Source: a virus
Lineage: Duplodnaviria > Heunggongvirae > Uroviricota > Caudoviricetes
Length of the DNA: 64,000 nt
Virus record (IMG/VR): IMGVR_UViG_3300047189_000028
Reading direction: 5' to 3' (one strand)
How positions within the stretch are numbered: the stretch's first letter is position 1; each line of letters begins with the position of its first letter. A program made the position numbers and the translations under genes. This document shows positions 1-64,000 of this stretch, one piece after another. The notes below the pieces were generated by a model. That model did not search any database. It worked only from the letters and a program-made list of their open reading frames with translations, and was not told the origin of the DNA.

Positions 1-255
1 AAGACTTGGCATTCTGATGATTGATACCTTTCTTGGAGAGATGTAGTCGGCTTTGAATTCCTCTACTGTTTCCTCTTCTAAGAAAATATGTGCGTTTCTG
101 ATGCTTGGAGTCCACAACACTTGTGTTAAATATTCGGTTTTTGTTTCCAAGTTAAGAAAAAACCACTTCCCTTGATTCTTTCTCATTTCTATCATATACA
201 CATGGCTATGACTTTTTACCGTTGCTAACATATCATCTATCCACTGCTGATACAT
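1..255 (-). CDS. hypothetical protein, partial (C-terminus lies beyond window start)
   Basis: Open minus-strand frame from ATG at 255-253 (MYQQWIDDMLATVKSH...) runs off the window edge. The stop of the upstream gene overlaps its start (TAGTATG). Confidence 0.4.
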   Translation of the reverse strand, partial: MYQQWIDDMLATVKSHSHVYMIEMRKNQGKWFFLNLETKTEYLTQVLWTPSIRNAHIFLEEETVEEFKADYISPRKVSIIRMPSL

Positions 256-256
256 A

Positions 257-481
257 CTATACCTGTGTTACTTTAATTTCAGATTTCTTATTCTTCCTTG
301 ATACCTTGATTGATTCCATAGCATCAGTAGCAGCTGGTAGTGTTGCATACTTTTTTGCTTTGTCTTTCTTGGTTGTCCACACAAACTTGCCAGCATCACT
401 TATAATTTCTGATAGGTAGTACGTAGTTCCATTTTTGACGTATGTTACTGCCCATGCTATGCTCAAAGGTACGCCAAACAT
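257..481 (-). CDS. hypothetical protein (74 aa)
   Basis: ORF track; same strand as flanking operon. Confidence 0.4.
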   Translation of the reverse strand: MFGVPLSIAWAVTYVKNGTTYYLSEIISDAGKFVWTTKKDKAKKYATLPAATDAMESIKVSRKNKKSEIKVTQV

Positions 482-544
482 TATTTAGTGACCCCTCCAC
501 GTTTGTGTGCTTGTATTTATCGCACAGAAGGGTTTTTCTTGGAA

Positions 545-576
545 AATAAAAAAGCCTGCACGAGGCAGGCTTTTAT
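545..576. terminator. rho-independent terminator (bidirectional hairpin GCCTGC-acgag-GCAGGC flanked by A/T runs)
   Basis: Perfect 6-bp stem at 554-570. The T-run on the minus strand follows the stop of the 594..980 gene. Confidence 0.6.
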
Positions 577-593
577 CTAAAATTTAAGTAGGT

Positions 594-980
594 TTACTTG
601 TAAATTATGTGCGGTCCTTCCCGCTCCGCATCCCGTTTCAAATCACCAACGAGATTGATTCCGCTGAGAGCAGCTTGTTTGTCGTGGTTAGATGCTTTCT
701 TCAAATCAAGAACTTTTTTGTATGCAATTTCTGCGAGATCAAGCTGACCAGCTGTTAGCCCAATATTTCCCATCAGAAGAAATGCTGATGAGTATACTTC
801 GTCAGGAAGTCCTTTGACCTTGAATACTTCAAGATCCATCTTTGCAGCCTCTGTGAGGTGGTGCGCTTTGAACAGATCATCTGCTTTGATGAGATAAGCA
901 GTGGCCTTATCGAGAGGAGTTGGTTCAACAGCAACACAAACAGTCGAGGCAAGAATCAGCAGGAGTACTATTTTCTTCAT
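594..980 (-). CDS. secreted protein with N-terminal signal peptide (MKKIVLLLILASTVCVA)
   Basis: Start chosen at the internal ATG at 980 because GGAG lies 7 nt upstream. Hydrophobic N-terminus. Confidence 0.5.
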   Translation of the reverse strand: MKKIVLLLILASTVCVAVEPTPLDKATAYLIKADDLFKAHHLTEAAKMDLEVFKVKGLPDEVYSSAFLLMGNIGLTAGQLDLAEIAYKKVLDLKKASNHDKQAALSGINLVGDLKRDAEREGPHIIYK

Positions 981-1045
981 CAAGGTCTCCAATCGTGGGT
1001 AGATACAGAGTATCTACTCAGCCGAGACTTGCGACAACAAACGAA

Positions 1046-1465
1046 TTAGGGAATTGGAAGGGACAGCGCAGCAATAGCGTCTTCGGTCCGCCCGATCTCT
1101 ATTGGGTCGTGGAGAGATTCGACCCCATTGTCCCACTCAATGACCAGTCTGTAATTACCAGTGTTGTAGAACGAGCTGGCATAAACGAGAATCCAATCAA
1201 TATTCGTCACGACGCCGAGTGGGAACTTGTCGGGTATCTTTCGGGTGTAAAATACACGATCACCAACAGAGAAATTCGCTTTAGGTTGTTTCACTCTACT
1301 GGGACGAATTTCTCTGAGCTCCTCAGCAAAAAACGACTTCATTGTCGCACCATCTTCAGTGTATACATGGTATAGAACTTCACCGTGCGAACCTTCTGAT
1401 GTAGCAGTCACATAGCCTTCGCGGCCATCCGGAATACGAACATGATGTCCAACGATGAAGGTCAT
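1046..1465 (-). CDS. hypothetical protein (139 aa)
   Basis: ORF track; AAGGA 8 nt upstream of the ATG. Confidence 0.5.
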   Translation of the reverse strand: MTFIVGHHVRIPDGREGYVTATSEGSHGEVLYHVYTEDGATMKSFFAEELREIRPSRVKQPKANFSVGDRVFYTRKIPDKFPLGVVTNIDWILVYASSFYNTGNYRLVIEWDNGVESLHDPIEIGRTEDAIAALSLPIP

Positions 1466-1623
1466 GCGAACATCCTTTTGACACTAACCATCAATATCAT
1501 TACTGAAGTAGCAAGTCCTGCAATACAAAACAAGAATTGTGTGGAGGGGATCGCATTACCAATGGTATGAACCACCACCGCCAATGCGATTATTCCACCA
1601 ATTACTTTGTCGGTAGTGTCCAT
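1462..1623 (-). CDS. small membrane protein (53 aa)
   Basis: Start MDTTDKVIGGIIALAVVVH... is coupled to the upstream gene by a TAATG overlap. One predicted TM helix. Confidence 0.4.
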   Translation of the reverse strand: MDTTDKVIGGIIALAVVVHTIGNAIPSTQFLFCIAGLATSVMILMVSVKRMFA

Positions 1624-2039
1624 TACTTTGTCTCGATTCGTACGCAAGTTTTGTCCTTGAACGAACGATATGCCTGCTTGATAAACGAAGGTGGCTTCTG
1701 GTAGCTTCGTACTCGATGCCTCAGCCACAAAGTGCGAATGCCCCACACTACAAGAGCAACCACTGTAGCACCAGCAGTGCCTCCGCCAGCCTGGAGCATA
1801 ACTGTTGGTAGGTTGAAGTTGATCAGCAGATGAACAAGAAAGGCAAGACCACAGATTGCAAGAAAGGCTGCCCCTGCAAACAAAGCACAACCCAGTGCAC
1901 CAAGAAGAACTCCCTGTGCCACCTGCCTTACATAGAAGCAGATGTTGTTTTCGTCGGTTGCGCTCTCATCGTCGTGGAAGTCTCCGAGCTTGTAAGCAAG
2001 GAAATAATGCCACGACTTGCGGTTGATTGTGAATGTCAT
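1623..2039 (-). CDS. membrane protein (138 aa)
   Basis: ORF track; two hydrophobic helices (LLGALGCALFAGAAFLAICGLAFLV). Confidence 0.5.
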   Translation of the reverse strand: MTFTINRKSWHYFLAYKLGDFHDDESATDENNICFYVRQVAQGVLLGALGCALFAGAAFLAICGLAFLVHLLINFNLPTVMLQAGGGTAGATVVALVVWGIRTLWLRHRVRSYQKPPSFIKQAYRSFKDKTCVRIETK

Positions 2040-2050
2040 GGGATTCTCCC

Positions 2051-2674
2051 TTAACCGTTGCCGAACTGTTCAGCCTGGAACTGGTACTTGTTGTTAAAGT
2101 ACCCCATCAGAAAATCGAGGTCCTGCATGCGAGCATTCGACCACTTACCAGTCAGGTAGGAAAACGCCATCACCTTCTTGATATCTTCGATGCACTCACT
2201 GTCATCAGTCGGCATCAGCTCCAGAGCGGCGGACAGGTTAGCAGTGATGAACTCTTCGATCTCGTAGTCGAGCTGTTCCGTCAGAAGAATCTCAAGCTGT
2301 GACTGCTTGTGAGCAGCCGCAACCGTTGCCTCGATCGCGCCAGTGAGCTTCTTGTACTCTTCAGGAGTCAGATCGCTGTCGTCTTCGTCAAGCTCAGCGA
2401 AATCAATATCCGGAAAGTCCACAACCTGAACAGGTGCGGTCTTAGTGACGAGCTTGAAGCGCGATTCACTGACAGCCTGAACAGTGAACAAGCTGTCGAG
2501 CTTTGCTAGACGAAGGCAGAAGTTGGCAGACGCCTCGATGTTCTCGAGGGAGCTGAACGGATCGCGCAGCGTAATGGTGACGCACGTCTTGTTGACGCGA
2601 ATCTCCGCAGTGCCGTAGTAATCACGAATCGCGTTCTTGACGTACGTGTAGTCGATAAAGTCGGTGTCCAGCAT
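2051..2674 (-). CDS. acidic hypothetical protein (207 aa)
   Basis: ORF track; GGAG RBS; Asp/Glu-rich. Confidence 0.5.
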   Translation of the reverse strand: MLDTDFIDYTYVKNAIRDYYGTAEIRVNKTCVTITLRDPFSSLENIEASANFCLRLAKLDSLFTVQAVSESRFKLVTKTAPVQVVDFPDIDFAELDEDDSDLTPEEYKKLTGAIEATVAAAHKQSQLEILLTEQLDYEIEEFITANLSAALELMPTDDSECIEDIKKVMAFSYLTGKWSNARMQDLDFLMGYFNNKYQFQAEQFGNG

Positions 2675-2760
2675 TGTCAGTCTCCAATTAGTGAATTGAG
2701 GTTGTCAGTATACCACAACTTAACCCTATTAACAACAGATCAAAGAATTCTTTTCAGAGT

Positions 2761-3036
2761 TCACGCTGGCACTTTGACAGGATGTGCAGCTTCAAATTCA
2801 GCATACGTCATCGAATCACCGACGGCGCCTACGCCAGTTGCAATGAACGAACCACGAGACTTCGAGATTGCCTTGACGCCATTCTTTCGCTTGCGTCCGT
2901 CGAATTTACGAAACGTTGATTCCTGCCAACCTTGCCCTTTGCAGCCAAGACAGATTACCGCAGTTCCTTTTGCCTCGGCAAATCCACAATAAAGGCCAGT
3001 TCCGTTGCAAGAAACACATTCATGAATTACGTTCAT
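2761..3036 (-). CDS. small CxxC zinc-finger protein (91 aa)
   Basis: Internal ATG at 3036 with GGAG RBS. The N-terminal part of the listed ORF overlaps the neighbouring gene. CVSCNG...CLGCKG. Confidence 0.4.
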   Translation of the reverse strand: MNVIHECVSCNGTGLYCGFAEAKGTAVICLGCKGQGWQESTFRKFDGRKRKNGVKAISKSRGSFIATGVGAVGDSMTYAEFEAAHPVKVPA

Positions 3037-3037
3037 G

Positions 3038-3388
3038 TTAGTTACTCCCAGTTTCGCATACACAGTCGAGTAGATCAGCTTTCGATGTCCATTCGCCACA
3101 TTCCTTGCATTTCGTTTTGCACTCACAATCTTCTGTGAGTTCACCACACTTCCGGCACTCACCGTCTTCATTTTCACCCATTTCAAGAGCACATGGCTTG
3201 AGAGGGAAATCGTCCTGAATCTGGCCACAGTTCAGGCACCAGCTGAACTCAACATAGTCGCCACCACCGATCCCCATGTCACTTGGTAGGTAGCCGTCTT
3301 GTTCGTTTTCACCAATCGAGACAAAATGAAGGTCACTTGCCTTGCTGTTAACCGAAGCAATGCGATTGCTGCCACATTTGCATGTCAT
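3038..3388 (-). CDS. Cys-rich zinc-ribbon protein (116 aa)
   Basis: AGGAGAG RBS; multiple CxxC pairs. Confidence 0.5.
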   Translation of the reverse strand: MTCKCGSNRIASVNSKASDLHFVSIGENEQDGYLPSDMGIGGGDYVEFSWCLNCGQIQDDFPLKPCALEMGENEDGECRKCGELTEDCECKTKCKECGEWTSKADLLDCVCETGSN

Positions 3389-3390
3389 GA

Positions 3391-3789
3391 TTACTCTCCT
3401 GCGTTTGGAAATGGGTTGAGGTGACCAAGCCTGATCATCTCTTCATACTTGCGGAACAACCGATCGAACTTGCGGTGATACAACTGGTGTAGGCCAAGAA
3501 CAATGTTTGCAATCTCGTCCTTTGTCATTTCATCATCTTCCATTACCGCCTCAAACAGAACATCAAGATCGTCAGTAACATGCCATGCATCCATGATCTT
3601 GTCTTCTAGTGTGTCATTTGGACCAGCATTGACAATCTGCTGCTCAGCTGGTTTGATTTTTGCTGCAAGTTCATTTGCTGCAAGGACAAAGTCGACATTT
3701 GGTGGTTCGCCGTAACGATTGACACCTCGAGCAGCAAAGAATGTCAGAAGATCGTGGATCCGTTCTGCAGTGTGATCGTCGATGTTCAT
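3391..3789 (-). CDS. hypothetical protein (132 aa)
   Basis: ORF track; tightly packed operon. Confidence 0.5.
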   Translation of the reverse strand: MNIDDHTAERIHDLLTFFAARGVNRYGEPPNVDFVLAANELAAKIKPAEQQIVNAGPNDTLEDKIMDAWHVTDDLDVLFEAVMEDDEMTKDEIANIVLGLHQLYHRKFDRLFRKYEEMIRLGHLNPFPNAGE

Positions 3790-3989
3790 CGCTTGACCAC
3801 TTCAAATAGCTTCTCGATCATCTCTGAACGAACACGTTGTTCAGCGGTGTATAGTATGTGATCGGAAACGTTTCCTTTGACTGCAAGCACACACTTGATC
3901 ATGCGGATTGCATTGATCACGCACTCAACGTCGTCGTCTCTCATATCTTTCTCAAGAACGACGGTTAATGAATGAATTCGGTCTGTCAT
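3786..3989 (-). CDS. hypothetical protein (67 aa)
   Basis: ORF track; 4-nt overlap coupling. Confidence 0.4.
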   Translation of the reverse strand: MTDRIHSLTVVLEKDMRDDDVECVINAIRMIKCVLAVKGNVSDHILYTAEQRVRSEMIEKLFEVVKR

Positions 3990-3994
3990 AATAC

Positions 3995-4198
3995 TTACCT
4001 CGGAATGTCCTTCAGTGGCTCTTCACTCCTTGCCTCGACAATCAGCCTCATCAACTGAGCCTCGAGAATCAGAGCAGTTTCCTTTGCAGCAATGATCTCT
4101 TCGCGAGGGTTCTTTGCACCAACATCAAGCATTCGGAATGCTGTCGTTGATCCATACGCTCGCAGTAGCATTGAGTTCAGTTCACGCCTTGTAGCCAT
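3995..4198 (-). CDS. hypothetical protein (67 aa)
   Basis: ORF track. Confidence 0.4.
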   Translation of the reverse strand: MATRRELNSMLLRAYGSTTAFRMLDVGAKNPREEIIAAKETALILEAQLMRLIVEARSEEPLKDIPR

Positions 4199-4300
4199 AT
4201 ATCACCTATTGGGTCAGTAAACAAATAGACATCACAATAACGTACAGAAGAATGCCGATTGTGACATTCCTCCAAAAATGAAACGGTTCGACTGGTTCGC

Positions 4301-4519
4301 TCATCGGTGAACATCGTCACGAGGATTTGGCTTCTCGCCAGAAGCACCCCAGTACGCAAGACGAATCAGCTCACCATCAGACAGCATGCAATACTCTCGT
4401 GTACACGCAAGACGGCGAGCCTCACGAAGGATTCGATCACCTTCGGGCGTTTCCGCCTTTCGCCCCCACAACGCTCTCGTCTCTGGTTTCGTTTCGTCTA
4501 CGATTTTCATAATCTTCAC
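4301..4519 (-). CDS. hypothetical protein (72 aa)
   Basis: ORF track. Confidence 0.4.
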   Translation of the reverse strand: MKIMKIVDETKPETRALWGRKAETPEGDRILREARRLACTREYCMLSDGELIRLAYWGASGEKPNPRDDVHR

Positions 4520-4631
4520 CTTTCTCCTGAGCTAAGTCACACAGCGACCAATTTCCAATACCCCAAAATCATGTCCCCGATTGCTGTTACCATCATCACA
4601 ATTCTCTACGGTATCGCAGAGCCTTCGACAA

Positions 4632-4925
4632 TTACTTGCGAATAAACCTCTCGTAAACAATCATACCGATTATGCACAGTGGGATCACAATAAACCACAG
4701 TTTGATAATCAATACGAGTGCAAGTCCTGCGCCACATGCGGCGAGCATTAACATCCCACCGCCACTGAGTGTCTTCCAAAATCCCTTCCAGCCAGAATGA
4801 AATACCATTCCGCAAGCAAGCAGCGCTGGGATACCAAATATCACCCATAAGATTGACATACTACGATCTCCTTGTGATTTCAACTTCCCAACCATTCTGT
4901 TTGCAGAACTCTTCCACCCCTTCAA
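4632..4925 (-). CDS. membrane protein (97 aa, 2 TM)
   Basis: ORF track; hydrophobic helices. Confidence 0.45.
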   Translation of the reverse strand: MKGWKSSANRMVGKLKSQGDRSMSILWVIFGIPALLACGMVFHSGWKGFWKTLSGGGMLMLAACGAGLALVLIIKLWFIVIPLCIIGMIVYERFIRK

Positions 4926-5289
4926 CTGTCACGTTGGAAAAGAAGCAGTCAGCCCATTGCTCCTCATTCCCTTCGAATACTTCTCCGCCTTCCACGATAA
5001 TATCAAGCTTCGGCAGTGGCTCAACAAATTCAGGTTGTTCGTACAATGGCTGCCAATAACCCAAATACCGTTCAAGTGCCTCAACAATTGGCTTCAGTAC
5101 AACATCAATTGGAGGATGGTGACTCGTTGTATAGTACACAGGTGCGATTGCATTCGGCGCAGCGTTCATATACGCACTGACACCGATTGGTCGGTTGTGC
5201 TCATATAAGATTCGCTTCAAGCTCTCATACGTCTGACATAGTACGAATGCAGCCTGTTCCGGATTACCGTTATAGTTCATCTGCATCAA
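4861..5289 (-). CDS. hypothetical protein (142 aa)
   Basis: ORF track. Confidence 0.45.
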   Translation of the reverse strand: MMQMNYNGNPEQAAFVLCQTYESLKRILYEHNRPIGVSAYMNAAPNAIAPVYYTTSHHPPIDVVLKPIVEALERYLGYWQPLYEQPEFVEPLPKLDIIVEGGEVFEGNEEQWADCFFSNVTVEGVEEFCKQNGWEVEITRRS

Positions 5290-5588
5290 ACAATCTCCAT
5301 TGTTCTCTCAACGATTGCCCATTCGATGTTCGACCACACGGTGATATTACCATCCTTACCCTTGATCTTGAGATTGCCAAGCGTACACCACGTATTCCAT
5401 GGATTCGACCTTGTTCGGCTGATTACTTCCAAAATGTCACCTTCGCGGTATACTTCAACCGGTGTGACAAACGAATGTAACACCCTAATCTTGTCCCCAG
5501 CTTTTGGTAGACGTGCAGGTGTATCCATAGTAATCGACATTCGCTTATTGCCGGCGCCATAAGCCTTTCTGATGATACTGAATCTCAT
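5286..5588 (-). CDS. hypothetical protein (100 aa)
   Basis: ORF track. Confidence 0.45.
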   Translation of the reverse strand: MRFSIIRKAYGAGNKRMSITMDTPARLPKAGDKIRVLHSFVTPVEVYREGDILEVISRTRSNPWNTWCTLGNLKIKGKDGNITVWSNIEWAIVERTMEIV

Positions 5589-5589
5589 A

Positions 5590-5912
5590 AAGTCTCCAAG
5601 AAGTGAAACGTTGTCAGCGCGAGGAATCGAACCTCGAATTCAAATGCGTGTTAACCGTTGACACTACCCCAACAACGTCATAAACAAATTCGCGATGAGT
5701 TAGGCTCATAACTCCACCTGACGGTCGGCTGCATCTGAGTCAGGTACCCAAGCCTTTCGTATGCAGTTGATGGCTCGGCGTCAATTCGCGTTCAGTATGT
5801 GCTGGGGGTCGAAACCCAGACAGGCCGCTAAGCCTTACACTGTTAAAGTAGTGTTGCCTCCTTCAGTGCTACGGTTTCGAACCCATATAGCATCGTGGCC
5901 ACACACCGAACA
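5590..5912 (-). ncRNA. promoter-driven structured non-coding transcript (no ORF of 60 aa or more), containing tRNA-like T-arm motifs and nested hairpins
   Basis: ~320 nt lies between the promoter at 5919..5947 and the next CDS. It contains GGTTCGATTCC (rc of 5622-5632) and a GGTTTCGAACC nested hairpin (5864-5906). Confidence 0.3.
5612..5673 (-). other. tRNA 3'-half-like fragment (T-arm CGAGG-TTCGATT-CCTCG plus a 7-nt acceptor-like strand); incomplete, no anticodon arm
   Basis: A canonical T-stem/loop is seen in the reverse complement. Folding as a full 72-nt cloverleaf fails: only ~62 nt and no anticodon arm. Confidence 0.25.
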
Positions 5913-5918
5913 CAGGAC

Positions 5919-5947
5919 ACTATACCCCAAACATTTTATGATGTCAA
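5919..5947 (-). promoter_or_regulatory. sigma70-like promoter TTGACA-N17-TATAGT (reads leftward)
   Basis: rc: TTGACAtcataaaatgtttggggTATAGT. Confidence 0.5.
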
Positions 5948-6251
5948 ATTGGGTGGGGGACACCGTTTCGTTGGTAGCCAAACAATGCGAATACGGTGCT
6001 AGGAGTGGGTGGCAATGGCGGGTTGTAACGCCGATCGGGGTAACAGTAAATACACAATGCAAGAACAGCTGCTAACTCATTGATGGGATTGGGAGAAATT
6101 GGGTAGTCAGCTGTTGTGTGATTATTGGTCTGGTTGGGTGAGACTTTGCAAAAACGTTACACACCCTAGAGGTTCAAAAGGTCAACAATTAAATTTTTCC
6201 AATCCAAATCGAATCGATCGTGTCGATCATTCCCACAGGTAACCTGTTTTT

Positions 6252-6983
6252 ATGAATAAACGAAAGTCTAAGTACCCACCATATTCGCAAGCTCGTGCTA
6301 GTGCACTAGATTTACAGCTTAATTCCCGTGCTGATTACATCAAGTGGCATAAGGATACAAAATGCCAATACCTCCCTCGTTATCCTGAGCGTGTGTATAA
6401 GGAGTTTGTTTCGTGGAATGATTGGCTTGGGACTGCAAATGTGTTCAAAGGAGATGTTGTTAAGCCAGCGCGTCCTTTCTGGGATGCTGTCAAGTGGGCG
6501 CAGGACCATGCTGCTGTTCATAAGTTAGATACTATGGCTGATTGGTTACTGTGGGTGAAGGAACATGAGGAAGAATTGCCTACCGACATTCCACCCCGAC
6601 CCGATACACGTTATACCGAATGGTCGCAAATAGGGTGGAAGGGATGGTTAGGAACGGATGTTCGTGGACGACTCGCAGCTGCTAAGCAGTCAACAGCTTT
6701 GTTCGCTATTTGTTCTCACCACAACCTTCGTATGCCTGGTAACAAGTTTGCATTGATACAAGCTGAGCAGGGGGAGGCTCAGTTGTTGAATATCCTAAAG
6801 CAGGCAGGCGACTTGCGAGTCGTTCGTTGCTACAAAATGGATAATGAGTTGAAAGAGAAGGTTCACGAACTGTTAGCTCAGTACGGTCGTGACGAAGGGG
6901 ATGGATGGTTCATCCCAAATGTTAACAATGTTCTGTTTGAGCTTGATGGAATGCTTCAGGTGTACCGTGGAAGTGGGATGTAA
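6252..6983 (+). CDS. hypothetical Trp-rich protein (243 aa); lone plus-strand gene inside a minus-strand block
   Basis: ORF track. Repeated Y..W..WLGT motifs, and HNLR followed ~36 aa later by Tyr (weak recombinase-like pattern). Confidence 0.5.
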   Translation: MNKRKSKYPPYSQARASALDLQLNSRADYIKWHKDTKCQYLPRYPERVYKEFVSWNDWLGTANVFKGDVVKPARPFWDAVKWAQDHAAVHKLDTMADWLLWVKEHEEELPTDIPPRPDTRYTEWSQIGWKGWLGTDVRGRLAAAKQSTALFAICSHHNLRMPGNKFALIQAEQGEAQLLNILKQAGDLRVVRCYKMDNELKEKVHELLAQYGRDEGDGWFIPNVNNVLFELDGMLQVYRGSGM

Positions 6984-7117
6984 GTGGGATAGTTGTGGGA
7001 TCAAACTGGGATTGTGTGGGATGCTAGTGGCATGAACCTGAACAAACCTTACAAGACCGTATTGTATGTTCGATAGAGTGGGATAACAGTGGGATCAAAC
7101 TGGGATTGTGTGGGATT
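6974..7117. repeat. two arrays (6+4 copies) of heptamer GTGGGAT/CTGGGAT phased every 11-12 bp, including a 29-bp direct repeat GTGGGATCAAACTGGGATTGTGTGGGAT x2
   Basis: Read directly: copies start at 6974, 6985, 6996, 7007, 7018, 7028 and at 7079, 7090, 7101, 7111. Confidence 0.9.
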
Positions 7118-7430
7118 ACGCAATAGGCAATTGGTCAAATGGGACGAGTATTCCCAATGGATACAGCTTCTTGAACTCCAATGATGCCTTCAATTCAGTA
7201 TCAAATCGCTTTTGATGCTTGAAGAATGAGTAAATCCCCAGATTTTCCACATAGTTCGCGCGGACATAGATCGCCCACTTACCATCAATACCGAGCTTGA
7301 CTGACGCGACTGCCTTTGAATCTAGCATATTTCCCCGAAAAATGACGCCTGAGCTTGGAACACCAGGCGTGGTCACAAATGTAACACTTCCAATACGGGC
7401 ATATTTCAGCCCTAGACGTAGTTGTCTCAC
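7116..7430 (-). CDS. hypothetical protein (104 aa)
   Basis: ORF track. Confidence 0.45.
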   Translation of the reverse strand: MRQLRLGLKYARIGSVTFVTTPGVPSSGVIFRGNMLDSKAVASVKLGIDGKWAIYVRANYVENLGIYSFFKHQKRFDTELKASLEFKKLYPLGILVPFDQLPIA

Positions 7431-7682
7431 CCAAAATGGAGTGAGAGCACGGATATTTAGCTTCCAACAAATTTAGTTTCAGGTCAACCGGAGTGTTGTC
7501 TGTGTTATTTTGGCCGGATGGACGGATCGAAGACACGATCCCACCGTATTATCCCAAAAATTCGTGTTGACTACAACAGACTGCTCCTTTATGGGTGAGG
7601 CAAAAGGTGACGGTCAACAGCGCACACCCGTTGAACAGCACACCAAAGGAGACGATAATGCTATTGTCAGGAACCGAGTGTC

Positions 7683-7750
7683 AATTTTAGAAAATTTGAG
7701 ACAGCGTTCCGGGACTTGCTGGGCTCCCGTTTCGCGGCGTCGGTGGTCTT
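7683..7750. other. conserved intergenic element copy A (AATTTTAGA...ACAGCGTTCCGGGACTTGCTGGGC...)
   Basis: A 24/25-nt near-identical core is shared with 15890..15950. Confidence 0.7.
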
Positions 7751-7774
7751 TCCCTGTTTTTCTATTGTGGAGTG

Positions 7775-7803
7775 ATTATTGCCTGACCTAGTGTTGGGGT
7801 CAA
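7775..7803 (-). promoter_or_regulatory. possible sigma70-like promoter TTGACC-N17-AATAAT
   Basis: rc: TTGACCccaacactaggtcaggcAATAAT; weak -10. Confidence 0.3.
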
Positions 7804-7977
7804 CGTGTCACCGACCGAGCCAGTGCTCGCCGGAATACACTCTGATGCTCTTGTCAATCGCGTATACGACGATTGCAACTGGGTAGAGGACCCACGGAGC
7901 GACGATGACGATCGTCATCGTGATTGTGAACACCACCATTGCGAGTGCAATCCCGGAGTATACCAACAGTCGGAACA

Positions 7978-8250
7978 TCATGAGAGGCGCGGCGGCTTAC
8001 CTATTGTCTGGACCTTCGGCAGCTTGTCGGCAGGTAGCGGGGTGTACACGTCCTTCAGCGCTTCAGCGATCGTTGCCCGCGTATCGGAGGCATCCATCAC
8101 ACCGAGGCTGTTCAGCATTTGGAGTATCTGACCGGCCTGGCTCAGCAGCACGATCGCAAGGACCTTGCTGTCATATTCGCCAGCCATCTCATGGACCTTC
8201 TCGGTAATCTCACGGGTTACCGTGTTGAAGTGTTGCTTTTGAACATCCAT
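7978..8250 (-). CDS. hypothetical protein (90 aa)
   Basis: Internal ATG (MDVQKQH...) with GGAGATAACC RBS. Confidence 0.5.
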   Translation of the reverse strand: MDVQKQHFNTVTREITEKVHEMAGEYDSKVLAIVLLSQAGQILQMLNSLGVMDASDTRATIAEALKDVYTPLPADKLPKVQTIGKPPRLS

Positions 8251-8252
8251 GG

Positions 8253-8477
8253 TTATCTCCGAGAAGTGATTGCAGTATCCAGGGCCCACAACTTCGATGA
8301 AACCGTGCGGAGCTCTTCAGCTTCCCGGGTAGCGTGTTGGGGTGTGGGGCCGTTGCGAGTGCTTTGTAGCTCACTGATCTTCATGTTGATCAGACGATAT
8401 AGCCACCCCAGGTCCTGGTTGTTGAGTACCTTATCGGCTTCGATTGTCAGGCGAACATTTGCCATAGCTTTCCCCAT
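8253..8477 (-). CDS. hypothetical protein (74 aa)
   Basis: ORF track; first gene after the promoter at 8494..8522. Confidence 0.5.
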   Translation of the reverse strand: MGKAMANVRLTIEADKVLNNQDLGWLYRLINMKISELQSTRNGPTPQHATREAEELRTVSSKLWALDTAITSRR

Positions 8478-8493
8478 AGTTCTCCGTGCGTGT

Positions 8494-8522
8494 AGTTTAC
8501 CCTAAACCGAGGTTAAGGTCAA
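8494..8522 (-). promoter_or_regulatory. sigma70-like promoter TTGACC-N17-(TTTAGGG)TAAACT
   Basis: rc: TTGACCttaacctcggtttagggTAAACT. Confidence 0.45.
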
Positions 8523-8710
8523 CTGTGTGCCGCTCTATCCAGGATAGTGCTGGCAAGCTCATCTTCAGGCTTCAGAGCTTTGAACCGGCCGGTAAGCTCA
8601 GCCCGAACATGGTCCGGGAAGAACTTCGCAATGTCGGCTGCGGACATCTCTTCGACGACAATACTCGGTTCCTTCCGACGGTACGTGATGTTCCACTTCG
8701 GTTCAGCCAT
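8519..8710 (-). CDS. hypothetical protein (63 aa, MAEPKWNITYRR...)
   Basis: Start coupled (ATGGCTGA) to an upstream 41-aa membrane peptide ORF (8705..8828, AGGAGA RBS). Confidence 0.4.
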   Translation of the reverse strand: MAEPKWNITYRRKEPSIVVEEMSAADIAKFFPDHVRAELTGRFKALKPEDELASTILDRAAHS

Positions 8711-8837
8711 TGGGGCGTTTCCAATAGTTGCGGCTTGCCCACGCCTTGCCAATACTTTCGATTGCCTCAACGACGATGAGGACGATGAACAGAGTCATCC
8801 ACGGGTGGGCCATACACCAGGTAGTCATTCATTTCTC

Positions 8838-9257
8838 CTAGAGAGCGAGGCGGAGGCCGAGGCGGTAGTTGTGAACCGCATACCCGGTCTCAACACCTAT
8901 TGTAATGTATTCCCACGCCTTGATCAACCCCTTGGGTGCCCCACCATCAACCAGTTCATACGTAACGGCTGCGTGAAGCAGGTCGGTTGCGATGAAGTAG
9001 CCAACGACCTTGGCGTCTGATGGGTGCTTGCCGAGAATGAAGTTCGTTTCCTCGATCTTGCCAGGGTGGTGCTTGATATCAAGCGTCGTCAGCATGTCGA
9101 GGCCCGCGGCAGCGAAGTAGACGTACTCCTCCTTCGGCAGCGACTTCCAGAAGGGTTTGCACCACTGCGTGCACTTGGCTTCAGTGGTTTCGGTTTCCTG
9201 CGCCAGGGCAGCGGATGAGAAGGCAAGCAGCGCAAAAGCTGCGAGTAGATGCTTCAT
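8838..9257 (-). CDS. secreted/periplasmic protein with cleavable signal peptide (139 aa)
   Basis: MKHLLAAFALLAFSSAALAQ...; GGAGG RBS. Confidence 0.6.
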   Translation of the reverse strand: MKHLLAAFALLAFSSAALAQETETTEAKCTQWCKPFWKSLPKEEYVYFAAAGLDMLTTLDIKHHPGKIEETNFILGKHPSDAKVVGYFIATDLLHAAVTYELVDGGAPKGLIKAWEYITIGVETGYAVHNYRLGLRLAL

Positions 9258-9445
9258 TTGATTTCCTCCAAAAGTTCAATCGTGATGCGGACCCTGAAGG
9301 CGCGGTCGCCGAGGGTATTTCCTTTCGTAGCAGCCCGGGCGGCCTTCACCGTGATGATCTCCGGGAACTTGTGGTAGTCCTGGAAGAAGCCACCACGCTT
9401 CGTCATGATGACGGCCTTCTTCGAGTTGTCCAGAATGATGCTCAT
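9254..9445 (-). CDS. hypothetical protein (63 aa)
   Basis: ORF track; overlap coupling. Confidence 0.45.
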   Translation of the reverse strand: MSIILDNSKKAVIMTKRGGFFQDYHKFPEIITVKAARAATKGNTLGDRAFRVRITIELLEEIK

Positions 9446-10299
9446 GCGCGCCTCCGCAGTTGGGCGTAGTAAGTCGAAGCCGTGGTTTCCTTCATCCCGG
9501 CTTCCACGGCGCGGACGATGAACTGTCCACGGGTGAGGTGGCCGCCATACCGCGCCATGATCCCGACGGCGATGTCCTTGGAGCTCCGCGTGCCATCCAT
9601 AACCTTCTGCTTGAGCGCAGGCGGCAGCTTGCTCGGCGGAATGTGCTCGTCAGTGAACCGTACCGGGGTCTTCTGCTGAGCGGCCTCGCGCGCCTGTTCG
9701 TACGAGACCTGGCCGCGGTTCGCGATGAATCTGAGCTGACCGCGCTCACGACCGCAGCGCTTGCACGTGTAGAACGACTTGCCCGGGTTCATCAGCTCAT
9801 ACCGGCGCTGCTTGTTATGGCGCACGCTGCTGACAAACAGCGACTTGTTGCAGCACTTGCACTGGTACTCGAACTTCGTCTTGACGCGCACCTGGGCGTT
9901 CGTCGTGTCCATGTCGTGCGTGCGCTGCGGTTCCACACCGAAGATGTTCCGCATGATGTGCTTCCACGACGGGCCGTGAATGCTGCGCTTGGCGCGGCGC
10001 ATGCGGCCGTAGCGATCAAACCGGATGCCCTCGCTCTGGTTGTCACCATTCGCGGTGTCAATGCAGTGAGCGACTTCGTGGGCGATCGTCTCGCCGAAGT
10101 ATTCCTCGGGGTTCTCCATGAGGAGAATCGGGTTGAAGTCGACCGTATGCGTTCCCCGTGCAACGCCGGCCGTACGGCCGCGGAGGTCGAACTTGACGAG
10201 GGGAACGTTGTAGTGGCGGCCGGTCTTCTTCGTAGCCAAGGCAACGTAGCGCTTGACTTCGTTCTCGACGCGAGCTCGCATTTCAACTGGTACGTGCAT
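9442..10299 (-). CDS. SprT-like zinc metalloprotease with C-terminal zinc ribbon
   Basis: HEVAHC (HExxH) in the ETIAHEVAHCID context typical of SprT. CxxC...CxxC follows. GAGGAG RBS. Confidence 0.6.
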   Translation of the reverse strand: MHVPVEMRARVENEVKRYVALATKKTGRHYNVPLVKFDLRGRTAGVARGTHTVDFNPILLMENPEEYFGETIAHEVAHCIDTANGDNQSEGIRFDRYGRMRRAKRSIHGPSWKHIMRNIFGVEPQRTHDMDTTNAQVRVKTKFEYQCKCCNKSLFVSSVRHNKQRRYELMNPGKSFYTCKRCGRERGQLRFIANRGQVSYEQAREAAQQKTPVRFTDEHIPPSKLPPALKQKVMDGTRSSKDIAVGIMARYGGHLTRGQFIVRAVEAGMKETTASTYYAQLRRRA

Positions 10300-10364
10300 C
10301 TCTGTGCTCCTCTTGACGATGGAGACATTTTACCCCAAACCGGGGTCAACGCAACGGGTGTGTC

Positions 10365-10631
10365 CTACTGCTCCAGGACAAGAGCGAGGATTGGGCGATC
10401 GGTCTCTTCGTCGTGGATCTGAATGTAATCCACGCTTTCGCCCATGAAGTAGACGTCTTCGATCGTTAGGTTGTTCAGGAAGCCATTGGCGTTGAGAACA
10501 TCCAGGGTGAGCTGGTCATCCTCTGCGACGGCGAGATCGACGTCGATGCTGCCGACCTGGTGCTGGTCATTGACTTCCCAGCTACCGTTACGGTCCTGGA
10601 TCACATCGAGAGTGGTGACAGCGAATCGCAT
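10365..10631 (-). CDS. acidic hypothetical protein (88 aa)
   Basis: Internal ATG (MRFAVTT...) with AGGAGA RBS. Confidence 0.45.
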   Translation of the reverse strand: MRFAVTTLDVIQDRNGSWEVNDQHQVGSIDVDLAVAEDDQLTLDVLNANGFLNNLTIEDVYFMGESVDYIQIHDEETDRPILALVLEQ

Positions 10632-10687
10632 TTGAGTCTCCTGAAACGATGCGGGGAGGATACACCCTCCCCGCACCTGAGGTCAAC

Positions 10688-11746
10688 TCAGTTCAGCTTG
10701 CCGAAGAACGCCTTCTCGTGGTTGTCGAAGCTCGCATCACGCGGCTTGACAAAACGCGAAGCGTGCTGGGTCAGATCCTGATGGTTGAAGATGAAGTCAT
10801 TCGCCATCCGATCCAGGGCCAGTGCACTTGAACCTTCCGTCTCGCGCGTGTGCGTGCGGACCTCAGTGACGAGGTTGTACGCATCGAACAGTGAGAGATG
10901 GCCAGGAACCTGCGCACTCAGGCGCTTGTCCTTGAACACATTCTCACGATACACATTACCCATGTGCATCGACGGATCAGCCACCTGGATGATCGTACGA
11001 AGCTGGTCGTGCGCATCTTCACCCTGCATGGTCTGCTCGAAACGCTTACGAGCGTGGCTGGCAATCGCCTGAAGCTCACTCACCGTAGCGTACTGATCAC
11101 CCATGCCAGCGAGACGCTTCTTGACCATCCCATCGACCTTGTTCTGGATCTGAGCGTTCGCGATGTCGAGATGCTCCTCCCAGCGATTGATCAACGGGAT
11201 CTTCGTGTTCAGGAACGAAGTCACACCACGCATGCCGTTCTCACAGATCAGACGCCACAGCATGAACGCGCTGTTGACCGTCTTGACGAACGGGTTCCAT
11301 GAGAAGAGCAGTTCGGACTTGAACTCACCACCGTCGTTGTACTCAGGCACGACGATCTTCTGCTTCGACCACGACGTGCCGAGCGTGTAAGCGTGCGACG
11401 TCAGGTTGTCCTGAAGAGTCGTCGACAGCTCCTTCGCCTCGACAATGCCGATCACCTTGACGAGCTGCTTGATGCTCTCGTCTTCGTGAACGAAGCCAGC
11501 GTAGTTCCCGTAGCGGAAGTCAACCAGGACTCCCTCGACGAAGAAATACGTGCCACCACTCATCAGGGCTTCCAGCGCGCTGACATCCATCGTCTCGAGG
11601 TTCCGAGAAACCCGCGACTCCGGATCGAACACGTGCTTGTAGGTGTTGTTGACGACGATCGTCGCAACAGGAAAGTTCTTCGAGTTCCTCGAAGCCGTAA
11701 CGCGCACCTTCGCGTTACGAATCAGCTCATACCGTAACTTATGCAT
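10688..11746 (-). CDS. hypothetical protein (352 aa)
   Basis: Internal ATG (MHKLRYELIRN...) with GAGGAG RBS, downstream of the promoter at 11802..11830. Confidence 0.55.
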   Translation of the reverse strand: MHKLRYELIRNAKVRVTASRNSKNFPVATIVVNNTYKHVFDPESRVSRNLETMDVSALEALMSGGTYFFVEGVLVDFRYGNYAGFVHEDESIKQLVKVIGIVEAKELSTTLQDNLTSHAYTLGTSWSKQKIVVPEYNDGGEFKSELLFSWNPFVKTVNSAFMLWRLICENGMRGVTSFLNTKIPLINRWEEHLDIANAQIQNKVDGMVKKRLAGMGDQYATVSELQAIASHARKRFEQTMQGEDAHDQLRTIIQVADPSMHMGNVYRENVFKDKRLSAQVPGHLSLFDAYNLVTEVRTHTRETEGSSALALDRMANDFIFNHQDLTQHASRFVKPRDASFDNHEKAFFGKLN

Positions 11747-11801
11747 TTGAACTCCTCGTGTGCTGCCACAGCACGTTGGTTTAGATTCATCTGACCAGGA
11801 G

Positions 11802-11830
11802 AGTATCCCAGATCTGACCCTAGAGGTCAA
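11802..11830 (-). promoter_or_regulatory. sigma70-like promoter TTGACC-N17-GATACT
   Basis: rc: TTGACCtctagggtcagatctggGATACT. Confidence 0.45.
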
Positions 11831-11833
11831 CGC

Positions 11834-12061
11834 CTACAGTTTGTCCCTGAGGAGCAGATTGAGGTCGGCCAAAGCGTCCGTATTAACGATAAGGTCGGCG
11901 ATCGCCTCAGCATCTTCCCTGCTGAGTATGAGATCGTATTGATCGATCTTCTTGCGAATCAGTGCAGCAGTATCGACCACGAGGTCCGCAGTGATTGCGT
12001 CCTCCTCAGCTTCGTGGTACGTGCCGTCCTTTGCCTTCCACATTGTGATTCGTTCAGCCAT
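11834..12061 (-). CDS. hypothetical protein (75 aa)
   Basis: ORF track. Confidence 0.45.
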   Translation of the reverse strand: MAERITMWKAKDGTYHEAEEDAITADLVVDTAALIRKKIDQYDLILSREDAEAIADLIVNTDALADLNLLLRDKL

Positions 12062-12062
12062 G

Positions 12063-13262
12063 TCAGACTCCTATTGCGTCTCGAACGGGACCAGTCTCGC
12101 CATTTTCAGCTTCGCGGGCAAGACGACTGGCCTTGAGAAAGTCGTCCAGCGACAACGTCTTGATCTGAGCCTTCGCCTCAGCTAGCGTCATTCTCTTGAC
12201 CGAAGTCAAGTCCTGACCACTCTTGAAGATCGACTCAGGCTTGAATGCACCCTTACGATACACACCCTTCGTCGTCAAGTGCTTCAGAAGAGTCCGAAGC
12301 GCGATGTACGAGTCCAGCGTCTCAACACGACGAGTCATTCCGATTAGCCAAGCGATGGCGATCGTAAACTTCAAGCCAGTGTCGAATGTCTGCTTCACTT
12401 CGTTCGCGATGTTCGGCAGGTTGACAGTGCGAAGCTGAATCATCATGTCGTCGAGGCCAAGCGGCTCAATCGAATCGTAGCCGAACACATCAGACAACAC
12501 ACGACCAGCTTTCAGTGCGAATCCAAGATTGACGCACAGATGGTCGTCGACCTTGTCGAATTGAGTTTTGTCAGCTTCCTGGTGAATGTACGTGACCGAC
12601 GAATCATTCTCGACCTCGTCGTCGTTGCGAGTATCACCCTTCGCAGTCAACTGACGCTGGCCGATGTTGGTGAGCGTCTTCCAGATCGGCGGAGTCAATG
12701 CCATCTCACCAGTCTTCGGATAGAACGCAAGACATACTCGCTGTTCAAGTTCAGGCTTGTCGCCGAGAGCTGCGAGCTTGATCGCTTCGACCTTGACCTG
12801 GCGAAACTTCTTGTCACTTGACAGGACCTCAGCTTCTTTGAGGTTCTCTTCCGAAACGTGATACACGTATGAGCCATCGATGTACCAGTTACGATCCATC
12901 ATCAAGCTCTTGAGAATCTTGTCGGAGTTGACTTGTGAATCCGACTGCCACGTCACCTCGCCGAAAAGACCTTCCGTCTTCTCGCGACCGAGATTGCCGA
13001 GTGGATGACGTTCGAGACACACGACGTGGTCTTCGTAGAACGTCACAGCAGTGAGGACAGGCTTGATGTACTTCGTGATCCGATACTTCTTTGCGAAGTG
13101 CCGAGTGAGGTGGTACGGAATTCGGATCTTGCCGAACACTTCCTTGCCAGCCTGCTTGGAACGCTTGTCATCCAGGAACGTCAGCATGCCACCAAGAGCA
13201 CCACTGACCATCTTGATCTGCATGTGTTTCGTCACGAGCTTGGTAGCGTCGAACCGAATCAT
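12063..13262 (-). CDS. hypothetical protein (399 aa)
   Basis: ORF track; GGAGAGG RBS. Confidence 0.55.
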   Translation of the reverse strand: MIRFDATKLVTKHMQIKMVSGALGGMLTFLDDKRSKQAGKEVFGKIRIPYHLTRHFAKKYRITKYIKPVLTAVTFYEDHVVCLERHPLGNLGREKTEGLFGEVTWQSDSQVNSDKILKSLMMDRNWYIDGSYVYHVSEENLKEAEVLSSDKKFRQVKVEAIKLAALGDKPELEQRVCLAFYPKTGEMALTPPIWKTLTNIGQRQLTAKGDTRNDDEVENDSSVTYIHQEADKTQFDKVDDHLCVNLGFALKAGRVLSDVFGYDSIEPLGLDDMMIQLRTVNLPNIANEVKQTFDTGLKFTIAIAWLIGMTRRVETLDSYIALRTLLKHLTTKGVYRKGAFKPESIFKSGQDLTSVKRMTLAEAKAQIKTLSLDDFLKASRLAREAENGETGPVRDAIGV

Positions 13263-13331
13263 TAGTATATCCTCTCCGTTACTGTAGGAGCATCTTAGTT
13301 GAAATCGCGATCAGGGTCTAGCGTGTCACCG

Positions 13332-13577
13332 TTACTGTGACAGTGAACTCCTGGTGATTTTAACGCGAATGTTGCCGGTGGTATCAAATTCACCACCTGG
13401 TTCAACATTTAAGCCAAAACAGTAGGCTGTGTGTAGCGCAGATTTGATCTGTGCAATCACTTGCTGTTTGGCCTTCTGATCCTTTTTGCTCGTTCCATAC
13501 GAGAAGAACGGCACAGCGACGTCGATCTTGACGTTGACCACCGTTGCCTTATCTTTCTTGGGTTGATACTTCTTCAT
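13332..13577 (-). CDS. hypothetical protein (81 aa)
   Basis: ORF track. Confidence 0.45.
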   Translation of the reverse strand: MKKYQPKKDKATVVNVKIDVAVPFFSYGTSKKDQKAKQQVIAQIKSALHTAYCFGLNVEPGGEFDTTGNIRVKITRSSLSQ

Positions 13578-13600
13578 GATCGTCTCCGTACGTTATCAGG

Positions 13601-14749
13601 TTAGCGTCTGACCGGCGGGCCTCGAACGATCGTGTGTTCGACTTTCATCTCGTTGTGGTGGCTGACATAATCGAACTCCTGTTCGATCCAGTCACCGTGT
13701 CGCTTTGAGATCAACCGATGTCTCTCTGGAGTGCCGACAACGACAGTTGTGTCGAGGTTTCGACCACTGAGAGGGTTGACAAGCTCCCACACGCGACAAT
13801 CGCTGTCCGGACGTGAAGCACGACCAATCACCTGGTTCAGTTGTGGATACGAACCATACGACCTGCCGAGGAAGACATCAGTGCAGCCCTTAACATCAAC
13901 GCCCTCATTGATCTTGTTGCAGTTCAGCAGGAACTGGATCTCACCACGACTGAAGCGATTCAACGTCTCATCCAACTCTTTGTTGGATTGAGTTAGGATT
14001 GCGATGGATTTCTTCTTCATCTTCGAGAGGTACTCGTTGACTTCAACGACTTCCTTCTTCGTGCGGAAGAACATCATCGTCTGACCGAACTCGTTGCCGA
14101 ATCGGTCAAGGATCATCTTCGTCACAGGAACCTTATCCTGGTGAGGAGTGTCAACGATTGTGTTCAGATACGTCGGAGCCAACCAGCCTTCAGCGACACA
14201 CTGTTCGCGACTGATCGGAGCGACAATCGACTCGAACTTAATCAGCATGCCGTCTGCACGATCAGGAGTCGCAGTCAGGCCGAGAATCGGCTTCTTGCCG
14301 AGTCGGTCCAAGCGGAACTGAATCGTCTGCATTGCCTCGTGGTGTGCTTCATCGATACAAGCGACGTCCCACACGAGACCTTTCGGAATGTCCTGAAATG
14401 CTGAGTGAGCGAAGAACTTGACGTTCGACGCATCAGCGTACGCTTCTTCAGCCTGAGTCAACAGTCTGTGCTTGTGAGCGACAAACAGAAGACGAAGGTC
14501 CTTGCCAGGCTTGATTCCAAGCGCTTTGCGAATCCGATCGGACGAAAAGATCAGACCAGACGTGACAGTCTTGCCAGCGCCAGTCGGCAGTTCGACGAGG
14601 ATACGCTTGACACCACGTTCGAGAGCGTCTTCCACCTGATTGCAGGCAGCCTTCTGGTACCAGCGAATCTCCTTCTCGCCGTACATGATGACTTCGTCTT
14701 CACCACCATCAATGGCTTCGAAGTCTTCATTCTCGATTTCCTGGCTCAT
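13601..14749 (-). CDS. SF2 DEAD/DEAH-box helicase
   Basis: Walker A ELPTGAGKT, DEAH box IDEAHH, and motif LGLTATP. Start at the MSQEIEN ATG (GGGAGA 6 nt upstream). Confidence 0.7.
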   Translation of the reverse strand: MSQEIENEDFEAIDGGEDEVIMYGEKEIRWYQKAACNQVEDALERGVKRILVELPTGAGKTVTSGLIFSSDRIRKALGIKPGKDLRLLFVAHKHRLLTQAEEAYADASNVKFFAHSAFQDIPKGLVWDVACIDEAHHEAMQTIQFRLDRLGKKPILGLTATPDRADGMLIKFESIVAPISREQCVAEGWLAPTYLNTIVDTPHQDKVPVTKMILDRFGNEFGQTMMFFRTKKEVVEVNEYLSKMKKKSIAILTQSNKELDETLNRFSRGEIQFLLNCNKINEGVDVKGCTDVFLGRSYGSYPQLNQVIGRASRPDSDCRVWELVNPLSGRNLDTTVVVGTPERHRLISKRHGDWIEQEFDYVSHHNEMKVEHTIVRGPPVRR

Positions 14750-14773
14750 TAACATCTCTCCCGTTTGACGATA

Positions 14774-14802
14774 GTGGGATTATACTGGGATTCGAGTTGG
14801 AT
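14774..14802. repeat. phased heptamer array GTGGGAT-CTGGGAT-GTTGGAT (11-bp spacing) just upstream of the helicase start
   Basis: Read directly. Confidence 0.8.
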
Positions 14803-14815
14803 GCAACCGTCTGCC

Positions 14816-15100
14816 CTACTGGAGCGGGACCTCGTGGATCACCCACCAATCGTTCGGAAACTCGTAGCTGGTGTTGCGCAGGTTGACCTGGACGACAGGC
14901 GAACCCGCCTCCTTGAAGTCGACCTCGGTGATCTCGTACTGCTCTTCGGGATCATCCGCGGCATGCTCTGCAGCACATGCCTTGGCATGTGCGATTGCCT
15001 TGTCCCGCGTAGTGAACGCAGCACAGAAGCTATCGTGGAGGTCTGAGCAGCCGTACTCGATGATCCAGATAGTGGGATGCGAGTGGGATTCAGTAGTCAT
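14816..15100 (-). CDS. hypothetical protein (94 aa)
   Basis: Start MTTESHSHPTIW. The GTGGGAT repeats fall in codons 4-10; no alternative in-frame ATG. Confidence 0.4.
   Translation of the reverse strand: MTTESHSHPTIWIIEYGCSDLHDSFCAAFTTRDKAIAHAKACAAEHAADDPEEQYEITEVDFKEAGSPVVQVNLRNTSYEFPNDWWVIHEVPLQ
15071..15088. repeat. two phased GTGGGAT heptamers
   Basis: Read directly. Confidence 0.8.
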
Positions 15101-15322
15101 TGTTTTCTGCCCAGTTGCGGATGCCTTGCTGATCTCGCTCGTTGATCTCGCGGATCTCACCACCGACCTCGATTCCACCGTTCCACTCGATGAACGTCAG
15201 GGAGTTGCAGTACTCCTTTCGGTCCACCTTGATGGAGACATGGCACCACGTCGAGCCGTCCGACTCGGTCCCGAGGACCAGGTCGTAGTGCCTGTACTTG
15301 CCAGCGACTTCCTTGACTGTCA
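15090..15322 (-). CDS. hypothetical protein (77 aa, MTVKEVAGKYRHY...)
   Basis: Start ATG at 15322, immediately 3' of three ATCCCAC repeats in the mRNA sense. Confidence 0.45.
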
Positions 15323-15324
15323 TA

Positions 15325-15353
15325 GTGGGATCCTTGTGGGATGTGAGTGGGAT
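15325..15353. repeat. three phased GTGGGAT heptamers (11-bp spacing)
   Basis: Read directly. Confidence 0.85.
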
Positions 15354-15820
15354 CAGCGCGACATCGCGCGGAATTCCTTGAGCAGGTCCGCGCAAACATC
15401 CGCCCGTTCGAGGTTCTTCTCAACGGCCTCACGGATCTCCACGAGCTGGGCAGGAGTGGCACCGTTGGCGTACTTCTTGTCGTAGAACACCTCAGTGACA
15501 GCCTCATTGACCTGGTCGTTGAGGAAGTCCAGGCCCTTGTCGATCACCTCGATGCCTGTGGCGTCGAAGTAAATCGTCTCACCGACCTTCGCCTTCAGCT
15601 CTTTCGCGGCGATGACGAACCGCGTGGCGAACCCAACGCGACGGTTCATGTCCACGATGTCAGCGAGCGTCTCGTCACGGCGCGCCTGAGACACTTTGCA
15701 TGTGATGCTCTGGGCGAGTTCGACAATCATGTCGCCTTCGAAATCCCTGACGAACTCAACGGCCTCGATGAGCAACGCGATCGCAATGGGCGAACGCGGC
15801 GTGTACTGAGCACTACGCAT
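15353..15820 (-). CDS. hypothetical protein (155 aa)
   Basis: Internal ATG (MRSAQYTPRS...) with CAGGAGACAGCT RBS; first gene after the promoter at 15849..15876. Confidence 0.5.
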   Translation of the reverse strand: MRSAQYTPRSPIAIALLIEAVEFVRDFEGDMIVELAQSITCKVSQARRDETLADIVDMNRRVGFATRFVIAAKELKAKVGETIYFDATGIEVIDKGLDFLNDQVNEAVTEVFYDKKYANGATPAQLVEIREAVEKNLERADVCADLLKEFRAMSR

Positions 15821-15848
15821 AGCTGTCTCCTGTGTTAACGATTCGAGC

Positions 15849-15876
15849 AGTATACACGTCACCCTATTGAGGTCAA
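15849..15876 (-). promoter_or_regulatory. sigma70-like promoter TTGACC-N16-TATACT
   Basis: rc: TTGACCtcaatagggtgacgtgTATACT. Confidence 0.45.
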
Positions 15877-15889
15877 CGGCTAGTCCATA

Positions 15890-15950
15890 AGGAATTTTAG
15901 ACAACGTTCCGGGACTTGCTGGGCCACCGCGTCTCCGCGACTTCGAAGCC
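15890..15950. other. conserved intergenic element copy B (AATTTTAGACAACGTTCCGGGACTTGCTGGGC...)
   Basis: Near-identical to 7683..7750. Confidence 0.7.
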
Positions 15951-16045
15951 ATTATCGCGTTTTGGCTGGTACAGCTCAACGCCTCACCCGACAGGTTGAC
16001 CTCGAGTCTATAATCATTATGATGGCACCAACTTTCGGAGGCTCT

Positions 16046-16513
16046 ATGAACTTTGGACGCTGCAATCTTCCCTTCTCGACAATCGCTGGTATGGACAAGG
16101 CTATCGCATTCCTGCTGAGCCTTCCCAAGCCGACGCGTGGCTATCGCAGTTCGTACGCTGAAGAGTCTCCGACATACATCAAGGCCGACAAAGACCTCAT
16201 CTGCTCTGACTTCAACATCAAGGCGGACAAATGGGTTCGCCTTGTTCAGGACGCCCTCGACCATGCTGGTATCAAATACGAGCCAGTAGAGTCGCTGAAG
16301 TCAGGGCAATACACCAACGACGTGTTCATGATCGGTGACTACGCTGTATATGTGTGTTGCCTCAAGCGTGGTGGCAGAGGTGTCCTTGTTTGCGACAAGC
16401 AGCATGTCGCTTACATGCGTGATGATGACAAGACGACTCGTGCCAAGACCTCTGAGCGCGCGAAGGTCCTCTCGACACTCACCATTGAACAGAGACGCGC
16501 GTTGGGCATATAA
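16046..16513 (+). CDS. hypothetical protein (155 aa)
   Basis: ATG with GGAGGCTCT RBS; first gene of the plus-strand block. Confidence 0.5.
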   Translation: MNFGRCNLPFSTIAGMDKAIAFLLSLPKPTRGYRSSYAEESPTYIKADKDLICSDFNIKADKWVRLVQDALDHAGIKYEPVESLKSGQYTNDVFMIGDYAVYVCCLKRGGRGVLVCDKQHVAYMRDDDKTTRAKTSERAKVLSTLTIEQRRALGI

Positions 16514-16539
16514 TGCCTACACTGGTTCAGGAGAAGCAA

Positions 16540-16752
16540 ATGCCCGACTACCGCAAACCGATTCACTTTCGCAAGACGGATACCGATCCTCAGGTCGATA
16601 ACCGCGTCGGCGCAGTGCTTCAGTTCGAGTCGACCGATCGCGCACGCATCCAGGCCTGGCTTGACCGCGCTGCGGCAGCTGGCATCATCAAGAAGACGGT
16701 TGCCCGGCAGTACGATGCCAACATGGGCGGACCGGTTTGGTACATCCCGTAA
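16540..16752 (+). CDS. hypothetical protein (70 aa)
   Basis: Conserved leader GTTCAGGAGAAGCAAATG. Confidence 0.5.
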   Translation: MPDYRKPIHFRKTDTDPQVDNRVGAVLQFESTDRARIQAWLDRAAAAGIIKKTVARQYDANMGGPVWYIP

Positions 16753-16761
16753 GGAGTTGAC

Positions 16762-17184
16762 ATGAAGCACGCAACGATCCTCTCTCTTCGCGCCGCTACG
16801 GAGACGCAGCTGGCAGCAATTGCCCTGAAGATGGCCGAGGTGCACCCGACGACGTTCGAGAAGCTGCTCGTCGAGACCGTCGCGTTGACGCCGCCGCTTC
16901 GCACGTTCAACGTGAAGTGGGGTAATGACGCGTTCCAGGGGTTCGACGCCCACCTGACGAATGATCAGCTCCGCAAGTTCGCCGCGCGCAATGGCCCGAA
17001 CGACAAGGTCACGTGCATCAAGATGATTCGCGAAGAGCTCGGTATTGGTCTGAAGGAGGCGAAGGAGCTCAGCGAGAACCTCGAGTTCATGAAGGCGATC
17101 AACGCCGGCTGGATTTACCCCGGGACGAGCCAGACAATCGATGGCCGCTCGTACGAAGCCGTCTACGGCCACAGCCGTTACTAA
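16762..17184 (+). CDS. protein with ribosomal L7/L12 C-terminal-domain-like segment
   Basis: VTCIKMIREELGIGLKEAKELSENLEF closely parallels the bL12 CTD ([27 protein letters not shown]). Confidence 0.5.
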   Translation: MKHATILSLRAATETQLAAIALKMAEVHPTTFEKLLVETVALTPPLRTFNVKWGNDAFQGFDAHLTNDQLRKFAARNGPNDKVTCIKMIREELGIGLKEAKELSENLEFMKAINAGWIYPGTSQTIDGRSYEAVYGHSRY

Positions 17185-17211
17185 ACACAACAGAAGAGAA
17201 GGGAAACGACA

Positions 17212-17913
17212 ATGGTAGAATTCAACACGCCGATCACTCCTGAGCAGAAAGCATTTCTCGCTGCCAACAAGGAAGAACTCTGTCAGAAGGACAGTGGAAA
17301 GGCCATATGGCAGAACAGAGTGAAGAAGGCGGGCGAGGCATATGCCATTGCCAAGACGATACACGGCGAAACGAGCACGCACACGCTTGTCGCCAAGACC
17401 GCAGAAGACGAAGATGATGATGTTGATTCGACATTCCCCGACTGGCCGACATACCGGGATAATTTCATCCTGGACTGGATCGGAAGCCGGATCGTAGTAA
17501 CTGATAAGGAGGCTGACATGATTTTCGATCGTACCGCTGATGAGGCGCTCGCTGCTATCGAGCAGGGCGAGCAGAACCAGGCCGACGCTGATGCGCCGGT
17601 GGTTGACCCCGCACCGACTGTTGTGACTGTCACGATGGGTGATGTCCCGGCTGTCAAGCGTCGGGGCCGTCCGCCGGGCAGTGGCAAGAAGAGCGCGACT
17701 GGCGTCGTCAAGGCGACCAAGACCGTGAAGACGAAGACTCGCAAGGTCGCTGCGAAGAAGAAGAGCGGTGGCTCGGCTTCGGCGAAGGCGCAGGCGATCA
17801 TCGAGAAGTACGGCTCACGTGACTGGTCCCGCAAGGACATCATCACGAAGCTGCAGAATCAGCTCGGAATGGGTGCCGCGTACGCCGCGACTCTGTACCA
17901 GAAGTTCGCCTGA
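17212..17913 (+). CDS. AT-hook protein (RRGRPPGSGKK) with family-specific C-terminal domain
   Basis: AT-hook GRP motif. The C-terminus (KDIITKLQNQLGMGAAYAATLYQKFA) is shared with 18825..19379 and 28943..29332. Confidence 0.5.
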   Translation: MVEFNTPITPEQKAFLAANKEELCQKDSGKAIWQNRVKKAGEAYAIAKTIHGETSTHTLVAKTAEDEDDDVDSTFPDWPTYRDNFILDWIGSRIVVTDKEADMIFDRTADEALAAIEQGEQNQADADAPVVDPAPTVVTVTMGDVPAVKRRGRPPGSGKKSATGVVKATKTVKTKTRKVAAKKKSGGSASAKAQAIIEKYGSRDWSRKDIITKLQNQLGMGAAYAATLYQKFA

Positions 17914-17970
17914 CCGTGGAACTGAAGAGTGGGGAGGGGTAACCTCTCCCCACTTGTTCAGGAGAAGCAA

Positions 17971-18255
17971 ATGAATCTGACTGGCGCTCAGCTGAAGCAC
18001 GTGCTTCACAACATCTCGTACCCGGCATTCAATGTCTTGACGTCTCATCTGAGTCCGGACACTGAAAACTCGATTGCGAAGGGCATCCCGATGGCGTTCC
18101 TCTGGATTGTCCCTGGTATCAACCGGATACTTCCGGTTCGTGTTAAGTATCGTGGTCCTCGCCTTACGGCTCCAGGCAACACACGCGATTGGTTCGCGTG
18201 TAAGAATTCCTGCCTGAAGAAGGACGCAACAAGTTTCGCCATCTACCCGCGTTGA
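17971..18255 (+). CDS. hypothetical protein (94 aa)
   Basis: Conserved leader GTTCAGGAGAAGCAAATG after the hairpin at 17922-17947. Confidence 0.5.
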   Translation: MNLTGAQLKHVLHNISYPAFNVLTSHLSPDTENSIAKGIPMAFLWIVPGINRILPVRVKYRGPRLTAPGNTRDWFACKNSCLKKDATSFAIYPR

Positions 18256-18406
18256 CCCAATACGCGAGTTGATGGATACTTCCCGCAGCTTGGGAAGCTG
18301 ACAAATACCACCGAAAGGTGGAGATGGTAAGGCTGGGTAGATCGCCCGGAGTGTTTTGGCAGCGTATTGTGGTGGGGGCTGGCCAGGACGTTTTTTAGGA
18401 GTACCT

Positions 18407-18586
18407 CGTGGCTGAGAAGAAGTTGGAAATGACGGTTGGTGATCTCATCAAGCTGCTCGCTGGTGTGAACCCCAATGCGTTGATCGTCCACCAGGACGAA
18501 AATAGCGAGGAAGCAACTCCGCTCGTCGTTGATCAGATTGGAAAGACACGAGTTGTTCTGACATGGCATCCTGACTACACCCGATA
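18407..18586 (+). CDS. small hypothetical protein (GTG start)
   Basis: AGGAG 7 nt upstream of GTG; alternative ATG at 18428. Confidence 0.3.
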
Positions 18587-18598
18587 AAGGAAATTCAA

Positions 18599-18778
18599 GT
18601 GGCAAAGACGAATCGTCGTCCGAGTGATAAGCTCGAACGGAAGCAGCGCCTGGCTCAACGCCCTGTCCGCCAGGAAGATGAATTCAACGACCAGGATTGG
18701 CTCCGCGCGCTCGATGAGAGTGACGAAGAAGTCGCTGACGAGATCACGAGTCCGATCACCAACGCAGCCTATTGACCA
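18599..18778 (+). CDS. small acidic protein (GTG start, 59 aa)
   Basis: AAAGGAAATTCAAGTG. Confidence 0.3.
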
Positions 18779-18824
18779 TAAGGTCATAGAGAGCTAAGAT
18801 ACCCTCAACAGTTAGGAGAAGCCA

Positions 18825-19379
18825 ATGTTGAATGTATCGCAAGTCCTCACCCGCCTGAATATCAACGCAGACTCGCGCTGCGCTGCGGTGCAGGATGTAC
18901 GTCACCTGATTGAGTCCAGTGAGAATCCGATCGGTGCTGCAAAAGCAATCATCCACAACCTCATCAATACCGACTTCGTGTGCAACGATCCGATCGTTGC
19001 CAGAATGACTGCACAGCGCCTGGTCGACGAAGCAATCATCCTCGGTGATCGATACGACCCGGAACAGGCTCTCCTGAAGGCTGCGGAGAAGATTGCACAG
19101 GCGCGGATCGACTCGCCGTGGAGCTTCTACCGCGAATCATTCAGCACCGTCGAGACAAAGACGGAGCAGCGTGAAGGTGTTTCTGTTGAAGTCAAGACTG
19201 ACGGCAGCTTCAAGAAAGGGTCAAAGCAGATCCTCGCCAAGGCTCTGTACGAGAAGCATAAGGCTCTGTCCAACGCGGAGATCATCACGATCTTCATGAA
19301 GGAACTCGACATGAGCAAGCCAGGCGCCACCACCTACTTGTACAACGCGAAAAAGGGTGCGACAACCGCGGGTGGTTAG
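18825..19379 (+). CDS. member of paralogous family with conserved C-terminal domain
   Basis: Leader CAGTTAGGAGAAGCCAATG; C-terminus NAEIITIFMKELDMSKPGATTYLYNAKKG. Confidence 0.5.
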   Translation: MLNVSQVLTRLNINADSRCAAVQDVRHLIESSENPIGAAKAIIHNLINTDFVCNDPIVARMTAQRLVDEAIILGDRYDPEQALLKAAEKIAQARIDSPWSFYRESFSTVETKTEQREGVSVEVKTDGSFKKGSKQILAKALYEKHKALSNAEIITIFMKELDMSKPGATTYLYNAKKGATTAGG

Positions 19380-19394
19380 CTCCATAAATAGGAG

Positions 19395-19937
19395 ATGGCA
19401 AGCGGAACACCTCTCAAACGAATCTTCAATGAAGCAGGAGAACTGACACACAAGGAATGCCGAAAGTGTGATCAAATGCTCCCTATCAATAATTTCTATC
19501 ACAAATACACATCCACTAGGTATCAACACGATAAGTCAAACAATCGTTGCATTCCTTGTCAAAAGATCCAATGGCATGAGCAAGCGAAGAATCCCGAATC
19601 TCGCAAGCGTTGGTTGTTAAGCCGAATCCGTACTAAATGTAAGAAGGAAAGACTCCCATTCGATTTAACTATCGAAGACTTGGCAATACCAACGCACTGT
19701 CCTATTTTTGGAATACCTCTCGCCTTCGGTGTAAAGACTCCGTCTTCATATCGAGAAAAGAAAGGACAGGTGACGGTTCCTGATGACAGTCCGTCTGTTG
19801 ACAGAATCGTCCCTGAACTTGGGTACGTCAAGGGCAATATAGTAATTGTCAGCTATCGTGCTAATCTAATCAAGACAAACGCTAGCGTGACAGAGTTGAT
19901 TAAGGTGGCTGAGTTCTATAAGATGCTTACATCGTAA
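19395..19937 (+). CDS. HNH homing endonuclease (HNH_3 type) with N-terminal zinc finger
   Basis: C-terminal SPSVDRIVPELGYVKGNIVIVSYRANLIKTN matches the phage HNH_3 signature. CRKC...CIPC zinc finger. The gene is AT-rich relative to the GC-rich surroundings. Confidence 0.65.
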   Translation: MASGTPLKRIFNEAGELTHKECRKCDQMLPINNFYHKYTSTRYQHDKSNNRCIPCQKIQWHEQAKNPESRKRWLLSRIRTKCKKERLPFDLTIEDLAIPTHCPIFGIPLAFGVKTPSSYREKKGQVTVPDDSPSVDRIVPELGYVKGNIVIVSYRANLIKTNASVTELIKVAEFYKMLTS

Positions 19938-19951
19938 ACACAAAAGGCATT

Positions 19952-20266
19952 GTGATGTCCAGATCAGAAAGAATAATTGAGGCGCTGGGGGGTGTAATGG
20001 CTACCATACTACTCATCACATTGTGCTTCGTGTGTTTTGATGCGGCGTACTCACCAACCACATTCGAAGGGTTGGTTGTCCTATTTGAAGGCGCCAAGTT
20101 AATCTTCTTCGAGATCGTAGGGTTTGTCATTGTGGGTTTGATTCTTGGAATGGTTTGCAACGGATATGCAAATGTTTCAAGGAAGATTAAAGCAATGATT
20201 TTGGAGTATAATCAATGGGGACATAACGCTGGACTCTCGTGGTGGAAGTATAAGCTATTTGGTTGA
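19952..20266 (+). CDS. membrane protein (104 aa)
   Basis: ORF track; two TM helices. Confidence 0.45.
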   Translation: MMSRSERIIEALGGVMATILLITLCFVCFDAAYSPTTFEGLVVLFEGAKLIFFEIVGFVIVGLILGMVCNGYANVSRKIKAMILEYNQWGHNAGLSWWKYKLFG

Positions 20267-20286
20267 GTTTCAACTAAATATGCTTC

Positions 20287-20535
20287 ATGGAAACAAAAGC
20301 CCCTGAAGTAACAGTAATCCCAGCCGACTTCCTTGTCAACTGTGAGTTTCTCCCAGATGGTTCGGCTACCACAAATCAACAACTGTGGTTGAAGTCTTGG
20401 GCAGAAGTGGCTCAACTTCAAGTCGCTCAGGGAAAGATCAAGTTACAGGACGTAGCGGAATACGATCCCGAAACAGGACAGGTTCCGAACTCGTTCATCA
20501 AAGAAGTTTATCTGAAGAACAGAAAGGCACATTAA
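20287..20535 (+). CDS. hypothetical protein (82 aa)
   Basis: ORF track. Confidence 0.45.
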   Translation: METKAPEVTVIPADFLVNCEFLPDGSATTNQQLWLKSWAEVAQLQVAQGKIKLQDVAEYDPETGQVPNSFIKEVYLKNRKAH

Positions 20536-20771
20536 TGAGTGGATACGGTGGACCTGATGACGAAGCTCTCCGCGCGATGATTCGTGTTGAAGAGCAAGTT
20601 GCATTGGCAAGATCGATGCTCCCTTCAGGTCCTGGTTCATCCACTTGTCATGGATGTGGTCAGTTGATAGATGAGCGTCGTCGTAAGATATTTCCAGGTA
20701 CCCAGCACTGTGTCAAATGTTCTGAAGCCAATGCCGTATGGCCTAAGTACAAAGAGCCGTGGGCGACCTAA
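20535..20771 (+). CDS. TraR/DksA-family C4 zinc-finger protein
   Basis: CHGCGQLIDERRRKIFPGTQHCVKC has the typical TraR/DksA spacing; TAATG coupling. Confidence 0.55.
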   Translation: MSGYGGPDDEALRAMIRVEEQVALARSMLPSGPGSSTCHGCGQLIDERRRKIFPGTQHCVKCSEANAVWPKYKEPWAT

Positions 20772-20830
20772 GCGGTTGACCTTATCGTGCATTTCGCATA
20801 AGATGCCCCTAACAGTTCGGAGAGGATGTT

Positions 20831-21118
20831 ATGCATATCAAAGCCCGTGAAGTTGTAGTCAAAGTGGTCGACGAGATCAAGCTGACTCCGGAGCAGTGGG
20901 ATACGCGAGGCCACGGAACCGTTGGCTGGCGCGATCACATGGCGAAGATTCTCAACCTCCGCGTTCAGAAGCTCGCTCCTCAGTACAATGCTGTTGATTT
21001 CTACCAGAACCTGGCTCGCTTCGCTCACGAAATCGGATACGGCGAAGCGCACGTTGTTGCCGCAGTCACCGAACGCGTGTACAACGTCAAGCTGGACTTC
21101 GAGAGCGAGGCTGCGTGA
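20831..21118 (+). CDS. hypothetical protein (95 aa)
   Basis: Leader CAGTTCGGAGAGGATGTTATG. Confidence 0.5.
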   Translation: MHIKAREVVVKVVDEIKLTPEQWDTRGHGTVGWRDHMAKILNLRVQKLAPQYNAVDFYQNLARFAHEIGYGEAHVVAAVTERVYNVKLDFESEAA

Positions 21119-21321
21119 ATCTCAAGCTCATGTCAATCGAAGGGCTTATGACTCGCCAGAGCGAGATCAAAGTTCAAATCGATAAGGTGGAAGGCCGTAT
21201 TCACAAGCCTCCTCCGTTCACGTACTACAATCCGCGAGATGACCTCAGCCTTGCCTCTGAACTCCACAAGTACCTCAAAGAGATCGAAACCGAACTCTGC
21301 AACAGGAATGATGTAACATGA
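21115..21321 (+). CDS. hypothetical protein (GTG start, 68 aa)
   Basis: GTGA overlap coupling. Confidence 0.4.
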   Translation: MNLKLMSIEGLMTRQSEIKVQIDKVEGRIHKPPPFTYYNPRDDLSLASELHKYLKEIETELCNRNDVT

Positions 21322-21554
21322 AACGCAGGATCACCGACTACTATCATGTTGACGACGGCGTTGTCGTCCTCAACAAGACGACTGCCAATGGTGTGCCGTA
21401 CAACGAGGAGAAGTTCCTTGCTGAATGTGCAAACCTCGAGGCACTGCTCGCTCAGCACAGAGCCAAGGCAATCGCCGAAGGTAAGTGGCCGCCGACACCC
21501 AGCCGCTTCGTTGATCATAACGTCAGAAAAGAGGATGCTCTCCCCATCAAGTAG
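21318..21554 (+). CDS. hypothetical protein (78 aa)
   Basis: ATGA overlap coupling. Confidence 0.45.
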   Translation: MKRRITDYYHVDDGVVVLNKTTANGVPYNEEKFLAECANLEALLAQHRAKAIAEGKWPPTPSRFVDHNVRKEDALPIK

Positions 21555-21563
21555 GAGACCTCT

Positions 21564-21863
21564 GTGACAAGCAAGCTTCAGCAATTCATCGATCAGAACA
21601 AGCTCTACCAGAACGAGGGTGAGCGTGGTGTGTCGAACCTCTGCAAGATCGTTGCGGGGCTCGGCTACAACGATCCGATGTACTTCGGTCAGCTCTCGCA
21701 GGGTGGCAAAGTTGGTGACCTCCTGGAGTTCCTCCAGGATAATCCTGGTGCGATCACGGCAATCCTCGAATGGATCGAAGAGACCAATGTCCCCGAGTGG
21801 GATGAGGCTCTCAGCGAGCAGATCATCGAGGAAGACGATGAGGACGAGGAAGGCGATGAGTAA
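21564..21863 (+). CDS. hypothetical protein with poly-acidic C-terminus (EEDDEDEEGDE)
   Basis: GTG start after GTAGGAGACC. Confidence 0.45.
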   Translation: MTSKLQQFIDQNKLYQNEGERGVSNLCKIVAGLGYNDPMYFGQLSQGGKVGDLLEFLQDNPGAITAILEWIEETNVPEWDEALSEQIIEEDDEDEEGDE

Positions 21864-22122
21864 GTACCGCGTCAGCCTCTTCACCCACTGCGCCGAGACG
21901 AAGTGCTTCACAGCAGAGGCCTCAGAACTCGAGGGTGGACCGAGCCCAACAATCACTCTGGTTAGTGATGGGGGCAACGAAGCGACGTTCGCTCGTATTG
22001 GTGTCGAGAGAAGCAATGACGAAGACGATGAGATCATCGCCTGGACGTATCGTCCTGCCGCTGAGTCTCTTGATCGCAACCCACGCCTTGCTGGATACTC
22101 CTTGACATTGTTCAACGACTGA
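21856..22122 (+). CDS. hypothetical protein (88 aa)
   Basis: ATG (MSKYRVS...) overlapping the previous stop. Confidence 0.45.
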   Translation: MSKYRVSLFTHCAETKCFTAEASELEGGPSPTITLVSDGGNEATFARIGVERSNDEDDEIIAWTYRPAAESLDRNPRLAGYSLTLFND

Positions 22123-22131
22123 GGAAGTACC

Positions 22132-22380
22132 ATGCGCGTTGTCGAAGGCGACTTCAAGTTCGACGAAGACGAGTGCGAACTCCTTGGCTTCTTCCTCAGT
22201 GATGGTCGCAAAGTCATCGAGTACGATGGCTGCGATTGGAAAGAAAACCCAGGCGACATCCTCGTCAAGCTCGCGAAGAGGCTCGTCAAACTTGGCACCG
22301 ATGACCACGAGCTCCTCGAGATCGCTGATGGGTCAGACACGTTGTGGTATGGCATCGTTCCTGTGAAGGTGTCCCCATGA
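22132..22380 (+). CDS. hypothetical protein (82 aa)
   Basis: TGAGGAAGTACCATG. Confidence 0.45.
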   Translation: MRVVEGDFKFDEDECELLGFFLSDGRKVIEYDGCDWKENPGDILVKLAKRLVKLGTDDHELLEIADGSDTLWYGIVPVKVSP

Positions 22381-22652
22381 AGATCACCAAAGCCAAGGCG
22401 AAGGTCGAGTTCTGTGTCGAGACCTCGTACCCAGCACAGTACTACTCGATTGAGCATGACGAAGCCATCGAGAAGCTCGCCAAGAAGTTCAAGGGCGAGC
22501 GCACTGGTGCCGGCATGGGTTTCGGTTACCGCGACAACGGTTTTTCATTTGCCAATGAAGTCACACGCGCTGCATTCGTCGGCGCCCTCACGAAAGCTCA
22601 GAAGACGCTGAAGGTCAGTAAGTGCTACCTGAGCGTTTACATCAACGACTAG
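22377..22652 (+). CDS. hypothetical protein (91 aa)
   Basis: ATGA coupling. Confidence 0.45.
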   Translation: MKITKAKAKVEFCVETSYPAQYYSIEHDEAIEKLAKKFKGERTGAGMGFGYRDNGFSFANEVTRAAFVGALTKAQKTLKVSKCYLSVYIND

Positions 22653-22679
22653 TGGGATGACAGTGGGATCCAACTGGGA
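22651..22679. repeat. three phased heptamers GTGGGAT-GTGGGAT-CTGGGAT upstream of a plus-strand gene
   Basis: Read directly; 12- and 11-bp spacing. Confidence 0.85.
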
Positions 22680-22693
22680 TAGGAGTGACATTC

Positions 22694-22981
22694 ATGGCTA
22701 AGGCTAAGAAGTTCAAGATGGACGCCAACTATGTTGTGCGCAGCCTCGCCGAGACGTTCACCGATATGGACGGGGACGAGAAGGAACTCAAGAGGATCCT
22801 GAAGGAAGCCAACGCGGCTGGAGTGGACTTCAAGAAGATCGCCATGACGCTGAAAGGCGAGATGGAACAGGATTACGGCTGGGAGATCAACGACGCCAGA
22901 ACGATGGGTCGCCTGCTGAAGCCATATGGGATCAAGACGTTCAAGGTCACGTTTTCCGTTGACGAAGAAATGGAGTTCTAA
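22694..22981 (+). CDS. hypothetical protein (95 aa)
   Basis: GATAGGAGTGACATTCATG. Confidence 0.5.
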   Translation: MAKAKKFKMDANYVVRSLAETFTDMDGDEKELKRILKEANAAGVDFKKIAMTLKGEMEQDYGWEINDARTMGRLLKPYGIKTFKVTFSVDEEMEF

Positions 22982-22982
22982 C

Positions 22983-23186
22983 ATGAAGACTCCCAAAGAG
23001 ATGACGACGATGCAACTGAACCGGGAAGTCCTCGCCCTGAGGATCCTCGAAGCCAGTCTGGAAGAGTGCATGGCTGAGCCTGGCTTCCGTGATGCCAAGT
23101 CCGAAGAATGCCTGGCCAACACCAAGGCATCGCTGACCACGGCTCAGCGCGAACTGGAGCGTCGCGTCAAAGCCAGCCGAGGATAA
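22983..23186 (+). CDS. hypothetical protein (67 aa)
   Basis: ATG 2 nt after the previous stop. Confidence 0.4.
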   Translation: MKTPKEMTTMQLNREVLALRILEASLEECMAEPGFRDAKSEECLANTKASLTTAQRELERRVKASRG

Positions 23187-23255
23187 GCGTCTCAGCTGAG
23201 ACGTTGACCCCAACCCGTAGTCAGGCGAAGATACGCCATCGATTAGGAGATCACA

Positions 23256-23549
23256 ATGCTCTCGAAAGCCAAGATACTGGAAATCGCGTCGAAGATCACC
23301 GACCAGGATGAGCTGGCACAGATCACCGCGCATTTCCTCCTTCGTTCAACGAAGGAAATCAACCTGGAAATGTCCAAGGACAAAGGCAACGACAGCGAGA
23401 CACGCGCCAACTGCATCCTCACACTGATCGATGAGAGCGAACTCATCGGTTCATGTCAAGACGGTGTCTACCAGATGATGACGGAAGAATTCTTCGATGA
23501 CGTCAGTCGCCATATGGTCGAGGTTGCGGGACAGTACATCACCAAGTAG
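23256..23549 (+). CDS. hypothetical protein (97 aa)
   Basis: TTAGGAGATCACAATG. Confidence 0.5.
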   Translation: MLSKAKILEIASKITDQDELAQITAHFLLRSTKEINLEMSKDKGNDSETRANCILTLIDESELIGSCQDGVYQMMTEEFFDDVSRHMVEVAGQYITK

Positions 23550-23557
23550 GAGTTCCC

Positions 23558-23833
23558 GTGGCCAAAGACATCATCAAGTTCGGCGACTACGTTCAGACTG
23601 ACCGCCACGGTTACCGTGGCCGCGTCTACAAGTTCGAGCGCCTGACCAACGCCGACCAGGCGTGGGTCGATGGACAGAGCCTCAAGGTAACGATTGAGGA
23701 CATTCAAGGCGAGTGGGTCGGGATCCTCGTCCATGATGGTGGAGCAGTCTTGACGCCGATCGCGTCCTGCCGTAAGATCCCAACCATCAAGGATTTCAAA
23801 CATCACTGCGCGAAGGAGCACTTCGGTGCATAA
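23558..23833 (+). CDS. hypothetical protein (GTG start, 91 aa)
   Basis: GTAGGAGTTCCCGTG. Confidence 0.45.
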   Translation: MAKDIIKFGDYVQTDRHGYRGRVYKFERLTNADQAWVDGQSLKVTIEDIQGEWVGILVHDGGAVLTPIASCRKIPTIKDFKHHCAKEHFGA

Positions 23834-23836
23834 CCA

Positions 23837-24037
23837 ATGAACGCAATCCGCAAATTCCTCTCGAATAGCCTTAACGTTGTCGTTTGCATCGTTATCGTCC
23901 TCACGATAACGGGTCTGATCAACCTGACTGCCGCTTTCTTCATTCTCCTGCTGACTGTCCTGTTCCACATAGAGGATCATTTGCGTAGGATCCTCACAGT
24001 CGTCAGCAAGCCGGAGAAGGATAATGCAGGTTCGTGA
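23837..24037 (+). CDS. small membrane protein (66 aa)
   Basis: ORF track; two TM helices. Confidence 0.45.
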   Translation: MNAIRKFLSNSLNVVVCIVIVLTITGLINLTAAFFILLLTVLFHIEDHLRRILTVVSKPEKDNAGS

Positions 24038-24218
24038 TCTACTGAACGCTCTCGTCGGCGTGCCGCCGGACACTGAAGTTGTCCTCGTCAAAGTTGATGG
24101 GCACGACAATCCGTTCACCGACGGCAACTTCACCATCTCGAAAGGTCGCACCAACGAAATGGGTGACTTCCTTGATAAAGATGACGAGGAAGGTGATAGT
24201 GTCATACTGATCGGCTAA
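24024..24218 (+). CDS. hypothetical protein (64 aa)
   Basis: ORF track. Confidence 0.4.
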   Translation: MQVRDLLNALVGVPPDTEVVLVKVDGHDNPFTDGNFTISKGRTNEMGDFLDKDDEEGDSVILIG

Positions 24219-24229
24219 CGGAGAGATCG

Positions 24230-24550
24230 ATGTACACGCACTCACGCGAAGTGTCGAAAGGCCAACAGGACGTCAACTACGTCGAGCTTGGCGAAATCGA
24301 GCAGAATGGTAAGTCTGTGAAAGTCAAGATTGACATTCGCAGCAATGCGTACAAGTTCCTGTGCCATGCTTGTGTGTACCTTTGGTCGCCCGTCGACCTC
24401 AAGTGGAATCTCGCGTATGCGATCGACCCAATGACGATGGCGACGGCTGAAGGGTTGTGCTACCAACCCTTCCACAAGTCACCAACTGTGCGCGACTTCA
24501 ATCTCGACCGCGAGACGCTGGTCAGACAGGTGAACTTCATCCTCAGCTGA
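24230..24550 (+). CDS. hypothetical protein (106 aa)
   Basis: ORF track. Confidence 0.45.
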   Translation: MYTHSREVSKGQQDVNYVELGEIEQNGKSVKVKIDIRSNAYKFLCHACVYLWSPVDLKWNLAYAIDPMTMATAEGLCYQPFHKSPTVRDFNLDRETLVRQVNFILS

Positions 24551-24584
24551 CCTATACTCTCCCTACCAAGTGAGGAGAACGAAT

Positions 24585-24830
24585 ATGAGTGGTGTGATCG
24601 CAACTGGTCCGGTCGGCACGAAGATTTTCCAGCTCCTGGCTGTCAAAGGTGCACTGCGCCTCGAGAGCCTCGGGATGAAGCACAGCAAGATCCGCAGCCT
24701 GCGCAAGGTATGGGCACTCGAGATGGGGCTGAAGGCGAATGCTAAGTACCCGGAGATCCTTGCGAAGATCGAAGAGAAGCTCACCGAGCTGAAGAACGAT
24801 CCGCGCGGGACAGGGATCGAGGCACTGTAG
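24585..24830 (+). CDS. hypothetical protein (81 aa)
   Basis: Conserved leader CTCCCTACCAAGTGAGGAGAACGAATATG. Confidence 0.5.
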   Translation: MSGVIATGPVGTKIFQLLAVKGALRLESLGMKHSKIRSLRKVWALEMGLKANAKYPEILAKIEEKLTELKNDPRGTGIEAL

Positions 24831-24881
24831 ACCCTAAGGTGGGGAGGGCGTATGCTCTCCCCATCAGTTAGGAGATCAGCC

Positions 24882-25097
24882 ATGAGCGAGCGCGACCCGT
24901 ACCAGACGATGGATCCCCGCGAAGAGTTCGAACAGCTTCACCACGACCACCTCGAGCGCGACTGCGACGAGGAGTTTATCCCGGAGCAGACCGATGAGAT
25001 CGACGACGAAGACATCAACGAAGGCGACATCGACAGTTGGGACGACGGCCAGCCCGACGAAGCGCAGGAGTGGCACGACTTCGACCCCGACTGCTAA
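24882..25097 (+). CDS. extremely acidic small protein (71 aa, Asp/Glu ~40 percent); DNA-mimic-like
   Basis: Leader CAGTTAGGAGATCAGCCATG. Confidence 0.5.
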   Translation: MSERDPYQTMDPREEFEQLHHDHLERDCDEEFIPEQTDEIDDEDINEGDIDSWDDGQPDEAQEWHDFDPDC

Positions 25098-25371
25098 GAT
25101 CACTCTCACGGTCTATTACGAGGCCTACGAGCGCTACGGCAGTGGAGGCACTGGAAAGCGAACGTACACCGGTACCGAGCTAACCGTCCTTCAGAACATC
25201 GCCGACCGCCACTCGTATGGCCGTCGAACCGAAGAGGATCTCGACGAGGGGCAGGTGTTGACACCAAAGCTCGTTTGGGATAGTATCCAGGAACTGAATG
25301 GCGATGGGTGCGACTACATCATCGACATCGTTGTTGGCAAGGGCAAGAAGTATCGAGGGCCAAAGAAATGA
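24994..25371 (+). CDS. hypothetical protein; start unresolved. The only in-frame ATG is 103 nt inside the preceding acidic gene.
   Basis: Frame stays open from 24994. No ATG/GTG/TTG between 25097 and the conserved body (KITLTVYYEAY...). Possible +1 frameshift fusion or a non-canonical start. Confidence 0.3.
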   Translation: MRSTTKTSTKATSTVGTTASPTKRRSGTTSTPTAKITLTVYYEAYERYGSGGTGKRTYTGTELTVLQNIADRHSYGRRTEEDLDEGQVLTPKLVWDSIQELNGDGCDYIIDIVVGKGKKYRGPKK

Positions 25372-25619
25372 GCAGACATATCCTTCGACAGGTCTCTGGT
25401 GTGCTCGAGGAGCTCGTCGAGATGGCGACCGAGAGTATGCAGACATCATCGCAAGGCCTCGCCGGTGAGGCACTTGCGCGGTGGCGCGATGAGCGCAACG
25501 GCCGACTGAACAACCTCGTGCAGCTTTACTGCGCGCACAAGGTGGCAGACGAAGTGTCGACGCTCGACAGTACATTGACCGACGTGGGCAAGCAGATCGA
25601 GTACCTACGGCCGGTCTAA
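25368..25619 (+). CDS. hypothetical protein (83 aa)
   Basis: ATGA coupling. Confidence 0.45.
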   Translation: MSRHILRQVSGVLEELVEMATESMQTSSQGLAGEALARWRDERNGRLNNLVQLYCAHKVADEVSTLDSTLTDVGKQIEYLRPV

Positions 25620-25727
25620 ACGGCGACCGAGTAGGCGTGACGTTCGCGCCGAAACAGTAGGGGACAGCCTGGTAGACGTCTACCGGGCTTTCCGCTATGC
25701 TTTCCCTACCAAGTGAGGAGAGCCGCA

Positions 25728-26096
25728 ATGAGCATCGTAACCCGCGCCACGCTGATGGATCTTCTGAAAGATGAGAAGAAGCGTCCCCATGTGATCGGAC
25801 GCGCGCTGGTTGCCTTGTTCGAACATCAGACGCGGACCGAACAGGCCGCTAATCATACGCAGGTCCACAATTACGTTGGCTTCAGCAGCAGCGATGCCCG
25901 CGATGGCAGCATCACCGCGAAGTACTACCTCAAGCACAAGACGCTCCTTCCCTGGCAGATCGACAACTGGATGAAGGACTTCCGGGGGTTCCCGCGGATC
26001 ACCAAGTACGTCCGCCAGCTAAATGCTGCTGCTGAAGCGAAGGCTGCAGCCAGGCGCCCGGCGATCATCCCAATGGACCCGGACCGCGGCTACTAG
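25728..26096 (+). CDS. hypothetical protein (122 aa)
   Basis: Conserved leader TTCCCTACCAAGTGAGGAGAGCCGCAATG. Confidence 0.5.
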   Translation: MSIVTRATLMDLLKDEKKRPHVIGRALVALFEHQTRTEQAANHTQVHNYVGFSSSDARDGSITAKYYLKHKTLLPWQIDNWMKDFRGFPRITKYVRQLNAAAEAKAAARRPAIIPMDPDRGY

Positions 26097-26125
26097 TTGA
26101 CACCAAAGTGGGATTAGGGTATCAT
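26097..26125 (+). promoter_or_regulatory. sigma70-like promoter TTGACA-N17-(TAGGG)TATCAT
   Basis: TTGACAccaaagtgggattagggTATCAT; the ATG lies 20 nt downstream. Confidence 0.5.
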
Positions 26126-26145
26126 TCCCACAATAGGAGAAGCAC

Positions 26146-26337
26146 ATGACTGCGTGGGACTGGGTGATTGCATTATTCATTGGCTACTGGGTAGTCACAT
26201 GGATTTGGATCAAGGGAACCGATCCGCTGTCATCGAGCTTCTTCCACGTGTTGTGGATCATCATCAAGATCCCGTTGTTCTTGTGTGGTGGCTTCGTCAT
26301 CTTCGCACTGTTGTGTGGTTCATCGTCAAGGAGCTGA
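26146..26337 (+). CDS. small membrane protein (63 aa)
   Basis: TAGGAGAAGCACATG. Confidence 0.5.
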   Translation: MTAWDWVIALFIGYWVVTWIWIKGTDPLSSSFFHVLWIIIKIPLFLCGGFVIFALLCGSSSRS

Positions 26338-26339
26338 AC

Positions 26340-26534
26340 ATGATCAATATCGACGTCACGTTTCCGTACACCGGGAAGACTCGCACGTTCCGCAGCATCC
26401 GCCGTGTCGCCAAGATGCTGAGCGGCAACGGTACCGCGTCAGGTGGCCTCCGCAGCAACATCGAGCGCAAGGCTCGCAATGCACTGTACGGCACCAAGCC
26501 GACGACCGTCCGTCGCAACAGCGTGTATGGCTAA
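26340..26534 (+). CDS. hypothetical protein (64 aa)
   Basis: CAAGGAGCTGAACATG. Confidence 0.45.
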   Translation: MINIDVTFPYTGKTRTFRSIRRVAKMLSGNGTASGGLRSNIERKARNALYGTKPTTVRRNSVYG

Positions 26535-26733
26535 GCGAGTCGTCCACTACCTGCCGGATGAGGTCACGCAGATATTCATCGGCATGGGCGCTCTCGTCAA
26601 GCCAGTCGACCACGAGAGCGATCTCGTCTCGAACAAGAAATACGTCCTCACATCTGTTGTCATCAAGTGTGATGATGACGGATCCTTCGAAACTCTGAAC
26701 TCTCTCTATGTACCAATCAGACAGGTGAACTAA
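26527..26733 (+). CDS. hypothetical protein (68 aa)
   Basis: Overlap coupling. Confidence 0.45.
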   Translation: MAKRVVHYLPDEVTQIFIGMGALVKPVDHESDLVSNKKYVLTSVVIKCDDDGSFETLNSLYVPIRQVN

Positions 26734-26957
26734 TGAACGATTTTCTTCCCAAGGTGCTCGCCGCCCTCTTGATCATCATCGGCGTCGTCGCCGCTGTGTC
26801 AATCTTCGGCCTGCTCCTGGCTTGGCCGGTCAAGTGGTGCTGGAACTACACGATGCCGTACCTGTTCGCCCTCAAGGAGATCTCCTGGGGTCAGGCATGG
26901 TGCCTCAACTTCCTCAGTGGAATGCTGATCAAGTCAACGCTCTCAACGAGCAAGTAA
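26733..26957 (+). CDS. small membrane protein (74 aa)
   Basis: ORF track. Confidence 0.45.
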   Translation: MNDFLPKVLAALLIIIGVVAAVSIFGLLLAWPVKWCWNYTMPYLFALKEISWGQAWCLNFLSGMLIKSTLSTSK

Positions 26958-27024
26958 CGGGACACGCTAGGGGACCTAGGCTGTGGGATCAGGGATGATC
27001 CCTCCACAGTAACGAGGAGCAAGC

Positions 27025-27390
27025 ATGTACTCACGATCAGATCGACTTCGCCACTCGTGGGCGATCCTCCCGGCAACGATGGAGCTGTGGGGCAAGAAGA
27101 AGATCACGGTAGCTGAGTGCGTTTCCGTGTGGGACGAGGGCACAGTCTACGTGTGTGAGAACGAGCAGGGAAGGATCTGCTTCGTCCAGAGCTGCGGTGT
27201 TGACATCCAGGGCAAGGAGCCGATTGGATCGCGCCACGCCACTCACCACGACCAGACGCTTGTCTCGAAGGGCTTCTACAAGATCATCAATTACGTCGAG
27301 TACCGCAAGCAGGCTGACGGCACTGTGGCACTCAAGTCTGACCTGCCTTTCGACCGCAACCTCAAGGCAAGTCTCGCAGTTTTCAAGTGA
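27025..27390 (+). CDS. hypothetical protein (121 aa)
   Basis: TAACGAGGAGCAAGCATG. Confidence 0.5.
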   Translation: MYSRSDRLRHSWAILPATMELWGKKKITVAECVSVWDEGTVYVCENEQGRICFVQSCGVDIQGKEPIGSRHATHHDQTLVSKGFYKIINYVEYRKQADGTVALKSDLPFDRNLKASLAVFK

Positions 27391-27405
27391 TCTCCTTGGT
27401 AGTTG

Positions 27406-27432
27406 GGGTGGACCGCACACACCCCTTTTTTC
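27406..27432 (+). terminator. rho-independent terminator GGGGTG-gaccgcaca-CACCCC plus T6
   Basis: Read directly; followed immediately by the promoter at 27434..27462. Confidence 0.65.
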
Positions 27433-27433
27433 G

Positions 27434-27462
27434 TTGACCCTAACGTAGGAACACAGTATACT
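27434..27462 (+). promoter_or_regulatory. sigma70-like promoter TTGACC-N17-TATACT feeding the conserved leader
   Basis: TTGACCctaacgtaggaacacagTATACT. Confidence 0.55.
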
Positions 27463-27488
27463 CTCCCTACCAAGTGAGGAGACGGACA

Positions 27489-28031
27489 ATGAACCAGACA
27501 GTACGTGAGATCATGACCGACAAGGTGAACGGCGCTACGTTCATCGGTCTTGACACCGAAACCGCTGTGACGCTGAAGGGTGGAAAGAGCAATCCTCTTC
27601 AAGGCCGAGTCACGAAAGTCACCATCCGTTCGAATGTGATGGTGTTCCAGAACAAGCACACGAACGCCTACGAGAACATGGTCAATCGCCGTCTCGTCGA
27701 AGAGGGCAAAGATCCGAACAGCTTCCAGGTTGGTCCTCGTGCATGGGGCACTCGCGAGAAGGGCACGCCGTTCGTCACGCACAACGGCAACGAATACCTC
27801 GAAGTGATCTTCCTGAAATGCGGCGACGTCCACTATCGTGTCGATGGTGTCGTCACTCCGAAGTCGCAGATTCCTGGCCTGCCTGAGTCGAGTCAGGAGG
27901 CGCATCAAGGTGGACTTGACCAGAAAGTGATCATCCGGACTTTCGCGGTCGAGAGCATTCTGGCGATCACGATCGACAAGACGACTCACATCGTCAGCGA
28001 GCGTGCTCTGGCTCTGCAGCAGGTTGCTTGA
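27489..28031 (+). CDS. hypothetical protein (180 aa)
   Basis: Conserved leader CTCCCTACCAAGTGAGGAGACGGACAATG. Confidence 0.55.
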   Translation: MNQTVREIMTDKVNGATFIGLDTETAVTLKGGKSNPLQGRVTKVTIRSNVMVFQNKHTNAYENMVNRRLVEEGKDPNSFQVGPRAWGTREKGTPFVTHNGNEYLEVIFLKCGDVHYRVDGVVTPKSQIPGLPESSQEAHQGGLDQKVIIRTFAVESILAITIDKTTHIVSERALALQQVA

Positions 28032-28080
28032 ACTGAATCAGGGGAGAGCGTAAGCTCTCCCCAACGGTTAGGAGAGCATC

Positions 28081-28371
28081 ATGAAGTCGACGGAAGTTCA
28101 CGAAGCGCTGGTTGGTCTGGTAGACGCAGTCAGCAAGAAAGGTGATGTGTTCACCGTCCGCCGCGGGTTCTTCTACACGCACGGGATGACCTCTGAGAAG
28201 TTGTGGCACGCGATCCAGAGACGGTTCCCCAACGCGGTCCTCGTTGAGCACACCGACCAGTGGAAAAGCTTCCGCGGTGGTGCCGACTTGCGCAACTCGT
28301 CACACTTCTGCGTCAAGTTCACGCTCGCCCAGGTGGTCAGTGCTGGTGAACATCTCCGCGGCGGAGTGTAA
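28081..28371 (+). CDS. hypothetical protein (96 aa)
   Basis: A 9-bp-stem hairpin with GTAA loop (28038-28059) followed by AACGGTTAGGAGAGCATCATG. Confidence 0.5.
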   Translation: MKSTEVHEALVGLVDAVSKKGDVFTVRRGFFYTHGMTSEKLWHAIQRRFPNAVLVEHTDQWKSFRGGADLRNSSHFCVKFTLAQVVSAGEHLRGGV

Positions 28372-28399
28372 GCTCCCTCCAACGGTTAGGAGAACAGCG

Positions 28400-28717
28400 A
28401 TGAGCCAGGCAACGATCCGACTTCTCGTGAACTCATGCGCCCGGGTGTTCCCGCGGTACAAGGATGACCAGGTCCAGGCTGAAGCCGCCCGACTGTATCT
28501 CAACGCCGGTGGGTACATCACCGCGTGCACGCTGGAGACCAGCGAGGTTGGCAAGGCTGCTGCTGAAGAGATGTTCGACCTGACGAACAATCCCTCACGC
28601 AATGACGAGCGCGACACACGATACGGCAGCGGTGGGCGGTCGGTGTCGAGTGGCGACATCATCACGGTCGATGGCGTTGACTACCTCTGCTGCAGCATCG
28701 GATGGTTGCAGCTGTGA
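28400..28717 (+). CDS. hypothetical protein (105 aa)
   Basis: AACGGTTAGGAGAACAGCGATG. Confidence 0.5.
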   Translation: MSQATIRLLVNSCARVFPRYKDDQVQAEAARLYLNAGGYITACTLETSEVGKAAAEEMFDLTNNPSRNDERDTRYGSGGRSVSSGDIITVDGVDYLCCSIGWLQL

Positions 28718-28893
28718 GCAAGCAGCGCAAGCCCGACAACGGTCCCGAGTGGTTCCAAAAGGCCTTCGCCAAGGCCGCCCACAAAGACGACTGGGGTGTT
28801 GAGTGCATGTATGGGTACGCGGCATGGCGGCTCGTCAAGCTCGCTCTCCGGCGCCAGCGGATGTCAGACCGAAGGATCCCAACACCCTCGTAG
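28702..28893 (+). CDS. hypothetical protein (63 aa; start uncertain between ATG 28702 and GTG 28714)
   Basis: ORF track. Confidence 0.3.
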   Translation: MVAAVSKQRKPDNGPEWFQKAFAKAAHKDDWGVECMYGYAAWRLVKLALRRQRMSDRRIPTPS

Positions 28894-28942
28894 GCCTGTA
28901 CGACTTGGTCAGCTATAATCTCCTCACAGTAAGGAGAGCGGC

Positions 28943-29332
28943 ATGGAACTGAGCGAGATCAAAGTCTACCGAATCAATGACCAGGTTGTCTGGCGGGCCG
29001 GTCAGCCGATCGCCGACCTTGAGGCGATCATCAACCGCAAGCTCCCCACCCCCGGCATCCGCCCGTACCAGGCCGCCGCAGTCGCCCAGATCGCCAGCCA
29101 GCCGACCGCCTCGATAGAGATGCCGGCCGGCGCCGGCAAGAGCATCCCCACCCCAGTCCGCACGGCAGCCGCTAAGGGTGGTAGCAAGAAGGAGCAGGCG
29201 ATAGCGATCTACCGCAACATGGCCGGCGCTAGCAAGGCTGAGATCATCCAGGCATTCATCACTCAGCTGAGCATGAGTGCTGCCGGTGCGAGCACATACT
29301 ACTACACAGCTAAGGCTGCTGTTGTCTCCTAA
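28943..29332 (+). CDS. member of paralogous family with conserved C-terminal domain
   Basis: C-terminus KAEIIQAFITQLSMSAAGASTYYYTAKAA; CAGTAAGGAGAGCGGCATG. Confidence 0.5.
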   Translation: MELSEIKVYRINDQVVWRAGQPIADLEAIINRKLPTPGIRPYQAAAVAQIASQPTASIEMPAGAGKSIPTPVRTAAAKGGSKKEQAIAIYRNMAGASKAEIIQAFITQLSMSAAGASTYYYTAKAAVVS

Positions 29333-29373
29333 CCTACATTAGGGTAAGCTCTCTACATCTACTGGAGACTACT

Positions 29374-29598
29374 ATGCGACTGCGAGACATACTGAAGCAT
29401 AAGGTGGTAGGCAATGCGCACCACGACATGCCTCTGCTCAATGCGATTGATGCGTACGTGATGAACAAGCGTACGCCTACGGCCGGCAAGCTCCAGGCGC
29501 TCGCCAAGATGGACAGCGTGATGGGGTTGCAGCCTCCTGCGAACCCTGAGTACGCTCTCAAGGTCTACCTTGCGACGCGTGCGGAGGACTTCGCCTAG
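29374..29598 (+). CDS. hypothetical protein (74 aa)
   Basis: ORF track; last gene of the plus block. Confidence 0.45.
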   Translation: MRLRDILKHKVVGNAHHDMPLLNAIDAYVMNKRTPTAGKLQALAKMDSVMGLQPPANPEYALKVYLATRAEDFA

Positions 29599-29699
29599 CA
29601 TACTGTGGTGGGTGATGTGGGTGTACGGGACTGACCCGGGCACCCAAAAACAAGATCGAGGTCCCTTCGACTCGACAGACACGCTTGACCTGGCGTAGC

Positions 29700-29840
29700 C
29701 AACGAATTTAATTTTTTGACCCAATCGCCAAATCCTAAAAAATAATCTATTACCGCACAAAAATTTGAAATCCAAGTTCTACCCGTACAAAAATTTTTAC
29801 ACACGCCAAAATACGCGTGGTCAAAAATTTTTACACGCTA
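29700..29840. repeat. AT-rich zone with three direct repeats (C)ACAAAAATTT(TT)ACAC spaced ~32 bp, at the convergence of the plus and minus transcription blocks
   Basis: Read directly: copies at 29756, 29786, 29819; also two TTGACC copies and ACGCGT. Confidence 0.7.
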
Positions 29841-30037
29841 TTTTTGGAGATACAAATTCAATTTCCGTAAGAAATCCTGGACATCCAACAAGATATACCC
29901 ACTAGCTTCCCTCTGCAACCACGAATGACAGGTTTGTTCGTGGTCAAAATGCTTGCAATCATATTTCTGTGTTAGGGTATTATAGAAAGCGGTAGTCCAA
30001 CCGCGTGCCCTATCACATTTCCACACATAAGCGAAGA

Positions 30038-30346
30038 TCATGAGCCAGCAAAGACTTGTTCAAGCCATTTACGCGGTAGTTCCTTCTTGTCAGCCGCCCA
30101 ATAAGCGTTCCAATTGGCATACCCGGGCGGTGTTACTGCATGGAGCTTGGACTGCTGATCGCGTGTTAGCTCTTCATTATGACCGCAAATCGAACATTTC
30201 CCTGTAAAAACGATCTCAACGTCCTTGGCTTCGAGCAAATAAGGACCACCACCGAAGCAACCGCAACCGGAGTGGGAGTTTCCTAGTCCGTGTGGATTGA
30301 TAGCATATCCTGGAATTAGGTCAATATCACATTTGGGGCATTTCAT
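30038..30346 (-). CDS. zinc-ribbon protein (102 aa)
   Basis: CPKC...CGC...CSIC. Confidence 0.5.
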   Translation of the reverse strand: MKCPKCDIDLIPGYAINPHGLGNSHSGCGCFGGGPYLLEAKDVEIVFTGKCSICGHNEELTRDQQSKLHAVTPPGYANWNAYWAADKKELPRKWLEQVFAGS

Positions 30347-30573
30347 ATTTGCGTTCCTGGTGGAGAAGTGTCAACACACACTATTGTGAACTTGATAATA
30401 CCATTCTTCTTCAATACGGCGACGTTTTCAGGAGAGGTTAATTCCTCGTAAAATGCATTACGCGCCTCAATACACTTTTCGTGTGTCATAGGAGAAAGAC
30501 CATTTGCAAATTCCTGGCCATTAGGATATTGGGGTGAGAACATGAGGATCAAAAGGACGAAGTGTTCTAACAT
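30343..30573 (-). CDS. hypothetical protein (76 aa)
   Basis: ORF track. Confidence 0.4.
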   Translation of the reverse strand: MLEHFVLLILMFSPQYPNGQEFANGLSPMTHEKCIEARNAFYEELTSPENVAVLKKNGIIKFTIVCVDTSPPGTQI

Positions 30574-30581
30574 AGTAGCTC

Positions 30582-30896
30582 CTATCTCGTCTTTGATAAA
30601 TCTCGGTTGTTTCTAAAAAGGAATGCCTGAATCACCCATGCTAAATTCGCGGTGACAGTGACGAGTGTGCCAAAAAACGCGTAGTGAGCATGGAGGTGCC
30701 AAAGAAAGAATGCACTATAGCATCCTGCCGCCATGAAGTATATATTTGTCCACCAGTTAACGCCACTTACATGGCGGTCTTTGTGTAAACGTACGACATT
30801 GCTCCAGTTGAGAACTCCACCTATCCCACTGATTATTGCTGCTAAGATGTCAGCATTGAAATCCATTATGTTAACTTCTCCGCTGTTGATCGCCAC
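30582..30896 (-). CDS. membrane protein (104 aa)
   Basis: ORF track; hydrophobic helices. Confidence 0.45.
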   Translation of the reverse strand: MAINSGEVNIMDFNADILAAIISGIGGVLNWSNVVRLHKDRHVSGVNWWTNIYFMAAGCYSAFFLWHLHAHYAFFGTLVTVTANLAWVIQAFLFRNNRDLSKTR

Positions 30897-31183
30897 TGAT
30901 GGAGATCAAAAGCGTGCCTTGCTTGTGCGAGGACGGACTCAACTGAACTCCCATACCAAACGTAACTGCCAATCGGTGTATTTGGATAGATCTGAAGTGT
31001 CCAAATAGAGTTTAGCTCCCTCATAAGACGCAGTTGACCACTATCAACATCTGCAAACTTGTGTGGGTTGTCTTCAATGTGCTCTGCTGCAGTTGTGTAA
31101 TCTGTGGCATGATCATTATATGTCAAATGAATTGAGTTTGCCTTCAGGCCACGAAACCAGTTGTAGTCGGTGATAATCTTCAT
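30866..31183 (-). CDS. hypothetical protein (105 aa)
   Basis: ORF track. Confidence 0.45.
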   Translation of the reverse strand: MKIITDYNWFRGLKANSIHLTYNDHATDYTTAAEHIEDNPHKFADVDSGQLRLMRELNSIWTLQIYPNTPIGSYVWYGSSVESVLAQARHAFDLHQWRSTAEKLT

Positions 31184-31389
31184 GACTTCTTTCCAGACTT
31201 GCCAACCGTTGATAGCTTGCGGCGCTGCTTGAAGTTACCGTTACGATGAACGAACACTGCACGGTTCGTTGTTGCAATCAGCTTCTTAGTTGCCCTTTTG
31301 CATAGAGGGCACTTGATCTTGTCTTCGAACTTAGCAAGTTCAGTAAAAACGTGCTTGCACTTCTTGCATTGATATTCATACAGCGGCAT
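31180..31389 (-). CDS. FmdB-family zinc-ribbon protein
   Basis: MPLYEYQCKKCKH...CPLCK is the YEYxCxxC signature. Confidence 0.5.
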   Translation of the reverse strand: MPLYEYQCKKCKHVFTELAKFEDKIKCPLCKRATKKLIATTNRAVFVHRNGNFKQRRKLSTVGKSGKKS

Positions 31390-31390
31390 G

Positions 31391-31726
31391 TCAATCTCTC
31401 TTGTATTGTGTAAGTAGTTTGTTAAGGACTTCAGGTGTCTCTGAATCGATTTCGGTCAAAAACTGGTTATCTTCGTTCTGATTTTCTTCATTAACAAGGT
31501 ACTGCATGTAGCTTATGCTTGACTCTAGCTCGCGGGCAAATGACTGGTTATCGTCAATTTCAATTTCATCAACAATGAAAACCTTATGGTGATTTTCACG
31601 AAAGTACTCTGCATTATCTGTAATCCAAGGTGCTGACTGCTCTGCCTTCTCACGAGTTGAGAATATACCAGTTGCGTATGCTCCACCTTCGTATGGACAA
31701 TAGATTCCAGCGATAAACACTTTCAT
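31391..31726 (-). CDS. hypothetical protein (111 aa)
   Basis: ORF track. Confidence 0.45.
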   Translation of the reverse strand: MKVFIAGIYCPYEGGAYATGIFSTREKAEQSAPWITDNAEYFRENHHKVFIVDEIEIDDNQSFARELESSISYMQYLVNEENQNEDNQFLTEIDSETPEVLNKLLTQYKRD

Positions 31727-31908
31727 TGTTTGCTAACCTTTGCCTTACACGCAGAACAAGGAGTATTCTTTTTAGTAAACGCTTTGCGGAGGATTTGGAT
31801 AACAGCAATCACCGCAGCAATGATGATAAGACCAACCGTAACGTTTTCATACACAGAGTAACCAGTTAGCATGTTAGTCCAGTGTGAAGTGAGTTGTCTC
31901 TGATTCAA
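31723..31908 (-). CDS. small membrane protein (61 aa)
   Basis: ORF track. Confidence 0.4.
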   Translation of the reverse strand: MNQRQLTSHWTNMLTGYSVYENVTVGLIIIAAVIAVIQILRKAFTKKNTPCSACKAKVSKQ

Positions 31909-32398
31909 TCTGCTTTGTTAGCTCAACAATATCATCAAATGACATACGTTCTGGATTGTCTGCTGTTTTGTAGATAGCGCTGTTCTTTTCAGCCTCAATA
32001 CACTCACAACTAATAACCCACGAGCGATCTTGTGTTGATTTACGAATGACGCTATCAGCGTACTCCGCAACGTACTCCGCAAGTCCCTCACAGCTGATCA
32101 ATGGGAATGTTCTCAGTGCAACGTGGCCGAGCTTTTCCAGCTTACGGAATGTTCCAACCATTGGATCATCTGCTTGTAGAATCACAGTGTGATCAAACCA
32201 GTATTCAAGCTTTCGCTTGATCTCTCTCATGATTCCACCGAAGTCGACAACGAATCCTTGCTTATCTAGGTTCTTGCAACCGAAGACAAACTTGAATGAA
32301 CGGTCGTATCCATGAAGTAGGTAGCAATCGCTATCACTACGATGATTGCGGTAGGCACATGGGCCAAGCTCTTTGAAATATTTTGTTGACGTATACAT
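31874..32398 (-). CDS. QueD/PTPS-like T-fold protein (second paralog)
   Basis: CYLLHGY...GFVVDFGGIMREIKRKLEYWFDHTVIL matches the PTPS/QueD pattern C..HGH...G.v.DF..l......lDH..l. The third His is replaced by Tyr. Confidence 0.5.
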   Translation of the reverse strand: MYTSTKYFKELGPCAYRNHRSDSDCYLLHGYDRSFKFVFGCKNLDKQGFVVDFGGIMREIKRKLEYWFDHTVILQADDPMVGTFRKLEKLGHVALRTFPLISCEGLAEYVAEYADSVIRKSTQDRSWVISCECIEAEKNSAIYKTADNPERMSFDDIVELTKQIESETTHFTLD

Positions 32399-32421
32399 TA
32401 TAGTTATTCCTTATCCGTATG

Positions 32422-33063
32422 TTATAATTGTACCATCCACGAGCGGCCGAATGCAACAGCTTTATCACCAAACGAATCGATGACCGCCTTAATCACGCTT
32501 GGCCAACCTATTTGCCCATCTGCATCAGCAACGAAATCATCACCGGCGAGGATTCCGCCTTTTTTGATTTTAGGTTCCCATGCTTGAATATCAGCCTTGA
32601 CACTATTGTAATCGTGGGCCGCATCAAGGTATACAAAATCAAGGGAATGATTTGCATACAGGTTTGCTGCCTGGACAGATGTGCTGTGGATAACGGTAAT
32701 GTGATCTTTAACAGGGACAATGTTCTCAATAAACAATCGCTGTGCCTCTTTACAAGGCATTAAAAATATCTCCTTGTGTCGAGAGAACGTTTCACGGAGC
32801 ATTGGATCTGTTGCAATAAGAAAATCAGCAAGGTCAGGACAAGGATTGTATCCTTCCTCTGCCCACGAATCAACACAGTCGAATTTGATTTGTTTTCCTG
32901 AGTTTATGATTTCAACTGCCATGAACGCAGCAGATCTACCCTTCCATGAACCAACTTCTACAAAATGAGAACCAGTGGGGAAACGCTCAACAGCCATCTT
33001 GTAGATGTCGTCAAACCCAAACCAAGCATCACCAAATTTTTCGTCTTTGTAGAAGTGTTCCAT
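32422..33063 (-). CDS. class I SAM-dependent methyltransferase (TylF/CmcI-like, Methyltransf_24-like)
   Basis: Motif I HFVEVGSWKGRSA, an acidic loop FDFVYLDAAHDY, and GGILAGDD. Start uncertain: ATG 33063, or 33147 with overlap. Confidence 0.55.
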   Translation of the reverse strand: MEHFYKDEKFGDAWFGFDDIYKMAVERFPTGSHFVEVGSWKGRSAAFMAVEIINSGKQIKFDCVDSWAEEGYNPCPDLADFLIATDPMLRETFSRHKEIFLMPCKEAQRLFIENIVPVKDHITVIHSTSVQAANLYANHSLDFVYLDAAHDYNSVKADIQAWEPKIKKGGILAGDDFVADADGQIGWPSVIKAVIDSFGDKAVAFGRSWMVQL

Positions 33064-33073
33064 CCAATATTTA

Positions 33074-33370
33074 CTACATCCTTGGCCAAGGTTTGCAAGG
33101 AAGAATCTCAGATTCTGGAGGTTGAGTGACACCCTGCAGCCAATCATATGCGATCGCCTTTTCTTCTTCGTTCATCAACCCTGTGGGCATAACCGGACCA
33201 TACGCATGATTAAGCAACGTCTTGAGGTTAAAAGCAAACTGCTTTGCCTCTTCGACATTCATTGAAATTTTGATCTTGTCATCAGGAGACTCAGTCATTA
33301 CAACTGCTTTATCAAAAGCACGGAGATGTTTCTGGACCCATTCAATCAGTTCACGACTTGGGGGTGGCAT
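33074..33370 (-). CDS. hypothetical protein (98 aa)
   Basis: Internal ATG (MPPPSREL...) with AGGAAATTCAA RBS. Confidence 0.45.
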   Translation of the reverse strand: MPPPSRELIEWVQKHLRAFDKAVVMTESPDDKIKISMNVEEAKQFAFNLKTLLNHAYGPVMPTGLMNEEEKAIAYDWLQGVTQPPESEILPCKPWPRM

Positions 33371-33878
33371 TTGAATTTCCTGAGTTAGGGGCAATTAGCC
33401 CATTTGCAACAAACAATGCTTGAACATCAACCATAGCGGCCTGATAACCGTCGACATATCCCTGACGATACCCATTGACATATCCTTCCTGTATTCCAGC
33501 CTTGAATACACGAATGTCACGGTTCGCTTCATCGACAACCTTTTCTTGATTCGCATTATGATCTGTCACTGCCTGCTTTGTCAATGCTGGCAGCGTCTCA
33601 CCAAGAAGTTTTGATAATCCAGGTTCTCTTACAACCTTAATCATTTGCGAGGGGAGGAGTTCAACAAGCAAATCTTTTCCATGTTCACCAATCACTGCTG
33701 TGATGAATCCAGTTGCTCCCTGCCTACGGATCGTTCCCTTCTTTCCATGCCAATCTGGGTGTGTTGGGGCATTGATCGTAATGAAGTCACCTACTTCGAA
33801 GTTACTCACTGTCCCACCACTTTGTGAATCGGTTCCAGAAAGAAGGCTCAACATAGCTTTCCATATTTTCTTGAACAT
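33351..33878 (-). CDS. hypothetical protein (175 aa; N-terminus overlaps the upstream ORF, start uncertain)
   Basis: ATG MFKKIW with AAGGAATCTCC RBS. Confidence 0.4.
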   Translation of the reverse strand: MFKKIWKAMLSLLSGTDSQSGGTVSNFEVGDFITINAPTHPDWHGKKGTIRRQGATGFITAVIGEHGKDLLVELLPSQMIKVVREPGLSKLLGETLPALTKQAVTDHNANQEKVVDEANRDIRVFKAGIQEGYVNGYRQGYVDGYQAAMVDVQALFVANGLIAPNSGNSNATPKS

Positions 33879-34191
33879 TTGGAGATTCCTTCGTCTGTTC
33901 TGACGATGCAGAGTACTTCTTGCCGTTGACAAAAATCTCATCGTCTTCGATCACAATCGAAATTCCCTCACTCTTACCAACACTAAGGTCGATTTTCTGA
34001 CCGTTGATCGTTCCCTTGATCGATGCACCTGTTGGCTTCATGTCATCGAACATAATATCAACTTCATCGAACACTTTGTCCATCTCAACGAACGTTGAGT
34101 TTATATCGAGGAACACTTGATCCATCGATGCACTAATCTTGTCCATTGACTTTGATAGGCGTTCTGTTGCTTTGTTGAGATTATCATTCAT
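33802..34191 (-). CDS. hypothetical protein (129 aa)
   Basis: ORF track. Confidence 0.45.
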   Translation of the reverse strand: MNDNLNKATERLSKSMDKISASMDQVFLDINSTFVEMDKVFDEVDIMFDDMKPTGASIKGTINGQKIDLSVGKSEGISIVIEDDEIFVNGKKYSASSEQTKESPNVQENMESYVEPSFWNRFTKWWDSE

Positions 34192-34481
34192 GGCTTGAAC
34201 TCAAATACTTTTGCACCGTATGCTTCCATAGCAAATCCCGTGACACCATTGTGGACATGAACAACTCGTCCATATCGCTTGTGGATCTTGACAACGGTGC
34301 CAAGATCAATTGCGAAGCTCAGCTCAATGAGAGCGCCGAGCGGAAGTGCCATTCCTTCTGTCTTGATTGCAACACCACTTGCAGATAAATTGACTGCCTG
34401 GCACATCTTCGAGTCTTTCCCCTCGGGTCGGACATGTACACGAGTTTTCGCGCGGTGGCGAGTATGAAGACGTCGTTCCAT
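34188..34481 (-). CDS. PilZ-domain protein (c-di-GMP-binding-like)
   Basis: RRLHTRHR (RxxxR) followed by NLSASG (D/NxSxxG) with ~20-aa spacing. Start at MERRLH (GGAGG 9 nt upstream). Confidence 0.5.
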   Translation of the reverse strand: MERRLHTRHRAKTRVHVRPEGKDSKMCQAVNLSASGVAIKTEGMALPLGALIELSFAIDLGTVVKIHKRYGRVVHVHNGVTGFAMEAYGAKVFEFKP

Positions 34482-34495
34482 TTTTACTTCCTCCG

Positions 34496-34753
34496 TCATA
34501 TCACACCATGTACCTTCCAGTACGAAAGGATTGCGACAGTAGCGCCGACAGAAATCACCGTTGTCAAAAACAGGATTGCATACGCCCACTTCTTGAACTT
34601 TGCAAATCCTTTGTAAATTTTTGGAATATCAAGTTCTTTACAAATGAACCCGAACATCCAGTTAACAACTGCAATCTGTGCGATCGTAACAACTGATAAT
34701 GCAGACACTAGTGTGCCAGCCGTGTAAATCCAATTCAGTGTCTCGTGGCTCAT
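34496..34753 (-). CDS. membrane protein (85 aa)
   Basis: ORF track. Confidence 0.45.
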   Translation of the reverse strand: MSHETLNWIYTAGTLVSALSVVTIAQIAVVNWMFGFICKELDIPKIYKGFAKFKKWAYAILFLTTVISVGATVAILSYWKVHGVI

Positions 34754-35088
34754 AGATGTTCCTTGATCTTCTCGATCTTCGCCTCAGCGTCTTCGTACCG
34801 TTTCTTGTACTCTACGAGACGAGCATTCAGTATTTCGATGTCGCTTTGCAACTTTGCAATCGTCACCGCTGTAACGCCATGCTGTTGATCAAGTGCAGTA
34901 TAATGCTCACGAATTGCTGTCAAGTGCTGCTCAATTGGATTTGGGATTGCTACAGGGATTCGAGATCCAATCGTCACCGTTCTATATCCAGATGATACCA
35001 TCGGAGCTGAAGCGTCAGGGGCTGGATGATGCCAGGTCATCCCACCATTCTCACTCCACCAACCATCTTCACGCACTTGTCGAGACAT
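34750..35088 (-). CDS. coiled-coil protein (112 aa)
   Basis: First gene after the promoter at 35108..35136. Confidence 0.5.
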   Translation of the reverse strand: MSRQVREDGWWSENGGMTWHHPAPDASAPMVSSGYRTVTIGSRIPVAIPNPIEQHLTAIREHYTALDQQHGVTAVTIAKLQSDIEILNARLVEYKKRYEDAEAKIEKIKEHL

Positions 35089-35107
35089 AAGTTTACCTCT
35101 GGTGAAG

Positions 35108-35136
35108 ATTATACCCTAACATAGGAAAAAGATCAA
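35108..35136 (-). promoter_or_regulatory. sigma70-like promoter TTGATC-N17-(TTAGGG)TATAAT
   Basis: rc: TTGATCtttttcctatgttagggTATAAT. Confidence 0.55.
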
Positions 35137-35945
35137 CGAGGACCATTAGACACTGTTCCCTTCTTCATAACCTTTGCTTTAATAGCATCACAGTCTGCTT
35201 TGATTTTTGAATCCAGCTGTTTGTGATGCCACTCAATCTCTTTCATTTTATCGTTTAATGTTTTGGTCATGTAATCATACGTCTGCTTATTAGCATCAGG
35301 CTTTGGTTTCTCTTCAGCATTCTCAATCATTGTGCATGCATCACGGAACATCAGCTCTGTATCAACGTGCTGCATATCAACGTGCTGGAAGTCTGGATAG
35401 CGAACAGTCAGTGTTCCCATGATTTTCTTTCCAGCCTGATTGAACCACACAAGGTTCAACGATAGAACATCTCTGTGATCATATGTGTTTGGCTGCATCA
35501 GGATTGCTTGTACCCAAGGATACTTTGTATTGATTTTGTACAATAGCGCAAGTCCCATTGGGTTCTCAAACTGGTGTGCATTCTGATATGATGAGGATGT
35601 AACACCACCAGCGCCACCATTCCCTCCTCCGCCTTGTGCAAAGGAAGTACTATTTCCACCATTTCTGAATGACGGTGGTGGAGCAGTATGCGGTTTCTGA
35701 CCGTTAAGCATTTTCGCTTTTACATCACTCCAGTTCTCAAACACTTCACTTGCTTTAATCTGCTCTGCGCGTGCTGCATTATTCTTGAACACTGTTTTAA
35801 TCAATGTCTCATAGTTCAGCTTTGGTATAGACAACTTCGGCAGCGAAAACTTCAGGCTGACATCTTTCAGCTTTGTCTTGTAATGGTCAGCAGCAAGCGC
35901 AATGGCGCCTGCACCAACAACACCAACATAAATCTGGAGTAACAT
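35133..35945 (-). CDS. membrane-anchored protein with Gly/Ser-rich linker (270 aa)
   Basis: N-terminal TM; GGGGNGGAGG low-complexity linker. Confidence 0.5.
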   Translation of the reverse strand: MLLQIYVGVVGAGAIALAADHYKTKLKDVSLKFSLPKLSIPKLNYETLIKTVFKNNAARAEQIKASEVFENWSDVKAKMLNGQKPHTAPPPSFRNGGNSTSFAQGGGGNGGAGGVTSSSYQNAHQFENPMGLALLYKINTKYPWVQAILMQPNTYDHRDVLSLNLVWFNQAGKKIMGTLTVRYPDFQHVDMQHVDTELMFRDACTMIENAEEKPKPDANKQTYDYMTKTLNDKMKEIEWHHKQLDSKIKADCDAIKAKVMKKGTVSNGPR

Positions 35946-36445
35946 TATTTTACACCAGCAACAACCATTGGCTTCTTCTTTCGTGGCTTTGCCTTCTTCG
36001 TATCATGAAGGCTGTCTTCAATCAACGTGCAAGCCTTGCGCCATGGATCACCTGTCGTTTGATCAAACGGTCCCTGCATCTTCTTGCCAGCAAAATTCTT
36101 CCATGTCATCAGTTTCAACTTCTCGTTGATCTTAACATCAGCAAAACCGTAGCGGAGGTTCAGTCTGTCAACAAGCGGTATTGTCTTGTCTGCAATCTTC
36201 TTGGTAATCGTAATTTCTGTTGTCTTCGATTCCCAAACCGGTGTCTTCGATTCCCAAACCGGTGCTTTTGTTGGAGGATTGTATGCGTTCGAACGGTCAT
36301 AATCACCAACAGATGGTGAACCAGGAATCAGTCCTGTCAAGTTGATCCAATCTTTCACTCTTTTGGAAACAGTAGCCCAACCGTAGTGTTGGATCACAAT
36401 AAACGCTGCTATTGCAATGATGCCTAGAAGGTATATGAAAATCAT
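35945..36445 (-). CDS. membrane-anchored protein with tandem peptide repeat KAPVWESKTPVWESKT
   Basis: 21-bp direct DNA repeat at 36224-36265; N-terminal TM. Confidence 0.5.
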   Translation of the reverse strand: MIFIYLLGIIAIAAFIVIQHYGWATVSKRVKDWINLTGLIPGSPSVGDYDRSNAYNPPTKAPVWESKTPVWESKTTEITITKKIADKTIPLVDRLNLRYGFADVKINEKLKLMTWKNFAGKKMQGPFDQTTGDPWRKACTLIEDSLHDTKKAKPRKKKPMVVAGVK

Positions 36446-36639
36446 TTTGTCACCTCTTTAATCCAGTCAGTCAATTTGCGTCCTGTCAATGCTTGGAACA
36501 ATAGCGAACTGAAAAGGCTGTTGATTCCGATGAATGCAACCGCAACGAGTATCCATCCAAGAGCATGCGGAGCAAGTATCATCATTAGGATGATAAACCA
36601 CAATGCAACAACGGCTGTAAATGCAAGTTTGGGGCTCAT
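36442..36639 (-). CDS. small membrane protein (65 aa)
   Basis: ORF track. Confidence 0.45.
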   Translation of the reverse strand: MSPKLAFTAVVALWFIILMMILAPHALGWILVAVAFIGINSLFSSLLFQALTGRKLTDWIKEVTK

Positions 36640-36977
36640 TAGTGTACACTCGGAAATGGTTGGTCATCTTCAAACTCTTCAAGATCATCTTCGTGGCTTT
36701 CGACAGGATCAAACAGGTCTACAAAGAAGTGATAAACTTCTTCGTTTTCTGATTCGAGAAGTTCAATCACTTGGTCAAACATGAATTCGCGAAGTGCGCC
36801 TTTGACGTCCTCTTCAAGCTCCTCAACATCATCGATAGTGATCTGACCAGCAGTGTCAGCGTTTGAATTATACGCATCAACAAGCTGTTGAATATCTGCA
36901 TCATCAAACTCGACTTCAATCTTGAATGCCATGTTTGCTCTCCTGTAAAATTCATGCAGTGTAATAACGCCTCGCAT
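36639..36977 (-). CDS. acidic protein (112 aa)
   Basis: ORF track; Asp/Glu-rich. Confidence 0.5.
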   Translation of the reverse strand: MRGVITLHEFYRRANMAFKIEVEFDDADIQQLVDAYNSNADTAGQITIDDVEELEEDVKGALREFMFDQVIELLESENEEVYHFFVDLFDPVESHEDDLEEFEDDQPFPSVH

Positions 36978-37280
36978 TTCACCTGGACTCTTGCAAACTA
37001 GACACCATTTGCAAGATTTCCGGACGGCATCGTTGTAGGTGTCTTATTCTACCCGAGACTTCGTTCCATCGAACTACCATTGGTAGCCCAGAGTTCCTCG
37101 TAGATCAGGTCTCCATTGACGATTACACTGCCGAATGATTTTACCATTTGGCGAGACAATGTTCAAGGGTATAAAAGAGTAGAGCACCAAAGACCCAATC
37201 GGGGGACAGATTTATTGGGTAATATAAAACGGCGGCTCAAAAACTTAGCTCTCTAATACGGTCTAAACTATGGAAAAGAA

Positions 37281-37310
37281 AAACCCTCCGGCGAAGGAGG
37301 GTTTATATAG
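37281..37310. terminator. bidirectional rho-independent terminator CCCTCC-ggcgaa-GGAGGG with flanking A/T runs
   Basis: Read directly; downstream of the minus gene 37334..37924. Confidence 0.6.
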
Positions 37311-37333
37311 GGTCGAAAAGTTGAGAATACTGA

Positions 37334-37924
37334 TTAGGCTAGGCTCATTTCGCCTGCAGCCTTGTTGGCTGCAGCTAGACGTGTTGGGTCCATTTCAATT
37401 TTATTCATACCACCATGTTGCTGAACATTTGGTGTTGCTTTTGGTGCATTAGGATTCTGAGGAACGAATACTTGAACTTGACCTGCAACAATCTTGTCGG
37501 CAAGTGCTTTGTCAATTGAGTTAATATGTGCTAGTGCTGCATCTAGTTGCTGTGCATTTGCTACAACATAACCAGGAGCTGGTGGGGTGTGCATTCCGCT
37601 TGCCTGCTTGGCATCTTCAACACGACCTGTTGCTGGGTTGTACATCAACTGAATACGGCCTGTCATTGCATTTGTTCCACCTGGACCCTTAGGTGGAGGT
37701 GTGACTTGTTGAGGCTTAGCTACGCCAGGTTGTGGTTGGAATTCAACGGAACCAGGTGCTGGCTTTCCAGAAGCTACGTCCTGTTGATAGTATGCGGTTT
37801 CGCGTAGGCCGAGACGCTTTTCAAGAGAGATTGTCTCTTCGAACTGTTCAATCTTCTCAACGAGAGAATGAATGTGATTGTGGTAAGACTTAATGTCTTC
37901 AGTAATCTGTTTTAACAAATCCAT
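37334..37924 (-). CDS. Pro/Gln-rich hypothetical protein (196 aa)
   Basis: ORF track. Confidence 0.5.
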   Translation of the reverse strand: MDLLKQITEDIKSYHNHIHSLVEKIEQFEETISLEKRLGLRETAYYQQDVASGKPAPGSVEFQPQPGVAKPQQVTPPPKGPGGTNAMTGRIQLMYNPATGRVEDAKQASGMHTPPAPGYVVANAQQLDAALAHINSIDKALADKIVAGQVQVFVPQNPNAPKATPNVQQHGGMNKIEMDPTRLAAANKAAGEMSLA

Positions 37925-37981
37925 GCGTACGCTCCATAAAAGTCATAGGGTTATCCAGTGACTATTTATGGAGGAACTTTA

Positions 37982-38293
37982 TCAGACGCCGAGATTCGCG
38001 CAATCAACGCAGAGAGAGAAAGCAAACAACGCATTAGCCAGCTCATGCCACACTGACTGGTCCATATCGTATCTCTGCCCCTTTCCGAAATTGACGGTAA
38101 CAAGACCAGGATAGTTGTTCTTTTTCATGTGGTTGAGGTTGGCGGAGATCGACCGAAGATTGTCGTTGTCCTGTACCTTCACAGTGATCGTTTCAGAACG
38201 ACCACCGGTGATAAAACTGCCGACGCGAAACACCGAAAGAATGATGTCTGCTGTGCTCGGGCCAGTCTTGTGCAAACAAAGTACTTCTGTCAT
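37982..38293 (-). CDS. hypothetical protein (103 aa)
   Basis: First gene after the promoter at 38325..38353. Confidence 0.5.
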   Translation of the reverse strand: MTEVLCLHKTGPSTADIILSVFRVGSFITGGRSETITVKVQDNDNLRSISANLNHMKKNNYPGLVTVNFGKGQRYDMDQSVWHELANALFAFSLCVDCANLGV

Positions 38294-38324
38294 AAATCTC
38301 TCCCAAACTGCGAACCTAGAGACG

Positions 38325-38353
38325 ATTATACCCTAATTACATTTTAGGGTCAA
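38325..38353 (-). promoter_or_regulatory. sigma70-like promoter TTGACC-N17-(TTAGGG)TATAAT
   Basis: rc: TTGACCctaaaatgtaattagggTATAAT. Confidence 0.6.
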
Positions 38354-38639
38354 CAGGTGTAATTGGAAATAGGTGAGCGGGACGAACACTGACGATTGGT
38401 GCTGGATCTGACCACGGATCGCATGGCTGCCCGTACAAGAAACGTTTGCGTTGGGCGATTGTAATAGTTACTTTCTGAGGTGTAAACCTCAGTGCTGTAC
38501 CAAGAACGATATCGATAAATCCATTCTTTGAGGCGGAATAGCCATACGACTTTCCAAGCTCAATGGGATTGCCAAGCGCATCTTCCATCTTGATTGGATC
38601 TCTCATTTGTGATCTCCAAGTCGGCGCTCGACCTGCCAT
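38337..38639 (-). CDS. hypothetical protein (100 aa)
   Basis: ORF track; preceded by an ATGA-coupled ~54-aa ORF at 38640..38768. Confidence 0.45.
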   Translation of the reverse strand: MAGRAPTWRSQMRDPIKMEDALGNPIELGKSYGYSASKNGFIDIVLGTALRFTPQKVTITIAQRKRFLYGQPCDPWSDPAPIVSVRPAHLFPITPVDPKM

Positions 38640-38756
38640 GCCTCAATAATTAGACCAGAAGCACGCTGCGAGCTGGATCGAGCAAAAGGAAGGTCACCTT
38701 TGTCAATAGCTTCAATCGCGTGCCAAAGTTCTTCCTGAGCCTGCTTCAGTAGTTCA

Positions 38757-39044
38757 TCAGGCGCCATTAATCACCTTGATCTGACTGTATGGAATCGCGA
38801 GCACATACTGTGCATTGCGATCACCACCATTCTCACCGCCGAACAATGCGTAGCCTTCCTCGGCCATACGAACGGCAAGTGGCTTTTTCGCCGCCTCAAC
38901 AACCATTGTCTTGACGACAAGTGGATCAATCAACGATGCGGTGAAGTTGAAATCCTTGCGAGTTGTCCAATCGACAACTTCCGCATCCTTATTCGGCAGT
39001 AGCTTAACGAGCTTGCCGGTAGTGCCTTTGGCAACATGATACAT
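38757..39044 (-). CDS. hypothetical protein (95 aa)
   Basis: ORF track. Confidence 0.45.
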   Translation of the reverse strand: MYHVAKGTTGKLVKLLPNKDAEVVDWTTRKDFNFTASLIDPLVVKTMVVEAAKKPLAVRMAEEGYALFGGENGGDRNAQYVLAIPYSQIKVINGA

Positions 39045-39047
39045 AGT

Positions 39048-39305
39048 TTAATCCTTTACGGACTTGGAGGTGAAGTCGAAGTAGCTCTGAGCTTTCTGCT
39101 TGCGAGCAACACGCGGGCGGGGAATACGAACATCGGGATAGTTGGTCAGATCGTCCCACGTCTTGCGGTTCCTTTCGCGCGTATTCGCTACCAGACGAGC
39201 GTGTGCCGCTTCAGCTTCACGATTGCGATTGCGAATGTAACGGAGAAGGACGAATAGCCCAACAATGAAAATGACGGCTAAACCAACAGTAAACCCAGTA
39301 TTCAT
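39048..39305 (-). CDS. membrane-anchored basic protein (85 aa)
   Basis: First gene after the promoter at 39344..39372. Confidence 0.5.
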   Translation of the reverse strand: MNTGFTVGLAVIFIVGLFVLLRYIRNRNREAEAAHARLVANTRERNRKTWDDLTNYPDVRIPRPRVARKQKAQSYFDFTSKSVKD

Positions 39306-39343
39306 AACTCACCTCGTACGCATAAAGTCTCATGCTAGGTGAA

Positions 39344-39372
39344 ATTATACCCTAAGTCTATTGATTTGTCAA
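39344..39372 (-). promoter_or_regulatory. consensus sigma70 promoter TTGACA-N17-(TTAGGG)TATAAT
   Basis: rc: TTGACAaatcaatagacttagggTATAAT. Confidence 0.65.
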
Positions 39373-39373
39373 C

Positions 39374-39562
39374 CTAATTTTTACGTTTGGAAATAAGGGA
39401 GCACTTTTCGATTACTTTGCCAAGAGTTGCTATCTCTTGATCGGACGAAGGCTCGTTAGCAATGCGGACCATTTGCTTGACCGCTGTGCCGAGAATTTCT
39501 TTGATTTCACTTTCGGAAAACTCAACTATGTGAGTTCGTTCCGCTTTTACCTGTGTCGCCAT
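39374..39562 (-). CDS. hypothetical protein (62 aa)
   Basis: ORF track. Confidence 0.4.
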   Translation of the reverse strand: MATQVKAERTHIVEFSESEIKEILGTAVKQMVRIANEPSSDQEIATLGKVIEKCSLISKRKN

Positions 39563-40016
39563 CGCTTGCCTTCTCTTTTATTTCTACCATCAAGCCTGCA
39601 TATGCTATGAAGTAAAATCCAATAGCCTGCTTTACGTTTGACCTTCTGATCACAGTTCTTGGAAAAAACATTACCAGCGAACCAAGTAGCATGACGATGA
39701 CCATTAGAAGTATATATGGGATCCCAGTGTTAAAAACAACCAAAGCTCCAAGTAGGAACAATAGAAGCTGCAACACGAACGTGATTCCACCGTACCAAAG
39801 GCACGCCTTGTTCCATTCTTCGAGGATTGGGAGACGTTCTTTTTGCAAATCCCGCGCCTCATCAGGATGCGCGTTGTTGAGTAGAGCTGGACGAAACGTC
39901 TCTTTCAGCCAAGGGATTAGAATATCCAGATGGTGGTGGAGATTTGCGTTTAGTGCTGATGCAATCGTGATTATGACGAATAGACCAGTATAGGCCAACC
40001 AGAAATTTAGTAGCAT
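39522..40016 (-). CDS. multi-pass membrane protein (164 aa)
   Basis: ORF track; four hydrophobic segments. Confidence 0.5.
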   Translation of the reverse strand: MLLNFWLAYTGLFVIITIASALNANLHHHLDILIPWLKETFRPALLNNAHPDEARDLQKERLPILEEWNKACLWYGGITFVLQLLLFLLGALVVFNTGIPYILLMVIVMLLGSLVMFFPRTVIRRSNVKQAIGFYFIAYAGLMVEIKEKASDGDTGKSGTNSHS

Positions 40017-40035
40017 ATCTCCTCGTGTAAAAATG

Positions 40036-40066
40036 CCGCCCCCTTTCGGGGGCGGTTGCTCCTGTC
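40036..40066 (-). terminator. rho-independent terminator GCCGCCCCC-tttc-GGGGGCGG, T-run on the minus strand
   Basis: Directly after the rIIB stop. Confidence 0.6.
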
Positions 40067-40087
40067 TGGGAAAACTAGGAGCGAAAC

Positions 40088-41287
40088 TTAGTACGGAATG
40101 TCGTCGCCGAAGTCTTCGTCATCATCATTCATGTCGGCATCGAGCTGAGTGTGGTGCGGACGTCCGCCCTTCAGTGTACCATGCTCATGTAGATTGGCAA
40201 GATGGGTTGGATGTGGAGCAGTTGGATCGGCAGGCTTTGCACTTGCATCCTTCCAACCATATCCACCAGTTGACTTGCGATCGCCCTTAAGTACACGACG
40301 AATTGCGCTTGGAGTAACCATCGCCCACTTAGCAGCCTCCTCTACACTATGGAAGCAATCGATTACTTCACCATCAGAGGTATCAATTGCTTCGATTGGA
40401 CACTCGTTGTTGTCATCAGACTCAACAGCTGCAGCAGTAGCAACTTGATCATTGTCAAACTCATTCTGCTCGTCGTCGAAGTCATACTCGTCCTCGTCAT
40501 CCACCGGTGCCTTGTAGTTGTCCGAAGGCTGGAACGACCCCTCAAGCGGCTTCTCGTTCTTGTGCTCAAGTTCACCAATCACCTCGTAGCGGCAAGTACG
40601 ACCCTTCGTGTCGTTGTAGTCAGCAGGAATCGCAACAACATCAGCAGGGTTGATCTTGAGGATCACCGTGCGATTGCCCGAATCGTTGCCGAAATGCTGG
40701 AGATACTCACGCGAGCAGAAGTGCAAGCCAGCTGAACAGGTCTGCTTCGGATCTTCGTTGACCTGGTTGCGCTCCATTTCGACAACCGTACCGATCGCAT
40801 TGCTCATCGTGCCGGTGTAACAATCGGTGTAGTTGTTGCGAACACGCTTGTAAGAGAGGAAGTGACCATCTTCAGTGATAGGCAGCTTGCCCTTCTCGAG
40901 GAAGCCGTACAGTTCATTCACCGCACGGAAGCTCGGATTCTGCTGAAGGTTCGAAAGGAAGTTGCACATCGGTTCGATGTCAAACCCTTCATTCGCCATC
41001 GCAACGATGCGATCGGTCAGTGTGTTGTGAATCGGCTTGTCGTTGTAGTACACAACACCAGCCTTGAGTTCGACGTTCTTGACACCGCGCTTTGTGACCT
41101 TCTCGATCTTGGCCTTCACTGCCGCAACCGGAACAGCGAGCTTACGAGCCTTCTCAAACTGCTTCGCGTTGAGTGCTTCGATGATCTCGTTGTAGCGAGG
41201 GTTGGTAGGATAGACGGTAGTCGTTTCACCATTTGCAAAGGAAATCGTGAGATGATCCTTTGACTTCATATATGCTTCTGCAGTCAT
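40088..41287 (-). CDS. rIIB: rIIB-like protein
   Basis: The central region (ITEDGHFLSYKRV...CSAGLHFCSREYLQHFG...NPADVVAIPADYNDTKGRTCRYEV) parallels T4 rIIB (ITEDGYFYAWKVV...CSRGLHVCSKSYIRHFG...DYNDAKMRTCQYEV). It sits immediately downstream of rIIA. Confidence 0.8.
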   Translation of the reverse strand: MTAEAYMKSKDHLTISFANGETTTVYPTNPRYNEIIEALNAKQFEKARKLAVPVAAVKAKIEKVTKRGVKNVELKAGVVYYNDKPIHNTLTDRIVAMANEGFDIEPMCNFLSNLQQNPSFRAVNELYGFLEKGKLPITEDGHFLSYKRVRNNYTDCYTGTMSNAIGTVVEMERNQVNEDPKQTCSAGLHFCSREYLQHFGNDSGNRTVILKINPADVVAIPADYNDTKGRTCRYEVIGELEHKNEKPLEGSFQPSDNYKAPVDDEDEYDFDDEQNEFDNDQVATAAAVESDDNNECPIEAIDTSDGEVIDCFHSVEEAAKWAMVTPSAIRRVLKGDRKSTGGYGWKDASAKPADPTAPHPTHLANLHEHGTLKGGRPHHTQLDADMNDDDEDFGDDIPY

Positions 41288-41290
41288 GTG

Positions 41291-43525
41291 TTAACTCCTG
41301 TCGATGAGTTCAATGTAGTCGAACAAAACAGTCAAATCCTTTCCGCTGGAGTAACTGATGCTGCTAATATAGCTGAACATCGGATACACCTTGAATGCGT
41401 TGTCGTCAAAATATCCTGGAACCTTATTATCAAACAAACCAAGGCCCAAGTCCACATTTATTTGCCTGATGAACCTGACCATACGGCCAACCTTGCCAAA
41501 CTTTGCATGATCTTCAATGAGAGGCAGTACCGCTACCCTGAAAGCAGAATCCTTGTCAAGTTTCTGAACAAGTTTGACGAAATCGGAAGTGCTCTTTTCG
41601 GTGCAGCGAGTCTTGATTCCGTGTGCATCGCTCGTACGCTCGATTGCATCGAAGTAGTGAACCGCAGTGTCATATCCCTTAACAACTTCCTTGAGGACGT
41701 CGAAGAGATTGACCCAGTTCTCATTCTTCTTGATCTTACCGATCGCCTGCGAACCAAAACCGTAAATGTCCTTAACACTGTAATCAGTCTTGAGGTGCTT
41801 GTTGATCAGATCGATCGCAACCACGAAGTTGCCTTCGACATCACTGATCTTCCAGTTTACGTTCTCCAGAACACCATTCTTCATGAACGACACATGCGCG
41901 CCGTTCTGAAGGTGGAAGTAAAGGCCACCCTTCTCGAGGTCGATTGTAGGCGTACGCTTCCAAACGATGTACGGATTGTACTTACCTTGAATGCCACTGA
42001 ACTGAAAGATCGGAAGTTCGTTCTTGTACGAACCACGAGCACGTTCAGGAATCGGTGCATCCTTGCTAGTAAGCAAGAAATTGACATTGCCGAGCTCCTG
42101 GCGCAGGCGGGTTAGCTCAGTCAGGTAGTGCTGCTCAGTCCACACTTCTTTCTTGAGCATCTTTTGACCGCTCGGATCGTACACGACCTCTTCGAAATCC
42201 TTCTTGGGGCGAATAACGATCGCAGTCGGAGCATGCTGACCGTATGCCTTGTTGGCACGACGGACCCACTCCATCGCACGAGCAACACCACCAACCGGCA
42301 GATCGTTGTAGAATACAACGATATGTGACTCAGGTGTGACACCACTACCAAACGTCTTGCGCTTGACCGTGCGTCCTTCTTTTCCATGTGTCTGCTCAAA
42401 TACCGAAATCTCGTGACCAGTCAGCGAACCAACCTGCAGAGTGCCACCAATCTTGACGTACTCCCGAATCTGTGTGTTGGTCGTTTCTTTGACGAATTCC
42501 TTGAATAGGTTGCGGTTGCCAAAAATCTGTTCAGCAACCGTGTGGAGCTGAATCATGACATCCCAAAACGGCTTGTCTTTGAGAGCTTCAACTTGATCCT
42601 CAACCGACTTGAGAACACCCGCGCGGACAGCCTTGATCTTCTCGATCAGTGCAGCCTTCGAGCGATCATCGTAACGAATTTCCTCACGGTTGGCAGCAAC
42701 CTCAAGATCGCCGATGTCGAAGAATCCGACAATGTGTGCGTTCTCAAGGATCTTCGTGTCGCTTGCGCTGAGCTCCAGCTTGCTGATGTCAACCTTGTAG
42801 GCGACGTTGCCCTGTACTGCAGTCATTTTGCTGTAGTCGCCAGCGAAGTTCTTTTCGAACATCTTCCAACCTTCGCCCTCGAGGCGCTCTTTGGAAACCT
42901 CCGGCCACGAGAAATTGTGTGAACCAACAACTTCCGGCTTAATCGGGAACCAGCGAAGTGCCTTTGCAGTCTTTTCACTGAACACATACCAGTCGCTAGC
43001 AGCAACTGTAATACGAACTTCAAGACCATTGTGCTCATCAGTGTTGATCTCACCGAGACGAGCGATCGACGGAACACCATCTTCGTTAATGAACGCGGAG
43101 TATGTGCGGCGCATTCCATTGAAGCGTGACACAACCTCGAAAGCCTTTGTGTAACTGAACGGACTCTTCGATCCGAGGCCGAGAGCACCAATGAACGCGT
43201 TGCTGTTTGACTTCGTGGAATCAAAATACGTGGTGTAGAGCTGCATGACGTCTTCGTCAGACAAGCCAGTACCGAAATCACGAACGTGGAACCACGGCTC
43301 TAGTGAATTCGGAAGGTGAATCTCAAACGCCTGATCAGCATTGCCAGCTGCGACGTGCGCATCCCAGGCATTGCAAGACAGTTCGCGGACAATCGCAAGT
43401 TTCGGGTCGGTATAGAGGCCGGATGATAGAATGTCAAAGGCCTTGGCAGTCGTCTTGATACTGAACGCCCGTTCGGACGCAACACCAAATCGCTCAATAT
43501 CATTACGTTCGGTATGAAGTTTCAT
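41291..43525 (-). CDS. rIIA: rIIA-like protein (histidine-kinase-like ATPase fold)
   Basis: N-terminus AFSIKTTAKAFDILSSGLYTDPKLAIVRELSCNAWDAH and FIGALGLGSKSPFSYT closely match T4 rIIA ([20 protein letters not shown]...VRELITNMIDAH; FIGGFGLGSKSPFSYT). Confidence 0.85.
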   Translation of the reverse strand: MKLHTERNDIERFGVASERAFSIKTTAKAFDILSSGLYTDPKLAIVRELSCNAWDAHVAAGNADQAFEIHLPNSLEPWFHVRDFGTGLSDEDVMQLYTTYFDSTKSNSNAFIGALGLGSKSPFSYTKAFEVVSRFNGMRRTYSAFINEDGVPSIARLGEINTDEHNGLEVRITVAASDWYVFSEKTAKALRWFPIKPEVVGSHNFSWPEVSKERLEGEGWKMFEKNFAGDYSKMTAVQGNVAYKVDISKLELSASDTKILENAHIVGFFDIGDLEVAANREEIRYDDRSKAALIEKIKAVRAGVLKSVEDQVEALKDKPFWDVMIQLHTVAEQIFGNRNLFKEFVKETTNTQIREYVKIGGTLQVGSLTGHEISVFEQTHGKEGRTVKRKTFGSGVTPESHIVVFYNDLPVGGVARAMEWVRRANKAYGQHAPTAIVIRPKKDFEEVVYDPSGQKMLKKEVWTEQHYLTELTRLRQELGNVNFLLTSKDAPIPERARGSYKNELPIFQFSGIQGKYNPYIVWKRTPTIDLEKGGLYFHLQNGAHVSFMKNGVLENVNWKISDVEGNFVVAIDLINKHLKTDYSVKDIYGFGSQAIGKIKKNENWVNLFDVLKEVVKGYDTAVHYFDAIERTSDAHGIKTRCTEKSTSDFVKLVQKLDKDSAFRVAVLPLIEDHAKFGKVGRMVRFIRQINVDLGLGLFDNKVPGYFDDNAFKVYPMFSYISSISYSSGKDLTVLFDYIELIDRS

Positions 43526-43564
43526 CGTAGCTCCTGTAATACTGTTTTCCCAGACAGTGAGGAG

Positions 43565-43593
43565 ATTATACGAGATTAGGGTCTAAATGTCAA
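43565..43593 (-). promoter_or_regulatory. sigma70-like promoter TTGACA-N17-TATAAT upstream of rIIA
   Basis: rc: TTGACAtttagaccctaatctcgTATAAT. Confidence 0.55.
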
Positions 43594-43841
43594 CGCTTAT
43601 TTGATGCGTATTTTTTCGCTCTTTCTTCGAAGCGCTTTTTGAGATTAATGTGATAACGCTCGAGAATTGCACCAGGTGTGAAGCAAACTTTGCCGGCGCC
43701 TTCGAGTTGAGTGAGTTGATCCAGATAGAATAAATGAACGAGAGGCATTACCCTGCAACCTTTGGAGTAATAGAATGCCACATCGTCGACAGTAATTCGA
43801 CTTAGGTGCTTTCCTTTATTATTTGGAGGCACCGAGGACAT
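43590..43841 (-). CDS. hypothetical protein (83 aa)
   Basis: ORF track. Confidence 0.45.
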   Translation of the reverse strand: MSSVPPNNKGKHLSRITVDDVAFYYSKGCRVMPLVHLFYLDQLTQLEGAGKVCFTPGAILERYHINLKKRFEERAKKYASNKR

Positions 43842-43846
43842 ACAAT

Positions 43847-44158
43847 TTAGCCGCCGAACTTCTTAATGTAGGCACGCATGAGTCGTGCTACGGTAGCTTG
43901 CAGTACTCGCTTGGGTGCAGTTTCAAAACCTGCAACATCTTCGAGTGCCATTCCTGCGGCGTCTTGAACATCCATCAAGCTACCGCGTACCTTTGCGTCT
44001 TCAATCATTTCCTTCATGTAGTCTGCTAGCATCTCAACTTGTTCGTCATCAAGATGTGTAGGATCCATATTTTCGGAAACTTGCTTAATAGCTTCTGTGA
44101 CTGGGTCCTTTTCCTTTAGAGAATTGTTTATATCTTTGATCAGTTTCATATTATCCAC
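43847..44158 (-). CDS. acidic hypothetical protein (103 aa)
   Basis: ORF track. Confidence 0.45.
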   Translation of the reverse strand: MDNMKLIKDINNSLKEKDPVTEAIKQVSENMDPTHLDDEQVEMLADYMKEMIEDAKVRGSLMDVQDAAGMALEDVAGFETAPKRVLQATVARLMRAYIKKFGG

Positions 44159-44172
44159 CTGGTAATGTTGCG

Positions 44173-44358
44173 TTAGTCACGATGAAGCTCTTTCTTCCAC
44201 TCATGCTTTTGGCGATGACGTGGAGCAGTTGGGCCTGTTTTATCTTGATGTACACCAGCACCTGCGCGTTGCGCATGCTTAGCCACGAAGTTACGATCAC
44301 GCAATTTAGGCATGGTCATCTTCATGATTTTGTGTACTTCTTGTAAAAGGCTCATCAT
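44173..44358 (-). CDS. small basic protein (61 aa)
   Basis: ORF track. Confidence 0.4.
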   Translation of the reverse strand: MMSLLQEVHKIMKMTMPKLRDRNFVAKHAQRAGAGVHQDKTGPTAPRHRQKHEWKKELHRD

Positions 44359-44373
44359 AATCTCCTATTGAGA

Positions 44374-45018
44374 TTATTTATCCGATCTGGTGTAAGAGCT
44401 CCGACTCTTCGGTGTTTCAAACCAGTCGACCCTTGATACCTGCACATTTAGCGGTTTCATCTTTTCTTCGACAATTTGATAAATCCACTGAGCAAAGTGT
44501 TCAGAGGTGGGTAGGAATGTCGTGATAAAGAACCCTTCAAAGAATTCGCGCTCAACCCCCGACATTTTTGATACGTCAATTACATAGCCAATCGGACGAA
44601 CATGCAGGTCGTTAGCATACACAGGAACCGCATCGAGTTCTTTTTCACTGGTTGTGTTCAAAGGCTGTCGAGGGACGAATCCTGCTAAATATGGTTCGCC
44701 GCCAATCATTGGATTTGGCTTCCATGTTGGTTCGAGGTTAACAATATTGTTGAACCACGGATCATTCACATCGATAATGAATTTGTGATCGAGGTATTTG
44801 TTGAAGAATGTATTCAACCAACCCAAGTGCTTGAAGTCAGTTACCATTCCACGCTCGAGCTTGTCGCTCTCTAAGAACACATGAACTGTCGCCCCGTGAC
44901 CGTGAAGAAATCTACACTTGCATGAACTGTCGCCCGCCTCGCAAAACTCTTTCCTGAGTTGCTGGCTCCAAACACGATGTCCGTAACAGAAAGAAAATTG
45001 TTTGTCAATCGCCCACAT
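44374..45018 (-). CDS. queD: QueD/PTPS-family T-fold enzyme (6-carboxytetrahydropterin synthase-like), long form
   Basis: FSFCYGHRV...CRFLHGHGATVHVFL...GMVTDFKHL...YLDHKFI matches the QueD signature (C-x-HGH zinc ligands, GxVxDF, LDH). Confidence 0.6.
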   Translation of the reverse strand: MWAIDKQFSFCYGHRVWSQQLRKEFCEAGDSSCKCRFLHGHGATVHVFLESDKLERGMVTDFKHLGWLNTFFNKYLDHKFIIDVNDPWFNNIVNLEPTWKPNPMIGGEPYLAGFVPRQPLNTTSEKELDAVPVYANDLHVRPIGYVIDVSKMSGVEREFFEGFFITTFLPTSEHFAQWIYQIVEEKMKPLNVQVSRVDWFETPKSRSSYTRSDK

Positions 45019-45089
45019 TGTTATTCTCCAAAGAAAAAGGTCGTAGACCCGTAGGATCCACGACCTTTCTCATATTGTCAAGCAAACCC

Positions 45090-45662
45090 TTAGAATGAAT
45101 GGACGTATCCAACACCCCAAGTGTGGTAATTGCTATCGCCGTGTTCACGTGCGATTTTTGCAGTCAGCTGATTAGTTGGTGTGAACTTGTAACCAACCTG
45201 AAGGCTATTCTCGACTGTGCGATACTTGTTGCCTTCACCAATGTCTGTCTCGTTGAACGGTGTACGTAGGCGACTCGTTGCCTTCAACTGAATCTGCTTC
45301 GTGACATCGTACTTGAGACCACCCTCAACTACGTAGTAGTCAAAGTTTGAAGTTGCCTTGCTTTTGTAACCAACAGCGCCAGCAACGTATGGCGTCAAGC
45401 CATGAAAGTTGGTGATGTTGTAGGCTCCACGAAGCTGGAATAAGCCTTCGTGCTTCGATGGATCATGAACAATTTCATTTTCCATACGGCCTTCTACGGC
45501 GAACTTGCCGATGTTGTCACCAACTGTGACGCCATATACATCATGCTGTTCCGCAACGCCGACCTTCTGCTTGCTCGAATAATCGAAACCAGCATAGTCA
45601 CCAGCCATTGCCGTCCCGACAAGTAGCATGCTCGCACATAAACCAATGATAACATTTTTCAT
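45090..45662 (-). CDS. outer-membrane beta-barrel protein (Ail/Lom/OmpX-like)
   Basis: Signal peptide, alternating beta-strand pattern, C-terminal ...GVGYVHSF ending in Phe. Confidence 0.55.
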   Translation of the reverse strand: MKNVIIGLCASMLLVGTAMAGDYAGFDYSSKQKVGVAEQHDVYGVTVGDNIGKFAVEGRMENEIVHDPSKHEGLFQLRGAYNITNFHGLTPYVAGAVGYKSKATSNFDYYVVEGGLKYDVTKQIQLKATSRLRTPFNETDIGEGNKYRTVENSLQVGYKFTPTNQLTAKIAREHGDSNYHTWGVGYVHSF

Positions 45663-45792
45663 AAGACTCCCTTTGGGTTAAATAAACGGGTGCCATTCTC
45701 CAATGTCCGGTAAAGAAAGTCAAGAGGATAAAAAGGGGCCTAGATGTAAATAGCCGCGCGGGGGTCATCCGCTACTCCTGCATGGAGCAGTG

Positions 45793-46119
45793 ATGAAGAG
45801 ACTCTTGGTTGTGATGTTGTTGATGGTATCTGGTTCCGCGTTCGCTGAATCTTCTCTGTTTGAAAAAATGCAAATGTGTACGTTTTATGCTACAAAAGTA
45901 ACCGAGCTTACGGTTTACGCAAAGGCGCTGAACGTCGATCAAATTAAAACTTTTGAAATCATTGTCCAAGAAAACGTTGATAACGTTACTTCGCCCAGTG
46001 TTAAACAATCAATCGCTTTCCTTGGTGACATTGCTTGGCGCAATCGTGAACAATCCCCCGTCGACGTTGGTATGGCTGTATATGCTAATTGTTTTGAAAA
46101 GACAGGAACTAAAACGTAG
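45793..46119 (+). CDS. secreted small protein (signal peptide MKRLLVVMLLMVSGSAFA)
   Basis: Plus-strand gene divergent from the OMP gene; GGAGCAGTGATG RBS. Confidence 0.5.
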   Translation: MKRLLVVMLLMVSGSAFAESSLFEKMQMCTFYATKVTELTVYAKALNVDQIKTFEIIVQENVDNVTSPSVKQSIAFLGDIAWRNREQSPVDVGMAVYANCFEKTGTKT

Positions 46120-46864
46120 TAACAGTACTCGTTTTCCAAGTTGAACGATCCACTGCACGCTTTAATTTACGAGCACCAGGATTTGTGCGACCTGTACGAT
46201 CGGGACCGTGTGCTTCTGTAATCATTCGCTGAGCTTGAATCTGTGACCAACCCTGCTGTGCATTTGGAATGTTTACTGGGAACTGGCTTAGGTAGCCACC
46301 AGGAAGCATTGTTGGATATGGACCTTGCAAGTGTCCACCGAAGTCCCACTTGTTACCTGGCATCGAGCGTTGAAAGTAAGCTGGTAGAACGAAGTCTGAC
46401 ATCAACACATTATCGATCTGATAGCCAAACTTATCATCTTCAACAGCATCGCAGTTCTCAAATGCATACAAGTAGCCTGTTGTGTTTGTTGTCTGAAGAA
46501 ATACTGTTAAATTGATCTCTGGATCGCCAAGCATTTCCAACAGTTCATGACTTGCTGTTACTGACCATTCCAATCCGTACTTGAGATCTGTTTTGCAGAA
46601 TACCTTTCCGATTGGAAGGCCTGCTGGTGTCAACTCATGATACCCTAAAGCACCTGCTGTATCGCTGTCGTCTAACAATACTAACCACCAATGCATTGAA
46701 TCTGGAGTTTGGCCTTTTGGAACGAACGTCAAATCAGCGTCAATCCCCCAAGCTGGTGCGAAGTCTCGGTGTACTTGGACTTGCATAGCTGCAACTACAG
46801 GTTGGGCTTGGACGTCTGTTACACACGTTGTCTGGTTGATGACTGAAATCTTGATGTTGGCCAT
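46109..46864 (-). CDS. hypothetical protein (251 aa)
   Basis: Internal ATG (MANIKIS...) with AGGAGAATTTC RBS. Confidence 0.5.
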   Translation of the reverse strand: MANIKISVINQTTCVTDVQAQPVVAAMQVQVHRDFAPAWGIDADLTFVPKGQTPDSMHWWLVLLDDSDTAGALGYHELTPAGLPIGKVFCKTDLKYGLEWSVTASHELLEMLGDPEINLTVFLQTTNTTGYLYAFENCDAVEDDKFGYQIDNVLMSDFVLPAYFQRSMPGNKWDFGGHLQGPYPTMLPGGYLSQFPVNIPNAQQGWSQIQAQRMITEAHGPDRTGRTNPGARKLKRAVDRSTWKTSTVTTF

Positions 46865-46931
46865 GAAATTCTCCTGATTTTGACCCCAATATTTATGGGT
46901 CAAAGGAGAATTTTAGGGTTCTATAGTAGAA

Positions 46932-47387
46932 TCAACGCTTATCGTTTGGAGTACCTATTCCAAATTTCTTTCTGTTCTTGTCGAAGTAGTCTGTGTTGAT
47001 CCATCTGTATGGATTATCGCGGTGTGTTTCGACTACACTCTTGAACAAAGGCGAATAGATTCGACGGAACTGTTCCTCAACATCCCACTCGTAGTGCTTT
47101 CGCTTTTCGTAGTCTACATCGTGATCGTTAAACAACACACGATTCGCGACTTCAGTCTTAGGGCATATAATCCAAAGTTCGCCCATATTCCAATAATCAC
47201 CACCAGTACATCCATATGGTTCTGTGTACCAGTGTGTTTGAACAGCAACACACGTTTTGATTTTGTGAATGCCTTTGCAGGCTACACAACGAAACAGTTT
47301 GTTCGCTTGTGCTTCTTTTAACTTACCACGAAGGGTTGCAACAACACCTTCAGCCTGTACAAGATCACGTTCTATAGTTTTGCTCAT
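46932..47387 (-). CDS. hypothetical protein (151 aa)
   Basis: ORF track; ATGA-coupled to an upstream 50-aa membrane ORF. Confidence 0.5.
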   Translation of the reverse strand: MSKTIERDLVQAEGVVATLRGKLKEAQANKLFRCVACKGIHKIKTCVAVQTHWYTEPYGCTGGDYWNMGELWIICPKTEVANRVLFNDHDVDYEKRKHYEWDVEEQFRRIYSPLFKSVVETHRDNPYRWINTDYFDKNRKKFGIGTPNDKR

Positions 47388-47540
47388 TTGTTCATCCAGT
47401 CATTACCAGTCCACTTATTATAATAGTACCGAATAGTTTGAAGGATACCAACAATCAGAATAAACCCCCCGAACATTTTAAGTGCGAGGATGATCTGGTC
47501 GGATGTGGTATACACATCATAACTAGAGTCAATCATTTGA
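47388..47540 (-). CDS. small membrane peptide (50 aa, MIDSSYDVYTTSDQIILALKMFGGFILIVGILQ...)
   Basis: Found by eye; ATGA overlap with the next gene. Confidence 0.35.
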
Positions 47541-47952
47541 TATTTTCCTGTTCCTTGATCAACCGAATAGCAGCGCGAACAACTGGCTTGTGCAAGTCAC
47601 GACCCACTGCATCGAACTCATCAACTGTCATCCATCTAACTTCTTCAGTCTCGTCACATGGATCACCAAACAAGTCTTTATCTTTGATCTTTGCAACGTG
47701 CACCGTTGTACGGCCAAGGAATGTTCCTAAGTCGTGTGCTTCAATGATATTTCCAGTGAATAGGCCAAGCTCTTCACCAGCCTCACGAAGGCCTGCCTCA
47801 AGGGCTGATTCACCTTCTTCGTGCTTTCCTTTTGCGATCTGGAATGTGTCACCACCGAACTTCGGGTCGGATGGTCGCATGAACAGCATCTTGATCTGTC
47901 CGTCTTCAACGATATATGGGATTACGCCCGAACGATCTACTTTCTTCGACAT
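47533..47952 (-). CDS. Nudix hydrolase
   Basis: Complete Nudix box GKHEEGESALEAGLREAGEELGL (GX5EX7REUXEEXGU). Confidence 0.7.
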   Translation of the reverse strand: MSKKVDRSGVIPYIVEDGQIKMLFMRPSDPKFGGDTFQIAKGKHEEGESALEAGLREAGEELGLFTGNIIEAHDLGTFLGRTTVHVAKIKDKDLFGDPCDETEEVRWMTVDEFDAVGRDLHKPVVRAAIRLIKEQENIK

Positions 47953-48006
47953 AGTATTCTTCCTCTTTGTAGAGATGATACTAGTACTTATGTGTGAAGA
48001 AAAGGG

Positions 48007-48216
48007 TTAGTCGACTGGCTTGAAATACTCCATTACGGTTTCCATCGCGTCGAGTAATCGAACATTACGCCCTAAATCTTCGAGTTGATGTTGGGGTAAC
48101 TTACGCTTACGTTTGAGACCTTTGGTCTCTTCTTGTAGTAGCTCACGATAGTACACAAGTGAATCGTACACTATGCGATCTGCTACCTCAGCATCAATTG
48201 TGATCTTCATTTCCAT
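48007..48216 (-). CDS. hypothetical protein (69 aa)
   Basis: ORF track. Confidence 0.4.
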   Translation of the reverse strand: MEMKITIDAEVADRIVYDSLVYYRELLQEETKGLKRKRKLPQHQLEDLGRNVRLLDAMETVMEYFKPVD

Positions 48217-48953
48217 TACTGATTCGCTGATGCGCCGCCAGTTCCTGATGTAGTGAGCGGCGGTAGATTACGACGAGCGCCATCCCAGTCAACATTTGTA
48301 CACCACTTCATAGCTTCACCAGATAAATTTTCTGAGTGGCAGAATCCGCTGACAATACCAGCAATCTGTTCAATACGAGCACGAACAATCTTCATGCGTT
48401 CTGTAGCTCGTGTCCACGCTTCCGCATTAACAGTAGATAGTTTGTTGAGTTCCGCAAGGCGAGCATTCTGCTTTACAATTACAGCATTAACAGGATCAAC
48501 ATTCTGGTGATTCCACTGTACTGTGTAATTAGCCCACCACTGCTTATTGCGCTCAAACTGTGCTTCTAGTTCGGCTTTCCAATTAATGCAATGGTTGTAT
48601 CCGTCCATTTCCTTATCACGATCAAACTGACGGTTGCATTGAGCATTATACTGAGCAGCTTGTTCGTTTTGCTTCTGTTCTACAGGGACACGAACAGTTG
48701 TAACTACATTAGTCTTTGCAACTTCAAGTGCAGCAAGTTTTTGCTTCTGATCATCTACATACACCTTCGCTTCCTTTTTATAGTTGGCGTCATTGGTGAG
48801 TGTATTCTGAATTGTTGTTGTTAGACCTGGAACTTCTGTAGCAAGGGTTCCCATCTCAGACGAGAGTCCCTGAACTTGTGCAAGCTGACCAGGAGGTTCA
48901 GCAAATGCAACAGATGTAATAGCAAGTAAGTATATTGTGGCTAAGTATTTCAT
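48216..48953 (-). CDS. secreted protein with signal peptide (245 aa)
   Basis: Start at MKYLATIYLLAITSVAFA. Confidence 0.5.
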   Translation of the reverse strand: MKYLATIYLLAITSVAFAEPPGQLAQVQGLSSEMGTLATEVPGLTTTIQNTLTNDANYKKEAKVYVDDQKQKLAALEVAKTNVVTTVRVPVEQKQNEQAAQYNAQCNRQFDRDKEMDGYNHCINWKAELEAQFERNKQWWANYTVQWNHQNVDPVNAVIVKQNARLAELNKLSTVNAEAWTRATERMKIVRARIEQIAGIVSGFCHSENLSGEAMKWCTNVDWDGARRNLPPLTTSGTGGASANQ

Positions 48954-49357
48954 ATTGTCACCTTGAGACAAACTCGTTGTCTAACAGCTTCGAGGGTTTG
49001 GGTTGCAGGAGGTCCGGTAATAGTTTTCCAGCTGGTATCACCAACTTCAATTTCATTGCTATCGAGATCAATAAACGACAATCGTCGAGCACGGCCTTCG
49101 CCTGTATGACAATTGACTTCGAACAAGGAAAGAATAGTGCCAATCTGTTTGCCGTTGAAAGAGAATGGATTTATGTAGAACGTCATTACATTAAAGCCGT
49201 TGAAATCACCATCAACAATTAGACGAGCATCATCAAGCATGATCGATGTGAGTCCATTTGGACCTTGCGTCTTTCCGACTTCAACCCAATGTTGGTAAGT
49301 CTTGGCAAATGCTGACGTTGAAAGTAAAAGAGCAAAAAATGTGGCTAATATTTTCAT
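48950..49357 (-). CDS. secreted protein with signal peptide (135 aa)
   Basis: MKILATFFALLLSTSAFA. Confidence 0.5.
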   Translation of the reverse strand: MKILATFFALLLSTSAFAKTYQHWVEVGKTQGPNGLTSIMLDDARLIVDGDFNGFNVMTFYINPFSFNGKQIGTILSLFEVNCHTGEGRARRLSFIDLDSNEIEVGDTSWKTITGPPATQTLEAVRQRVCLKVTI

Positions 49358-49366
49358 GCGGATAGT

Positions 49367-49561
49367 TTACCCGATTCTTGCTCGCACGACAACATCATCC
49401 GCATTGACCTGTATATTATAGCGATTTGGGTGCTGGTAATCGGTATCCCAGCGGTTTGCGCGTCGATCCAGATACGTATAACAGAAAGAGGAGTTCTGTT
49501 CCGCTAAAAGCTTGATTGCCTCTTCAATGTGCAATCCAATCAGTGTTTGTGGATCAATCAT
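49367..49561 (-). CDS. hypothetical protein (64 aa)
   Basis: ORF track. Confidence 0.4.
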   Translation of the reverse strand: MIDPQTLIGLHIEEAIKLLAEQNSSFCYTYLDRRANRWDTDYQHPNRYNIQVNADDVVVRARIG

Positions 49562-49758
49562 ATTATCCTGCTATAAATCCTGCTGAGGTTGCATTTGTTG
49601 CACCTGCCTTGCTGATCTGGTGTGAGTTGTGCCCACGTAAGAGCACCCGGTGCTGCCTGTGCTTCGTACATTGCTTGCGCTCGTGCAACGGGATCATCCA
49701 TATGTAGCTGTTTGCACAACGTCATCTTCGCCAACAAATAAACGAACACGATTTGCAT
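49558..49758 (-). CDS. hypothetical protein (66 aa)
   Basis: ORF track. Confidence 0.4.
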   Translation of the reverse strand: MQIVFVYLLAKMTLCKQLHMDDPVARAQAMYEAQAAPGALTWAQLTPDQQGRCNKCNLSRIYSRII

Positions 49759-49909
49759 TGTATCCTAAACTGTTGTGCCAGATGTTTTTTGAGATGAGAA
49801 TATATTCAACCCCAACATCCTCAAGTGTGGCAATTGCGTCTTTGAAATTTATACCAACGAAGCACTCAAGTTCTTCGTTTGGCTCGATTGTACCTTGATC
49901 ATCACTCAT
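49694..49909 (-). CDS. hypothetical protein (71 aa)
   Basis: ORF track. Confidence 0.4.
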   Translation of the reverse strand: MSDDQGTIEPNEELECFVGINFKDAIATLEDVGVEYILISKNIWHNSLGYNANRVRLFVGEDDVVQTATYG

Positions 49910-49955
49910 TGTCCCACTCCAATTCTGTTATCGGTCTTGTCGTCGATACTGCCCA

Positions 49956-50324
49956 TTAGAAATTGCTATTTGAAAGCGATGCTGCGTACTTCGTGTTCGA
50001 CAGATTCCAATGCTGCTTCCAATTCCAGTTGTCGTCAACATAGTTTGAAAATTGCTGCTGGTCAAGTTCGACTATTGGATCGACATCCATTTCAAGCATA
50101 CGGATTACCATGTTGTATTCGCCTGTGTGGTCTTGGGGAGCTTGCTCAAAGAAAGCTACAACAACCTTCTTTCCACTTTTGAGAAGCTTGAGGTTTTCTT
50201 CAAGAATACGTATGCATTCTTTGCGGTAGCCTTCGAAAGCTTCTTCATAAACTGAATGATGGTTGTCGCGATTCTTCTTAATTGTCGCCAACAGTTCTTT
50301 CTTATCTACTTTAATTGAGTGCAT
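49956..50324 (-). CDS. hypothetical protein (122 aa)
   Basis: ORF track. Confidence 0.45.
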   Translation of the reverse strand: MHSIKVDKKELLATIKKNRDNHHSVYEEAFEGYRKECIRILEENLKLLKSGKKVVVAFFEQAPQDHTGEYNMVIRMLEMDVDPIVELDQQQFSNYVDDNWNWKQHWNLSNTKYAASLSNSNF

Positions 50325-50332
50325 GTTATTCC

Positions 50333-50563
50333 TTATTTAATTCCAAAATGTTTTTTGATCATTTGCATTGCTGCAAGTCGACCGTATTCTTCGTTCATTG
50401 AAGTGAGGTCATCTGATGGGTCGAGCACCTTGAGGCACTCTTCAACAACCAGTTCACCAAACTTTTCTTCCCATACCCACGGCACAGGACCATCGCTGTC
50501 CTTGTAGGTTTCACAACAATGGTCAAATGCTTGTGTTGCAAGTTCACGAATCTTTGTGTTCAT
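50333..50563 (-). CDS. hypothetical protein (76 aa)
   Basis: ORF track. Confidence 0.45.
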   Translation of the reverse strand: MNTKIRELATQAFDHCCETYKDSDGPVPWVWEEKFGELVVEECLKVLDPSDDLTSMNEEYGRLAAMQMIKKHFGIK

Positions 50564-51495
50564 TAGGTACCTACACCATTTCCAAACACACTGTTCTGGA
50601 TACGGTGGCAGTAAATGTATCCTTTATCGATACACATTTGTGCTACCTTCGCTGCAATCTCTTGTTGCTGTTCTTCCGTACAAGCTACTGGCATAATGTA
50701 TACGTCAGCATCTCGTGGAACACCAACCCCATAATATTCTTCCATTGCGTTTTCAACTTCTCTAAAGTCTACTTCATATGGGCCACAAACGAACTTGAAA
50801 TACTGTTCTGTATACAGACGACCGATTACAGCCGTTGGATGTGCTGGATCAGTTGCGTATAAAATTTGCTTTCGAGCAATCTCTGGACGAATAGCATCCT
50901 TCCAAATCTCACCACTACCAGAAATCTTTGGTGAGTTGCTCCAAATAAATCTAATCTGGCTAACAAGTGTCTGCTTGTGGGATGCCCACTCGTATAATGC
51001 TGTTAGGTCTTTATCGCGCATTGGAGCAGCACAGTTTGTTTCAATCAGAACCGTACGCATACCATGCTGATACAGTTCCTCGAGAATAGGAATCCAGAAC
51101 TTGAGTCGGATTGTAGGCTCACCCCCTGTTAGTGATAAAATGACTCGTTTGCCAGTTACTGGATTTTGGAAAGTGTTGTGTGGAAGTACTTTTAATACTT
51201 CAGCGGCAAGTGCCTTTTCATCTCCTTGCCCCCACATATGTGCGAACTTAGGATTGACAGCATATTGACTATCGCATCCTTTGTGGATAAGTGGAATGTC
51301 TTGAAGTGTCTTGAAATCTTCTGGCTCAAAATTTAGTGTTGCATACCCATCACTTTCAATAGCTTTTGTTGGATTGTTAAATCCACGACATTGAAAGTTG
51401 CAACGAGCGAAACGAATATAAACTGTTGGGTGCCCGGCATATTTGGCTTCACCTTCAATAGACATAAAGATTTCAGACCATTCATACTTTGCCAT
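50563..51495 (-). CDS. queE: QueE-like radical-SAM enzyme (7-carboxy-7-deazaguanine synthase family) with non-canonical Cys spacing
   Basis: N-terminus EIFMSIEGEAKYAGHPTVYIRFARCNFQC follows the QueE hallmark EIF.SIQGEG...P.VFIRF.GCN. The canonical CxxxCxxC is replaced by CNFQC plus a distal Cys. Confidence 0.55.
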   Translation of the reverse strand: MAKYEWSEIFMSIEGEAKYAGHPTVYIRFARCNFQCRGFNNPTKAIESDGYATLNFEPEDFKTLQDIPLIHKGCDSQYAVNPKFAHMWGQGDEKALAAEVLKVLPHNTFQNPVTGKRVILSLTGGEPTIRLKFWIPILEELYQHGMRTVLIETNCAAPMRDKDLTALYEWASHKQTLVSQIRFIWSNSPKISGSGEIWKDAIRPEIARKQILYATDPAHPTAVIGRLYTEQYFKFVCGPYEVDFREVENAMEEYYGVGVPRDADVYIMPVACTEEQQQEIAAKVAQMCIDKGYIYCHRIQNSVFGNGVGT

Positions 51496-52369
51496 TTAAT
51501 ATTTTCCTTAGTTGATCGGGTGTTTGAACAAACAGAAAATTTTCGTTTAATTCCTTAACCCAACTTATCTTTTTTTGAAGTCTTGATTTATACACTTCCG
51601 TTTTAATTCCTGAAACTTCTATCCATAATTGTACCTCAGGAATATAGAAATCACAAGTGTGATTTGTTGTACTTTGAGGGTATCGTTTTTGGTGTTCAAA
51701 CGACAACCCATTATTTTTACAAGCCTCTTGAACTACAGTATAACAAGCACTTTCAAGTATTGACCTAAATGTAATACCATTAACAGTGGTTGGTGTTCCA
51801 AATTTAGATCTGCATTTTGGACATCCAGTTGCTCTTTTTCCATGTAGTTTCGTTGGTTTTGCTTTCCACGAGTATAAGCAATATTCACATTTTACGGTAA
51901 TAGGAACATGAGATCCACAATAGTTTCCCACTCTTACAATTCCACGCTGTGCCTTTTTGAGTTTTGTATCAAATTGCTCATTAGTTAATAGGGTATTAAA
52001 AGCACAAGTGGGACATCCTTGTCTGGCAGAAATATGTTTGTTTGGTGTTATTGAAAAGGGTCCATGAAATTTACATTCGACCAATATAGGACGCAATGCT
52101 GAAGAATATTTTGTGTTTGTGTAATCATAGGTGGTTCCATGAATGCTCTTAGCTTTAGAGATGAATTCATCGGTAGTTAGTTTAATTGAGCCGGCACATT
52201 TTGGACACCCTGTCTTTTGATTTATTATTTTGAAGGGGGTAGTAGTCCAACAATGATCGCAGATGAGACACTTAAACTTTGTGGGTTTGCTAACAAAGGT
52301 AAATTCTTCAACAACTTGAATTTTTCGCTTTGTTAATATATAATCAATCTGCTTTTTTGTCCTGCTCAT
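51482..52369 (-). CDS. freestanding homing-endonuclease-like protein: multiple GCPxC zinc ribbons plus C-terminal Vsr/DUF559-like nuclease motif
   Basis: Repeated GCPKC/GCPTC; C-terminal CDFYIPEVQLWIEVSG resembles the Vsr/DUF559 core (D..iP....iEvDG). Start MSRTKKQ with AGGAGAGACACG RBS. Confidence 0.5.
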   Translation of the reverse strand: MSRTKKQIDYILTKRKIQVVEEFTFVSKPTKFKCLICDHCWTTTPFKIINQKTGCPKCAGSIKLTTDEFISKAKSIHGTTYDYTNTKYSSALRPILVECKFHGPFSITPNKHISARQGCPTCAFNTLLTNEQFDTKLKKAQRGIVRVGNYCGSHVPITVKCEYCLYSWKAKPTKLHGKRATGCPKCRSKFGTPTTVNGITFRSILESACYTVVQEACKNNGLSFEHQKRYPQSTTNHTCDFYIPEVQLWIEVSGIKTEVYKSRLQKKISWVKELNENFLFVQTPDQLRKILNGKV

Positions 52370-52437
52370 CGTGTCTCTCCTATAAATAGTATTTATAAGT
52401 AATGTGCGATAAGTTGGACACAACAATAAGGGTTATA

Positions 52438-53934
52438 ATGAGAAAGAAAGTAACGATAAACAAATCAACATTTGATGTTCCAGCCTTTTCACAAAACGAG
52501 ATTAAAAACGAAGGTAAGGTATACACTCCTGATGTGGTAACTCAGGATATTGTCGCTCGCTTTCCATATTTTGTTGATCCAAGTCGTGTTGTTGCTGATC
52601 CGTCTTGTGGTCAAGGTAATTTACTTCGTGTTGTGTTTCAACACCGACTTACGCAAACCAAGTCAGCGGATCAAGCATTTGAAAATATTAGAGGATTTGA
52701 GCTTGATCCGGTTGGTGTTCAAAGGGCTCACGAATATTTTATTGAAGAGGGTGTTTCAAAAAAACTCGTAAAGCAGAATATTGTTCAATGTAACACACTA
52801 GAACGCTACACTAAGTACACTGGAACAATTGATGATGTACTTGGAAATCCACCATATGTTAGATCGCCGGGTAATCTTCCGGCTTCAATTACAATGAACG
52901 ATAACTTAGTGGATGCGTTCTTTCAGGTTGGTATGGAATTATTGAAGCCTGGTAACGACCATCACCTTGTGTACATCGTACAGGATTCGTTTATTACAAA
53001 TGAAATTTCACCATTGCGTGAATATTTTCAACAGTTTAATATTAAGACGCTTGAACATCGTTTTGATTACTCACAAGCATTTCGTCGTCACGACATTGCT
53101 GTAGATATTGCTCTTGTTGAACTAACTAAGGGACCACAACAAGAATTTGTTGATGTTAGTAGACACATTCCATTCAAAATGCCAGCAGCATCCTTTCAAA
53201 CGAAAGAAAAATGGTTAATATATCCTTCCGTCATCAATGATCTTGCGGTTAAGCTTGGATCGGTTGGATACCCTCTGTCTTCTTTATGTACTATTAAGAA
53301 AGGACGAACAGTAAACCAGAATGGTGCTGTGCCAGCATCTTACGGAAGCACAACATTTAGTAAGAAAAAAACTAAGGAATTTAGTATTCCGGTGTTGAGC
53401 GAACCAAACACAGGTTATTTTTTTCCTGAAAGTCTAACGCCATTAGTTTTTGGCAAGTCAGTTGATAAGGTAATAGATAAACCGTTTGAACCTTTTGTTG
53501 TATTACCATACTTTACAAGTAAATTTCGGTTCTGTCTTATTGAACAAGACCTACTTACGACTCCATTGCTCTATACACTATCAGGTCCCAATGTAAAGTG
53601 GTTACTTCCTATTCTTAATTGCTCAGCAGTTGATTTTATGATCCGGTATCACACAAAGAGTCGTGACACTGGATACGAATTTAAGAGTTCAACATTTGAT
53701 AGGATTATCATTCCTACACTTGATTCTAAGGGAAGAAAACAAATGCTCCACCTCGTAGAGCTTGTTCGTTCTGGAAAGATAAGTAAAGAAGACTGTGATC
53801 GCTATGTAATGGATAATGTCTTCAAGTTATCCAAAGAAGAACAGGAACTAATTGAAAAATGTAAGGTCTTCTGGTTTAAGAAGAATGTCAAGACTTTACT
53901 TGCTGATCCTGATTTTTTAGCGACATTATCTTAG
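52438..53934 (+). CDS. gamma-class N6-adenine DNA methyltransferase with C-terminal target-recognition region
   Basis: Motif X VYTPDVV, motif I ADPSCGQGNLL, motif IV GNPPY, in that order. Confidence 0.7.
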   Translation: MRKKVTINKSTFDVPAFSQNEIKNEGKVYTPDVVTQDIVARFPYFVDPSRVVADPSCGQGNLLRVVFQHRLTQTKSADQAFENIRGFELDPVGVQRAHEYFIEEGVSKKLVKQNIVQCNTLERYTKYTGTIDDVLGNPPYVRSPGNLPASITMNDNLVDAFFQVGMELLKPGNDHHLVYIVQDSFITNEISPLREYFQQFNIKTLEHRFDYSQAFRRHDIAVDIALVELTKGPQQEFVDVSRHIPFKMPAASFQTKEKWLIYPSVINDLAVKLGSVGYPLSSLCTIKKGRTVNQNGAVPASYGSTTFSKKKTKEFSIPVLSEPNTGYFFPESLTPLVFGKSVDKVIDKPFEPFVVLPYFTSKFRFCLIEQDLLTTPLLYTLSGPNVKWLLPILNCSAVDFMIRYHTKSRDTGYEFKSSTFDRIIIPTLDSKGRKQMLHLVELVRSGKISKEDCDRYVMDNVFKLSKEEQELIEKCKVFWFKKNVKTLLADPDFLATLS

Positions 53935-54799
53935 CTGTAATTGTATTGACATAGAATTCGCGGAGTGTTTCACCTTCCATAAAGCCTTTTGAAATATCGT
54001 GAATGTCAACCGGACGAAGAATTCGTTTCTGTTCAAATGTAGTAGTTGGATCGTTATCCAACGCTTTCTGTTCTTCAATAGAGAACTCTACATATGCGTT
54101 TGCGATATGATAGTACGATTTATCAAGCATTGTTTGGAGGAAGCTGAGATCATAACCAATCCAGGACACAAACAAATCATCAAGTTCGCCCTTAGTACCA
54201 ACACTCTTACCTGATACCATTGAAAAGCGTTCCGTAATATTCTGTAGTTCACTAATGCGTTTGTTTTCTTCGTGAAAAATATTTGTTGTTTTATAGGTGA
54301 TTCGGATATCCTCATTACCTGACTTTTTCTTGCGAGGGTGAATAACCTTTAACTCAGGTCCAAAATCTTTCAGAATTGACTGAACCCACTTTAACAGGAG
54401 TTTATCTAATGCTTGTGATCTTGAACTGTTCTTACCTTTGCTGGCACCCTTTTGAACGGAAGCAATATATGCCCATTCCTCAATGAATCCGCGAGGAACT
54501 GTGGTTGAGTATGCTCTAACATCATCAAACAACTTCAATTCTTTGGCTGCAGCCTTGACCTTGTCAAATTCTGAGTCTGCTACCAACACAACATATAGAC
54601 AACAATTTAGACTATCAACTTCGTATACAGATTTCAGCACTTCTTTATCAAAAGGAGCATCTTCAAAATCAATAATAGCAATATCGTGTTTTTTGTTTTT
54701 GGGTTGAATCACGAAACTAATCTGAACATCGCCTATAGTATATCGCTTCCAAGAGCGAGGACGACGACCTAAGTTACAGGGAGTGATTGTAGCAGTCAT
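53888..54799 (-). CDS. hypothetical protein convergent with the MTase; candidate restriction endonuclease
   Basis: Own TTGACT-N16-TATAAT promoter. Convergent 3'-overlapping arrangement with the MTase. No recognisable catalytic motif. Confidence 0.3.
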   Translation of the reverse strand: MTATITPCNLGRRPRSWKRYTIGDVQISFVIQPKNKKHDIAIIDFEDAPFDKEVLKSVYEVDSLNCCLYVVLVADSEFDKVKAAAKELKLFDDVRAYSTTVPRGFIEEWAYIASVQKGASKGKNSSRSQALDKLLLKWVQSILKDFGPELKVIHPRKKKSGNEDIRITYKTTNIFHEENKRISELQNITERFSMVSGKSVGTKGELDDLFVSWIGYDLSFLQTMLDKSYYHIANAYVEFSIEEQKALDNDPTTTFEQKRILRPVDIHDISKGFMEGETLREFYVNTITAKIMSLKNQDQQVKS

Positions 54800-54828
54800 A
54801 TAACACCAACTATTGTTTAGATAGAAGA

Positions 54829-54856
54829 ATTATACCCTAATGATACTAAAAGTCAA
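54829..54856 (-). promoter_or_regulatory. sigma70-like promoter TTGACT-N16-(TTAGGG)TATAAT
   Basis: rc: TTGACTtttagtatcattagggTATAAT. Confidence 0.55.
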
Positions 54857-54860
54857 CCAA

Positions 54861-55055
54861 TTATTCTTTCTTTATAAAGATTAAATTTAACACATTCGTA
54901 ATGTGGCCTTCGTGGATGTGGGTTTGTGTGGGAACTACAAATTGAAGTTCATAGCCAGCGTCAATCAATGATGTAACATGTTGCTCATTTGCGGTAATGT
55001 GTTGACGATCGTTTGTTCCGATTACTAAATGCTTAAATTTTGTTTGTTGTGACAT
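54861..55055 (-). CDS. small hypothetical protein (64 aa), weakly QueE C-terminus-like
   Basis: AGGAGAAAGAT RBS. ITANEQHVTSLIDAGYELQF loosely parallels QueE CTEEQQQEIAAKVAQMCIDKGYIYCH. Confidence 0.35.
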   Translation of the reverse strand: MSQQTKFKHLVIGTNDRQHITANEQHVTSLIDAGYELQFVVPTQTHIHEGHITNVLNLIFIKKE

Positions 55056-55067
55056 ATCTTTCTCCTG

Positions 55068-55112
55068 TTATTTAATACTCATAAACACTTCAGACCATTC
55101 GTACTTAGCCAT
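55068..55112 (-). pseudogene. truncated queE paralog 5' remnant (14 codons, MAKYEWSEVFMSIK then stop)
   Basis: 12/14 residues identical to the intact QueE N-terminus; ~80 percent nt identity. Confidence 0.55.
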
Positions 55113-55291
55113 TAGACCACATCCTTCTTTTTAATCGTTCCACATTGCTCGCATTGTAGAACGTATCGTGTTCCAACTTTACATAATTCACCACCATCTT
55201 CTGGATGGCGATAAACTTTAAACACAGTCTCATCAATGGTTTTCCACTTATGAGCGTGTCCAAAAAGTAGTAGTTGAATTACTTTCCACAT
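55112..55291 (-). CDS. small zinc-ribbon protein (59 aa)
   Basis: TAATG coupling with the upstream gene; CKVG...CEQCG. Confidence 0.35.
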   Translation of the reverse strand: MWKVIQLLLFGHAHKWKTIDETVFKVYRHPEDGGELCKVGTRYVLQCEQCGTIKKKDVV

Positions 55292-55695
55292 TACAAAATT
55301 TCCTGAATCTTACTCACAACTTCGTCAAGTGAATTGACAATTGTTGTAGAGTGATAGATTAACCATGGTGATAGTCTTGCATCCCTTGATGTCCATACCA
55401 CAACTGGAATACCAAGCGTCCAAGCATAGAATACTTCCATACTTGTACCAACTGATGGCTTGTCGTAGTTTACGAGAACAATATCACAGTTACGGATATC
55501 ACGCTTATCAAGATCAACAATCTCACGATAATTGGAAAGTTCTTTACCACGATAGTCCCTCTTCATTGGATCTACGGAAGCAGGAAAATGTATCTTTACT
55601 ACTTCGCGCCAATTCCTTGCTTCTTCATTCGTGCAGCCATTAATAGGACCACACAAATAAACTTTAATTGTTTCCGGATTCATTTCAATCTCCAC
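55291..55695 (-). CDS. nucleoside 2-deoxyribosyltransferase / DNPH1(Rcl)-family protein
   Basis: KVYLCGPI...D...GTSMEVFYAWTLGIPVVVW matches the family pattern (YLAGP...GTAMELGYA.ALGKPV) with the catalytic Glu in GTSME. Confidence 0.55.
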   Translation of the reverse strand: MEIEMNPETIKVYLCGPINGCTNEEARNWREVVKIHFPASVDPMKRDYRGKELSNYREIVDLDKRDIRNCDIVLVNYDKPSVGTSMEVFYAWTLGIPVVVWTSRDARLSPWLIYHSTTIVNSLDEVVSKIQEIL

Positions 55696-55898
55696 ATCGC
55701 ATTTGTGGGGTCAATCTTACACTAGCTGACATAGGAGGGGCAAGGGTCCTCTCCGTTATGTGGTTGTCTTGCTTACAAAAGGGGCAACAAATTCCCTTAG
55801 GGACATAGTTCAAGTCTGTTGTTGCGTAACTCCACCAATTCTTACATTCGGAGCATGTGAAGTGAAATATTGTTTCTTTGTTATATTGTATTGCCATA

Positions 55899-56462
55899 TT
55901 ACCTCTTTGGCGGTTTCTTTTTAAGGAATGCCTTAAATTTCTTCTCCATCTTTTCTTTCCACTCACTACTATGTCGTCCACGCTTACCGAACAGTTCGCG
56001 AGCATCTGCCAATAGAACACCAGCTTCGTGGTATGCTTGTTCCCATTGCTTTCCAGGTTCCATAATATGTTTTAACTTATTGTTCTCTTCTTTTGTTACG
56101 TAATGAACATGACAATACTTGTCAACAATTGTTTTGACTTCTTCAAACGTTGGGGAGCGACCTTCACCAAACGTTGCCAGAATAAGCGTAACGATTTCTT
56201 CACCACCACGCTGTCTTGAGTGGTAATGATCTTCGCTGTGTCGAAACTTGGCACTATGTAGCTTCTTCTTAATCGCCGTTTGACTTGCCTTTCCGGTCCA
56301 TACACTTGGCATGTCGTGGATCATGTTCGCGTAATCACGACCGACACCTTTGAAGTCTTCAAATAAGACACGCTCAAGAGGTCGCTCGTGACGGAGCAAG
56401 TATTGCGAGTGAGATTCTACAGATTCAAACACCTTACGGAGCTTGGTCTCGTAATTTGACAT
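55899..56462 (-). CDS. hypothetical basic protein (187 aa)
   Basis: ORF track. Confidence 0.45.
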   Translation of the reverse strand: MSNYETKLRKVFESVESHSQYLLRHERPLERVLFEDFKGVGRDYANMIHDMPSVWTGKASQTAIKKKLHSAKFRHSEDHYHSRQRGGEEIVTLILATFGEGRSPTFEEVKTIVDKYCHVHYVTKEENNKLKHIMEPGKQWEQAYHEAGVLLADARELFGKRGRHSSEWKEKMEKKFKAFLKKKPPKR

Positions 56463-56561
56463 GTACTCTCTCTATTGTTATTCTTCTTCTCGAAGAGATT
56501 CTTGTCAGGCTATATTACATCAACGAAACATCACCTTCAACGAGTAGAGTATTTATGCAAT

Positions 56562-56598
56562 AAAAAAAGGGGTGCGTGAGAATCTCCCACGCACCCCT
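56562..56598 (-). terminator. strong rho-independent terminator GGGGTGCGTG-loop-CACGCACCCC plus T7 on the minus strand
   Basis: Read directly; after the SPFH gene stop. Confidence 0.7.
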
Positions 56599-56624
56599 AA
56601 GGTTATAGAACCTTCTGGTTGATC

Positions 56625-57866
56625 TTACTTCTTATCACCAGCCTTTACAGATAGATCAAGATTCAAATCTTTGGCAGCCTTGGCTGTCATGATTTCCATA
56701 AACGTCTGTGCACCATTTGCACCAGCACCCGAACCACCACCAAACACTGTGTTTGGTACGATGTTACCCTGGTACTTGGCAAACGCGTCTGCCCACGCAG
56801 ACTGCACTTCCTTGTATGTCTCAAGCTTCTGCGTCAACGCGCCGTCAGCATTAATGACAAGACGCTTCTTTTCAGCATCGCCCTGTCCTTCGAGAATCTG
56901 TTGCTGCTTGTAAGCTTCAGCCTGCTGAGCTGCAAGGATCGCAACCTGCTTGTTCTTCTCGGCAAGAGCAATTTCCTTCGCGTTGATTGTTTCCTGTTCC
57001 CACTTTGCCTTCGCGGCGTTGGCTTCACCCTGCTTAGCAGTTGTGATCGCATCCTGTTCAGCACGACGAGCGTTCGCCTGTGAAATCTGAACCTGAGTCG
57101 TCGCCTTCTGTCGCTCAGCAATCTGACCTTCGACAATATCGTTGTAGCGAATCTTGTTGATCGTTACAGGATACAGACGAATGCCGTGATCAGTAATCTG
57201 CGACGGAGCTGAACGAGCAGGATGACCATCAGTACCCACAACGATCTCAACAATCTTTGCTTCCTTGTCGGTGTTGGTCAGCGGATCGTGCTGAATAACA
57301 CTCTTCGTGTGAGTCAGGTACGGACCATTGACGAGCTGGTCATCAATGTACTGAGGGATCTCAGGACGACGTTCAGCGGACGATTCCGTTGACGACATCG
57401 TAGGACCGACAGTGTAAACAACCTTCTCAATCATTGGACGAATCAGCTGCTGCTCAATAGCTTCGAAGCTACCGAACTCGCGATGGATCTGGATCACCTT
57501 TGCAGTGTCGAGTGGCATATCCCACGAAACGACGCCGGATAAGTGCGCAGTACCACCATCGTTAAATCGAGTCTCAATCGACTCATCGACCTTACTGCCC
57601 TGATCCTTCGAAGAGCTGAAGGAATACTGAGCACGACGAGGATACTTCGTGTACTTGCCGAATCCCAACCACTTCCAGCCAGAGTCCGTGTATACGGAAA
57701 GACTGCCGCTGACTGGGCTCTGGACAACCATGATCTCATGAGCATCCACGTTTTCATACATATTCATCGCCATGACCGGAATACCGATCACTACGACCGC
57801 TGCCACCACGATTCCAAGAATGCCGAATCGGGAAAGAAGCGAAGTGCGACCTTCAGTTGTAGACAT
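56625..57866 (-). CDS. SPFH/band-7 domain membrane protein with long C-terminal coiled coil
   Basis: N-terminal TM, band-7-like core, Ala/Gln-rich coiled coil. Confidence 0.55.
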   Translation of the reverse strand: MSTTEGRTSLLSRFGILGIVVAAVVVIGIPVMAMNMYENVDAHEIMVVQSPVSGSLSVYTDSGWKWLGFGKYTKYPRRAQYSFSSSKDQGSKVDESIETRFNDGGTAHLSGVVSWDMPLDTAKVIQIHREFGSFEAIEQQLIRPMIEKVVYTVGPTMSSTESSAERRPEIPQYIDDQLVNGPYLTHTKSVIQHDPLTNTDKEAKIVEIVVGTDGHPARSAPSQITDHGIRLYPVTINKIRYNDIVEGQIAERQKATTQVQISQANARRAEQDAITTAKQGEANAAKAKWEQETINAKEIALAEKNKQVAILAAQQAEAYKQQQILEGQGDAEKKRLVINADGALTQKLETYKEVQSAWADAFAKYQGNIVPNTVFGGGSGAGANGAQTFMEIMTAKAAKDLNLDLSVKAGDKK

Positions 57867-57892
57867 AATATAACTCCTGTGTTATTGAAAAA

Positions 57893-58183
57893 TCAAGACT
57901 TCTGTTCAGGCTGCGTAGGAGCAGTCTCAACAGATGTTGGGTGCAGGGCGGCCTGCCTCTCGGCGAGTTTCTGTTTGAGAGAAACAACTGTAGATTCAAG
58001 CTCTGTGTCATCAAGCTGTGCTGTGACTTCCTGCTTTTCAGCGAGAAGTGCCGTACGTGACTTGCGAAACATTGGGAACAGAATCGTTCCGGTGAGTAGC
58101 GGAGCTAGTACCTGAGTGATGACAAAAGCAAGACCGAGGACAATCAAAAGCAATCTGAAAAATAAAAGCGCGGCCATATTCAT
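57893..58183 (-). CDS. small membrane protein upstream of the SPFH gene (NfeD-like operon position)
   Basis: TM helix plus coiled coil; TTAGGAGAATGAATATG RBS; operon partner of SPFH. Confidence 0.45.
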   Translation of the reverse strand: MNMAALLFFRLLLIVLGLAFVITQVLAPLLTGTILFPMFRKSRTALLAEKQEVTAQLDDTELESTVVSLKQKLAERQAALHPTSVETAPTQPEQKS

Positions 58184-58248
58184 TCTCCTAAAATAGAGGG
58201 GAGCAAATGCTCCCCTCTATTATCAATCAAACGACTTATCGAGTCAAC

Positions 58249-59178
58249 TTACTTCTTTGTAGGAGTAACGACCGGGATTTCGTACCAAGGCAGAACACCA
58301 TGGTCATTCGCATCAACCGACTGCCAGTTCGGCGAACCGCTGTCCTGAAGCTCAGCAACGTGCGTCACGAAGCAGTCACGGAAGTGCTTCTGAGCAAGGA
58401 CTTTGGCAGGCGTGCTGTACTTGCGTGTCAGCAAGGTAGCAATCGGAGCCAGAGTCTTGAGTGGGCCGCTCGTGATACCAGGATAGTTGATCGTAGCTGG
58501 ACGATACACACCACTAACACGGCTAGCAATTGACTCACCAATCGGAAGGATCTTGACTTCACCACGAGCAAACTTCGTGATGTTCGGCAGAGGAGCCGCA
58601 CCCACGAAAATTGCAGCAGCAATGTCGCCGCTCTTCAGAGCAGCAATCACCTGGTCACCAGTGTCGTAAGGAACAACGGTGAACCCACCCTCGCCCTGAC
58701 CCTGCAGAATGCGTGCCGTATAGACACCACCACCAGCAGCACCGACCCTGTAGCCACGCACATCAGCGAGGCTGTTAAACTGCGCCTTGCCAAAGCTGAA
58801 CGTACCGTTCTGACCAGTCTTCGACTCAACAAGAGCGATCACATGGATCGGCTCAGGGTAGAGAGCGACGAGCGTCTGGAACTTCGCATACGAACTGTCA
58901 GCCTGCGCATTGGCAAAGTAGACGTCGCTGTGAAGGAATGCGGCCTGTGCCTTGTTATTCACGAGAGCGTCGAGGTTACCAGGCGCGCCGCCGGTCACGC
59001 CGCGAGCCTGCTGAATGTTGAAATCGTCTGTCGAACAGACACCGATAATCTCACTCAGCATCTTCTGATACGTACCGCTTGAACTATCTGCAGCAATCGT
59101 GATGCTGCTGCCGTTGTCGTCCGCGAAGGCCGCAGTCGACAGAGCGACGAGGAACAATGATGCAATAAACTTCTTCAT
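58249..59178 (-). CDS. periplasmic solute-binding protein, TAXI-family TRAP-receptor-like
   Basis: Signal peptide. ITIAADSSSGTYQKM...AAFLHSDVYFA...YPEPIHVIAL...VRGYRVGAAGGGVYTARIL...GDIAAAIFVGAAP...VKILPI follows the TAXI pattern. Confidence 0.55.
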   Translation of the reverse strand: MKKFIASLFLVALSTAAFADDNGSSITIAADSSSGTYQKMLSEIIGVCSTDDFNIQQARGVTGGAPGNLDALVNNKAQAAFLHSDVYFANAQADSSYAKFQTLVALYPEPIHVIALVESKTGQNGTFSFGKAQFNSLADVRGYRVGAAGGGVYTARILQGQGEGGFTVVPYDTGDQVIAALKSGDIAAAIFVGAAPLPNITKFARGEVKILPIGESIASRVSGVYRPATINYPGITSGPLKTLAPIATLLTRKYSTPAKVLAQKHFRDCFVTHVAELQDSGSPNWQSVDANDHGVLPWYEIPVVTPTKK

Positions 59179-59215
59179 ATAAAACTCCTATCTATCAGTT
59201 GTGGTAAAACTAAAC

Positions 59216-59356
59216 TCAATTGATCCGAAGACCGCCATCTTGCGATGTGCTTACTGGCGGGCTGTCCTCGGAGTTATTACTTCCACCTTTTAGCAGGAAC
59301 ACTCCCACTGCAAGGGCCAAGAGCAACAGCAAAGTTGCGATTATTCGAAATTTCAT
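59216..59356 (-). CDS. small membrane/lipoprotein-like peptide (46 aa)
   Basis: ATGA-coupled to the upstream gene; hydrophobic N-terminus. Confidence 0.3.
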   Translation of the reverse strand: MKFRIIATLLLLLALAVGVFLLKGGSNNSEDSPPVSTSQDGGLRIN

Positions 59357-60114
59357 TTGCGAGCGACTCCTACACGCGTCTTGTCCGTGAAAGACGCCTC
59401 GATTACATTAGACGTCTGGTGAGTCAAAGCAGGCGTTGCATCAGTGTCATCAGGACCACTGAGTGCAGCAGCCGTCTCGAGTTCAGCAAACGCACGGTTC
59501 ATGGATGTGTACACAGCATCGACAGCTGTATCCGCCTTGAGCTTCTCGTAGAGATCACCAGTATCCATTCCAGCAGCCTTATTGGCAGCCTGAGCGGCCT
59601 GTGACATCTCCCAATAAGCCTTCATCTCGTCGAGCTTTGCATCACCTTCGTTGAGTGAATGCTCGGCATCACGAAGAGCCTGATACTTACGCTTGACGAG
59701 TTCGGTCATAGCAGCGAGCTGAGCTTCAAACTCAGGTGCACGTGCTGGAAACTTTTTCTTGAAGCCGTCAACCTTCGTTGCAAAGTTCTTCGCAGCAGTG
59801 GCGGCAGTTGTGACGTTTTCCTTAAAGGACTCGAAAGCCTTGCGCTTTTCGATCAGGAGATTTGTCAATGTCTCGATTGGATTGACCATCGCTTCAGAGA
59901 CAATTGCCTTGACCTTCCAGTTGGCAAACTTCATTGAAACAACTGGAGCGAGGTTGATAATCGCAACACCTACAACAGCTGCAAGTGCAAGGCCAATCAA
60001 GCCTTTAACGGCGAGGAACACGAACGGTGAGATCACCGCCGCACCAACGAGGCCGAGACCCCACTTGGCATACTTGGCGATCTTGTCGCGCTTGACATTG
60101 ATATCATCAGACAT
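59353..60114 (-). CDS. membrane protein with extended coiled-coil domain (253 aa)
   Basis: Two N-terminal TM helices followed by an alpha-helical Ala/Lys/Glu-rich region. Confidence 0.5.
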   Translation of the reverse strand: MSDDINVKRDKIAKYAKWGLGLVGAAVISPFVFLAVKGLIGLALAAVVGVAIINLAPVVSMKFANWKVKAIVSEAMVNPIETLTNLLIEKRKAFESFKENVTTAATAAKNFATKVDGFKKKFPARAPEFEAQLAAMTELVKRKYQALRDAEHSLNEGDAKLDEMKAYWEMSQAAQAANKAAGMDTGDLYEKLKADTAVDAVYTSMNRAFAELETAAALSGPDDTDATPALTHQTSNVIEASFTDKTRVGVARK

Positions 60115-60128
60115 ATAAAACTCCTAAA

Positions 60129-60620
60129 TTAGTCGGAAGAAGAACTTGAATCGGAACTACTGTCGCTCGACGAATAATCATTTGTGTCGCTCGACGAATA
60201 ATCATTTCGGTCAGCATTGTCCTCAATTTGGGGCGAAGAATCAACAACTGGTGAACCATTGGCATCCCAACTTCCACTTGCACCCGCACCAGAAAACTGA
60301 CCGCCACCACCTACAAACGCAGGTGCGTCATCAGTCTGTGTATTCCGGTTGTCCGAGCTGTTCAGTAAGTTGTCAACCAGCATAGCCGTTGTTAATGTTG
60401 AGACTAGACCATCATCTTCGTCGCGAACATAACCTGGTGGATTGATACGACGATTCGGAAACGTATATGGTCCTACCGCGCCAACAGTTGAGAGATGGGG
60501 TGCCAACTTGATTTTGTTCGCTGTATTCAGTCTGCGTTTTGCTCGGTAATGAAGAATCAGTACAGCAACACAAACGAGGCTGACACTTAGTGAAATCAAA
60601 AACCAAAAATTGGTATCCAT
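60129..60620 (-). CDS. membrane-anchored protein with Ser/Asp-rich low-complexity C-terminus and tandem repeat DYSSSD
   Basis: 21-bp direct DNA repeat at 60163-60208. Confidence 0.45.
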   Translation of the reverse strand: MDTNFWFLISLSVSLVCVAVLILHYRAKRRLNTANKIKLAPHLSTVGAVGPYTFPNRRINPPGYVRDEDDGLVSTLTTAMLVDNLLNSSDNRNTQTDDAPAFVGGGGQFSGAGASGSWDANGSPVVDSSPQIEDNADRNDYSSSDTNDYSSSDSSSDSSSSSD

Positions 60621-60684
60621 TTTTCAACTCCTATAAAGAGGGGCGCACGGAGCGCCCTCTTTATTTTGTTGCCCACCAGTTTGA

Positions 60685-61212
60685 TTAGGCCTTTTCGCGC
60701 CAGATCATCAACGTCTTCGAAGTCTTGTCCTTCTTGACCTTGACAGTACCGCCGCCAACAGTATCAAAGCGCTTACTCTGACGCAGGACAGCGATTGAAA
60801 CGCCGTGCGTCTTGGCAAACTCGTCTGCATTTGTTGGGGAGGCTGGGATCGAAGAGAAAGCCTGAGTGATCTTATCACCCTTGCGGCCACGCTTCTTCTG
60901 TTCGCGAACCTTAGCCGTTGCGGTCTCAGGTGCTGCCTTTGTGGAAGTAACTGTTGGCTTCGTACGAACCGGAGCCTTTGTGGTCGTTACCGTCGTCGAT
61001 TCGTCACTGGCTTCGCTTGAAGCGAACAGAGTGCCATATGAACCAACATCAAGTGTATTCGAAAGACTGAACACACCGGCCTTTAGCTGATTGCGTGCAA
61101 CATCAAGCTCAGGCTGAGTGATGCCGAACGCTTCACAAGCCTGCTCGTCTGTTGGCTTGTAATGATTGATCAATGTCAATCGATCATTCCATGTAAATGA
61201 CTTACCTTTCAT
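60685..61212 (-). CDS. AT-hook (KKRGRKG) protein, putative DNA-binding
   Basis: RGRKG AT-hook-like; HTH-like FGITQPELDVARNQL. Confidence 0.45.
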   Translation of the reverse strand: MKGKSFTWNDRLTLINHYKPTDEQACEAFGITQPELDVARNQLKAGVFSLSNTLDVGSYGTLFASSEASDESTTVTTTKAPVRTKPTVTSTKAAPETATAKVREQKKRGRKGDKITQAFSSIPASPTNADEFAKTHGVSIAVLRQSKRFDTVGGGTVKVKKDKTSKTLMIWREKA

Positions 61213-61307
61213 ATTAAAACCTCATTGTGAATGTGATGGAGATTACCTCCCCATGGTGAACACTATACCGTTATCCCTAAACTTTGTCAACCATAATCGT
61301 GAAAACA

Positions 61308-61679
61308 CTACTTTTTTGGGAATTTGACGACCGAAGGCTCGCCCTGTTGATTGAGAACTTCCTCAGGATTCTGCAAGGTTTGCTGAAATTCCTTGACCCC
61401 AATCCAGAACATTTCAACCATACGATTCATGCGAGCAGTCGGATCTTTGAAGTTGCGCAGTTCTTGTTGAATGCGCCAATTGAACGCGTGAGCTCTTTGC
61501 TGGCGTTCAGGGGTGAGAGTTGAAATGTACTCTTCCATGATTTCTTTCACCTTCGCTTCCGCTGCGACAGGATCAGTATCGAATAACGTACTAAGTTCAT
61601 CAAATGTTACATTCATCAAGGTACTCCTAGGGGAGATATTAATGAGGCGAACGAATAACTTAAGTACATCTTCTTTCAT
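61308..61679 (-). CDS. hypothetical protein (123 aa)
   Basis: ORF track. Confidence 0.45.
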   Translation of the reverse strand: MKEDVLKLFVRLINISPRSTLMNVTFDELSTLFDTDPVAAEAKVKEIMEEYISTLTPERQQRAHAFNWRIQQELRNFKDPTARMNRMVEMFWIGVKEFQQTLQNPEEVLNQQGEPSVVKFPKK

Positions 61680-61897
61680 TCAATGGTACAGAGGATCACA
61701 CCTCTGTTGCCGAGTTGAACTCGTGGTGCAAGTCCATAGCCTTCCAATAGCTTGACTAGTTCATTGCGAATCACTCCATGACCAACAATAAACTCAGCAT
61801 CTTCTGTCTTGCGTGAAGAGCGAATCGATCCAACAACATCTTCAGCATCACAAAGTGCTTCGTGAAGTCTAAAAGCGTGATAGTCGCGACGAATCAT
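61676..61897 (-). CDS. Smr-domain-like small protein
   Basis: DYHAFRLHEAL...FIVGHG...LEGYG loosely follows the Smr pattern (DLHG..v.eA...iItGkG). Confidence 0.35.
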   Translation of the reverse strand: MIRRDYHAFRLHEALCDAEDVVGSIRSSRKTEDAEFIVGHGVIRNELVKLLEGYGLAPRVQLGNRGVILCTIE

Positions 61898-62155
61898 TTA
61901 GTTCACCGGAAAGAGAACAACGCAACGCTTCTTCTTGAGGATTTTCTTCCATTCGGCTTCATCCATGCCAGCGGCATCTGCGGTCCATTCGGTTGAGTAG
62001 ACTTCTCCTGACCACGTAGTGTCAGGAATATAGACGGAGTTGGTATAGACATCCGAAAGAGGAGAGTATCCATTGCCTTCGCTATCTTTCTGAAGGATTA
62101 CGTCGGCGTCTTGCTTGCATTCAAGCAAGGCTGCAATCAATGCTTTGACTTTCAT
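61898..62155 (-). CDS. hypothetical protein (85 aa)
   Basis: ORF track. Confidence 0.4.
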   Translation of the reverse strand: MKVKALIAALLECKQDADVILQKDSEGNGYSPLSDVYTNSVYIPDTTWSGEVYSTEWTADAAGMDEAEWKKILKKKRCVVLFPVN

Positions 62156-62605
62156 TTACAGCTCCCAAGGAAATTCAATCCAGTTTGCATCTTTCGGAAT
62201 CGTCTGCCAAATATAGTCTGGTGTGATTACAGCGCCTTCCTTATGATAAAGAGCAGCCGTTCGAACTACATTTCCGTTCAGACGATAAAACTTGTCGACT
62301 TCTTTCATAGTATACCCTGAATCACAGATATCGTCAACGATTAGGATATCCCACGTGATTGGGAACTCTGGCAACACATTTTCGTACTCTTTATACTCTC
62401 CGTTTCCTTTCTTTGATGAGTATGACACTGGAAACATTTTGACCTGGAGCAGATGTGACATAATTACGGCGGGAACTAGGCCACCACGCGCAAGGCCAAT
62501 AATCGCTTTTGGCTTGTAGTTGGTATCTTGTGACACTTTAATTGAAAGGAACGCAGCCCCCTTCTCTACTTGTGTCCACGATGGATGTACTAATGTTGCT
62601 TTCAT
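62156..62605 (-). CDS. gpt: xanthine-guanine phosphoribosyltransferase (Gpt)-like type I PRTase
   Basis: IIGLARGGLVPAVIM, PRPP loop ILIVDDICDSGYT and C-terminal NWIEFPWEL parallel E. coli Gpt (IIAVSRGGLVPGALL; FIVIDDLVDTGGT; TWIEQPWDM). Confidence 0.65.
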   Translation of the reverse strand: MKATLVHPSWTQVEKGAAFLSIKVSQDTNYKPKAIIGLARGGLVPAVIMSHLLQVKMFPVSYSSKKGNGEYKEYENVLPEFPITWDILIVDDICDSGYTMKEVDKFYRLNGNVVRTAALYHKEGAVITPDYIWQTIPKDANWIEFPWEL

Positions 62606-62979
62606 TTCTTTACAATCCCCATCGCACGGTCATACGCGTCATGTGCATTTCTGCCTTTTCCTTCGTTTGCAACTTCTTCATATACACACCAGAACGGCGA
62701 TAGATCAAGCATTCCACTCCAACGCATTGCCACACAATGGAGCGAACCACCATAGTTCTTTGGAGCAGGTGGCATTGCCTCATCTAACACAATCAAGGTT
62801 GGATCACCATAACGACGAACTGCTTCTCTAAAAATTGGTAACCTGTCTGGTTGAAAGTTCGTAACACCTGTTCCACCTTCTGTCCAGTGCTTCATAATAA
62901 TGTTCTTCATGGTCCAATTCCTTTCATTGCTCGTTCGTAGCTTTCGTTTGGATTTTCTTTCTTTGCTCTTGAGTTGCAA
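62602..62979 (-). CDS. hypothetical protein (start possibly at internal MKNIIMKHW)
   Basis: ORF track. Confidence 0.4.
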   Translation of the reverse strand: MQLKSKERKSKRKLRTSNERNWTMKNIIMKHWTEGGTGVTNFQPDRLPIFREAVRRYGDPTLIVLDEAMPPAPKNYGGSLHCVAMRWSGMLDLSPFWCVYEEVANEGKGRNAHDAYDRAMGIVKK

Positions 62980-63110
62980 TAGATGATATATTGCTCAATG
63001 TGTTTAATCGCCTCAGCAAGGGATGTAACCTGAGCATCTCTCAACATAGTATTAACCTTATGAGCTGAAACTGCATCGTGATAATCTTGACTGTCCTTGC
63101 TGTGATTCAT
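62907..63110 (-). CDS. hypothetical protein (67 aa)
   Basis: ORF track. Confidence 0.4.
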   Translation of the reverse strand: MNHSKDSQDYHDAVSAHKVNTMLRDAQVTSLAEAIKHIEQYIIYCNSRAKKENPNESYERAMKGIGP

Positions 63111-63751
63111 TAACTGATTGCCTTGGTGAAAATCTTGCGAACGATGCGCGCGGACTCCAGCGCCTGCTCAGCATCCGTGAGTGCATTGTGGTCGCCACGA
63201 TGTTCGAAACCAACGGCTTCAAACAGGTCGTCGCTGTTGTACGTCATAAACGTTGCGAAGCCGATTGAGTTCGTATCGTAATGGCGATTGCCGAACTTGA
63301 GCGGCACCCCATGACGACGGAATAGATCGCGGAAGAATGGCATATCAAACGTGTGAACATTGTGACCAAGGCAGCGAATATTGCCTGTTGGTCCCCAATA
63401 CTTCAAAATCATCTCACCCATCTGAACAACAGCATCTTCTTCATCAACACCGTTCTTTTCTAAGTAGGCTTGTGTCAACCCGTGGATCTGTTCGGCGCGA
63501 GTTCCCCACTGTGAGTCAGCCTTTTGCTGCTTCTTGCTTGTTGGATTCCATTTGATCTCAACATACATCTTCTCAATTGGCTTTAGTGTCGTGCTATCAG
63601 CGACAATTAGTCCCCAAGACACAGCCTGGTGACGTTCACCAGTGTCTGGATTGTGAGTAGGATCGTCCTGGTTTGTGCACAGGCCTGTTGTTTCGCAATC
63701 CATTGCGAGTAGGTATTGGAAGTAGCCACGTGGTTTGTTATCTTTTGCCAT
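63110..63751 (-). CDS. DEDDh 3'-5' exonuclease (DnaQ/RNase T-like)
   Basis: Exo I LAMDCETTGL, Exo II HNVHTFDMPF, Exo III HNALTDA. Confidence 0.65.
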   Translation of the reverse strand: MAKDNKPRGYFQYLLAMDCETTGLCTNQDDPTHNPDTGERHQAVSWGLIVADSTTLKPIEKMYVEIKWNPTSKKQQKADSQWGTRAEQIHGLTQAYLEKNGVDEEDAVVQMGEMILKYWGPTGNIRCLGHNVHTFDMPFFRDLFRRHGVPLKFGNRHYDTNSIGFATFMTYNSDDLFEAVGFEHRGDHNALTDAEQALESARIVRKIFTKAIS

Positions 63752-63986
63752 TTTGTTCTCTTTTTTGTTTTGCCTTGATCAATGCCTCTTCCAGTTGCTC
63801 GACAGCACTAGGCCACGAACCATCAAGAATTGCTTGGTTTACATTTGCATCCATACCTTCGTTGCAATACTGTTCATAGAATTGTTCCATGAACTCTCTG
63901 TCAGCCGGCGCAGGGATCGCCGAAATGATTCGCATGTACGTGCGCCCCTGTGTGCAAATCTTACAATCGCAACGACCGGCCATCAC
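63738..63986 (-). CDS. hypothetical protein (82 aa)
   Basis: ORF track. Confidence 0.4.
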   Translation of the reverse strand: MMAGRCDCKICTQGRTYMRIISAIPAPADREFMEQFYEQYCNEGMDANVNQAILDGSWPSAVEQLEEALIKAKQKREQNGKR

Positions 63987-64000
63987 TTACTCATGTGTGG

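Follow-up and report, generated by a model that had tools for sequence, protein, structure and literature searches.

The stable RNAs rnaC (species 1) and rnaD (species 2) of phage T4 are small non-coding RNAs that combine a tRNA-like T arm and a closing stem with non-tRNA arms in between. In rnaC, for example, the closing stem encloses a long hairpin, another hairpin, and a canonical T arm. The genes of both RNAs close a cluster that contains eight genuine tRNA genes. To our knowledge, the T4 tRNA-like stable RNAs have no assigned function decades after their discovery, and nothing on these RNAs turned up in our literature search.

Other tRNA-like RNAs resemble one or the other of the two modules described below. 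Allo-tRNAs and further irregular tRNAs have a longer acceptor stem, a long variable arm, anticodon stems that are longer or irregular, and a very wide range of anticodons. An extra loop is found in some of them, a regulatory role in place of a translational one is suspected for some, and allo-tRNAs can be active (Mukai et al., 2017, PMC5389517). The mascRNA of MALAT1 has a tRNA body of ~60 nt in which the anticodon arm is rudimentary or absent, and it lies within a longer transcript. MALAT1-mascRNA and mitochondrial tRNA punctuation work via the recruitment of RNase P and a 3' endonuclease. The tRNA-like domain of tmRNA consists of an acceptor and a T arm with a reduced D region and no anticodon arm. 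Here, we compare these systems with two tRNA-like modules encoded in an ORF-free region of a phage genome.

Gene neighborhood, promoter, and leader

The window, which is the whole 64-kb stretch of DNA that was analyzed, is by its predicted proteins a stretch of an uncultured, very divergent T4-like phage. A 744-aa ORF (41291-43525) encodes an rIIA homolog with ~30% identity to RIIA of Vibrio and other T4-type phages, and a SprT-like protein and a superfamily-2 helicase are among the other products of the window. Almost none of the small leftward ORFs match Pfam or PHROGs, and no nucleotide match to the window was found in 50,697 GenBank phage records. ARAGORN, named as a check in the original prediction that drew attention to this locus, found nothing in the whole window (0 tRNA, 0 tmRNA).

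The studied interval is the 663-nt gap between a leftward gene (5286-5588) and a rightward gene (6252-6983). The leftward gene (5588-5286, minus strand; 100 aa) is the first gene of a putative leftward early operon and is served by the Shine-Dalgarno (SD) sequence GGAG at 5597-5594 on the same strand. A single homolog of its product was found, in the related locus L067, with 58% identity. The divergent gene (6252..6983, plus strand) was said to be the only plus-strand gene in the left block, and the ORF list confirms it as the sole rightward gene there. Its product carries helical INT_rpt-type repeats and a C-terminal GIY-YIG-like domain, and from its predicted fold it looks like a GIY-YIG nuclease that adjoins the leader RNA. 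A weak HxxR...Y pattern noted earlier in this protein is without support, as no integrase family matches and the fold is GIY-YIG-like. We found 55 homologs of the protein, through which the syntenic loci were retrieved. Synteny of this gene and the sequence around it extends over more than 12 related phages, whether or not they carry the RNA described below. No link to tRNA genes emerged, given that these occur near distant homologs of the gene in only two of 60 loci.

The minus strand of the gap carries a sigma70-type early promoter, with the -35 hexamer TTGACA at 5942..5947 and the -10 hexamer TATAGT at 5919..5924. The hexamers are separated by a 17-nt spacer and match the consensus at 11 of 12 positions overall. 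Promoter-like sites are not enriched in this part of the window (two found in 5000-7500, versus 3.6 expected by chance). The arrangement TTGACA-N17-TAnnnT recurs at the equivalent position in L001, L065, L067, L003, L064, L066, L089, and L090. The consensus matches and the position shared by syntenic loci bear out the promoter originally proposed at 5919..5947. Based on the spacing from the -10 hexamer, the predicted transcription start is G5911, 7 nt past the -10. The closing stem of module 1, in its 12-bp extended form, begins with this G, and the same spacing (the -10 hexamer, 7 nt, and then the start of the closing stem) is found in the window, L001, L065, and L067.

Also borne out is the claim that the promoter is followed by ~320 nt without an ORF: the transcribed strand has none between 5918 and 5589, and all three of its frames are closed by stops. 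In L065, stops occur in all six frames inside the conserved RNA. A hidden protein gene was rejected because the ORFs at 5761-6075 (plus strand) and 5835-6062 (minus strand) score alike by tblastn on both strands. The strand-equal scores and the six-frame stops in L065 thus place the conservation at the nucleotide or RNA level. No terminators were found on the minus strand between 5589 and 5918. We hold with moderate confidence that 5589-5947 represents the promoter and 5' leader (~320 nt) of an early leftward operon in a T4-like phage.

A conserved and covarying RNA behind the promoter

Aligning the gap of the window with the equivalent gaps of related phages revealed a conserved block, the tRNA-like module 1 (5790..5911, minus strand; core 5794-5907, ~114 nt). 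Module 1 is conserved directly behind the promoter in L001, L002, L065, and L067 as well as in the window. In these four relatives, the promoter is followed by the element, by 20-35 nt of unstructured spacer, and then by the SD and AUG. The window differs in having a 110-nt spacer and a second tRNA-like module (module 2) intercalated between module 1 and the first gene. A pattern scan of IMG/VR recovered another copy of module 1 in an unrelated contig, L079. There it lies within a ~1-kb non-coding array among other irregular tRNA-like pieces, in a T4-type tRNA region. Two GIY-YIG ORFs and one RNA-ligase-like ORF border this array, a layout reminiscent of the T4 tRNA region with segB; no relatives of the array were found. 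In seven of the 12 syntenic loci the promoter is kept and module 1 is absent, thus the module is dispensable, an optional cassette.

The same IMG/VR scan, with the pattern CTTAGCGGC-N(3-10)-GGGTTTCGA, otherwise returned 18 chance matches in coding DNA. A stricter pattern applied to 185,579 bacterial and archaeal genomes gave one chance match and no module 1, an nhmmer profile of the 3' half recovered only the six known members from 710 kb of fetched loci, and blastn of module 1 against GenBank phages gave nothing. As far as these searches reach, module 1 is a small undescribed family of structured phage RNAs with six members that is absent from Rfam.

All members can form the same six helices, in tRNA order. 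The closing stem is 8 bp long and extends to 12 bp in the window through pairing of 5911-5900 with 5801-5790. The D stem (3-4 bp) has an internal loop, and a hairpin of 26-35 nt is inserted in the D loop. In the window, this hairpin (5867..5892, minus strand) is built on the palindrome GGTTTCGAACC; it is present in six of six members with unrelated sequences, and 29 of 29 cells are paired. A nested hairpin on this palindrome had been proposed at 5864-5906. The hairpin itself is real, at 5867-5892, but it is a D-loop insertion of module 1 rather than a free-standing element. It is followed by CUGAAGGA (5866-5859, minus strand), which holds an invariant A-GG.

The anticodon-like arm of the window (5837..5854, minus strand) consists of the stem ACACU/AGUGU and the 8-nt loop ACUUUAAC. 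Across the family, the anticodon stems have 5-7 bp with irregularities, and the six loops (ACUUUAAC, UUUAGAC, CUUAGAA, CUUGUAU, CUUUGAA, and UAUUAUC) are all different. The anticodon-like triplets are UUA (window, in its 8-nt loop), UAG, UAG, UGU, UUG, and none. Four of the six loops are 7 nt long and read pyrimidine-U-NNN-purine, i.e., they are of the U33/R37 type; a binomial estimate puts the chance of four such loops in six at ~2e-4 to 3e-3, depending on whether position 32 is included. The long variable-arm hairpin (5822..5835, minus strand; AGGCU-UAGC-GGCCU) has 5 bp and a 4-nt loop, and it is found with an invariant CUUAGCGG in five of six members and is missing in L001. The T arm (5802..5819, minus strand) reads CUGGG-UUUCGACC-CCCAG. 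Its loop contains UUUCGAY, invariant in all six members, and comprises 8 nt (7 nt in L002). The T arm abuts the 3' strand of the closing stem, which gives a stack of 8 + 5 = 13 bp in each of the six members. Directly after the 8-bp stem, the six members have G, C, U, C, C, and U, with no conserved discriminator, and CCA directly follows the stem in only two members (L001 and L067) and not in the window. Compared across the family, the anticodon-like loop of module 1 is free in sequence and the variable-arm and T loops are frozen.

The structural alignment (window, L001, L002, L065, L067, and L079) was made by hand and fitted to the structure, with three bulged bases omitted. MAFFT did not reproduce it, also when sequences were N-padded or trimmed, and the pair statistics were obtained with a custom script. 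Standard pairs occupy 180 of the 184 pair cells (97.8%), and compensatory changes occur in 25 of 32 pairs. When the 3' partners were shuffled within columns, 65% of cells were paired (maximum 73%), and when the partners were slid by 1-3 columns, 35-52% were paired, with at most one fully compensated pair. Fully paired positions that changed on both sides number 21, versus a maximum of six in 1000 shuffles. Given this fitting to the structure, the numbers for the anticodon arm and the D-loop hairpin chiefly tell that a hairpin is present there, whereas conserved sequence flanks the closing, D, variable, and T stems on either side and anchors them. For L002 and L065, energy minimization returns the cloverleaf itself as the best fold. 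The window has an alternative that is more stable than the cloverleaf by 1.6 kcal/mol, with base pairing between the T arm (GGUUUCGA) and the apical loop of the inserted hairpin (UCGAAACC). The folding energy of module 1 is not significantly below that of shuffles. The comparison of the six members shows that the structure of module 1 is conserved and covarying, and by this measure under structural selection. As modeled, module 1 would fold as a class-II or tRNA-Sec-like cloverleaf, which we regard as reasonably probable.

Module 1 has no match to the Rfam tRNA model even at E ≤ 10, and ARAGORN found 0 genes in L001-L003 and L064-L067. The L065 copy aligns end-to-end to the tRNA-Sec model as 9/4 with 17 bits, versus a threshold of 47. 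T4 rnaC also aligns end-to-end to this model, with 17.5 bits compared to 17.0 bits for the L065 module 1. The extended acceptor/T stack and the long variable arm of tRNA-Sec and allo-tRNAs are both found in module 1, and its stack of 13 bp (8/5) is as in bacterial tRNA-Sec. The 6-bp D stem, 4-nt loop, and UCA of tRNA-Sec and the serine identity and G73 of allo-tRNAs are not found in it. We are not aware of any functional tRNA that carries an extra hairpin in its D loop. Module 1 is like the allo-tRNAs in its tRNA-Sec-like shape, long variable arm, and diverse anticodon-like loops. However, the acceptor/T stack of allo-tRNAs is 12 bp long (8/4 or 9/3), and they have serine identity elements and a 3' end that is free (PMC5389517), whereas the stack of module 1 is 13 bp long (8/5), its T loop has 8 nt, its flanks are paired, its discriminator varies, and it carries the D-loop hairpin.

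Like rnaC and rnaD, the modules would be small non-coding RNAs of a T4-type phage, and module 1 also has their tRNA-like T arm and closing stem with non-tRNA arms in between. A defined variable arm, an anticodon-like arm, and a promoter of its own directly upstream set module 1 apart from the T4 RNAs; there is also no tRNA gene in the window, in contrast to the T4 cluster. No sequence similarity between module 1 and rnaC or rnaD was detectable by blastn in the 50,697 phage records. With a likeness in shape and none in sequence, we thus treat module 1 as being of the same kind as the T4 stable RNAs but not of the same family.

The tRNA-like module ahead of the first gene

Module 2 (5607..5679, minus strand; core 5612-5673) is located 15 nt upstream of the ribosome-binding site, and its limits follow an Rfam tRNA match and the fold with its flanks. 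The Infernal search of Rfam that had been proposed for this locus had a divided outcome: at gathering thresholds nothing was listed for the whole window, and a focused search of 901 nt matched 5612-5673 to the tRNA model (RF00005) with 29.1 bits (gathering 29.0; E = 7.8e-4), the same match that is not listed in the whole-window run. Module 2 aligns to positions 1-71 of the model, with only the anticodon arm collapsed; in the Rfam alignment, 2 nt stand in place of the central 13 nt of the arm, and the arm is replaced by about 6 nt. The acceptor stem GUUGGGG/CGCUGAC has six pairs (two of them G-U) and one G-G mismatch. U8-A9 is present, the D stem is GUGU/ACAC with GG in the D loop, position 14 is C, and the T arm reads CGAGG-UUCGAUU-CCUCG. 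The stem reaches ~11 bp with its flanks because the leader ACGUU pairs with the trailer AACGU, and there is no free NCCA end. The folding energy of module 2 is not significantly below that of shuffles.

The T arm and acceptor-like strand that the original prediction placed at 5612-5673 are therefore real, as the 29.1-bit match attests. Its further description as a 3'-half fragment without an anticodon arm holds for the missing arm but not for the 3' half, since the 5' acceptor strand and the D arm are present. As modeled, module 2 is a complete tRNA body (acceptor, D, and T arms) minus the anticodon arm and not a 3' fragment.

The second-best Rfam match of module 2 is to the mascRNA model (22.1 bits, versus a threshold of 42.5). 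Like mascRNA, module 2 would be a tRNA body with little or no anticodon arm embedded in a longer transcript; in contrast, mascRNA-type signals are eukaryotic families. It also shares with the tRNA-like domain of tmRNA the acceptor and T arm and the absence of an anticodon arm. Unlike tmRNA, it lacks a tag reading frame, pseudoknots, and the alanine-identity G3-U70, and its acceptor strands are contiguous, whereas those of tmRNA are ~300 nt apart. A tmRNA or permuted tmRNA was rejected based on the negative ARAGORN result and the normal order of the acceptor strands in module 2.

Searches for relatives of module 2 gave only short T-arm matches by blastn against phages and E. coli genomes, and two chance matches in coding DNA in a pattern scan of IMG/VR. 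GenBank phages, IMG/VR, and the fetched loci yielded no homolog, and no such tRNA-like element lies upstream of the L067 homolog of the 100-aa protein. In Streptomyces phages, a weak blastn piece corresponds to an unannotated D-arm plus T-arm sequence beside tRNA genes. Module 2 may either mark a processing site directly before the first gene or be a tRNA gene that was disabled recently.

In both modules of the window, the T loop is of the UUCRA type and the D loop contains GG, and the elbow contact between them is predicted. Neither module is called by a dedicated tRNA finder or has a 5-bp/7-nt anticodon arm. A free discriminator and (N)CCA on a 7-bp acceptor are also lacking, and both stems run into their flanks (12 bp and ~11 bp, respectively). 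Decoding by module 1 or module 2 appears unlikely because neither has a free NCCA or a conserved discriminator base. Known RNA families were rejected for the leader, as the focused Rfam runs gave only weak tRNA, mascRNA, and tRNA-Sec matches. A riboswitch, T-box, or other cis-regulatory RNA was rejected for want of an Rfam match (at gathering thresholds, and over module 1 also at E ≤ 10), a terminator, or an SD-sequestering helix.

Possible roles of the leader RNAs

From sequence and predicted structure, we think it fairly probable that the leader holds non-decoding tRNA mimics, of which module 1 is functional. Host RNA polymerase would start at the first base of module 1, and both modules would fold into L-shapes with an intact D/T elbow. 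The D/T elbow of tRNA is recognized by RNase P, 3' processing enzymes, the CCA-adding enzyme, and several modification enzymes. In module 1, the D-loop GG would be the bases that normally dock on the T loop. Host tRNA-handling enzymes (RNase P, 3' endonucleases, and possibly modification enzymes) may thus recognize the modules, and cleavage would free stable small RNAs and also fix the 5' terminus of the early mRNA that follows, a processing that we liken to that of T4 rnaC and rnaD.

For module 1, the invariance of the variable-arm and T loops suggests a specific trans-acting partner, and our preferred guess is that, early in infection, the module engages a host factor that binds tRNA, either occupying it or serving as a decoy. 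An anticodon-like loop that varies between members would be suitable for decoying host factors directed at tRNA. In a bolder form, module 1 would be a new class of tRNA mimic that is produced as infection begins, with invariant loops for binding a particular host or phage factor and an anticodon-like loop matched to the tRNA specificity of a tRNA-targeting immune nuclease or modifying enzyme of the host, acting as a decoy or sponge against defenses directed at tRNA, or else a charged irregular tRNA with a D-loop expansion for recoding certain codons; this is speculative, and we think it improbable.

Other explanations have to be weighed against these tRNA mimics. Module 2 may be a dead tRNA gene that lost ~12 nt of its anticodon arm, with only module 1 functional, a reading that is compatible with the main one and that we consider a serious possibility, short of an even chance. 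It would fit the lack of homologs in GenBank phages, IMG/VR, and the fetched loci, the lack of an upstream element in L067, the sole locus with a homolog of the downstream gene, and the erosion of canonical features (the G-G mismatch, the two G-U pairs, C14, and a score barely at the Rfam threshold), and the piece beside the tRNA genes of Streptomyces phages offers a comparable case. On the other hand, the D stem, T stem, G18G19, and T loop are intact, the flanks add five base pairs that are not expected of random decay, and a site 15 nt before the ribosome-binding site would suit a processing signal. Useless DNA is usually deleted quickly from phage genomes, and this tendency also argues against a dead gene. 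A different alternative, which we judge unlikely, is that the modules act only in cis, with no RNA acting in trans: the structured 5' end would guard the mRNA against decay that depends on its 5' end, or would adjust how well the first gene is translated. Module 1 does lie between the promoter and the first ribosome-binding site, and the predicted start is its first paired base. Stem-loops at the 5' terminus are an established stabilizer of mRNA in E. coli, as known from work on the ompA leader. A plain hairpin would suffice for this purpose, however, which leaves the invariant loops, the tRNA topology, and the D-region GG unexplained. Moreover, the L079 copy lies inside an array of tRNA-like genes and not at a 5' end, and no terminator or SD-sequestering alternative structure is found downstream.

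We give much less weight to a true decoding role, in which module 1, as an irregular class II tRNA of the allo-tRNA type, would be charged, used on the ribosome, and perhaps active in suppression or recoding; this is very unlikely. Its tRNA-like topology with a long variable arm, the U33/R37 signature in four of six loops, and the CCA just past the stem in L001 and L067 would be in line with decoding, and allo-tRNAs with similarly long stems and arms exist and can be active (PMC5389517). These features are set against the missing free NCCA, the varying discriminator, the paired leader and trailer, the hairpin inserted in the D loop, and the 8-nt anticodon-like loop of the window, and also against the negative results with ARAGORN and the Rfam tRNA model and the 17 versus 47 bits for tRNA-Sec. 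The original prediction had also raised an attachment-site relic of an integrated element, for which the plus-strand gene would encode the recombinase. The 3' parts of tRNAs classically serve as attachment sites, and the plus-strand gene is alone in its orientation in the left block. Nonetheless, we find this hardly credible. The genome is T4-like, no integrase family matches, and the neighboring protein has a fold like GIY-YIG nucleases and not tyrosine recombinases. We found no tyrosine or serine recombinase gene adjoining the tRNA-like piece. Further, the region of the plus-strand gene is syntenic with or without the RNA, and module 2 has both acceptor strands rather than just a 3' part.

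The module 1 family, unrelated in sequence but similar in shape to the T4 stable RNAs, offers clear covariation, invariant loops, and an early promoter as a testable handle on the role of tRNA mimics in large lytic phages. The invariant loops would mark the likely contact points. Host defenses that target tRNA, and the counter-measures of phages, are currently under intense study. Genes that are tRNA-shaped but have D-loop insertions or missing arms escape the standard tRNA finders and Rfam, thus the "non-coding gaps" of phage genomes may hide more of them.

A minor observation concerns the spacer between the two modules (5680..5789, minus strand). It has no relatives, and its folding energy is not beyond that of shuffles (z = -0.75). 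Hairpins are predicted at 5778-5748, 5745-5716, and 5714-5697, weakly supported, and the loops of the first two are complementary (CUGCAU/AUGCAG).

Upstream region of the plus-strand gene and the GTGGGAT arrays

Two blocks upstream of the plus-strand gene (6252-6983, +) are kept in almost all of the syntenic loci compared, namely ACAGTAAATA at 6043-6052 and TTGCAAAAACGTTACACACCC at 6146-6166, both on the plus strand. The first block, ACAGTAAATA, is similar to the T4 late-promoter box, TATAAATA. A sigma70-type promoter serving this gene was not detected.

The region upstream of the same gene is also filled, at 6080-6140, with TGGGA/T motifs related to GTGGGAT, a heptamer with 28 occurrences in the window where 6.75 would be expected. 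The majority of its copies are intergenic and form same-strand arrays with a spacing of 11 nt, the plus-strand arrays lying at 6973-7116, 15072-15089, 15325-15353, and 22652-22669. In a comparison locus that carries a homologue of the plus-strand gene (L116), the same GTGGGAT arrays are found upstream of that homologue. A phage DNA-binding protein probably recognises these arrays.

Base composition also varies along the window: G+C content rises from about 0.45 to 0.50-0.57 within 8000-30000, and the AT skew switches sign at about 16 kb. Together, these shifts suggest either a block of other origin or an effect of gene orientation.

tRNA-like RNAs in other phages

A non-coding array of approximately 1 kb was identified on the minus strand of an IMG/VR contig (L079, 4250-5250). 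Inside it are a homologue of module 1 (the tRNA-like RNA at 5794-5907, -); the 3' two-thirds of a tRNA-Glu(UUC)-like gene, with the start of that gene's D loop some 130 nt further upstream; and, at 4288-4354, one more tRNA-like piece of irregular form. Two GIY-YIG ORFs and one RNA-ligase-like ORF flank the array, which resembles a T4-type tRNA region composed mostly of irregular tRNA-like genes.

The T4 species 1 RNA (rnaC; L087, 1909-2047) folds much more favourably than its shuffles (z = -4.6). No Rfam family covers this RNA, and the Rfam tRNA-Sec model aligns to it end to end, weakly.

About 20 related Streptomyces phages carry an unannotated piece, directly 3' of a tRNA-Pro gene, that consists of a D-arm and a T-arm without an anticodon arm (L098 1487-1545, corresponding to 73951-74009 in phage Karimac). 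Its layout is the same as that of module 2 (5612-5673, -), although the match is a weak one (E = 8) and the piece is without a convincing acceptor stem.

Complementary loops in the spacer

Two neighbouring predicted hairpins in the spacer between modules 1 and 2 (5680-5789, -) have perfectly complementary loops, CUGCAU (5766-5761, -) and AUGCAG (5734-5729, -). In this spacer, which is known from the window alone, the modelled loops could engage in a kissing interaction or pseudoknot.

Follow-up and report, generated by a model that had tools for sequence, protein, structure and literature searches.

The 64,000-nucleotide stretch of phage DNA that we analysed (the window) contains arrays of the heptamer GTGGGAT, directly repeated with a period of 11 bp and conserved in related phages, which we think may well be docking sites for a single sequence-specific protein. 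That these phased arrays are real and far above chance is confirmed by the counts: GTGGGAT is found 28 times in the window, against 6.75 ± 2.4 expected (0 of 100 shuffles reached 28), and TGGGAT-N5-TGGGAT, allowing at most one mismatch, is found 13 times, only on the plus strand, against 0.29 expected, which bears out the observation of the earlier note on this sequence. Each unit comprises eight letters, (A/t)(G/c)TGGGAT, and is followed by a free spacer of 3-4 nt. There are 21 units in six clusters, all on the plus strand, fewer than the 25 or so copies counted previously, and the polarity is the same in every array of the window whichever direction the adjoining genes run, as had been claimed. 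Units are spaced by 11 bp, with 10 bp at 7006 to 7016 and at 7100 to 7110; the spacing of 11-12 bp given earlier is therefore correct for its first value only, as no 12-bp step occurs in the window, and the clusters lie where they had been placed, some of the coordinates having been off by one.

The largest array, to which we refer as the master array, lies between two convergent genes and has the following surroundings:

6252-6983, plus strand: gene of a 243-aa protein, the sole plus-strand gene within a leftward block
6973-7033, plus strand: master array sub-cluster 1, six (A)GTGGGAT units at 11/11/11/10/11 bp
7034-7077, no strand: gap between the sub-clusters, not AT-rich, 0-65 bp long in relatives
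7078-7116, plus strand: master array sub-cluster 2, four units
7116-7328, minus strand: gene of a conserved, basic 70-aa protein (pI 9.3, predicted beta3-alpha-beta)
7775-7803, minus strand: conserved sigma70-like promoter (GTTGACCCCAAC, 17 nt, AATAAT)

The array occupies the gap from the stop of the plus-strand gene (TAA 6981-6983) to the stop of the minus-strand gene (7116-7118): sub-cluster 1 begins within the 3' end of the 243-aa gene (final codons and stop), and the final unit of sub-cluster 2 overlaps the stop codon of the 70-aa gene. Sub-cluster 1 includes the variants CTGGGAT and GTGGCAT, the latter being its sixth and final unit. The two sub-clusters are related by a duplication of 40 nt (7077-7116 versus 6983-7022, 93% identical, offset by 94 bp), not by a 29-bp unit duplicated 90 bp apart as first described. 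The promoter at 7775-7803 is predicted to be strong, and is directed leftward, reading into the master array by way of a conserved leader and the 70-aa gene; no intrinsic terminator is predicted in the gap that the array occupies. The degenerate copy noticed earlier near 6100 does exist, as ATGGGAT at 6083, and is not kept in relatives.

The conservation of the array was studied in 12 relatives that carry a homologue of the 243-aa gene, with protein identities of 49-82%. In 11 of these 12 an array of 5-10 units lies 3' of the stop of that gene (orthologous arrays in L029, L030, L032, L033, L035, L037, L038, L040, L041 and L042); the earlier note had held that absence from relatives would speak against the arrays, and the opposite is found. 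The master array is always located between the 243-aa gene and the 70-aa gene, as a convergent pair, and the stop codon of the 70-aa gene adjoins the array in every relative. TGGGAT is essentially invariant in the relatives' master arrays, in contrast to the spacers of 4 nt and to the gap that separates the sub-clusters; this gap is not a conserved feature, because its length ranges from 0 (in L038, L041 and L042) to 65 bp. Copy number drifts across the clade, and heptamer and phase are conserved. Over nine loci the strand tally is 93 units versus 0 on the opposite strand, the successive letters of TGGGAT are kept in 93, 87, 93, 92, 93 and 92 of the 93 units, 56 of the 62 steps from unit to unit measure 11 bp, and the spacer letters are near-random. 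Judged from this conservation, the arrays are under selection. A megablast search of the 6-9 kb region against GenBank phages gave no match. The phage is a member of an uncultured jumbo-phage lineage, and appears to be lytic, since rIIA and rIIB are present and no integrase or plasmid functions are seen in the window.

Scans of the arrays against Rfam and for tRNAs gave no match, and RNA folding of both strands was not significant (z = 0.77 and 0.10). The 11-bp period, the invariance of TGGGAT against varying spacers and the lack of RNA structure together support the core of the earlier proposal, a helically phased array bound by protein on one face of the DNA; the functions that were offered with it (origin, partition, packaging or operator) are not settled by them.

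The smaller arrays, of 2-4 units, occupy narrow junctions between genes of the helicase module; they are given here with the helicase gene and an isolated heptamer:

13601-14755, minus strand: SF2 helicase gene (ResIII/Helicase_C, phrog_16)
14774-14802, plus strand: three-unit array at the helicase promoter, its end 18 nt upstream of the start codon of that gene (ATG, 14755)
15072-15089, plus strand: two-unit array directly past the stop of the 77-aa gene, within the first codons of a 94-aa ORF
15325-15353, plus strand: three-unit array filling the junction between the 303-aa gene stop and the 77-aa gene, with 1 nt left before the ATG of the latter
22652-22680, plus strand: three-unit array in a rightward operon, from a stop TAG (22650-22652) to the Shine-Dalgarno sequence (SD) TAGGAG
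26108-26114, plus strand: lone heptamer, an exact copy, between the two elements of a rightward promoter, TTGACA(26097)-ccaaaGTGGGATTAGGG-TATCAT(26125)

As an example of their layout, the predicted minus-strand promoter of the helicase, of sigma70 type, consists of a -35 element TTGCAT (14806-14801), 16 nt and a -10 element TATAAT (14784-14779), with the heptamers of 14774-14802 centred at approximately -27, -16 and -5, and is followed by CCCACTATCG..GGAGAG..ATG (14755). The same layout is seen in L035 for the helicase and in L033 and L037 for a gene of 397/401 aa, so that arrays are interleaved with promoters at four junctions in four genomes and at two positions. In general, leftward promoters have ATCCCAC at -27/-16/-5 and rightward ones GTGGGAT at about -21 (and -32); the heptamer at 26108, which had been called a degenerate copy inside a promoter spacer, does lie in such a spacer, the 17 nt between TTGACA and TATCAT of a predicted promoter, and is an exact copy. 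Several arrays lack any promoter. An overlap with the SD or the ATG occurs at five or six junctions. In the array at 15325-15353, for which a homologue exists at 19541-19558 of L032, the minus strand reads TG ATCCCAC TCAC ATCCCAC AAGG ATCCCAC T ATG, so that the SD is made out of a spacer. In the 94-aa ORF (14816-15100, minus strand) the array 15072-15089 encodes ..ESHSHPT.., and at the homologous site of L032 the same heptamers encode ASHKNPT versus SHSHPT; that the heptamers are kept while the peptide differs argues for selection on the nucleotides.

These results can be interpreted in terms of an operator or roadblock, to which we give not quite an even chance, and which fits best because the arrays interleave with core promoters and cover SDs and start codons. 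The protein would bind one copy of the unit per helical turn and polymerise head to tail along one face of the duplex. Small arrays, when occupied, would occlude RNA polymerase or block elongation, and their occupancy would down-regulate or time the genes of the replication module. The 10-unit master array would act as a high-capacity nucleation site, and also as a roadblock between two converging transcription units that lack a predicted intrinsic terminator. As the -35 elements embedded in arrays are weak (TTGCAT), activation instead of repression is possible. A symmetric operator leaves the uniform strand polarity in every genome unexplained.

The overlap of arrays with SD and ATG fits a mechanism at the RNA level equally well. 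According to this alternative, which we consider rather improbable, (AUCCCAC-N4)n in leftward transcripts would control translation at gene junctions, either through an RNA-binding regulator or by pairing with (GUGGGAU)n of the 243-aa mRNA, in its 3' UTR, and the master array would serve as a decoy or as the source of a trans-acting antisense RNA. Nearly all secondary arrays belong to leftward transcription units and have the same sense orientation, AUCCCAC, often over the ribosome-binding site (as in ATCCCAC AAGG ATCCCAC T ATG), with five or six of them lying over SD and start codon. For this reason the argument of the earlier note, that orientation independence speaks against an RNA element, is weaker than claimed, even though the orientation itself was correctly described. 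The master array is transcribed by the convergent genes from both sides, on one of them from the strong conserved promoter predicted at 7775-7803; the arrays are unstructured and hence accessible, and pairing of several heptamers in register between two RNAs would need a fixed spacing. On the other hand, a period of 11 nt is the helical repeat of DNA and has no obvious rationale for a protein that binds RNA; the arrays of rightward units (22652, 2401 in L030, and 26108) hold the polarity of the genome strand and thus have the opposite RNA sense (that at 22652-22680 precedes a plus-strand gene with ATG at 22694, and follows the genome strand, not the transcript); and four of the junctions have their heptamers within the -35 to +1 interval of a predicted promoter, so upstream of the transcript made there. 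A Rho-utilisation site in the C-rich minus-strand RNA was considered and rejected, as rut sites need no invariant heptamer.

If the arrays are operators or roadblocks, their binder would be encoded by the phage, and we infer both its identity and the function of the arrays. The best candidate, by linkage in the sequence only, is the adjoining 243-aa protein, whose two tandem INT_rpt (PF14882) helical repeats, at approximately residues 21-61 and 90-135, could each read one heptamer of two that form a direct repeat. The first of these repeats is basic (pI 9.7), and an internal repeat is detected in the protein; INT_rpt is matched in 13 of the 38 members of the family (best E = 2.6e-8), the sequence match of the window protein itself being weak. 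In a confident structure model (pLDDT 89.8) the C-terminal domain has a GIY-YIG-like fold without the canonical catalytic residues. Fold searches with the N-terminal repeats gave no DNA-binding match, and literature searches on the motif and on INT_rpt returned nothing relevant and no characterised function for INT_rpt. Counting against the operator model, no arrays were found adjoining the distant full-length homologues in the XacN1 and RAS14 phages. No conserved array was found upstream of the 243-aa gene in the relatives, hence there is no obvious autoregulation. Covariation of motif and protein proved unusable, the heptamer being identical at every level of divergence. The 70-aa protein is a second candidate partner of the arrays. 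A more specific and quite unlikely version of the model is that INT_rpt is a DNA-reading module (one TGGGAT per unit) and that filaments built through its fusion to the degenerate GIY-YIG fold form a polar barrier system, by which the direction of replication forks or of transcription would be coordinated. Such filaments, strand-polar and head to tail, would sit at the master site and at gene junctions of the replication module, which would account for the same direction of the arrays in every genome regardless of gene orientation.

Proximity to replication genes is also the starting point for the alternative of an iteron-type replication origin, possible and yet unlikely in our judgement, in which the master array would be the assembly site of an initiator (or of the flanking helicase system) and the small arrays auxiliary or copy-control sites pairing with it ('handcuffing'). 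The flanking proteins were searched against PHROGs, Pfam, NCBIfam and PDB sequences; these searches identified the helicase and a SprT-like protein (a replication module), and gave no match for the 70-, 77-, 94-, 303-, 380- and 399-aa proteins. Helically phased direct repeats thus adjoin a replication module, and in several relatives the helicase gene has arrays on one or both flanks. In the more distant relative L176 (same 291-kb contig as L020), some 10 TGGGAT/TGGCAT units with 11-bp spacing adjoin a non-coding tract of 1.3 kb; its three iterons of 21 bp, its palindromic ATATTCGA repeats and its stretches of very high AT content give it a classic origin look, and in an unrelated IMG/VR lineage tandem GTGGGATAGCC arrays lie at the end of a helicase-primase operon. 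Seen against the direction of the fork, the uniform strand polarity would be understandable. Like the lambda ori, P1 oriR/incA and plasmid iterons, whose repeats are bound by an initiator, the arrays are direct repeats with extra clusters elsewhere, which in those systems serve for control. The units of 7-8 bp are, however, much shorter than the 17-22 bp of classical iterons; the GC content in 80-bp windows over 5400-8100 has a minimum of 0.375, with no AT-rich tract or unwinding element (DUE) within 1 kb of the master array; no Rep-family match is present among the genes adjoining it and no recognisable initiator was found; the gap between sub-clusters falls to 0 in three relatives; and an origin does not require many small arrays placed exactly on promoters and ribosome-binding sites.

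A Pfam screen of the 122 ORFs of the window (the best 25 of 43 families being listed, and the remainder weaker) gave nothing better than E = 1e-3 for candidate DNA-binding families, and nothing better than about that value for ParA, ParM, TubZ/tubulin, ParB or RHH, or for the Trans_reg_C winged helix. This leaves room for a host factor, an OmpR/PhoB-family response regulator or a DnaA oligomer bound to the 11-bp-period repeats, through which the phage would couple gene expression or replication to the state of the host, a reading that we find very unlikely. Pho boxes, SARP sites and ArcA sites have a 7-bp repeat and a 4-bp spacer, exactly the architecture of our arrays, and low-affinity DnaA arrays have an 11-bp period, with boxes of the same orientation spaced 2 bp apart. 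The likeness to the OmpR/PhoB and SARP sites extends to the direct repeats of period 11 bp in 2-9 tandem units, to the overlap with target promoters between -35 and -10 and, by analogy, to a head-to-tail arrangement of proteins on one DNA face. The motif differs, though, as do the 10-unit master array between convergent genes and the fact that the phage arrays follow the genome strand, not promoter direction; the fixed orientation and position by which OmpR/PhoB activator sites replace the -35 element are absent here, so that orientation relative to promoters is not that of a class II activator. The unit does not match the DnaA box 9-mer TTATNCACA (reverse complement TGTGNATAA), as AGTGGGAT-N3 needs an extra G and has no TAA tail, and A, not T, is favoured ahead of GTGGGAT. 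Many Chloroflexota MAGs have TGTGGGATAAA x3 at one locus per genome, with the same heptamer and spacing, which makes a cellular protein for this motif plausible. This sequence is DnaA-box-like with one extra G, nearer to the DnaA box than the phage unit and still non-canonical. These loci adjoin mfd and mevalonate-pathway genes, not dnaA, and have no gene content in common with the phage window; nor do the window and other genomes with GTGGGAT x3 arrays share genes beyond a generic helicase. That the master array is tightly linked, throughout the clade, to a single pair of phage genes also argues against a host factor.

Packaging and partition are the weakest of the functions considered, because of the many loci and of the Pfam result for ParA, ParM, TubZ, ParB and RHH. 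A partition centromere (similar to R1 parC/ParR or tubC/TubR) or a packaging (pac) site is, in our opinion, extremely unlikely. In R1 parC ten 11-bp iterons form two blocks of five; the 6+4 layout of the window resembles this arrangement, and the R1 array is bound cooperatively on one face and doubles as operator of the adjacent operon. In the window, however, neither ParM nor ParR genes are recognised, the gap between the blocks differs in length among relatives and contains no conserved promoter, and the phage looks lytic. At least five small arrays, dispersed over promoters and ribosome-binding sites, are at odds with a centromere and also with a single pac site. A Chi-like or pac element was rejected, since neither needs strict 11-bp phasing or placement at gene junctions only.

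Two other systems bear comparison with the operator or roadblock that we favour. Omega of pSM19035 is a small protein whose binding sites, arrays of 7-bp heptads, occur at several promoters and also serve a second, structural role, a parallel to one master and several regulatory arrays; Omega is, however, an RHH protein, and its heptads are contiguous (7-bp period) and in both orientations. Mycobacteriophage stoperators and the start-associated sequences (SAS) of Cluster K are likewise short asymmetric motifs at many intergenic sites near gene starts, and GGGATAGGAG at 22676-22685 matches the first 10 nt of the SAS (GGGATAGGAGCCC); those are single sites of 13-14 bp oriented with transcription, in an unrelated phage group, whereas the arrays described here are multi-copy, 11-bp-phased and oriented by genome strand. 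The arrays are thus a known kind of element in a new variant.

To our knowledge the regulatory DNA of uncultured jumbo phages is almost uncharted. Here motif, phase and strand polarity are conserved across a clade in which identity of the linked 243-aa protein falls as low as 49%, and the conserved sites form a regulon-like set around replication genes. Linkage to the arrays flags two orphan genes, those of the 243-aa and 70-aa proteins, as candidate trans-acting factors. If the INT_rpt protein is indeed what binds the arrays, a biochemical role and a defined target could be assigned to a Pfam repeat that is widespread. Operators do not usually show such uniform strand polarity, which could reveal a polar mechanism, such as a barrier to forks or transcription, or the directionality of an origin.

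The window contains 28 copies of GTGGGAT (expected 6.75 ± 2.4), more than any of 100 dinucleotide-preserving shuffles, and the dimer TGGGAT-N5-TGGGAT (at most one mismatch) occurs 13 times, always on the + strand, where 0.29 are expected. With one mismatch allowed, the histogram of same-strand spacings shows for the + strand one sharp 11-bp peak, accompanied by its harmonics at 22 and 33 (10/11 and 21/22 in the window), and for the − strand no peak. These counts and spacings bear out the overall description in an earlier note of GTGGGAT arrays at 11-12 bp spacing; it erred in minor details of coordinates, counts and spacing. Every array of the window lies in a short intergenic gap or just within a gene end:

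6973-7033, + strand, 6 units
7078-7116, + strand, 4 units
14774-14802, + strand, 3 units
15072-15089, + strand, 2 units
15325-15353, + strand, 3 units
22652-22680, + strand, 3 units

The first two clusters form the master array, in which the second sub-cluster is a 40-nt copy of part of the first (93% identical, 94-bp offset); the others are referred to as secondary arrays.

The window is a portion of a large lytic-type phage; it encodes, besides a methyltransferase, a SprT-like protein and two PTPS/QueD-like genes, the following:

13601-14755, SF2 helicase (phrog_16)
40088-41287, rIIB
41291-43525, rIIA
50563-51495, QueE-like radical-SAM gene (phrog_2076)

IMG/VR contigs with relatives of the helicase measure 60-350 kb. 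In a rough gene map, genes run leftward up to 5588, from 7807 to about 16.3 kb and again beyond 29.6 kb, and rightward at 16.5-29.6 kb; the poorly coding 2.2-kb tract 5589-7807 holds a single confident + gene, of 243 aa (6252-6983), and a short convergent − gene, of 70 aa (7116-7328). An identical 243-aa protein is encoded on a 74.8-kb JGI contig, and window 3016-14563 is matched at 99.86% identity by a Logan contig of 11.5 kb. From about 8 to 30 kb the GC content stands at 51-57% (50-51% at 18-22 kb), compared with about 44-47% on either side. In L020, a relative, the helicase has rIIA-rIIB immediately upstream, which makes window 14.8-40 kb extra DNA by comparison; the block may be mosaic or acquired. 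In the 650 bp of non-coding DNA that precede the 243-aa gene lies a tRNA-like sequence (5612-5673, − strand; Rfam tRNA score 29.1 bits, E = 0.0022, where the gathering score is 29), with further T-arm-like strings GGTTCGAAACC nearby (also 5800-5890); ARAGORN makes no call at 5612-5673, and finds no tRNAs in the relatives either.

The decisive result of the analysis is conservation across relatives. The 243-aa protein has 55 homologues (43-82% identity; IMG/VR peptide-pattern scans did not find the family), and in 11 of the 12 genomic contexts fetched a TGGGAT-type array with 11-bp spacing, whose start is no more than a few bases from the 243-aa gene's stop codon, separates that stop from the stop of the conserved, convergent 70-aa gene. 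One of the eleven, L036, is counted via its protein, identical to that of L035 (P0010), its array not having been read separately. In the exception, L031, the two gene homologues overlap, and a 4-unit array lies 600 bp on, covering the next gene's start codon.

Master arrays at loci fetched for comparison
L029: 4 + at least 2 units
L030: 4+3 units
L032: 3+4 units
L033: 4+4 units
L035: 4+4 units
L037: 3+5 units
L038: 6 units, contiguous
L040: about 9 units, degenerate
L041: 5 units
L042: 7 units

All 93 units pooled from nine loci lie on the same strand; the T-G-G-G-A-T columns are matched by 93, 87, 93, 92, 93 and 92 of the 93, the two preceding positions are A in 70 and G in 75, and the spacer columns are approximately random. 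Steps between units are 11 bp in 56 of 62 cases, 10 bp in five and 12 bp in one. The gap between sub-clusters varies from 0 to about 65 bp and is thus not a conserved component. Where arrays enter ORFs (window 15072-15089; L032 19288-19315) the heptamers are kept while the encoded N-terminal peptide differs, so that the target of selection is DNA or RNA sequence, not protein. Among the distant relatives L016-L028, whose helicases are 41-67% identical, no arrays lie beside the helicase, which has an ordinary TTGAC...TATAAT promoter in their place.

At four junctions in four genomes a predicted sigma70-like promoter on the leftward coding strand is interleaved with the array:

window, helicase: TTGCAT-16 nt-TATAAT, leftward
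L035, helicase: TTGCAA-17 nt-TACAAT, leftward
L033, 397-aa gene: TGGACG-17 nt-TAAGAT, leftward
L037, 401-aa gene: TTGCAT-16 nt-TATAGT, leftward

The −10 hexamer is made of the spacer and the first two bases of the heptamer, heptamer centres fall at about −27 and −16 (and about −5 in three-unit versions), and all four promoters are followed by CCCAC-TATCG...GGAGAG...ATG. Ordinary strong promoters of the phage differ, consisting of GTTGACCCYAAC and then a −10 element. At another five or six junctions (window 15325, L032 19541, L031 1975, L037 19800 and 20150) the array extends over both the start codon and the ribosome-binding site, whose Shine-Dalgarno sequence (SD) is supplied by a spacer (ATCCCAC AAGG ATCCCAC T ATG). 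In rightward units the motif retains its genome-strand orientation (window 22652-22680, window 26108, L030 2401); the first of these arrays spans the interval from stop codon to SD, and the heptamer at 26108 lies inside the spacer of TTGACA-17-TATCAT. A second promoter-proximal motif, T(T/A)GGGTAnnnT (e.g. TTAGGGTAAACT, TTAGGGTAAGCT, GTGGGATTAGGGTATCAT), distinct from the GTTGACCCYAAC promoters and at times immediately following a TGGGAT unit, may from its sequence mark a second promoter class (window 8478-8518, 10300-10364, 26097-26125 and 29333-29373; L030 2401-2435).

It is distinctly unlikely that the arrays act at the RNA level. The sense RNA of most secondary arrays reads AUCCCAC, often over the SD, and the convergently transcribed master array could provide complementary GUGGGAU repeats; however, there is no rationale for an 11-nt period in RNA bound by a protein, the sense is opposite in arrays of rightward units, and the predicted promoters at four junctions have the heptamers between −35 and +1.

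About ten non-homologous array positions share the same strand polarity and none is reversed, for which we estimate a chance of about 2^-9. Uniform polarity is the feature left over by a simple operator model, which does not predict it; orientation either goes with the leftward direction of transcription, two or three cases excepted, or reflects some polar process, for instance the direction of the fork or a polar barrier.

The 243-aa protein consists of two INT_rpt units (PF14882), matched in 13 of 38 family members (best E-value 2.6e-8), the window's protein by itself being marginal; its internal repeat pairs residues 21-61 with 90-135, and the pI of the first unit is 9.7. The searchable literature describes no function for INT_rpt. 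Full-length distant homologues (23-25% identity) occur in cultured Xanthomonas and Stenotrophomonas jumbo phages (XacN1 ORF338, AP018399.1 225125-226054; RAS14, OP752703.1 104176-105303), convergent with a NUDIX gene and with no adjoining repeat array. The 70-aa protein is basic (pI 9.3) and conserved (MLDSKAV...YPxG.LvPF), with a predicted beta3-alpha-beta fold and no informative structural neighbours. Upstream of its gene come a strong conserved promoter (− strand, 7803-7775) and a leader that is likewise conserved, so that leftward transcription would be driven into the master array; no intrinsic terminator is predicted between the converging genes, and RNA of the array is unstructured whichever strand is read. 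In seven genomes this region (window 7640-7803, − strand) reads GTTGACCCCAAC...AATAAT followed by a nearly invariant block GCCCAGCAAGTCCCGGAACG (about 7700-7729); the stretch, which has no Rfam match, could represent a regulatory RNA or a leader not yet annotated. At 7684-7655 there is a second promoter in tandem, TTGACA-18-CATTAT.

Similar repeats occur elsewhere. That the arrays are sites for a host factor is improbable: a scan of 185,579 species genomes gave at least 120 matching loci (about 0.3 expected by chance, an estimate), including a large class of Chloroflexota MAGs (Caldilineaceae, Anaerolineae) with one locus per genome, ccacacaatttt-GTGGGATAAAT x3, but these loci have no genes in common with the phage. 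Cellular proteins recognising the motif and spacing plausibly exist; nothing ties them to this phage. The Chloroflexota loci (also in Chloroflexia; L045, L079, L101 and some 40 others among the matches listed) read ccacacaatttt-GTGGGATAAAT-GTGGGATAAAT-GTGGGATA, with a unit, TTATCCCACA, that resembles a DnaA box plus one extra C; 12 of 24 checked adjoin mfd and 9 of 24 HMG-CoA reductase (mevalonate pathway), and in this phylum the locus may serve as an origin or as the site of a regulator. An unrelated IMG/VR phage lineage (L002, L004, L008, L009, L011-L014) carries perfect tandem GTGGGATAGCC x3-7 directly 3' of a gene that closes an operon encoding a primase zinc-finger protein and a helicase (phrog_16); the product of that last gene is a very basic protein of 220 aa (phrog_1924, annotated 'minor tail'), and array orientation relative to the helicase strand is as in the window.

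An iteron-type replication origin is unlikely. Helicase genes are flanked by arrays in several relatives, and in L176, a distant relative on a 291-kb contig shared with L020 (IMG/VR 3300025670_000050), about ten (G/A)TGG(G/C)ATGAT units at 11 bp adjoin an origin-like 1.3-kb non-coding tract (the whole at 1964-3250) with three 21-bp iterons GTGGGTGTAACACATGTTGAT, several very AT-rich stretches and two clusters of palindromic ATATTCGA repeats; yet near the arrays of the window there is no AT-rich element, nor is there a recognisable initiator. From its sequence, L006 2440-2800 (IMG/VR contig 3300020577_004843), with GGGATCA/GTGGGATCA boxes in both orientations around an AT-rich stretch, looks like the iteron origin of an unrelated element. 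A partition or packaging site is scarcely credible, as it fits the multi-locus distribution poorly and no partner-gene family scores better than E = 1e-3 in the window.

We tentatively favour, with somewhat less than even confidence, arrays of sites for a protein binding cooperatively, head to tail, and controlling transcription of the replication module. Such binding, along one face of the duplex, has its signature in the combination of strict one-turn period, direct-repeat polarity, invariant 6-8 bp core, free spacers and variable copy number, and transcriptional control is suggested by the placement of arrays on core promoters and tight junctions. The small arrays would act by occlusion or roadblock, and the master array would be the chief loading site and a barrier separating the converging transcription units. 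The best candidate binder, we infer, is the INT_rpt protein, because it is linked to an array in every clade genome examined and its two tandem helical units could read two successive heptamers. The 7+4 layout is that of Pho boxes, SARP sites and ArcA sites, and the two-block arrangement with a period of 11 bp resembles R1 parC and the low-affinity arrays to which DnaA binds in oriC. Arrays of phased direct repeats that bind protein are a known kind of element. The searchable literature holds no description of this motif, its clade-wide conservation and strict strand polarity, or its linkage to the INT_rpt/GIY-YIG-like and 70-aa genes. The presence of the QueE-like gene and of the PTPS/QueD-like pair hints at 7-deazaguanine modification of the DNA, and any such change to guanines could affect how the G-rich heptamer is recognised.

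What the first reader, a model, noticed from the sequence alone, without database searches (positions are those of the whole stretch)
7683..7750. A ~45-bp intergenic element present twice (7683-7750 and 15890-15950)
Both copies share AATTTTAGA followed by ACA(G/A)CGTTCCGGGACTTGCTGGGC (24/25 identical) and a GC-rich tail (CCCGTTTCGCGGCG / CACCGCGTCTCCGCGAC). Both lie in promoter-containing gaps next to TTGACC -35 boxes, and copy B sits at the divergence point between the left minus block and the plus block. Such exact conservation in non-coding DNA suggests a regulator binding site, a small RNA or a recombination hotspot shared by two early control regions.
Basis: seen in the sequence. Interest (0 to 1): 0.6.

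Follow-up and report, generated by a model that had tools for sequence, protein, structure and literature searches.

The report
Conserved promoter-driven phage RNA motif, twice
The repeated ~50-base element is real and is kept almost unchanged in a dozen distantly related uncultured large phages. It looks like a new small structured RNA (a variable hairpin next to an invariant 20-base stretch) made from its own promoter at both ends of the phage's replication gene block, and its function is still unknown.

Summary
There are two direct copies, 7695-7744 and 15895-15947, with an identical 20-nt core (7705-7724 = 15905-15924). No chance match occurred in shuffles, and the window holds no third copy.

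It is neither a coding duplication nor an att site. The element is conserved at the same two positions in related large phages whose neighbouring proteins are only about 47-49% identical. It also occurs in two AT-rich contigs.

Read on the window's minus strand, almost every copy has the same layout:
- a sigma70-type promoter immediately upstream;
- then a hairpin whose sequence differs between copies but stays paired (13 different stems, all 4 pairs with compensatory changes, 97% paired);
- then the invariant core CCAG-NNN-GUCCC-N-GAAC;
- then YGUCU and an A/U-rich tail.

A second promoter follows at a fixed distance, either in tandem (TSS +81 to +84) or convergent (TSS +58/59). The element has no Rfam match, and no searchable paper contains its sequence.

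Best reading: a new promoter-proximal structured RNA module, in two paralogous copies flanking the replication operon. Its single-stranded core would dock a conserved partner. I could not decide whether it acts as a free small RNA, as a nut/put-like leader, or at the DNA level.

The parts
7695..7744 (-). Copy A of the RNA module. Minus-strand layout: flank 7744-7742; GACG 7741-7738; hairpin CCG-CGAAA-CGG within 7737-7727; linker 7726-7725; core 7724-7705; C 7704; UGUC 7703-7700; A/U tail 7699-7695.
   Evidence: Covariance model hit of 55.3-55.4 bits; sequence read; segment parse checked.
15895..15947 (-). Copy B of the RNA module. Minus-strand layout: GAAG 15944-15941, which is the predicted +1 of its promoter; hairpin UCGCG-GAGA-CGCGG 15940-15927; linker 15926-15925; core 15924-15905; U 15904; UGUC 15903-15900; tail 15899-15895.
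   Evidence: Covariance model hit of 54.5 bits; sequence read; segment parse checked.
7775..7803 (-). Dedicated upstream promoter of copy A (TTGACC-17-AATAAT). Predicted start is about 7768, followed by an A/C-rich leader of about 27 nt (CACAAUAGAAAAACAGGGAAAGACCACC) before GACG.
   Evidence: Promoter scan. The orthologous promoter is present in 9 of 10 A-type units and visible in the alignment.
15951..15979 (-). Dedicated upstream promoter of copy B (TTGAGC-17-GATAAT). Predicted start is 15944, the first base of the module.
   Evidence: Promoter scan. Conserved in L037, L042, L043 and L049.
7631..7659 (+). Convergent promoter (TTGAAC-17-GATAAT) aimed back through copy A. Predicted start is about 7666, so the two transcripts would overlap by about 100 nt.
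   Evidence: Promoter scan. The same promoter sits at the same distance (TSS +58/59 from the core start) in L037, L040, L045, L049 and L050, and at +51 in the AT-rich L171.
15849..15876 (-). Tandem downstream promoter (TTGACC-16-TATACT) of the first gene of the replication block. Its TSS is about 82 nt after the core start, and a conserved (A)TGGGCAG-like box lies just upstream of its -35.
   Evidence: Promoter scan. The same spacing (+81 to +84) is found in 7 units; alignment.
7808..15820 (-). Minus-strand gene block bracketed by the two copies. It includes a superfamily II helicase (13601-14755) and an SprT-like protein (9442-10299).
   Evidence: Coding-potential scores and family hits. The block is syntenic in L037, L040 and L043-L050.
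7116..7328 (-). 70-aa gene downstream of copy A. It is found in the related genomes that carry the element and not in the more distant IMG/VR relatives that lack it.
   Evidence: tblastn against all loci. The ortholog L037 18977-19186 fixes the start codon.

Best explanation
The two copies are paralogous members of a previously undescribed structured RNA module. It is made on the window's minus strand by host sigma70 RNA polymerase from a promoter that belongs to each copy.

The transcript carries three parts in order:
- a short hairpin whose sequence is free to vary;
- an invariant, apparently unpaired 20-nt core, 5'-G(C/U)CCAG-NNR-GUCCC-(G/U)-GAACG-3';
- YGUCU and an A/U-rich tail. The segment CGACG...YGUC may close the module as a weak helix.

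I commit to an RNA-level mechanism. The short, promoter-proximal non-coding RNA would present its invariant core as a docking site for a highly conserved partner. That partner is most likely a protein or the transcription/translation machinery, not a base-pairing target. The module would thereby regulate early expression around the replication gene block: copy B at its head, upstream of the operon promoter, and copy A at its tail, inside a zone of convergent transcription.

Shown: the repeat, its conservation, the promoter geometry and the hairpin covariation. Inferred: that it is transcribed, that the core is single-stranded, and that a partner binds it. Open: whether it acts as a free small RNA or in cis on the polymerase that makes it.
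For: 1. Conservation. Both copies are conserved at syntenic positions in L037 and L040, although the adjacent 155-aa protein is only 47-49% identical. In all, 17 copies come from the window and 10 related contigs. Two further copies sit as GC-rich islands in AT-rich contigs L171 and L102.

2. Promoters. A same-strand sigma70-like promoter precedes 15 of the 19 units at a fixed distance. The predicted TSS is -17 to -21 from the core start in B-type units and -33 to -51 in A-type units.

3. Hairpin.
- 14 of 16 distinct sequences have an anchored helix of at least 4 bp, against a mean of 1.0 (maximum 6) in 2000 shuffles.
- There are 13 different stem sequences.
- The stem is 97% paired, and all 4 pairs show changes on both sides.
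- 20 cells over the whole tested structure carry a change on both sides; 0 of 500 shuffles reach that count, and sliding the partners collapses pairing to 31-59%.
- The result holds on real sequences aligned to the model.
- RNAalifold predicts this hairpin independently.

4. Strand. There are 24 G-U/U-G cells against 1 A-C cell. On the opposite strand, pairing would fall from 89% to about 71%.

5. Core. The variable core positions differ between copies A and B of the same genome. This points to a common partner rather than A:B pairing. The three invariant blocks are interrupted by freely varying positions, which is unlike a base-pairing seed.

6. Cassette behaviour. The units behave as independent cassettes. 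In L042 and L046-L048 they stand in tandem with other promoter-plus-short-RNA units, one of which has a clear intrinsic terminator.
Against: - There are no transcript data, so transcription is inferred from consensus promoters only.
- Single-sequence folding is no better than shuffles on either strand, with z from -0.84 to +0.63 on the module alone, -1.37 to +1.56 on the longer stretches. The minimum-free-energy fold of copy B does not contain the comparative hairpin.
- The closing helix has only one-sided changes and 18% unpaired cells. RNAalifold does not predict it.
- No intrinsic terminator follows either copy, so the 3' end of a free small RNA is undefined.
- The fixed distance from the core to the downstream promoter would also fit a DNA-binding site.
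- Copy A is predicted to be transcribed from both strands.
- Many of the 17 copies are orthologues, so cell counts overstate the number of independent events.
Confidence: 0.55

Rival explanations
1. A cis-acting processive antitermination or polymerase-modifying leader, working like lambda nut, HK022 put or the rrn leader. The nascent hairpin plus the conserved linear element would load a factor onto, or directly alter, the polymerase that has just left the upstream early promoter. That polymerase could then read through downstream signals into the 8-kb replication operon (copy B) or beyond the end of the block (copy A).
For: - There are exactly two copies per genome, each just downstream of an early-type sigma70 promoter.
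- The layout is a structurally conserved hairpin of free sequence followed by an invariant linear block. This is the boxB-boxA order of rrn leaders (the rrn comparison is from my own knowledge).
- Copy B heads a 16-gene operon.
- The phage carries rIIA/rIIB and appears to rely on host polymerase. In T4-type phages, delayed-early read-through is mechanistically unresolved (my own knowledge).
Against: - The core has no resemblance to any boxA (CUCUUU-type) sequence.
- The hairpin loops differ between the two copies of one genome, unlike boxB.
- The operon has its own promoter between the element and the first gene.
- At copy A the transcript runs into a convergent promoter rather than a long operon.
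- No terminators to be overcome were detected nearby.
Confidence: 0.2
2. A DNA-level operator: an asymmetric 20-bp site for a conserved phage or host DNA-binding protein that coordinates the promoters on either side. It would act as a roadblock for the upstream promoter and as an activator or repressor site about 72 bp upstream of the tandem promoter, or between the two convergent promoters.
For: - The spacing from the core to the next promoter is constant: TSS +81 to +84 in seven units and +58/59 in six.
- The core is invariant even in AT-rich genomes.
- Thermodynamic folding gives no signal.
- The phage clearly uses other short DNA motifs, such as TGGGAT arrays with an 11-bp period.
Against: - It does not explain why an adjacent inverted repeat keeps its pairing while changing sequence and loop length.
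- It does not explain the G-U bias.
- It does not explain why a dedicated promoter is kept immediately upstream of every copy.
- The site is not palindromic or repeated, as most operators are.
Confidence: 0.15
3. An origin-of-replication transcript. The promoter-proximal RNA would serve as an R-loop or primer RNA, as at T4 oriF/oriG/oriE or ColE1 RNA II. At copy A the convergent promoter would supply an antisense regulator like ColE1 RNA I, and the TGGGAT arrays would act as iterons.
For: - The copies flank the replication module.
- Copy A has a conserved antisense promoter giving about 100 nt of overlap.
- Two iteron-like TGGGAT arrays with an 11-bp period lie 580-770 bp downstream of copy A, at 6974-7116, and are conserved in relatives.
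- The phage belongs to the rII-bearing lineage, where transcript-primed origins are known (the T4 origin comparison is from my own knowledge).
Against: - Copy B and seven other units have no antisense promoter.
- Priming does not need an invariant 20-nt block plus a covarying hairpin.
- TGGGAT arrays also occur in front of several genes inside the block, so they look like regulatory sites rather than origin-specific iterons.
- No pronounced AT-rich unwinding element is present.
Confidence: 0.07
4. A recombination or module-boundary sequence: direct repeats that let the 8.2-kb replication module be excised, exchanged between phages or deleted.
For: - The copies are direct repeats with an identical 20-bp core bracketing one gene module.
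- Copy A sits where base composition shifts from about 47% to about 57% GC.
- The position of the B-type copy differs in some relatives (L042, L043).
Against: - No integrase or recombinase family hit was found among the 22 neighbouring proteins scanned.
- There are no tRNA genes.
- The cores of the two copies differ at 2-5 positions within other genomes.
- The module is syntenic and retained in all relatives.
- Recombination does not explain the promoters or the hairpin covariation.
Confidence: 0.03

Closest known systems
Lambda-type nut sites and the rrn antitermination leader (boxA/boxB)
   Same: - Two near-identical copies per phage genome.
- Each lies in the RNA just downstream of an early sigma70 promoter.
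- Each is built from a hairpin plus a conserved linear block.
- The hairpin-then-block order matches rrn leaders.
- The linear block is conserved across phages, as a host-factor site would be.
   Different: - The core shares no sequence with boxA.
- It is 20 nt long with three invariant blocks, not a 9-12-nt boxA.
- The hairpin loop and stem are not the same in the two copies of one phage.
- A second promoter, tandem or convergent, follows at a fixed distance.
- No N-like protein was identified.
HK022 putL/putR polymerase-binding RNAs
   Same: - Two paralogous RNA elements sit downstream of the two early promoters.
- They are recognised mainly by structure plus a few conserved bases.
- No dedicated protein is required. 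That would fit the conservation seen here across very different phages.
   Different: - put has two stem-loops of about 65-70 nt in total. Here there is one short hairpin and a long unpaired conserved block.
- There is no sequence similarity.
- Activity was not tested.
Phage and plasmid sense/antisense control RNAs (ColE1 RNA I/II, P22 sar, P1 c4, lambda oop)
   Same: At copy A and in six other genomes, conserved convergent promoters would give fully complementary transcripts overlapping by about 100 nt across the element.
   Different: - Copy B and the tandem-type units lack the antisense promoter yet keep the same module.
- The structure and G-U pattern favour one strand.
- No kissing-loop architecture is evident.
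Small riboswitch aptamers (one or two helices around a highly conserved junction)
   Same: - Covarying helices with free sequence surround an invariant unpaired stretch.
- The element is promoter-proximal and about 50 nt long.
   Different: - No expression platform (terminator or RBS-sequestering helix) follows.
- The downstream gene has its own promoter.
- There is no match to any Rfam riboswitch.

Membership tests
Any Rfam 15 RNA family | Covariance-model match at or near the gathering score | tested here: not met
   No hit at gathering score in the window or in four related loci. No hit overlaps either copy, even at E <= 10. The only listed hit, CRISPR-DR41 at 14 bits and E 6.5, lies at 15855-15880, outside the element.
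Lambda-type nut site | Lies in the transcript shortly downstream of an early promoter, two copies per genome | tested here: met
   Predicted promoters at 7803-7775 and 15979-15951; exactly two copies. Transcription itself is inferred, not observed.
Lambda-type nut site | boxA sequence (CGCUCUUA / UGCUCUUUAACAA type) | tested here: not met
   Direct reading of all 17 copies: no CUCUUU-type block. The boxA consensus is quoted from my own knowledge.
Lambda-type nut site | boxB hairpin identical in both copies of a phage, with a GNRA-like loop recognised by N | tested here: not met
   Window copy A has CCG-CGAAA-CGG and copy B has UCGCG-GAGA-CGCGG. Loops range from 4 to 8 nt with no consensus.
HK022 put RNA | Two adjacent stem-loops of about 65-70 nt | tested here: not met
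   Only one hairpin is supported comparatively.
HK022 put RNA | Factor-independent antitermination in cis | not testable with these tools
   This needs transcription assays.
Intrinsic terminator / terminator-bounded small RNA gene | GC-rich hairpin directly followed by a U-tract | tested here: not met
   No terminator-like site in 6800-8600 or 15200-16600. The tail after the module is A/U-rich (UAAAAUU) but not a U-tract. Only L102 has U6.
Base-pairing (seed-type) small RNA | Contiguous conserved seed with a complementary target | tested here: inconclusive
   The invariant bases are split by freely varying positions. The window holds no complementary site beyond chance, 18 found against 14 expected. 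Host targets could not be searched.
attL/attR of an integrated element | Identical core in direct orientation plus a recombinase, often next to a tRNA | tested here: not met
   The core is identical, but there is no tRNA and no integrase or recombinase family hit among 22 neighbouring proteins. The element is conserved as a pair in relatives.
Antisense-controlled primer RNA (ColE1-like) or T4-type transcript-primed origin | Convergent promoter giving an antisense RNA over the 5' part of the primer transcript | tested here: inconclusive
   Met at copy A and six orthologous or analogous units; not met at copy B and seven other units.
   The flanks do not align, the neighbouring proteins are unrelated, and the overlapping ORF 7510-7791 has no coding signal or homologue. 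The 10-codon mini-ORF 7658-7690 is not conserved: in L043 it stops after 2 codons.

The most novel reading that the evidence does not exclude
The module is a new class of RNA that acts directly on bacterial RNA polymerase or on another universal host machine. It could be a put-like antiterminator or anti-pausing element, or a small ligand- or protein-sensing aptamer. Large rII-bearing phages would use it to time expression of their replication genes. The invariant 20-nt core would be conserved across GC-rich and AT-rich phages because its target is a conserved host surface.
Probability: 0.15. Interest if true: 0.8.

Novelty: new variant of a known kind. Interest (0 to 1): 0.6.

Why it matters
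Large uncultured phages are almost unexplored at the level of regulatory RNA. This element is a compact, easily synthesised motif of about 50 nt. Its core is conserved more strongly than any neighbouring protein, it has a defined promoter context, and it brackets the replication genes.

If it binds RNA polymerase, a Nus-type factor or another host protein, it would be a new handle on how phages that rely on host polymerase schedule early and delayed-early genes. That question is still open even for T4. If it is a free small RNA, it adds a new family to the very short list of conserved phage non-coding RNAs. Either way, it gives a covariance model that can be used to find and classify this phage clade in metagenomes.

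Tried and rejected
- **tRNA fragment or att site.** ARAGORN finds no tRNA and there are no recombinase hits.
- **Known RNA family.** Rfam finds nothing.
- **Relatives among cultured phages.** No nucleotide match in INPHARED in near or distant mode. The helicase is under 28% identical to any cultured phage.
- **16-mer hits in IMG/VR (L001-L022).** Their flanks show these are chance matches inside unrelated sequence.
- **IMG/VR contigs found through the helicase (L023-L035, about 60% identity).** They lack the element by regex, nhmmer and the covariance model, and they lack the 70-aa gene.
- **GTDB genome scan.** Nearly all hits are chance matches within GC-rich coding sequence. Only L102 looks real.
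- **L180.** The match lies in coding sequence, so it is chance.
- **Protein-coding reading.** ORF 7510-7791 and the mini-ORF 7658-7690 have no coding signal, no homologues and are not conserved.
- **Antisense to 16S rRNA around positions 1375-1395.** I recalled a resemblance, but the invariant blocks GUCCC and CCAG would mismatch the universal 16S sequence, so I dropped it (own knowledge, not a tool result).
- **Sigma54 promoter.** The GG/GC spacing is wrong on both strands (direct reading).
- **DGR TR/VR repeat, CRISPR repeat, known small ribozymes.** There are no adenine-specific differences, no array and no Rfam match.
- **A:B antisense pairing as the reason for conservation.** Within other genomes the two cores differ at 2-5 positions without co-variation.
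- **RNAalifold on a plain MAFFT alignment.** It gave no structure because the loops were misaligned. I solved this with a loop-trimmed seed (A5) and model-based realignment (A6).
- **Literature search by sequence.** Only unrelated primer matches came back.

Full report
**1. The observation**

The two sites exist as described.
- The longest gapless alignment is 7693-7739 against 15893-15939, same strand, 83% identical over 47 nt.
- The 20-nt core CGTTCCGGGACTTGCTGGGC is identical at 7705-7724 and 15905-15924.
- A 21-mer search allowing three mismatches finds only these two places, and none in 100 dinucleotide-preserving shuffles.
- Similarity stops within about 10 nt on one side and about 25 nt on the other.
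- The small proteins next to the two copies are unrelated, so this is not a duplicated coding segment.
- In copy A the 9-mer AATTTTAGA is tandemly duplicated (7684-7692, 7693-7701).

**2. Context**

The window comes from an uncultured large phage.
- It has no nucleotide match in the cultured-phage collection.
- Its helicase is under 28% identical to any cultured phage protein but 59-67% identical (41-54% in two more distant loci) to proteins on IMG/VR contigs of 33-350 kb.
- It carries rIIA and rIIB.
- A codon-usage score places a continuous minus-strand block from 7808 to 15820. The block includes the helicase and an SprT-like protein.
- Copy B lies in the divergent gap at the head of this block. 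Copy A lies about 65 nt past the stop codon of its last gene.
- The segment 8000-30000 is richer in GC than its surroundings.

**3. Conservation**

The protein next to copy B has relatives of only 47-49% identity. Fetching their contigs (L037, L040) showed the same gene order. Both copies of the element are nearly unchanged at the same two positions.

Eight more contigs reached through helicase homologues of 74-83% identity, plus one JGI contig found by pattern (L042), raised the set to 17 copies. More distant IMG/VR relatives (L023-L035) have neither the element nor the 70-aa gene that lies next to copy A.

Two further copies occur in AT-rich contigs, where the GC-rich core stands out:
- L171, a 102-kb IMG/VR contig;
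- L102, a 1.6-kb contig binned with a Bacteroidetes MAG.

All other pattern hits in public collections were chance matches in coding sequence. With filters off, a covariance model finds exactly two copies in the window, at 55.4 and 54.5 bits; the next hit is 10 bits.

**4. Anatomy on the minus strand**

All related loci were fetched in the orientation of the window's minus strand. In that orientation every unit reads, in order:
- a sigma70-type promoter, often GTTGACCCTAA-N-GATAAT;
- a short leader;
- CGA(C/A)G;
- a hairpin;
- a 1-3-nt linker;
- the core G(C/U)CCAG-NNR-GUCCC-(G/U)-GAAC(G/A);
- one base, then YGUC(U);
- an A/U-rich tail.

In B-type units the predicted start is the first base of the module (15944 in the window). 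In A-type units an A/C-rich leader of about 25-35 nt beginning CACAAUA comes first.

A simple promoter scan over all 19 units gave the following.
- It finds the upstream same-strand promoter in 15 units, with the TSS at -17 to -21 (B-type) or -33 to -51 (A-type) from the core start.
- A second promoter follows at a fixed distance.
- That second promoter is either tandem (TSS +81 to +84; window B, L037B, L047B, L049B, L046A, L047A, L048A) or convergent (TSS +58/59; window A, L037A, L040A, L045A, L049A, L050A; +51 in L171).
- In the window these are 15876-15849 (tandem, the promoter of the first block gene) and 7631-7659 (convergent).

**5. Structure**

Single sequences do not fold better than shuffles on either strand. 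RNAalifold on a plain MAFFT alignment found nothing because the variable loops were misaligned.

I parsed the 17 sequences by hand and verified the parse against the real sequences. Nearly every copy has a 4-5-bp hairpin starting right after CGA(C/A)G and ending 1-3 nt before the core (copy A has 3 bp; L047A's is offset by one base). There are 13 different stem sequences, and loops of 3-8 nt with no consensus.

A shuffle control, which counts only helices starting right after CGA(C/A)G, supports this: 14 of 16 distinct segments have such an anchored helix of at least 4 bp, against a mean of 1.0 and a maximum of 6 in 2000 shuffles.

Results on a loop-trimmed, gapless alignment (A5; counts):
- the hairpin is 97% paired, and all four pairs show changes on both sides;
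- across the whole tested structure 20 cells carry a double change, and 0 of 500 shuffles reach the observed values;
- sliding the partners by 1-3 columns lowers pairing to 31-59%.

The same holds on the real sequences aligned to the model (A6). RNAalifold on A6 predicts exactly this hairpin and nothing else.

The possible closing helix GACG/YGUC is 81-82% paired but shows only one-sided changes (G-C to G-U) and many A-G mismatches. I treat it as tentative.

G-U and U-G pairs (24 cells) far outnumber A-C (1 cell), so the minus strand fits better. On the plus strand pairing would drop from 89% to about 71%.

**6. What the core is not**

- It has no Rfam match, even at E = 10.
- It is not coding (the mini-ORF is not conserved).
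- It is not a tRNA piece.
- It is not next to a recombinase.
- It has no complementary site elsewhere in the window beyond chance.
- Within a genome, the two cores differ at the variable positions without co-variation. Examples: L040 has GCCCAGTAGGTCCCTGAACG and GTCCAGCAAGTCCCGGAACG; L049 differs at five positions. Conservation is therefore not maintained by A:B pairing.
- The 13 invariant bases fall into three blocks separated by freely varying positions. That pattern suits recognition by a protein, or a tertiary fold, better than a base-pairing seed.

**7. Interpretation**

Three things together point to a transcribed, structured RNA module on the minus strand:
- a dedicated promoter is kept in front of every copy;
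- a hairpin keeps its pairing but not its sequence;
- an invariant block sits next to that hairpin.

The units behave as self-contained cassettes.
- They occur at the head or at the tail of the replication block.
- They are followed by another promoter, so the downstream gene does not depend on them.
- In L042 and L046-L048 they stand in arrays with other promoter-plus-short-RNA units, one of which has a clear terminator.

I therefore favour a short promoter-proximal non-coding RNA that presents its core to a conserved partner.

Three alternatives remain open:
- a nut/put-like element that acts in cis on the transcribing polymerase;
- a DNA-level operator, which would explain the fixed promoter spacing but not the hairpin covariation;
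- an origin transcript with antisense control, suggested by the convergent promoter at copy A and the nearby TGGGAT arrays, but not applicable to copy B.

A recombination site is unlikely.

**8. Novelty and limits**

Nothing in Rfam 15 matches, and no searchable paper contains the sequence. The closest analogues work alike in outline (two promoter-proximal copies, a hairpin plus a conserved block), but they fail every sequence or structure membership test.

The limits of this analysis:
- there are no expression data;
- the alignment has 17-19 sequences, many of them orthologous;
- only one 4-bp helix has covariation support;
- the RNA's 3' end, its partner and its effect are unknown.

Noticed in passing
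6974-7022, 7079-7116, 14775-14791, 15073-15089, 15326-15353, 22653-22680 (+ strand); 7538-7556 (- strand): Arrays of 2-5 TGGGAT boxes with an 11-bp period (58 boxes against 27 expected). Inside the minus block they sit directly upstream of start codons, reading ATCCCAC(T) on the coding strand. Two arrays fill the convergent gap 6974-7116. The same ATCCCACT arrays occur at the same places in L037 and L040. They are probably binding sites of a conserved phage DNA- or RNA-binding regulator, or iterons.
   Followed up: partly
18771-18819, 21510-21558, 24827-24875, 27433-27481, 28027-28075, 28345-28393 (+ strand); also 24553, 25696, 27457: A family of six or more promoter-plus-leader cassettes (GTTGACC..TAAGGT..TATGCTCTCCCCATCA.GTTAGGAGA). 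The conserved leader could pair CUCUCC with the GGAGA Shine-Dalgarno sequence, which would be an SD-sequestering hairpin.
   Followed up: no
7329-7807 (- strand), especially 7524-7542 and 7548-7576: The whole 480-bp non-coding region after copy A is conserved in L037 and L040. It contains another promoter-like site (TTGTAG-17-GATAAT, 7576-7548) followed by a conserved hairpin GGATCG-TGTCTT-CGATCC (7542-7524), and further GTTGACC boxes at 7612-7618 and 7482-7488. This looks like a cluster of short transcription units.
   Followed up: partly
L042 (minus strand) 590-410; L045 17100-17370; L040 17800-18100: Other candidate small RNA genes lie next to the element in relatives. In L042 there is a promoter, then about 110 nt with a long terminal stem, then a clear intrinsic terminator. 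In L045 and L040 there is a roughly 250-nt unit with a tRNA-like T-arm (GGTTCAAA(T/C)CC) and a terminator. ARAGORN (L040) and Rfam give no hit for any of them; ARAGORN was not run on L042 or L045.
   Followed up: partly
L046 17700-17760, L047 ~18460-18520, L048 ~19990-20050: A third unit type starts GGTTGCGGTGCCTCA. In L046 it contains GGGCAGGTCCGGAACAAC, a diverged echo of the core. It follows the A-type copy in tandem, so the core may belong to a wider paralogous family.
   Followed up: no
8000-30000: A 22-kb segment with 50-57% GC lies between flanks of 37-51% GC (mostly about 44-48%). Copy A sits at its left edge. The segment holds the replication block and the plus-strand block with the conserved promoter cassettes. 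This may be a mosaic module of different origin.
   Followed up: no
40088-43525 (- strand); 50563-51495; 51482-52426; 19395-19937: rIIA and rIIB homologues, a QueE-like radical SAM gene, and two HNH/endonuclease VII-type nuclease genes. Together these place the phage among large rII-bearing (T4-like lineage) phages with possible 7-deazaguanine DNA modification.
   Followed up: partly
16762-17184 (+ strand): A phage protein matches the C-terminal domain of ribosomal protein L7/L12 (27 bits, just above the Pfam cut-off). It is conserved in most of the related contigs examined, next to the divergent region that holds copy B.
   Followed up: no
60161-60208: A perfect-looking 24-bp tandem duplication (TGTCGCTCGACGAATAATCATTTG x2, 96% identical) in the early-gene region.
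   Followed up: no
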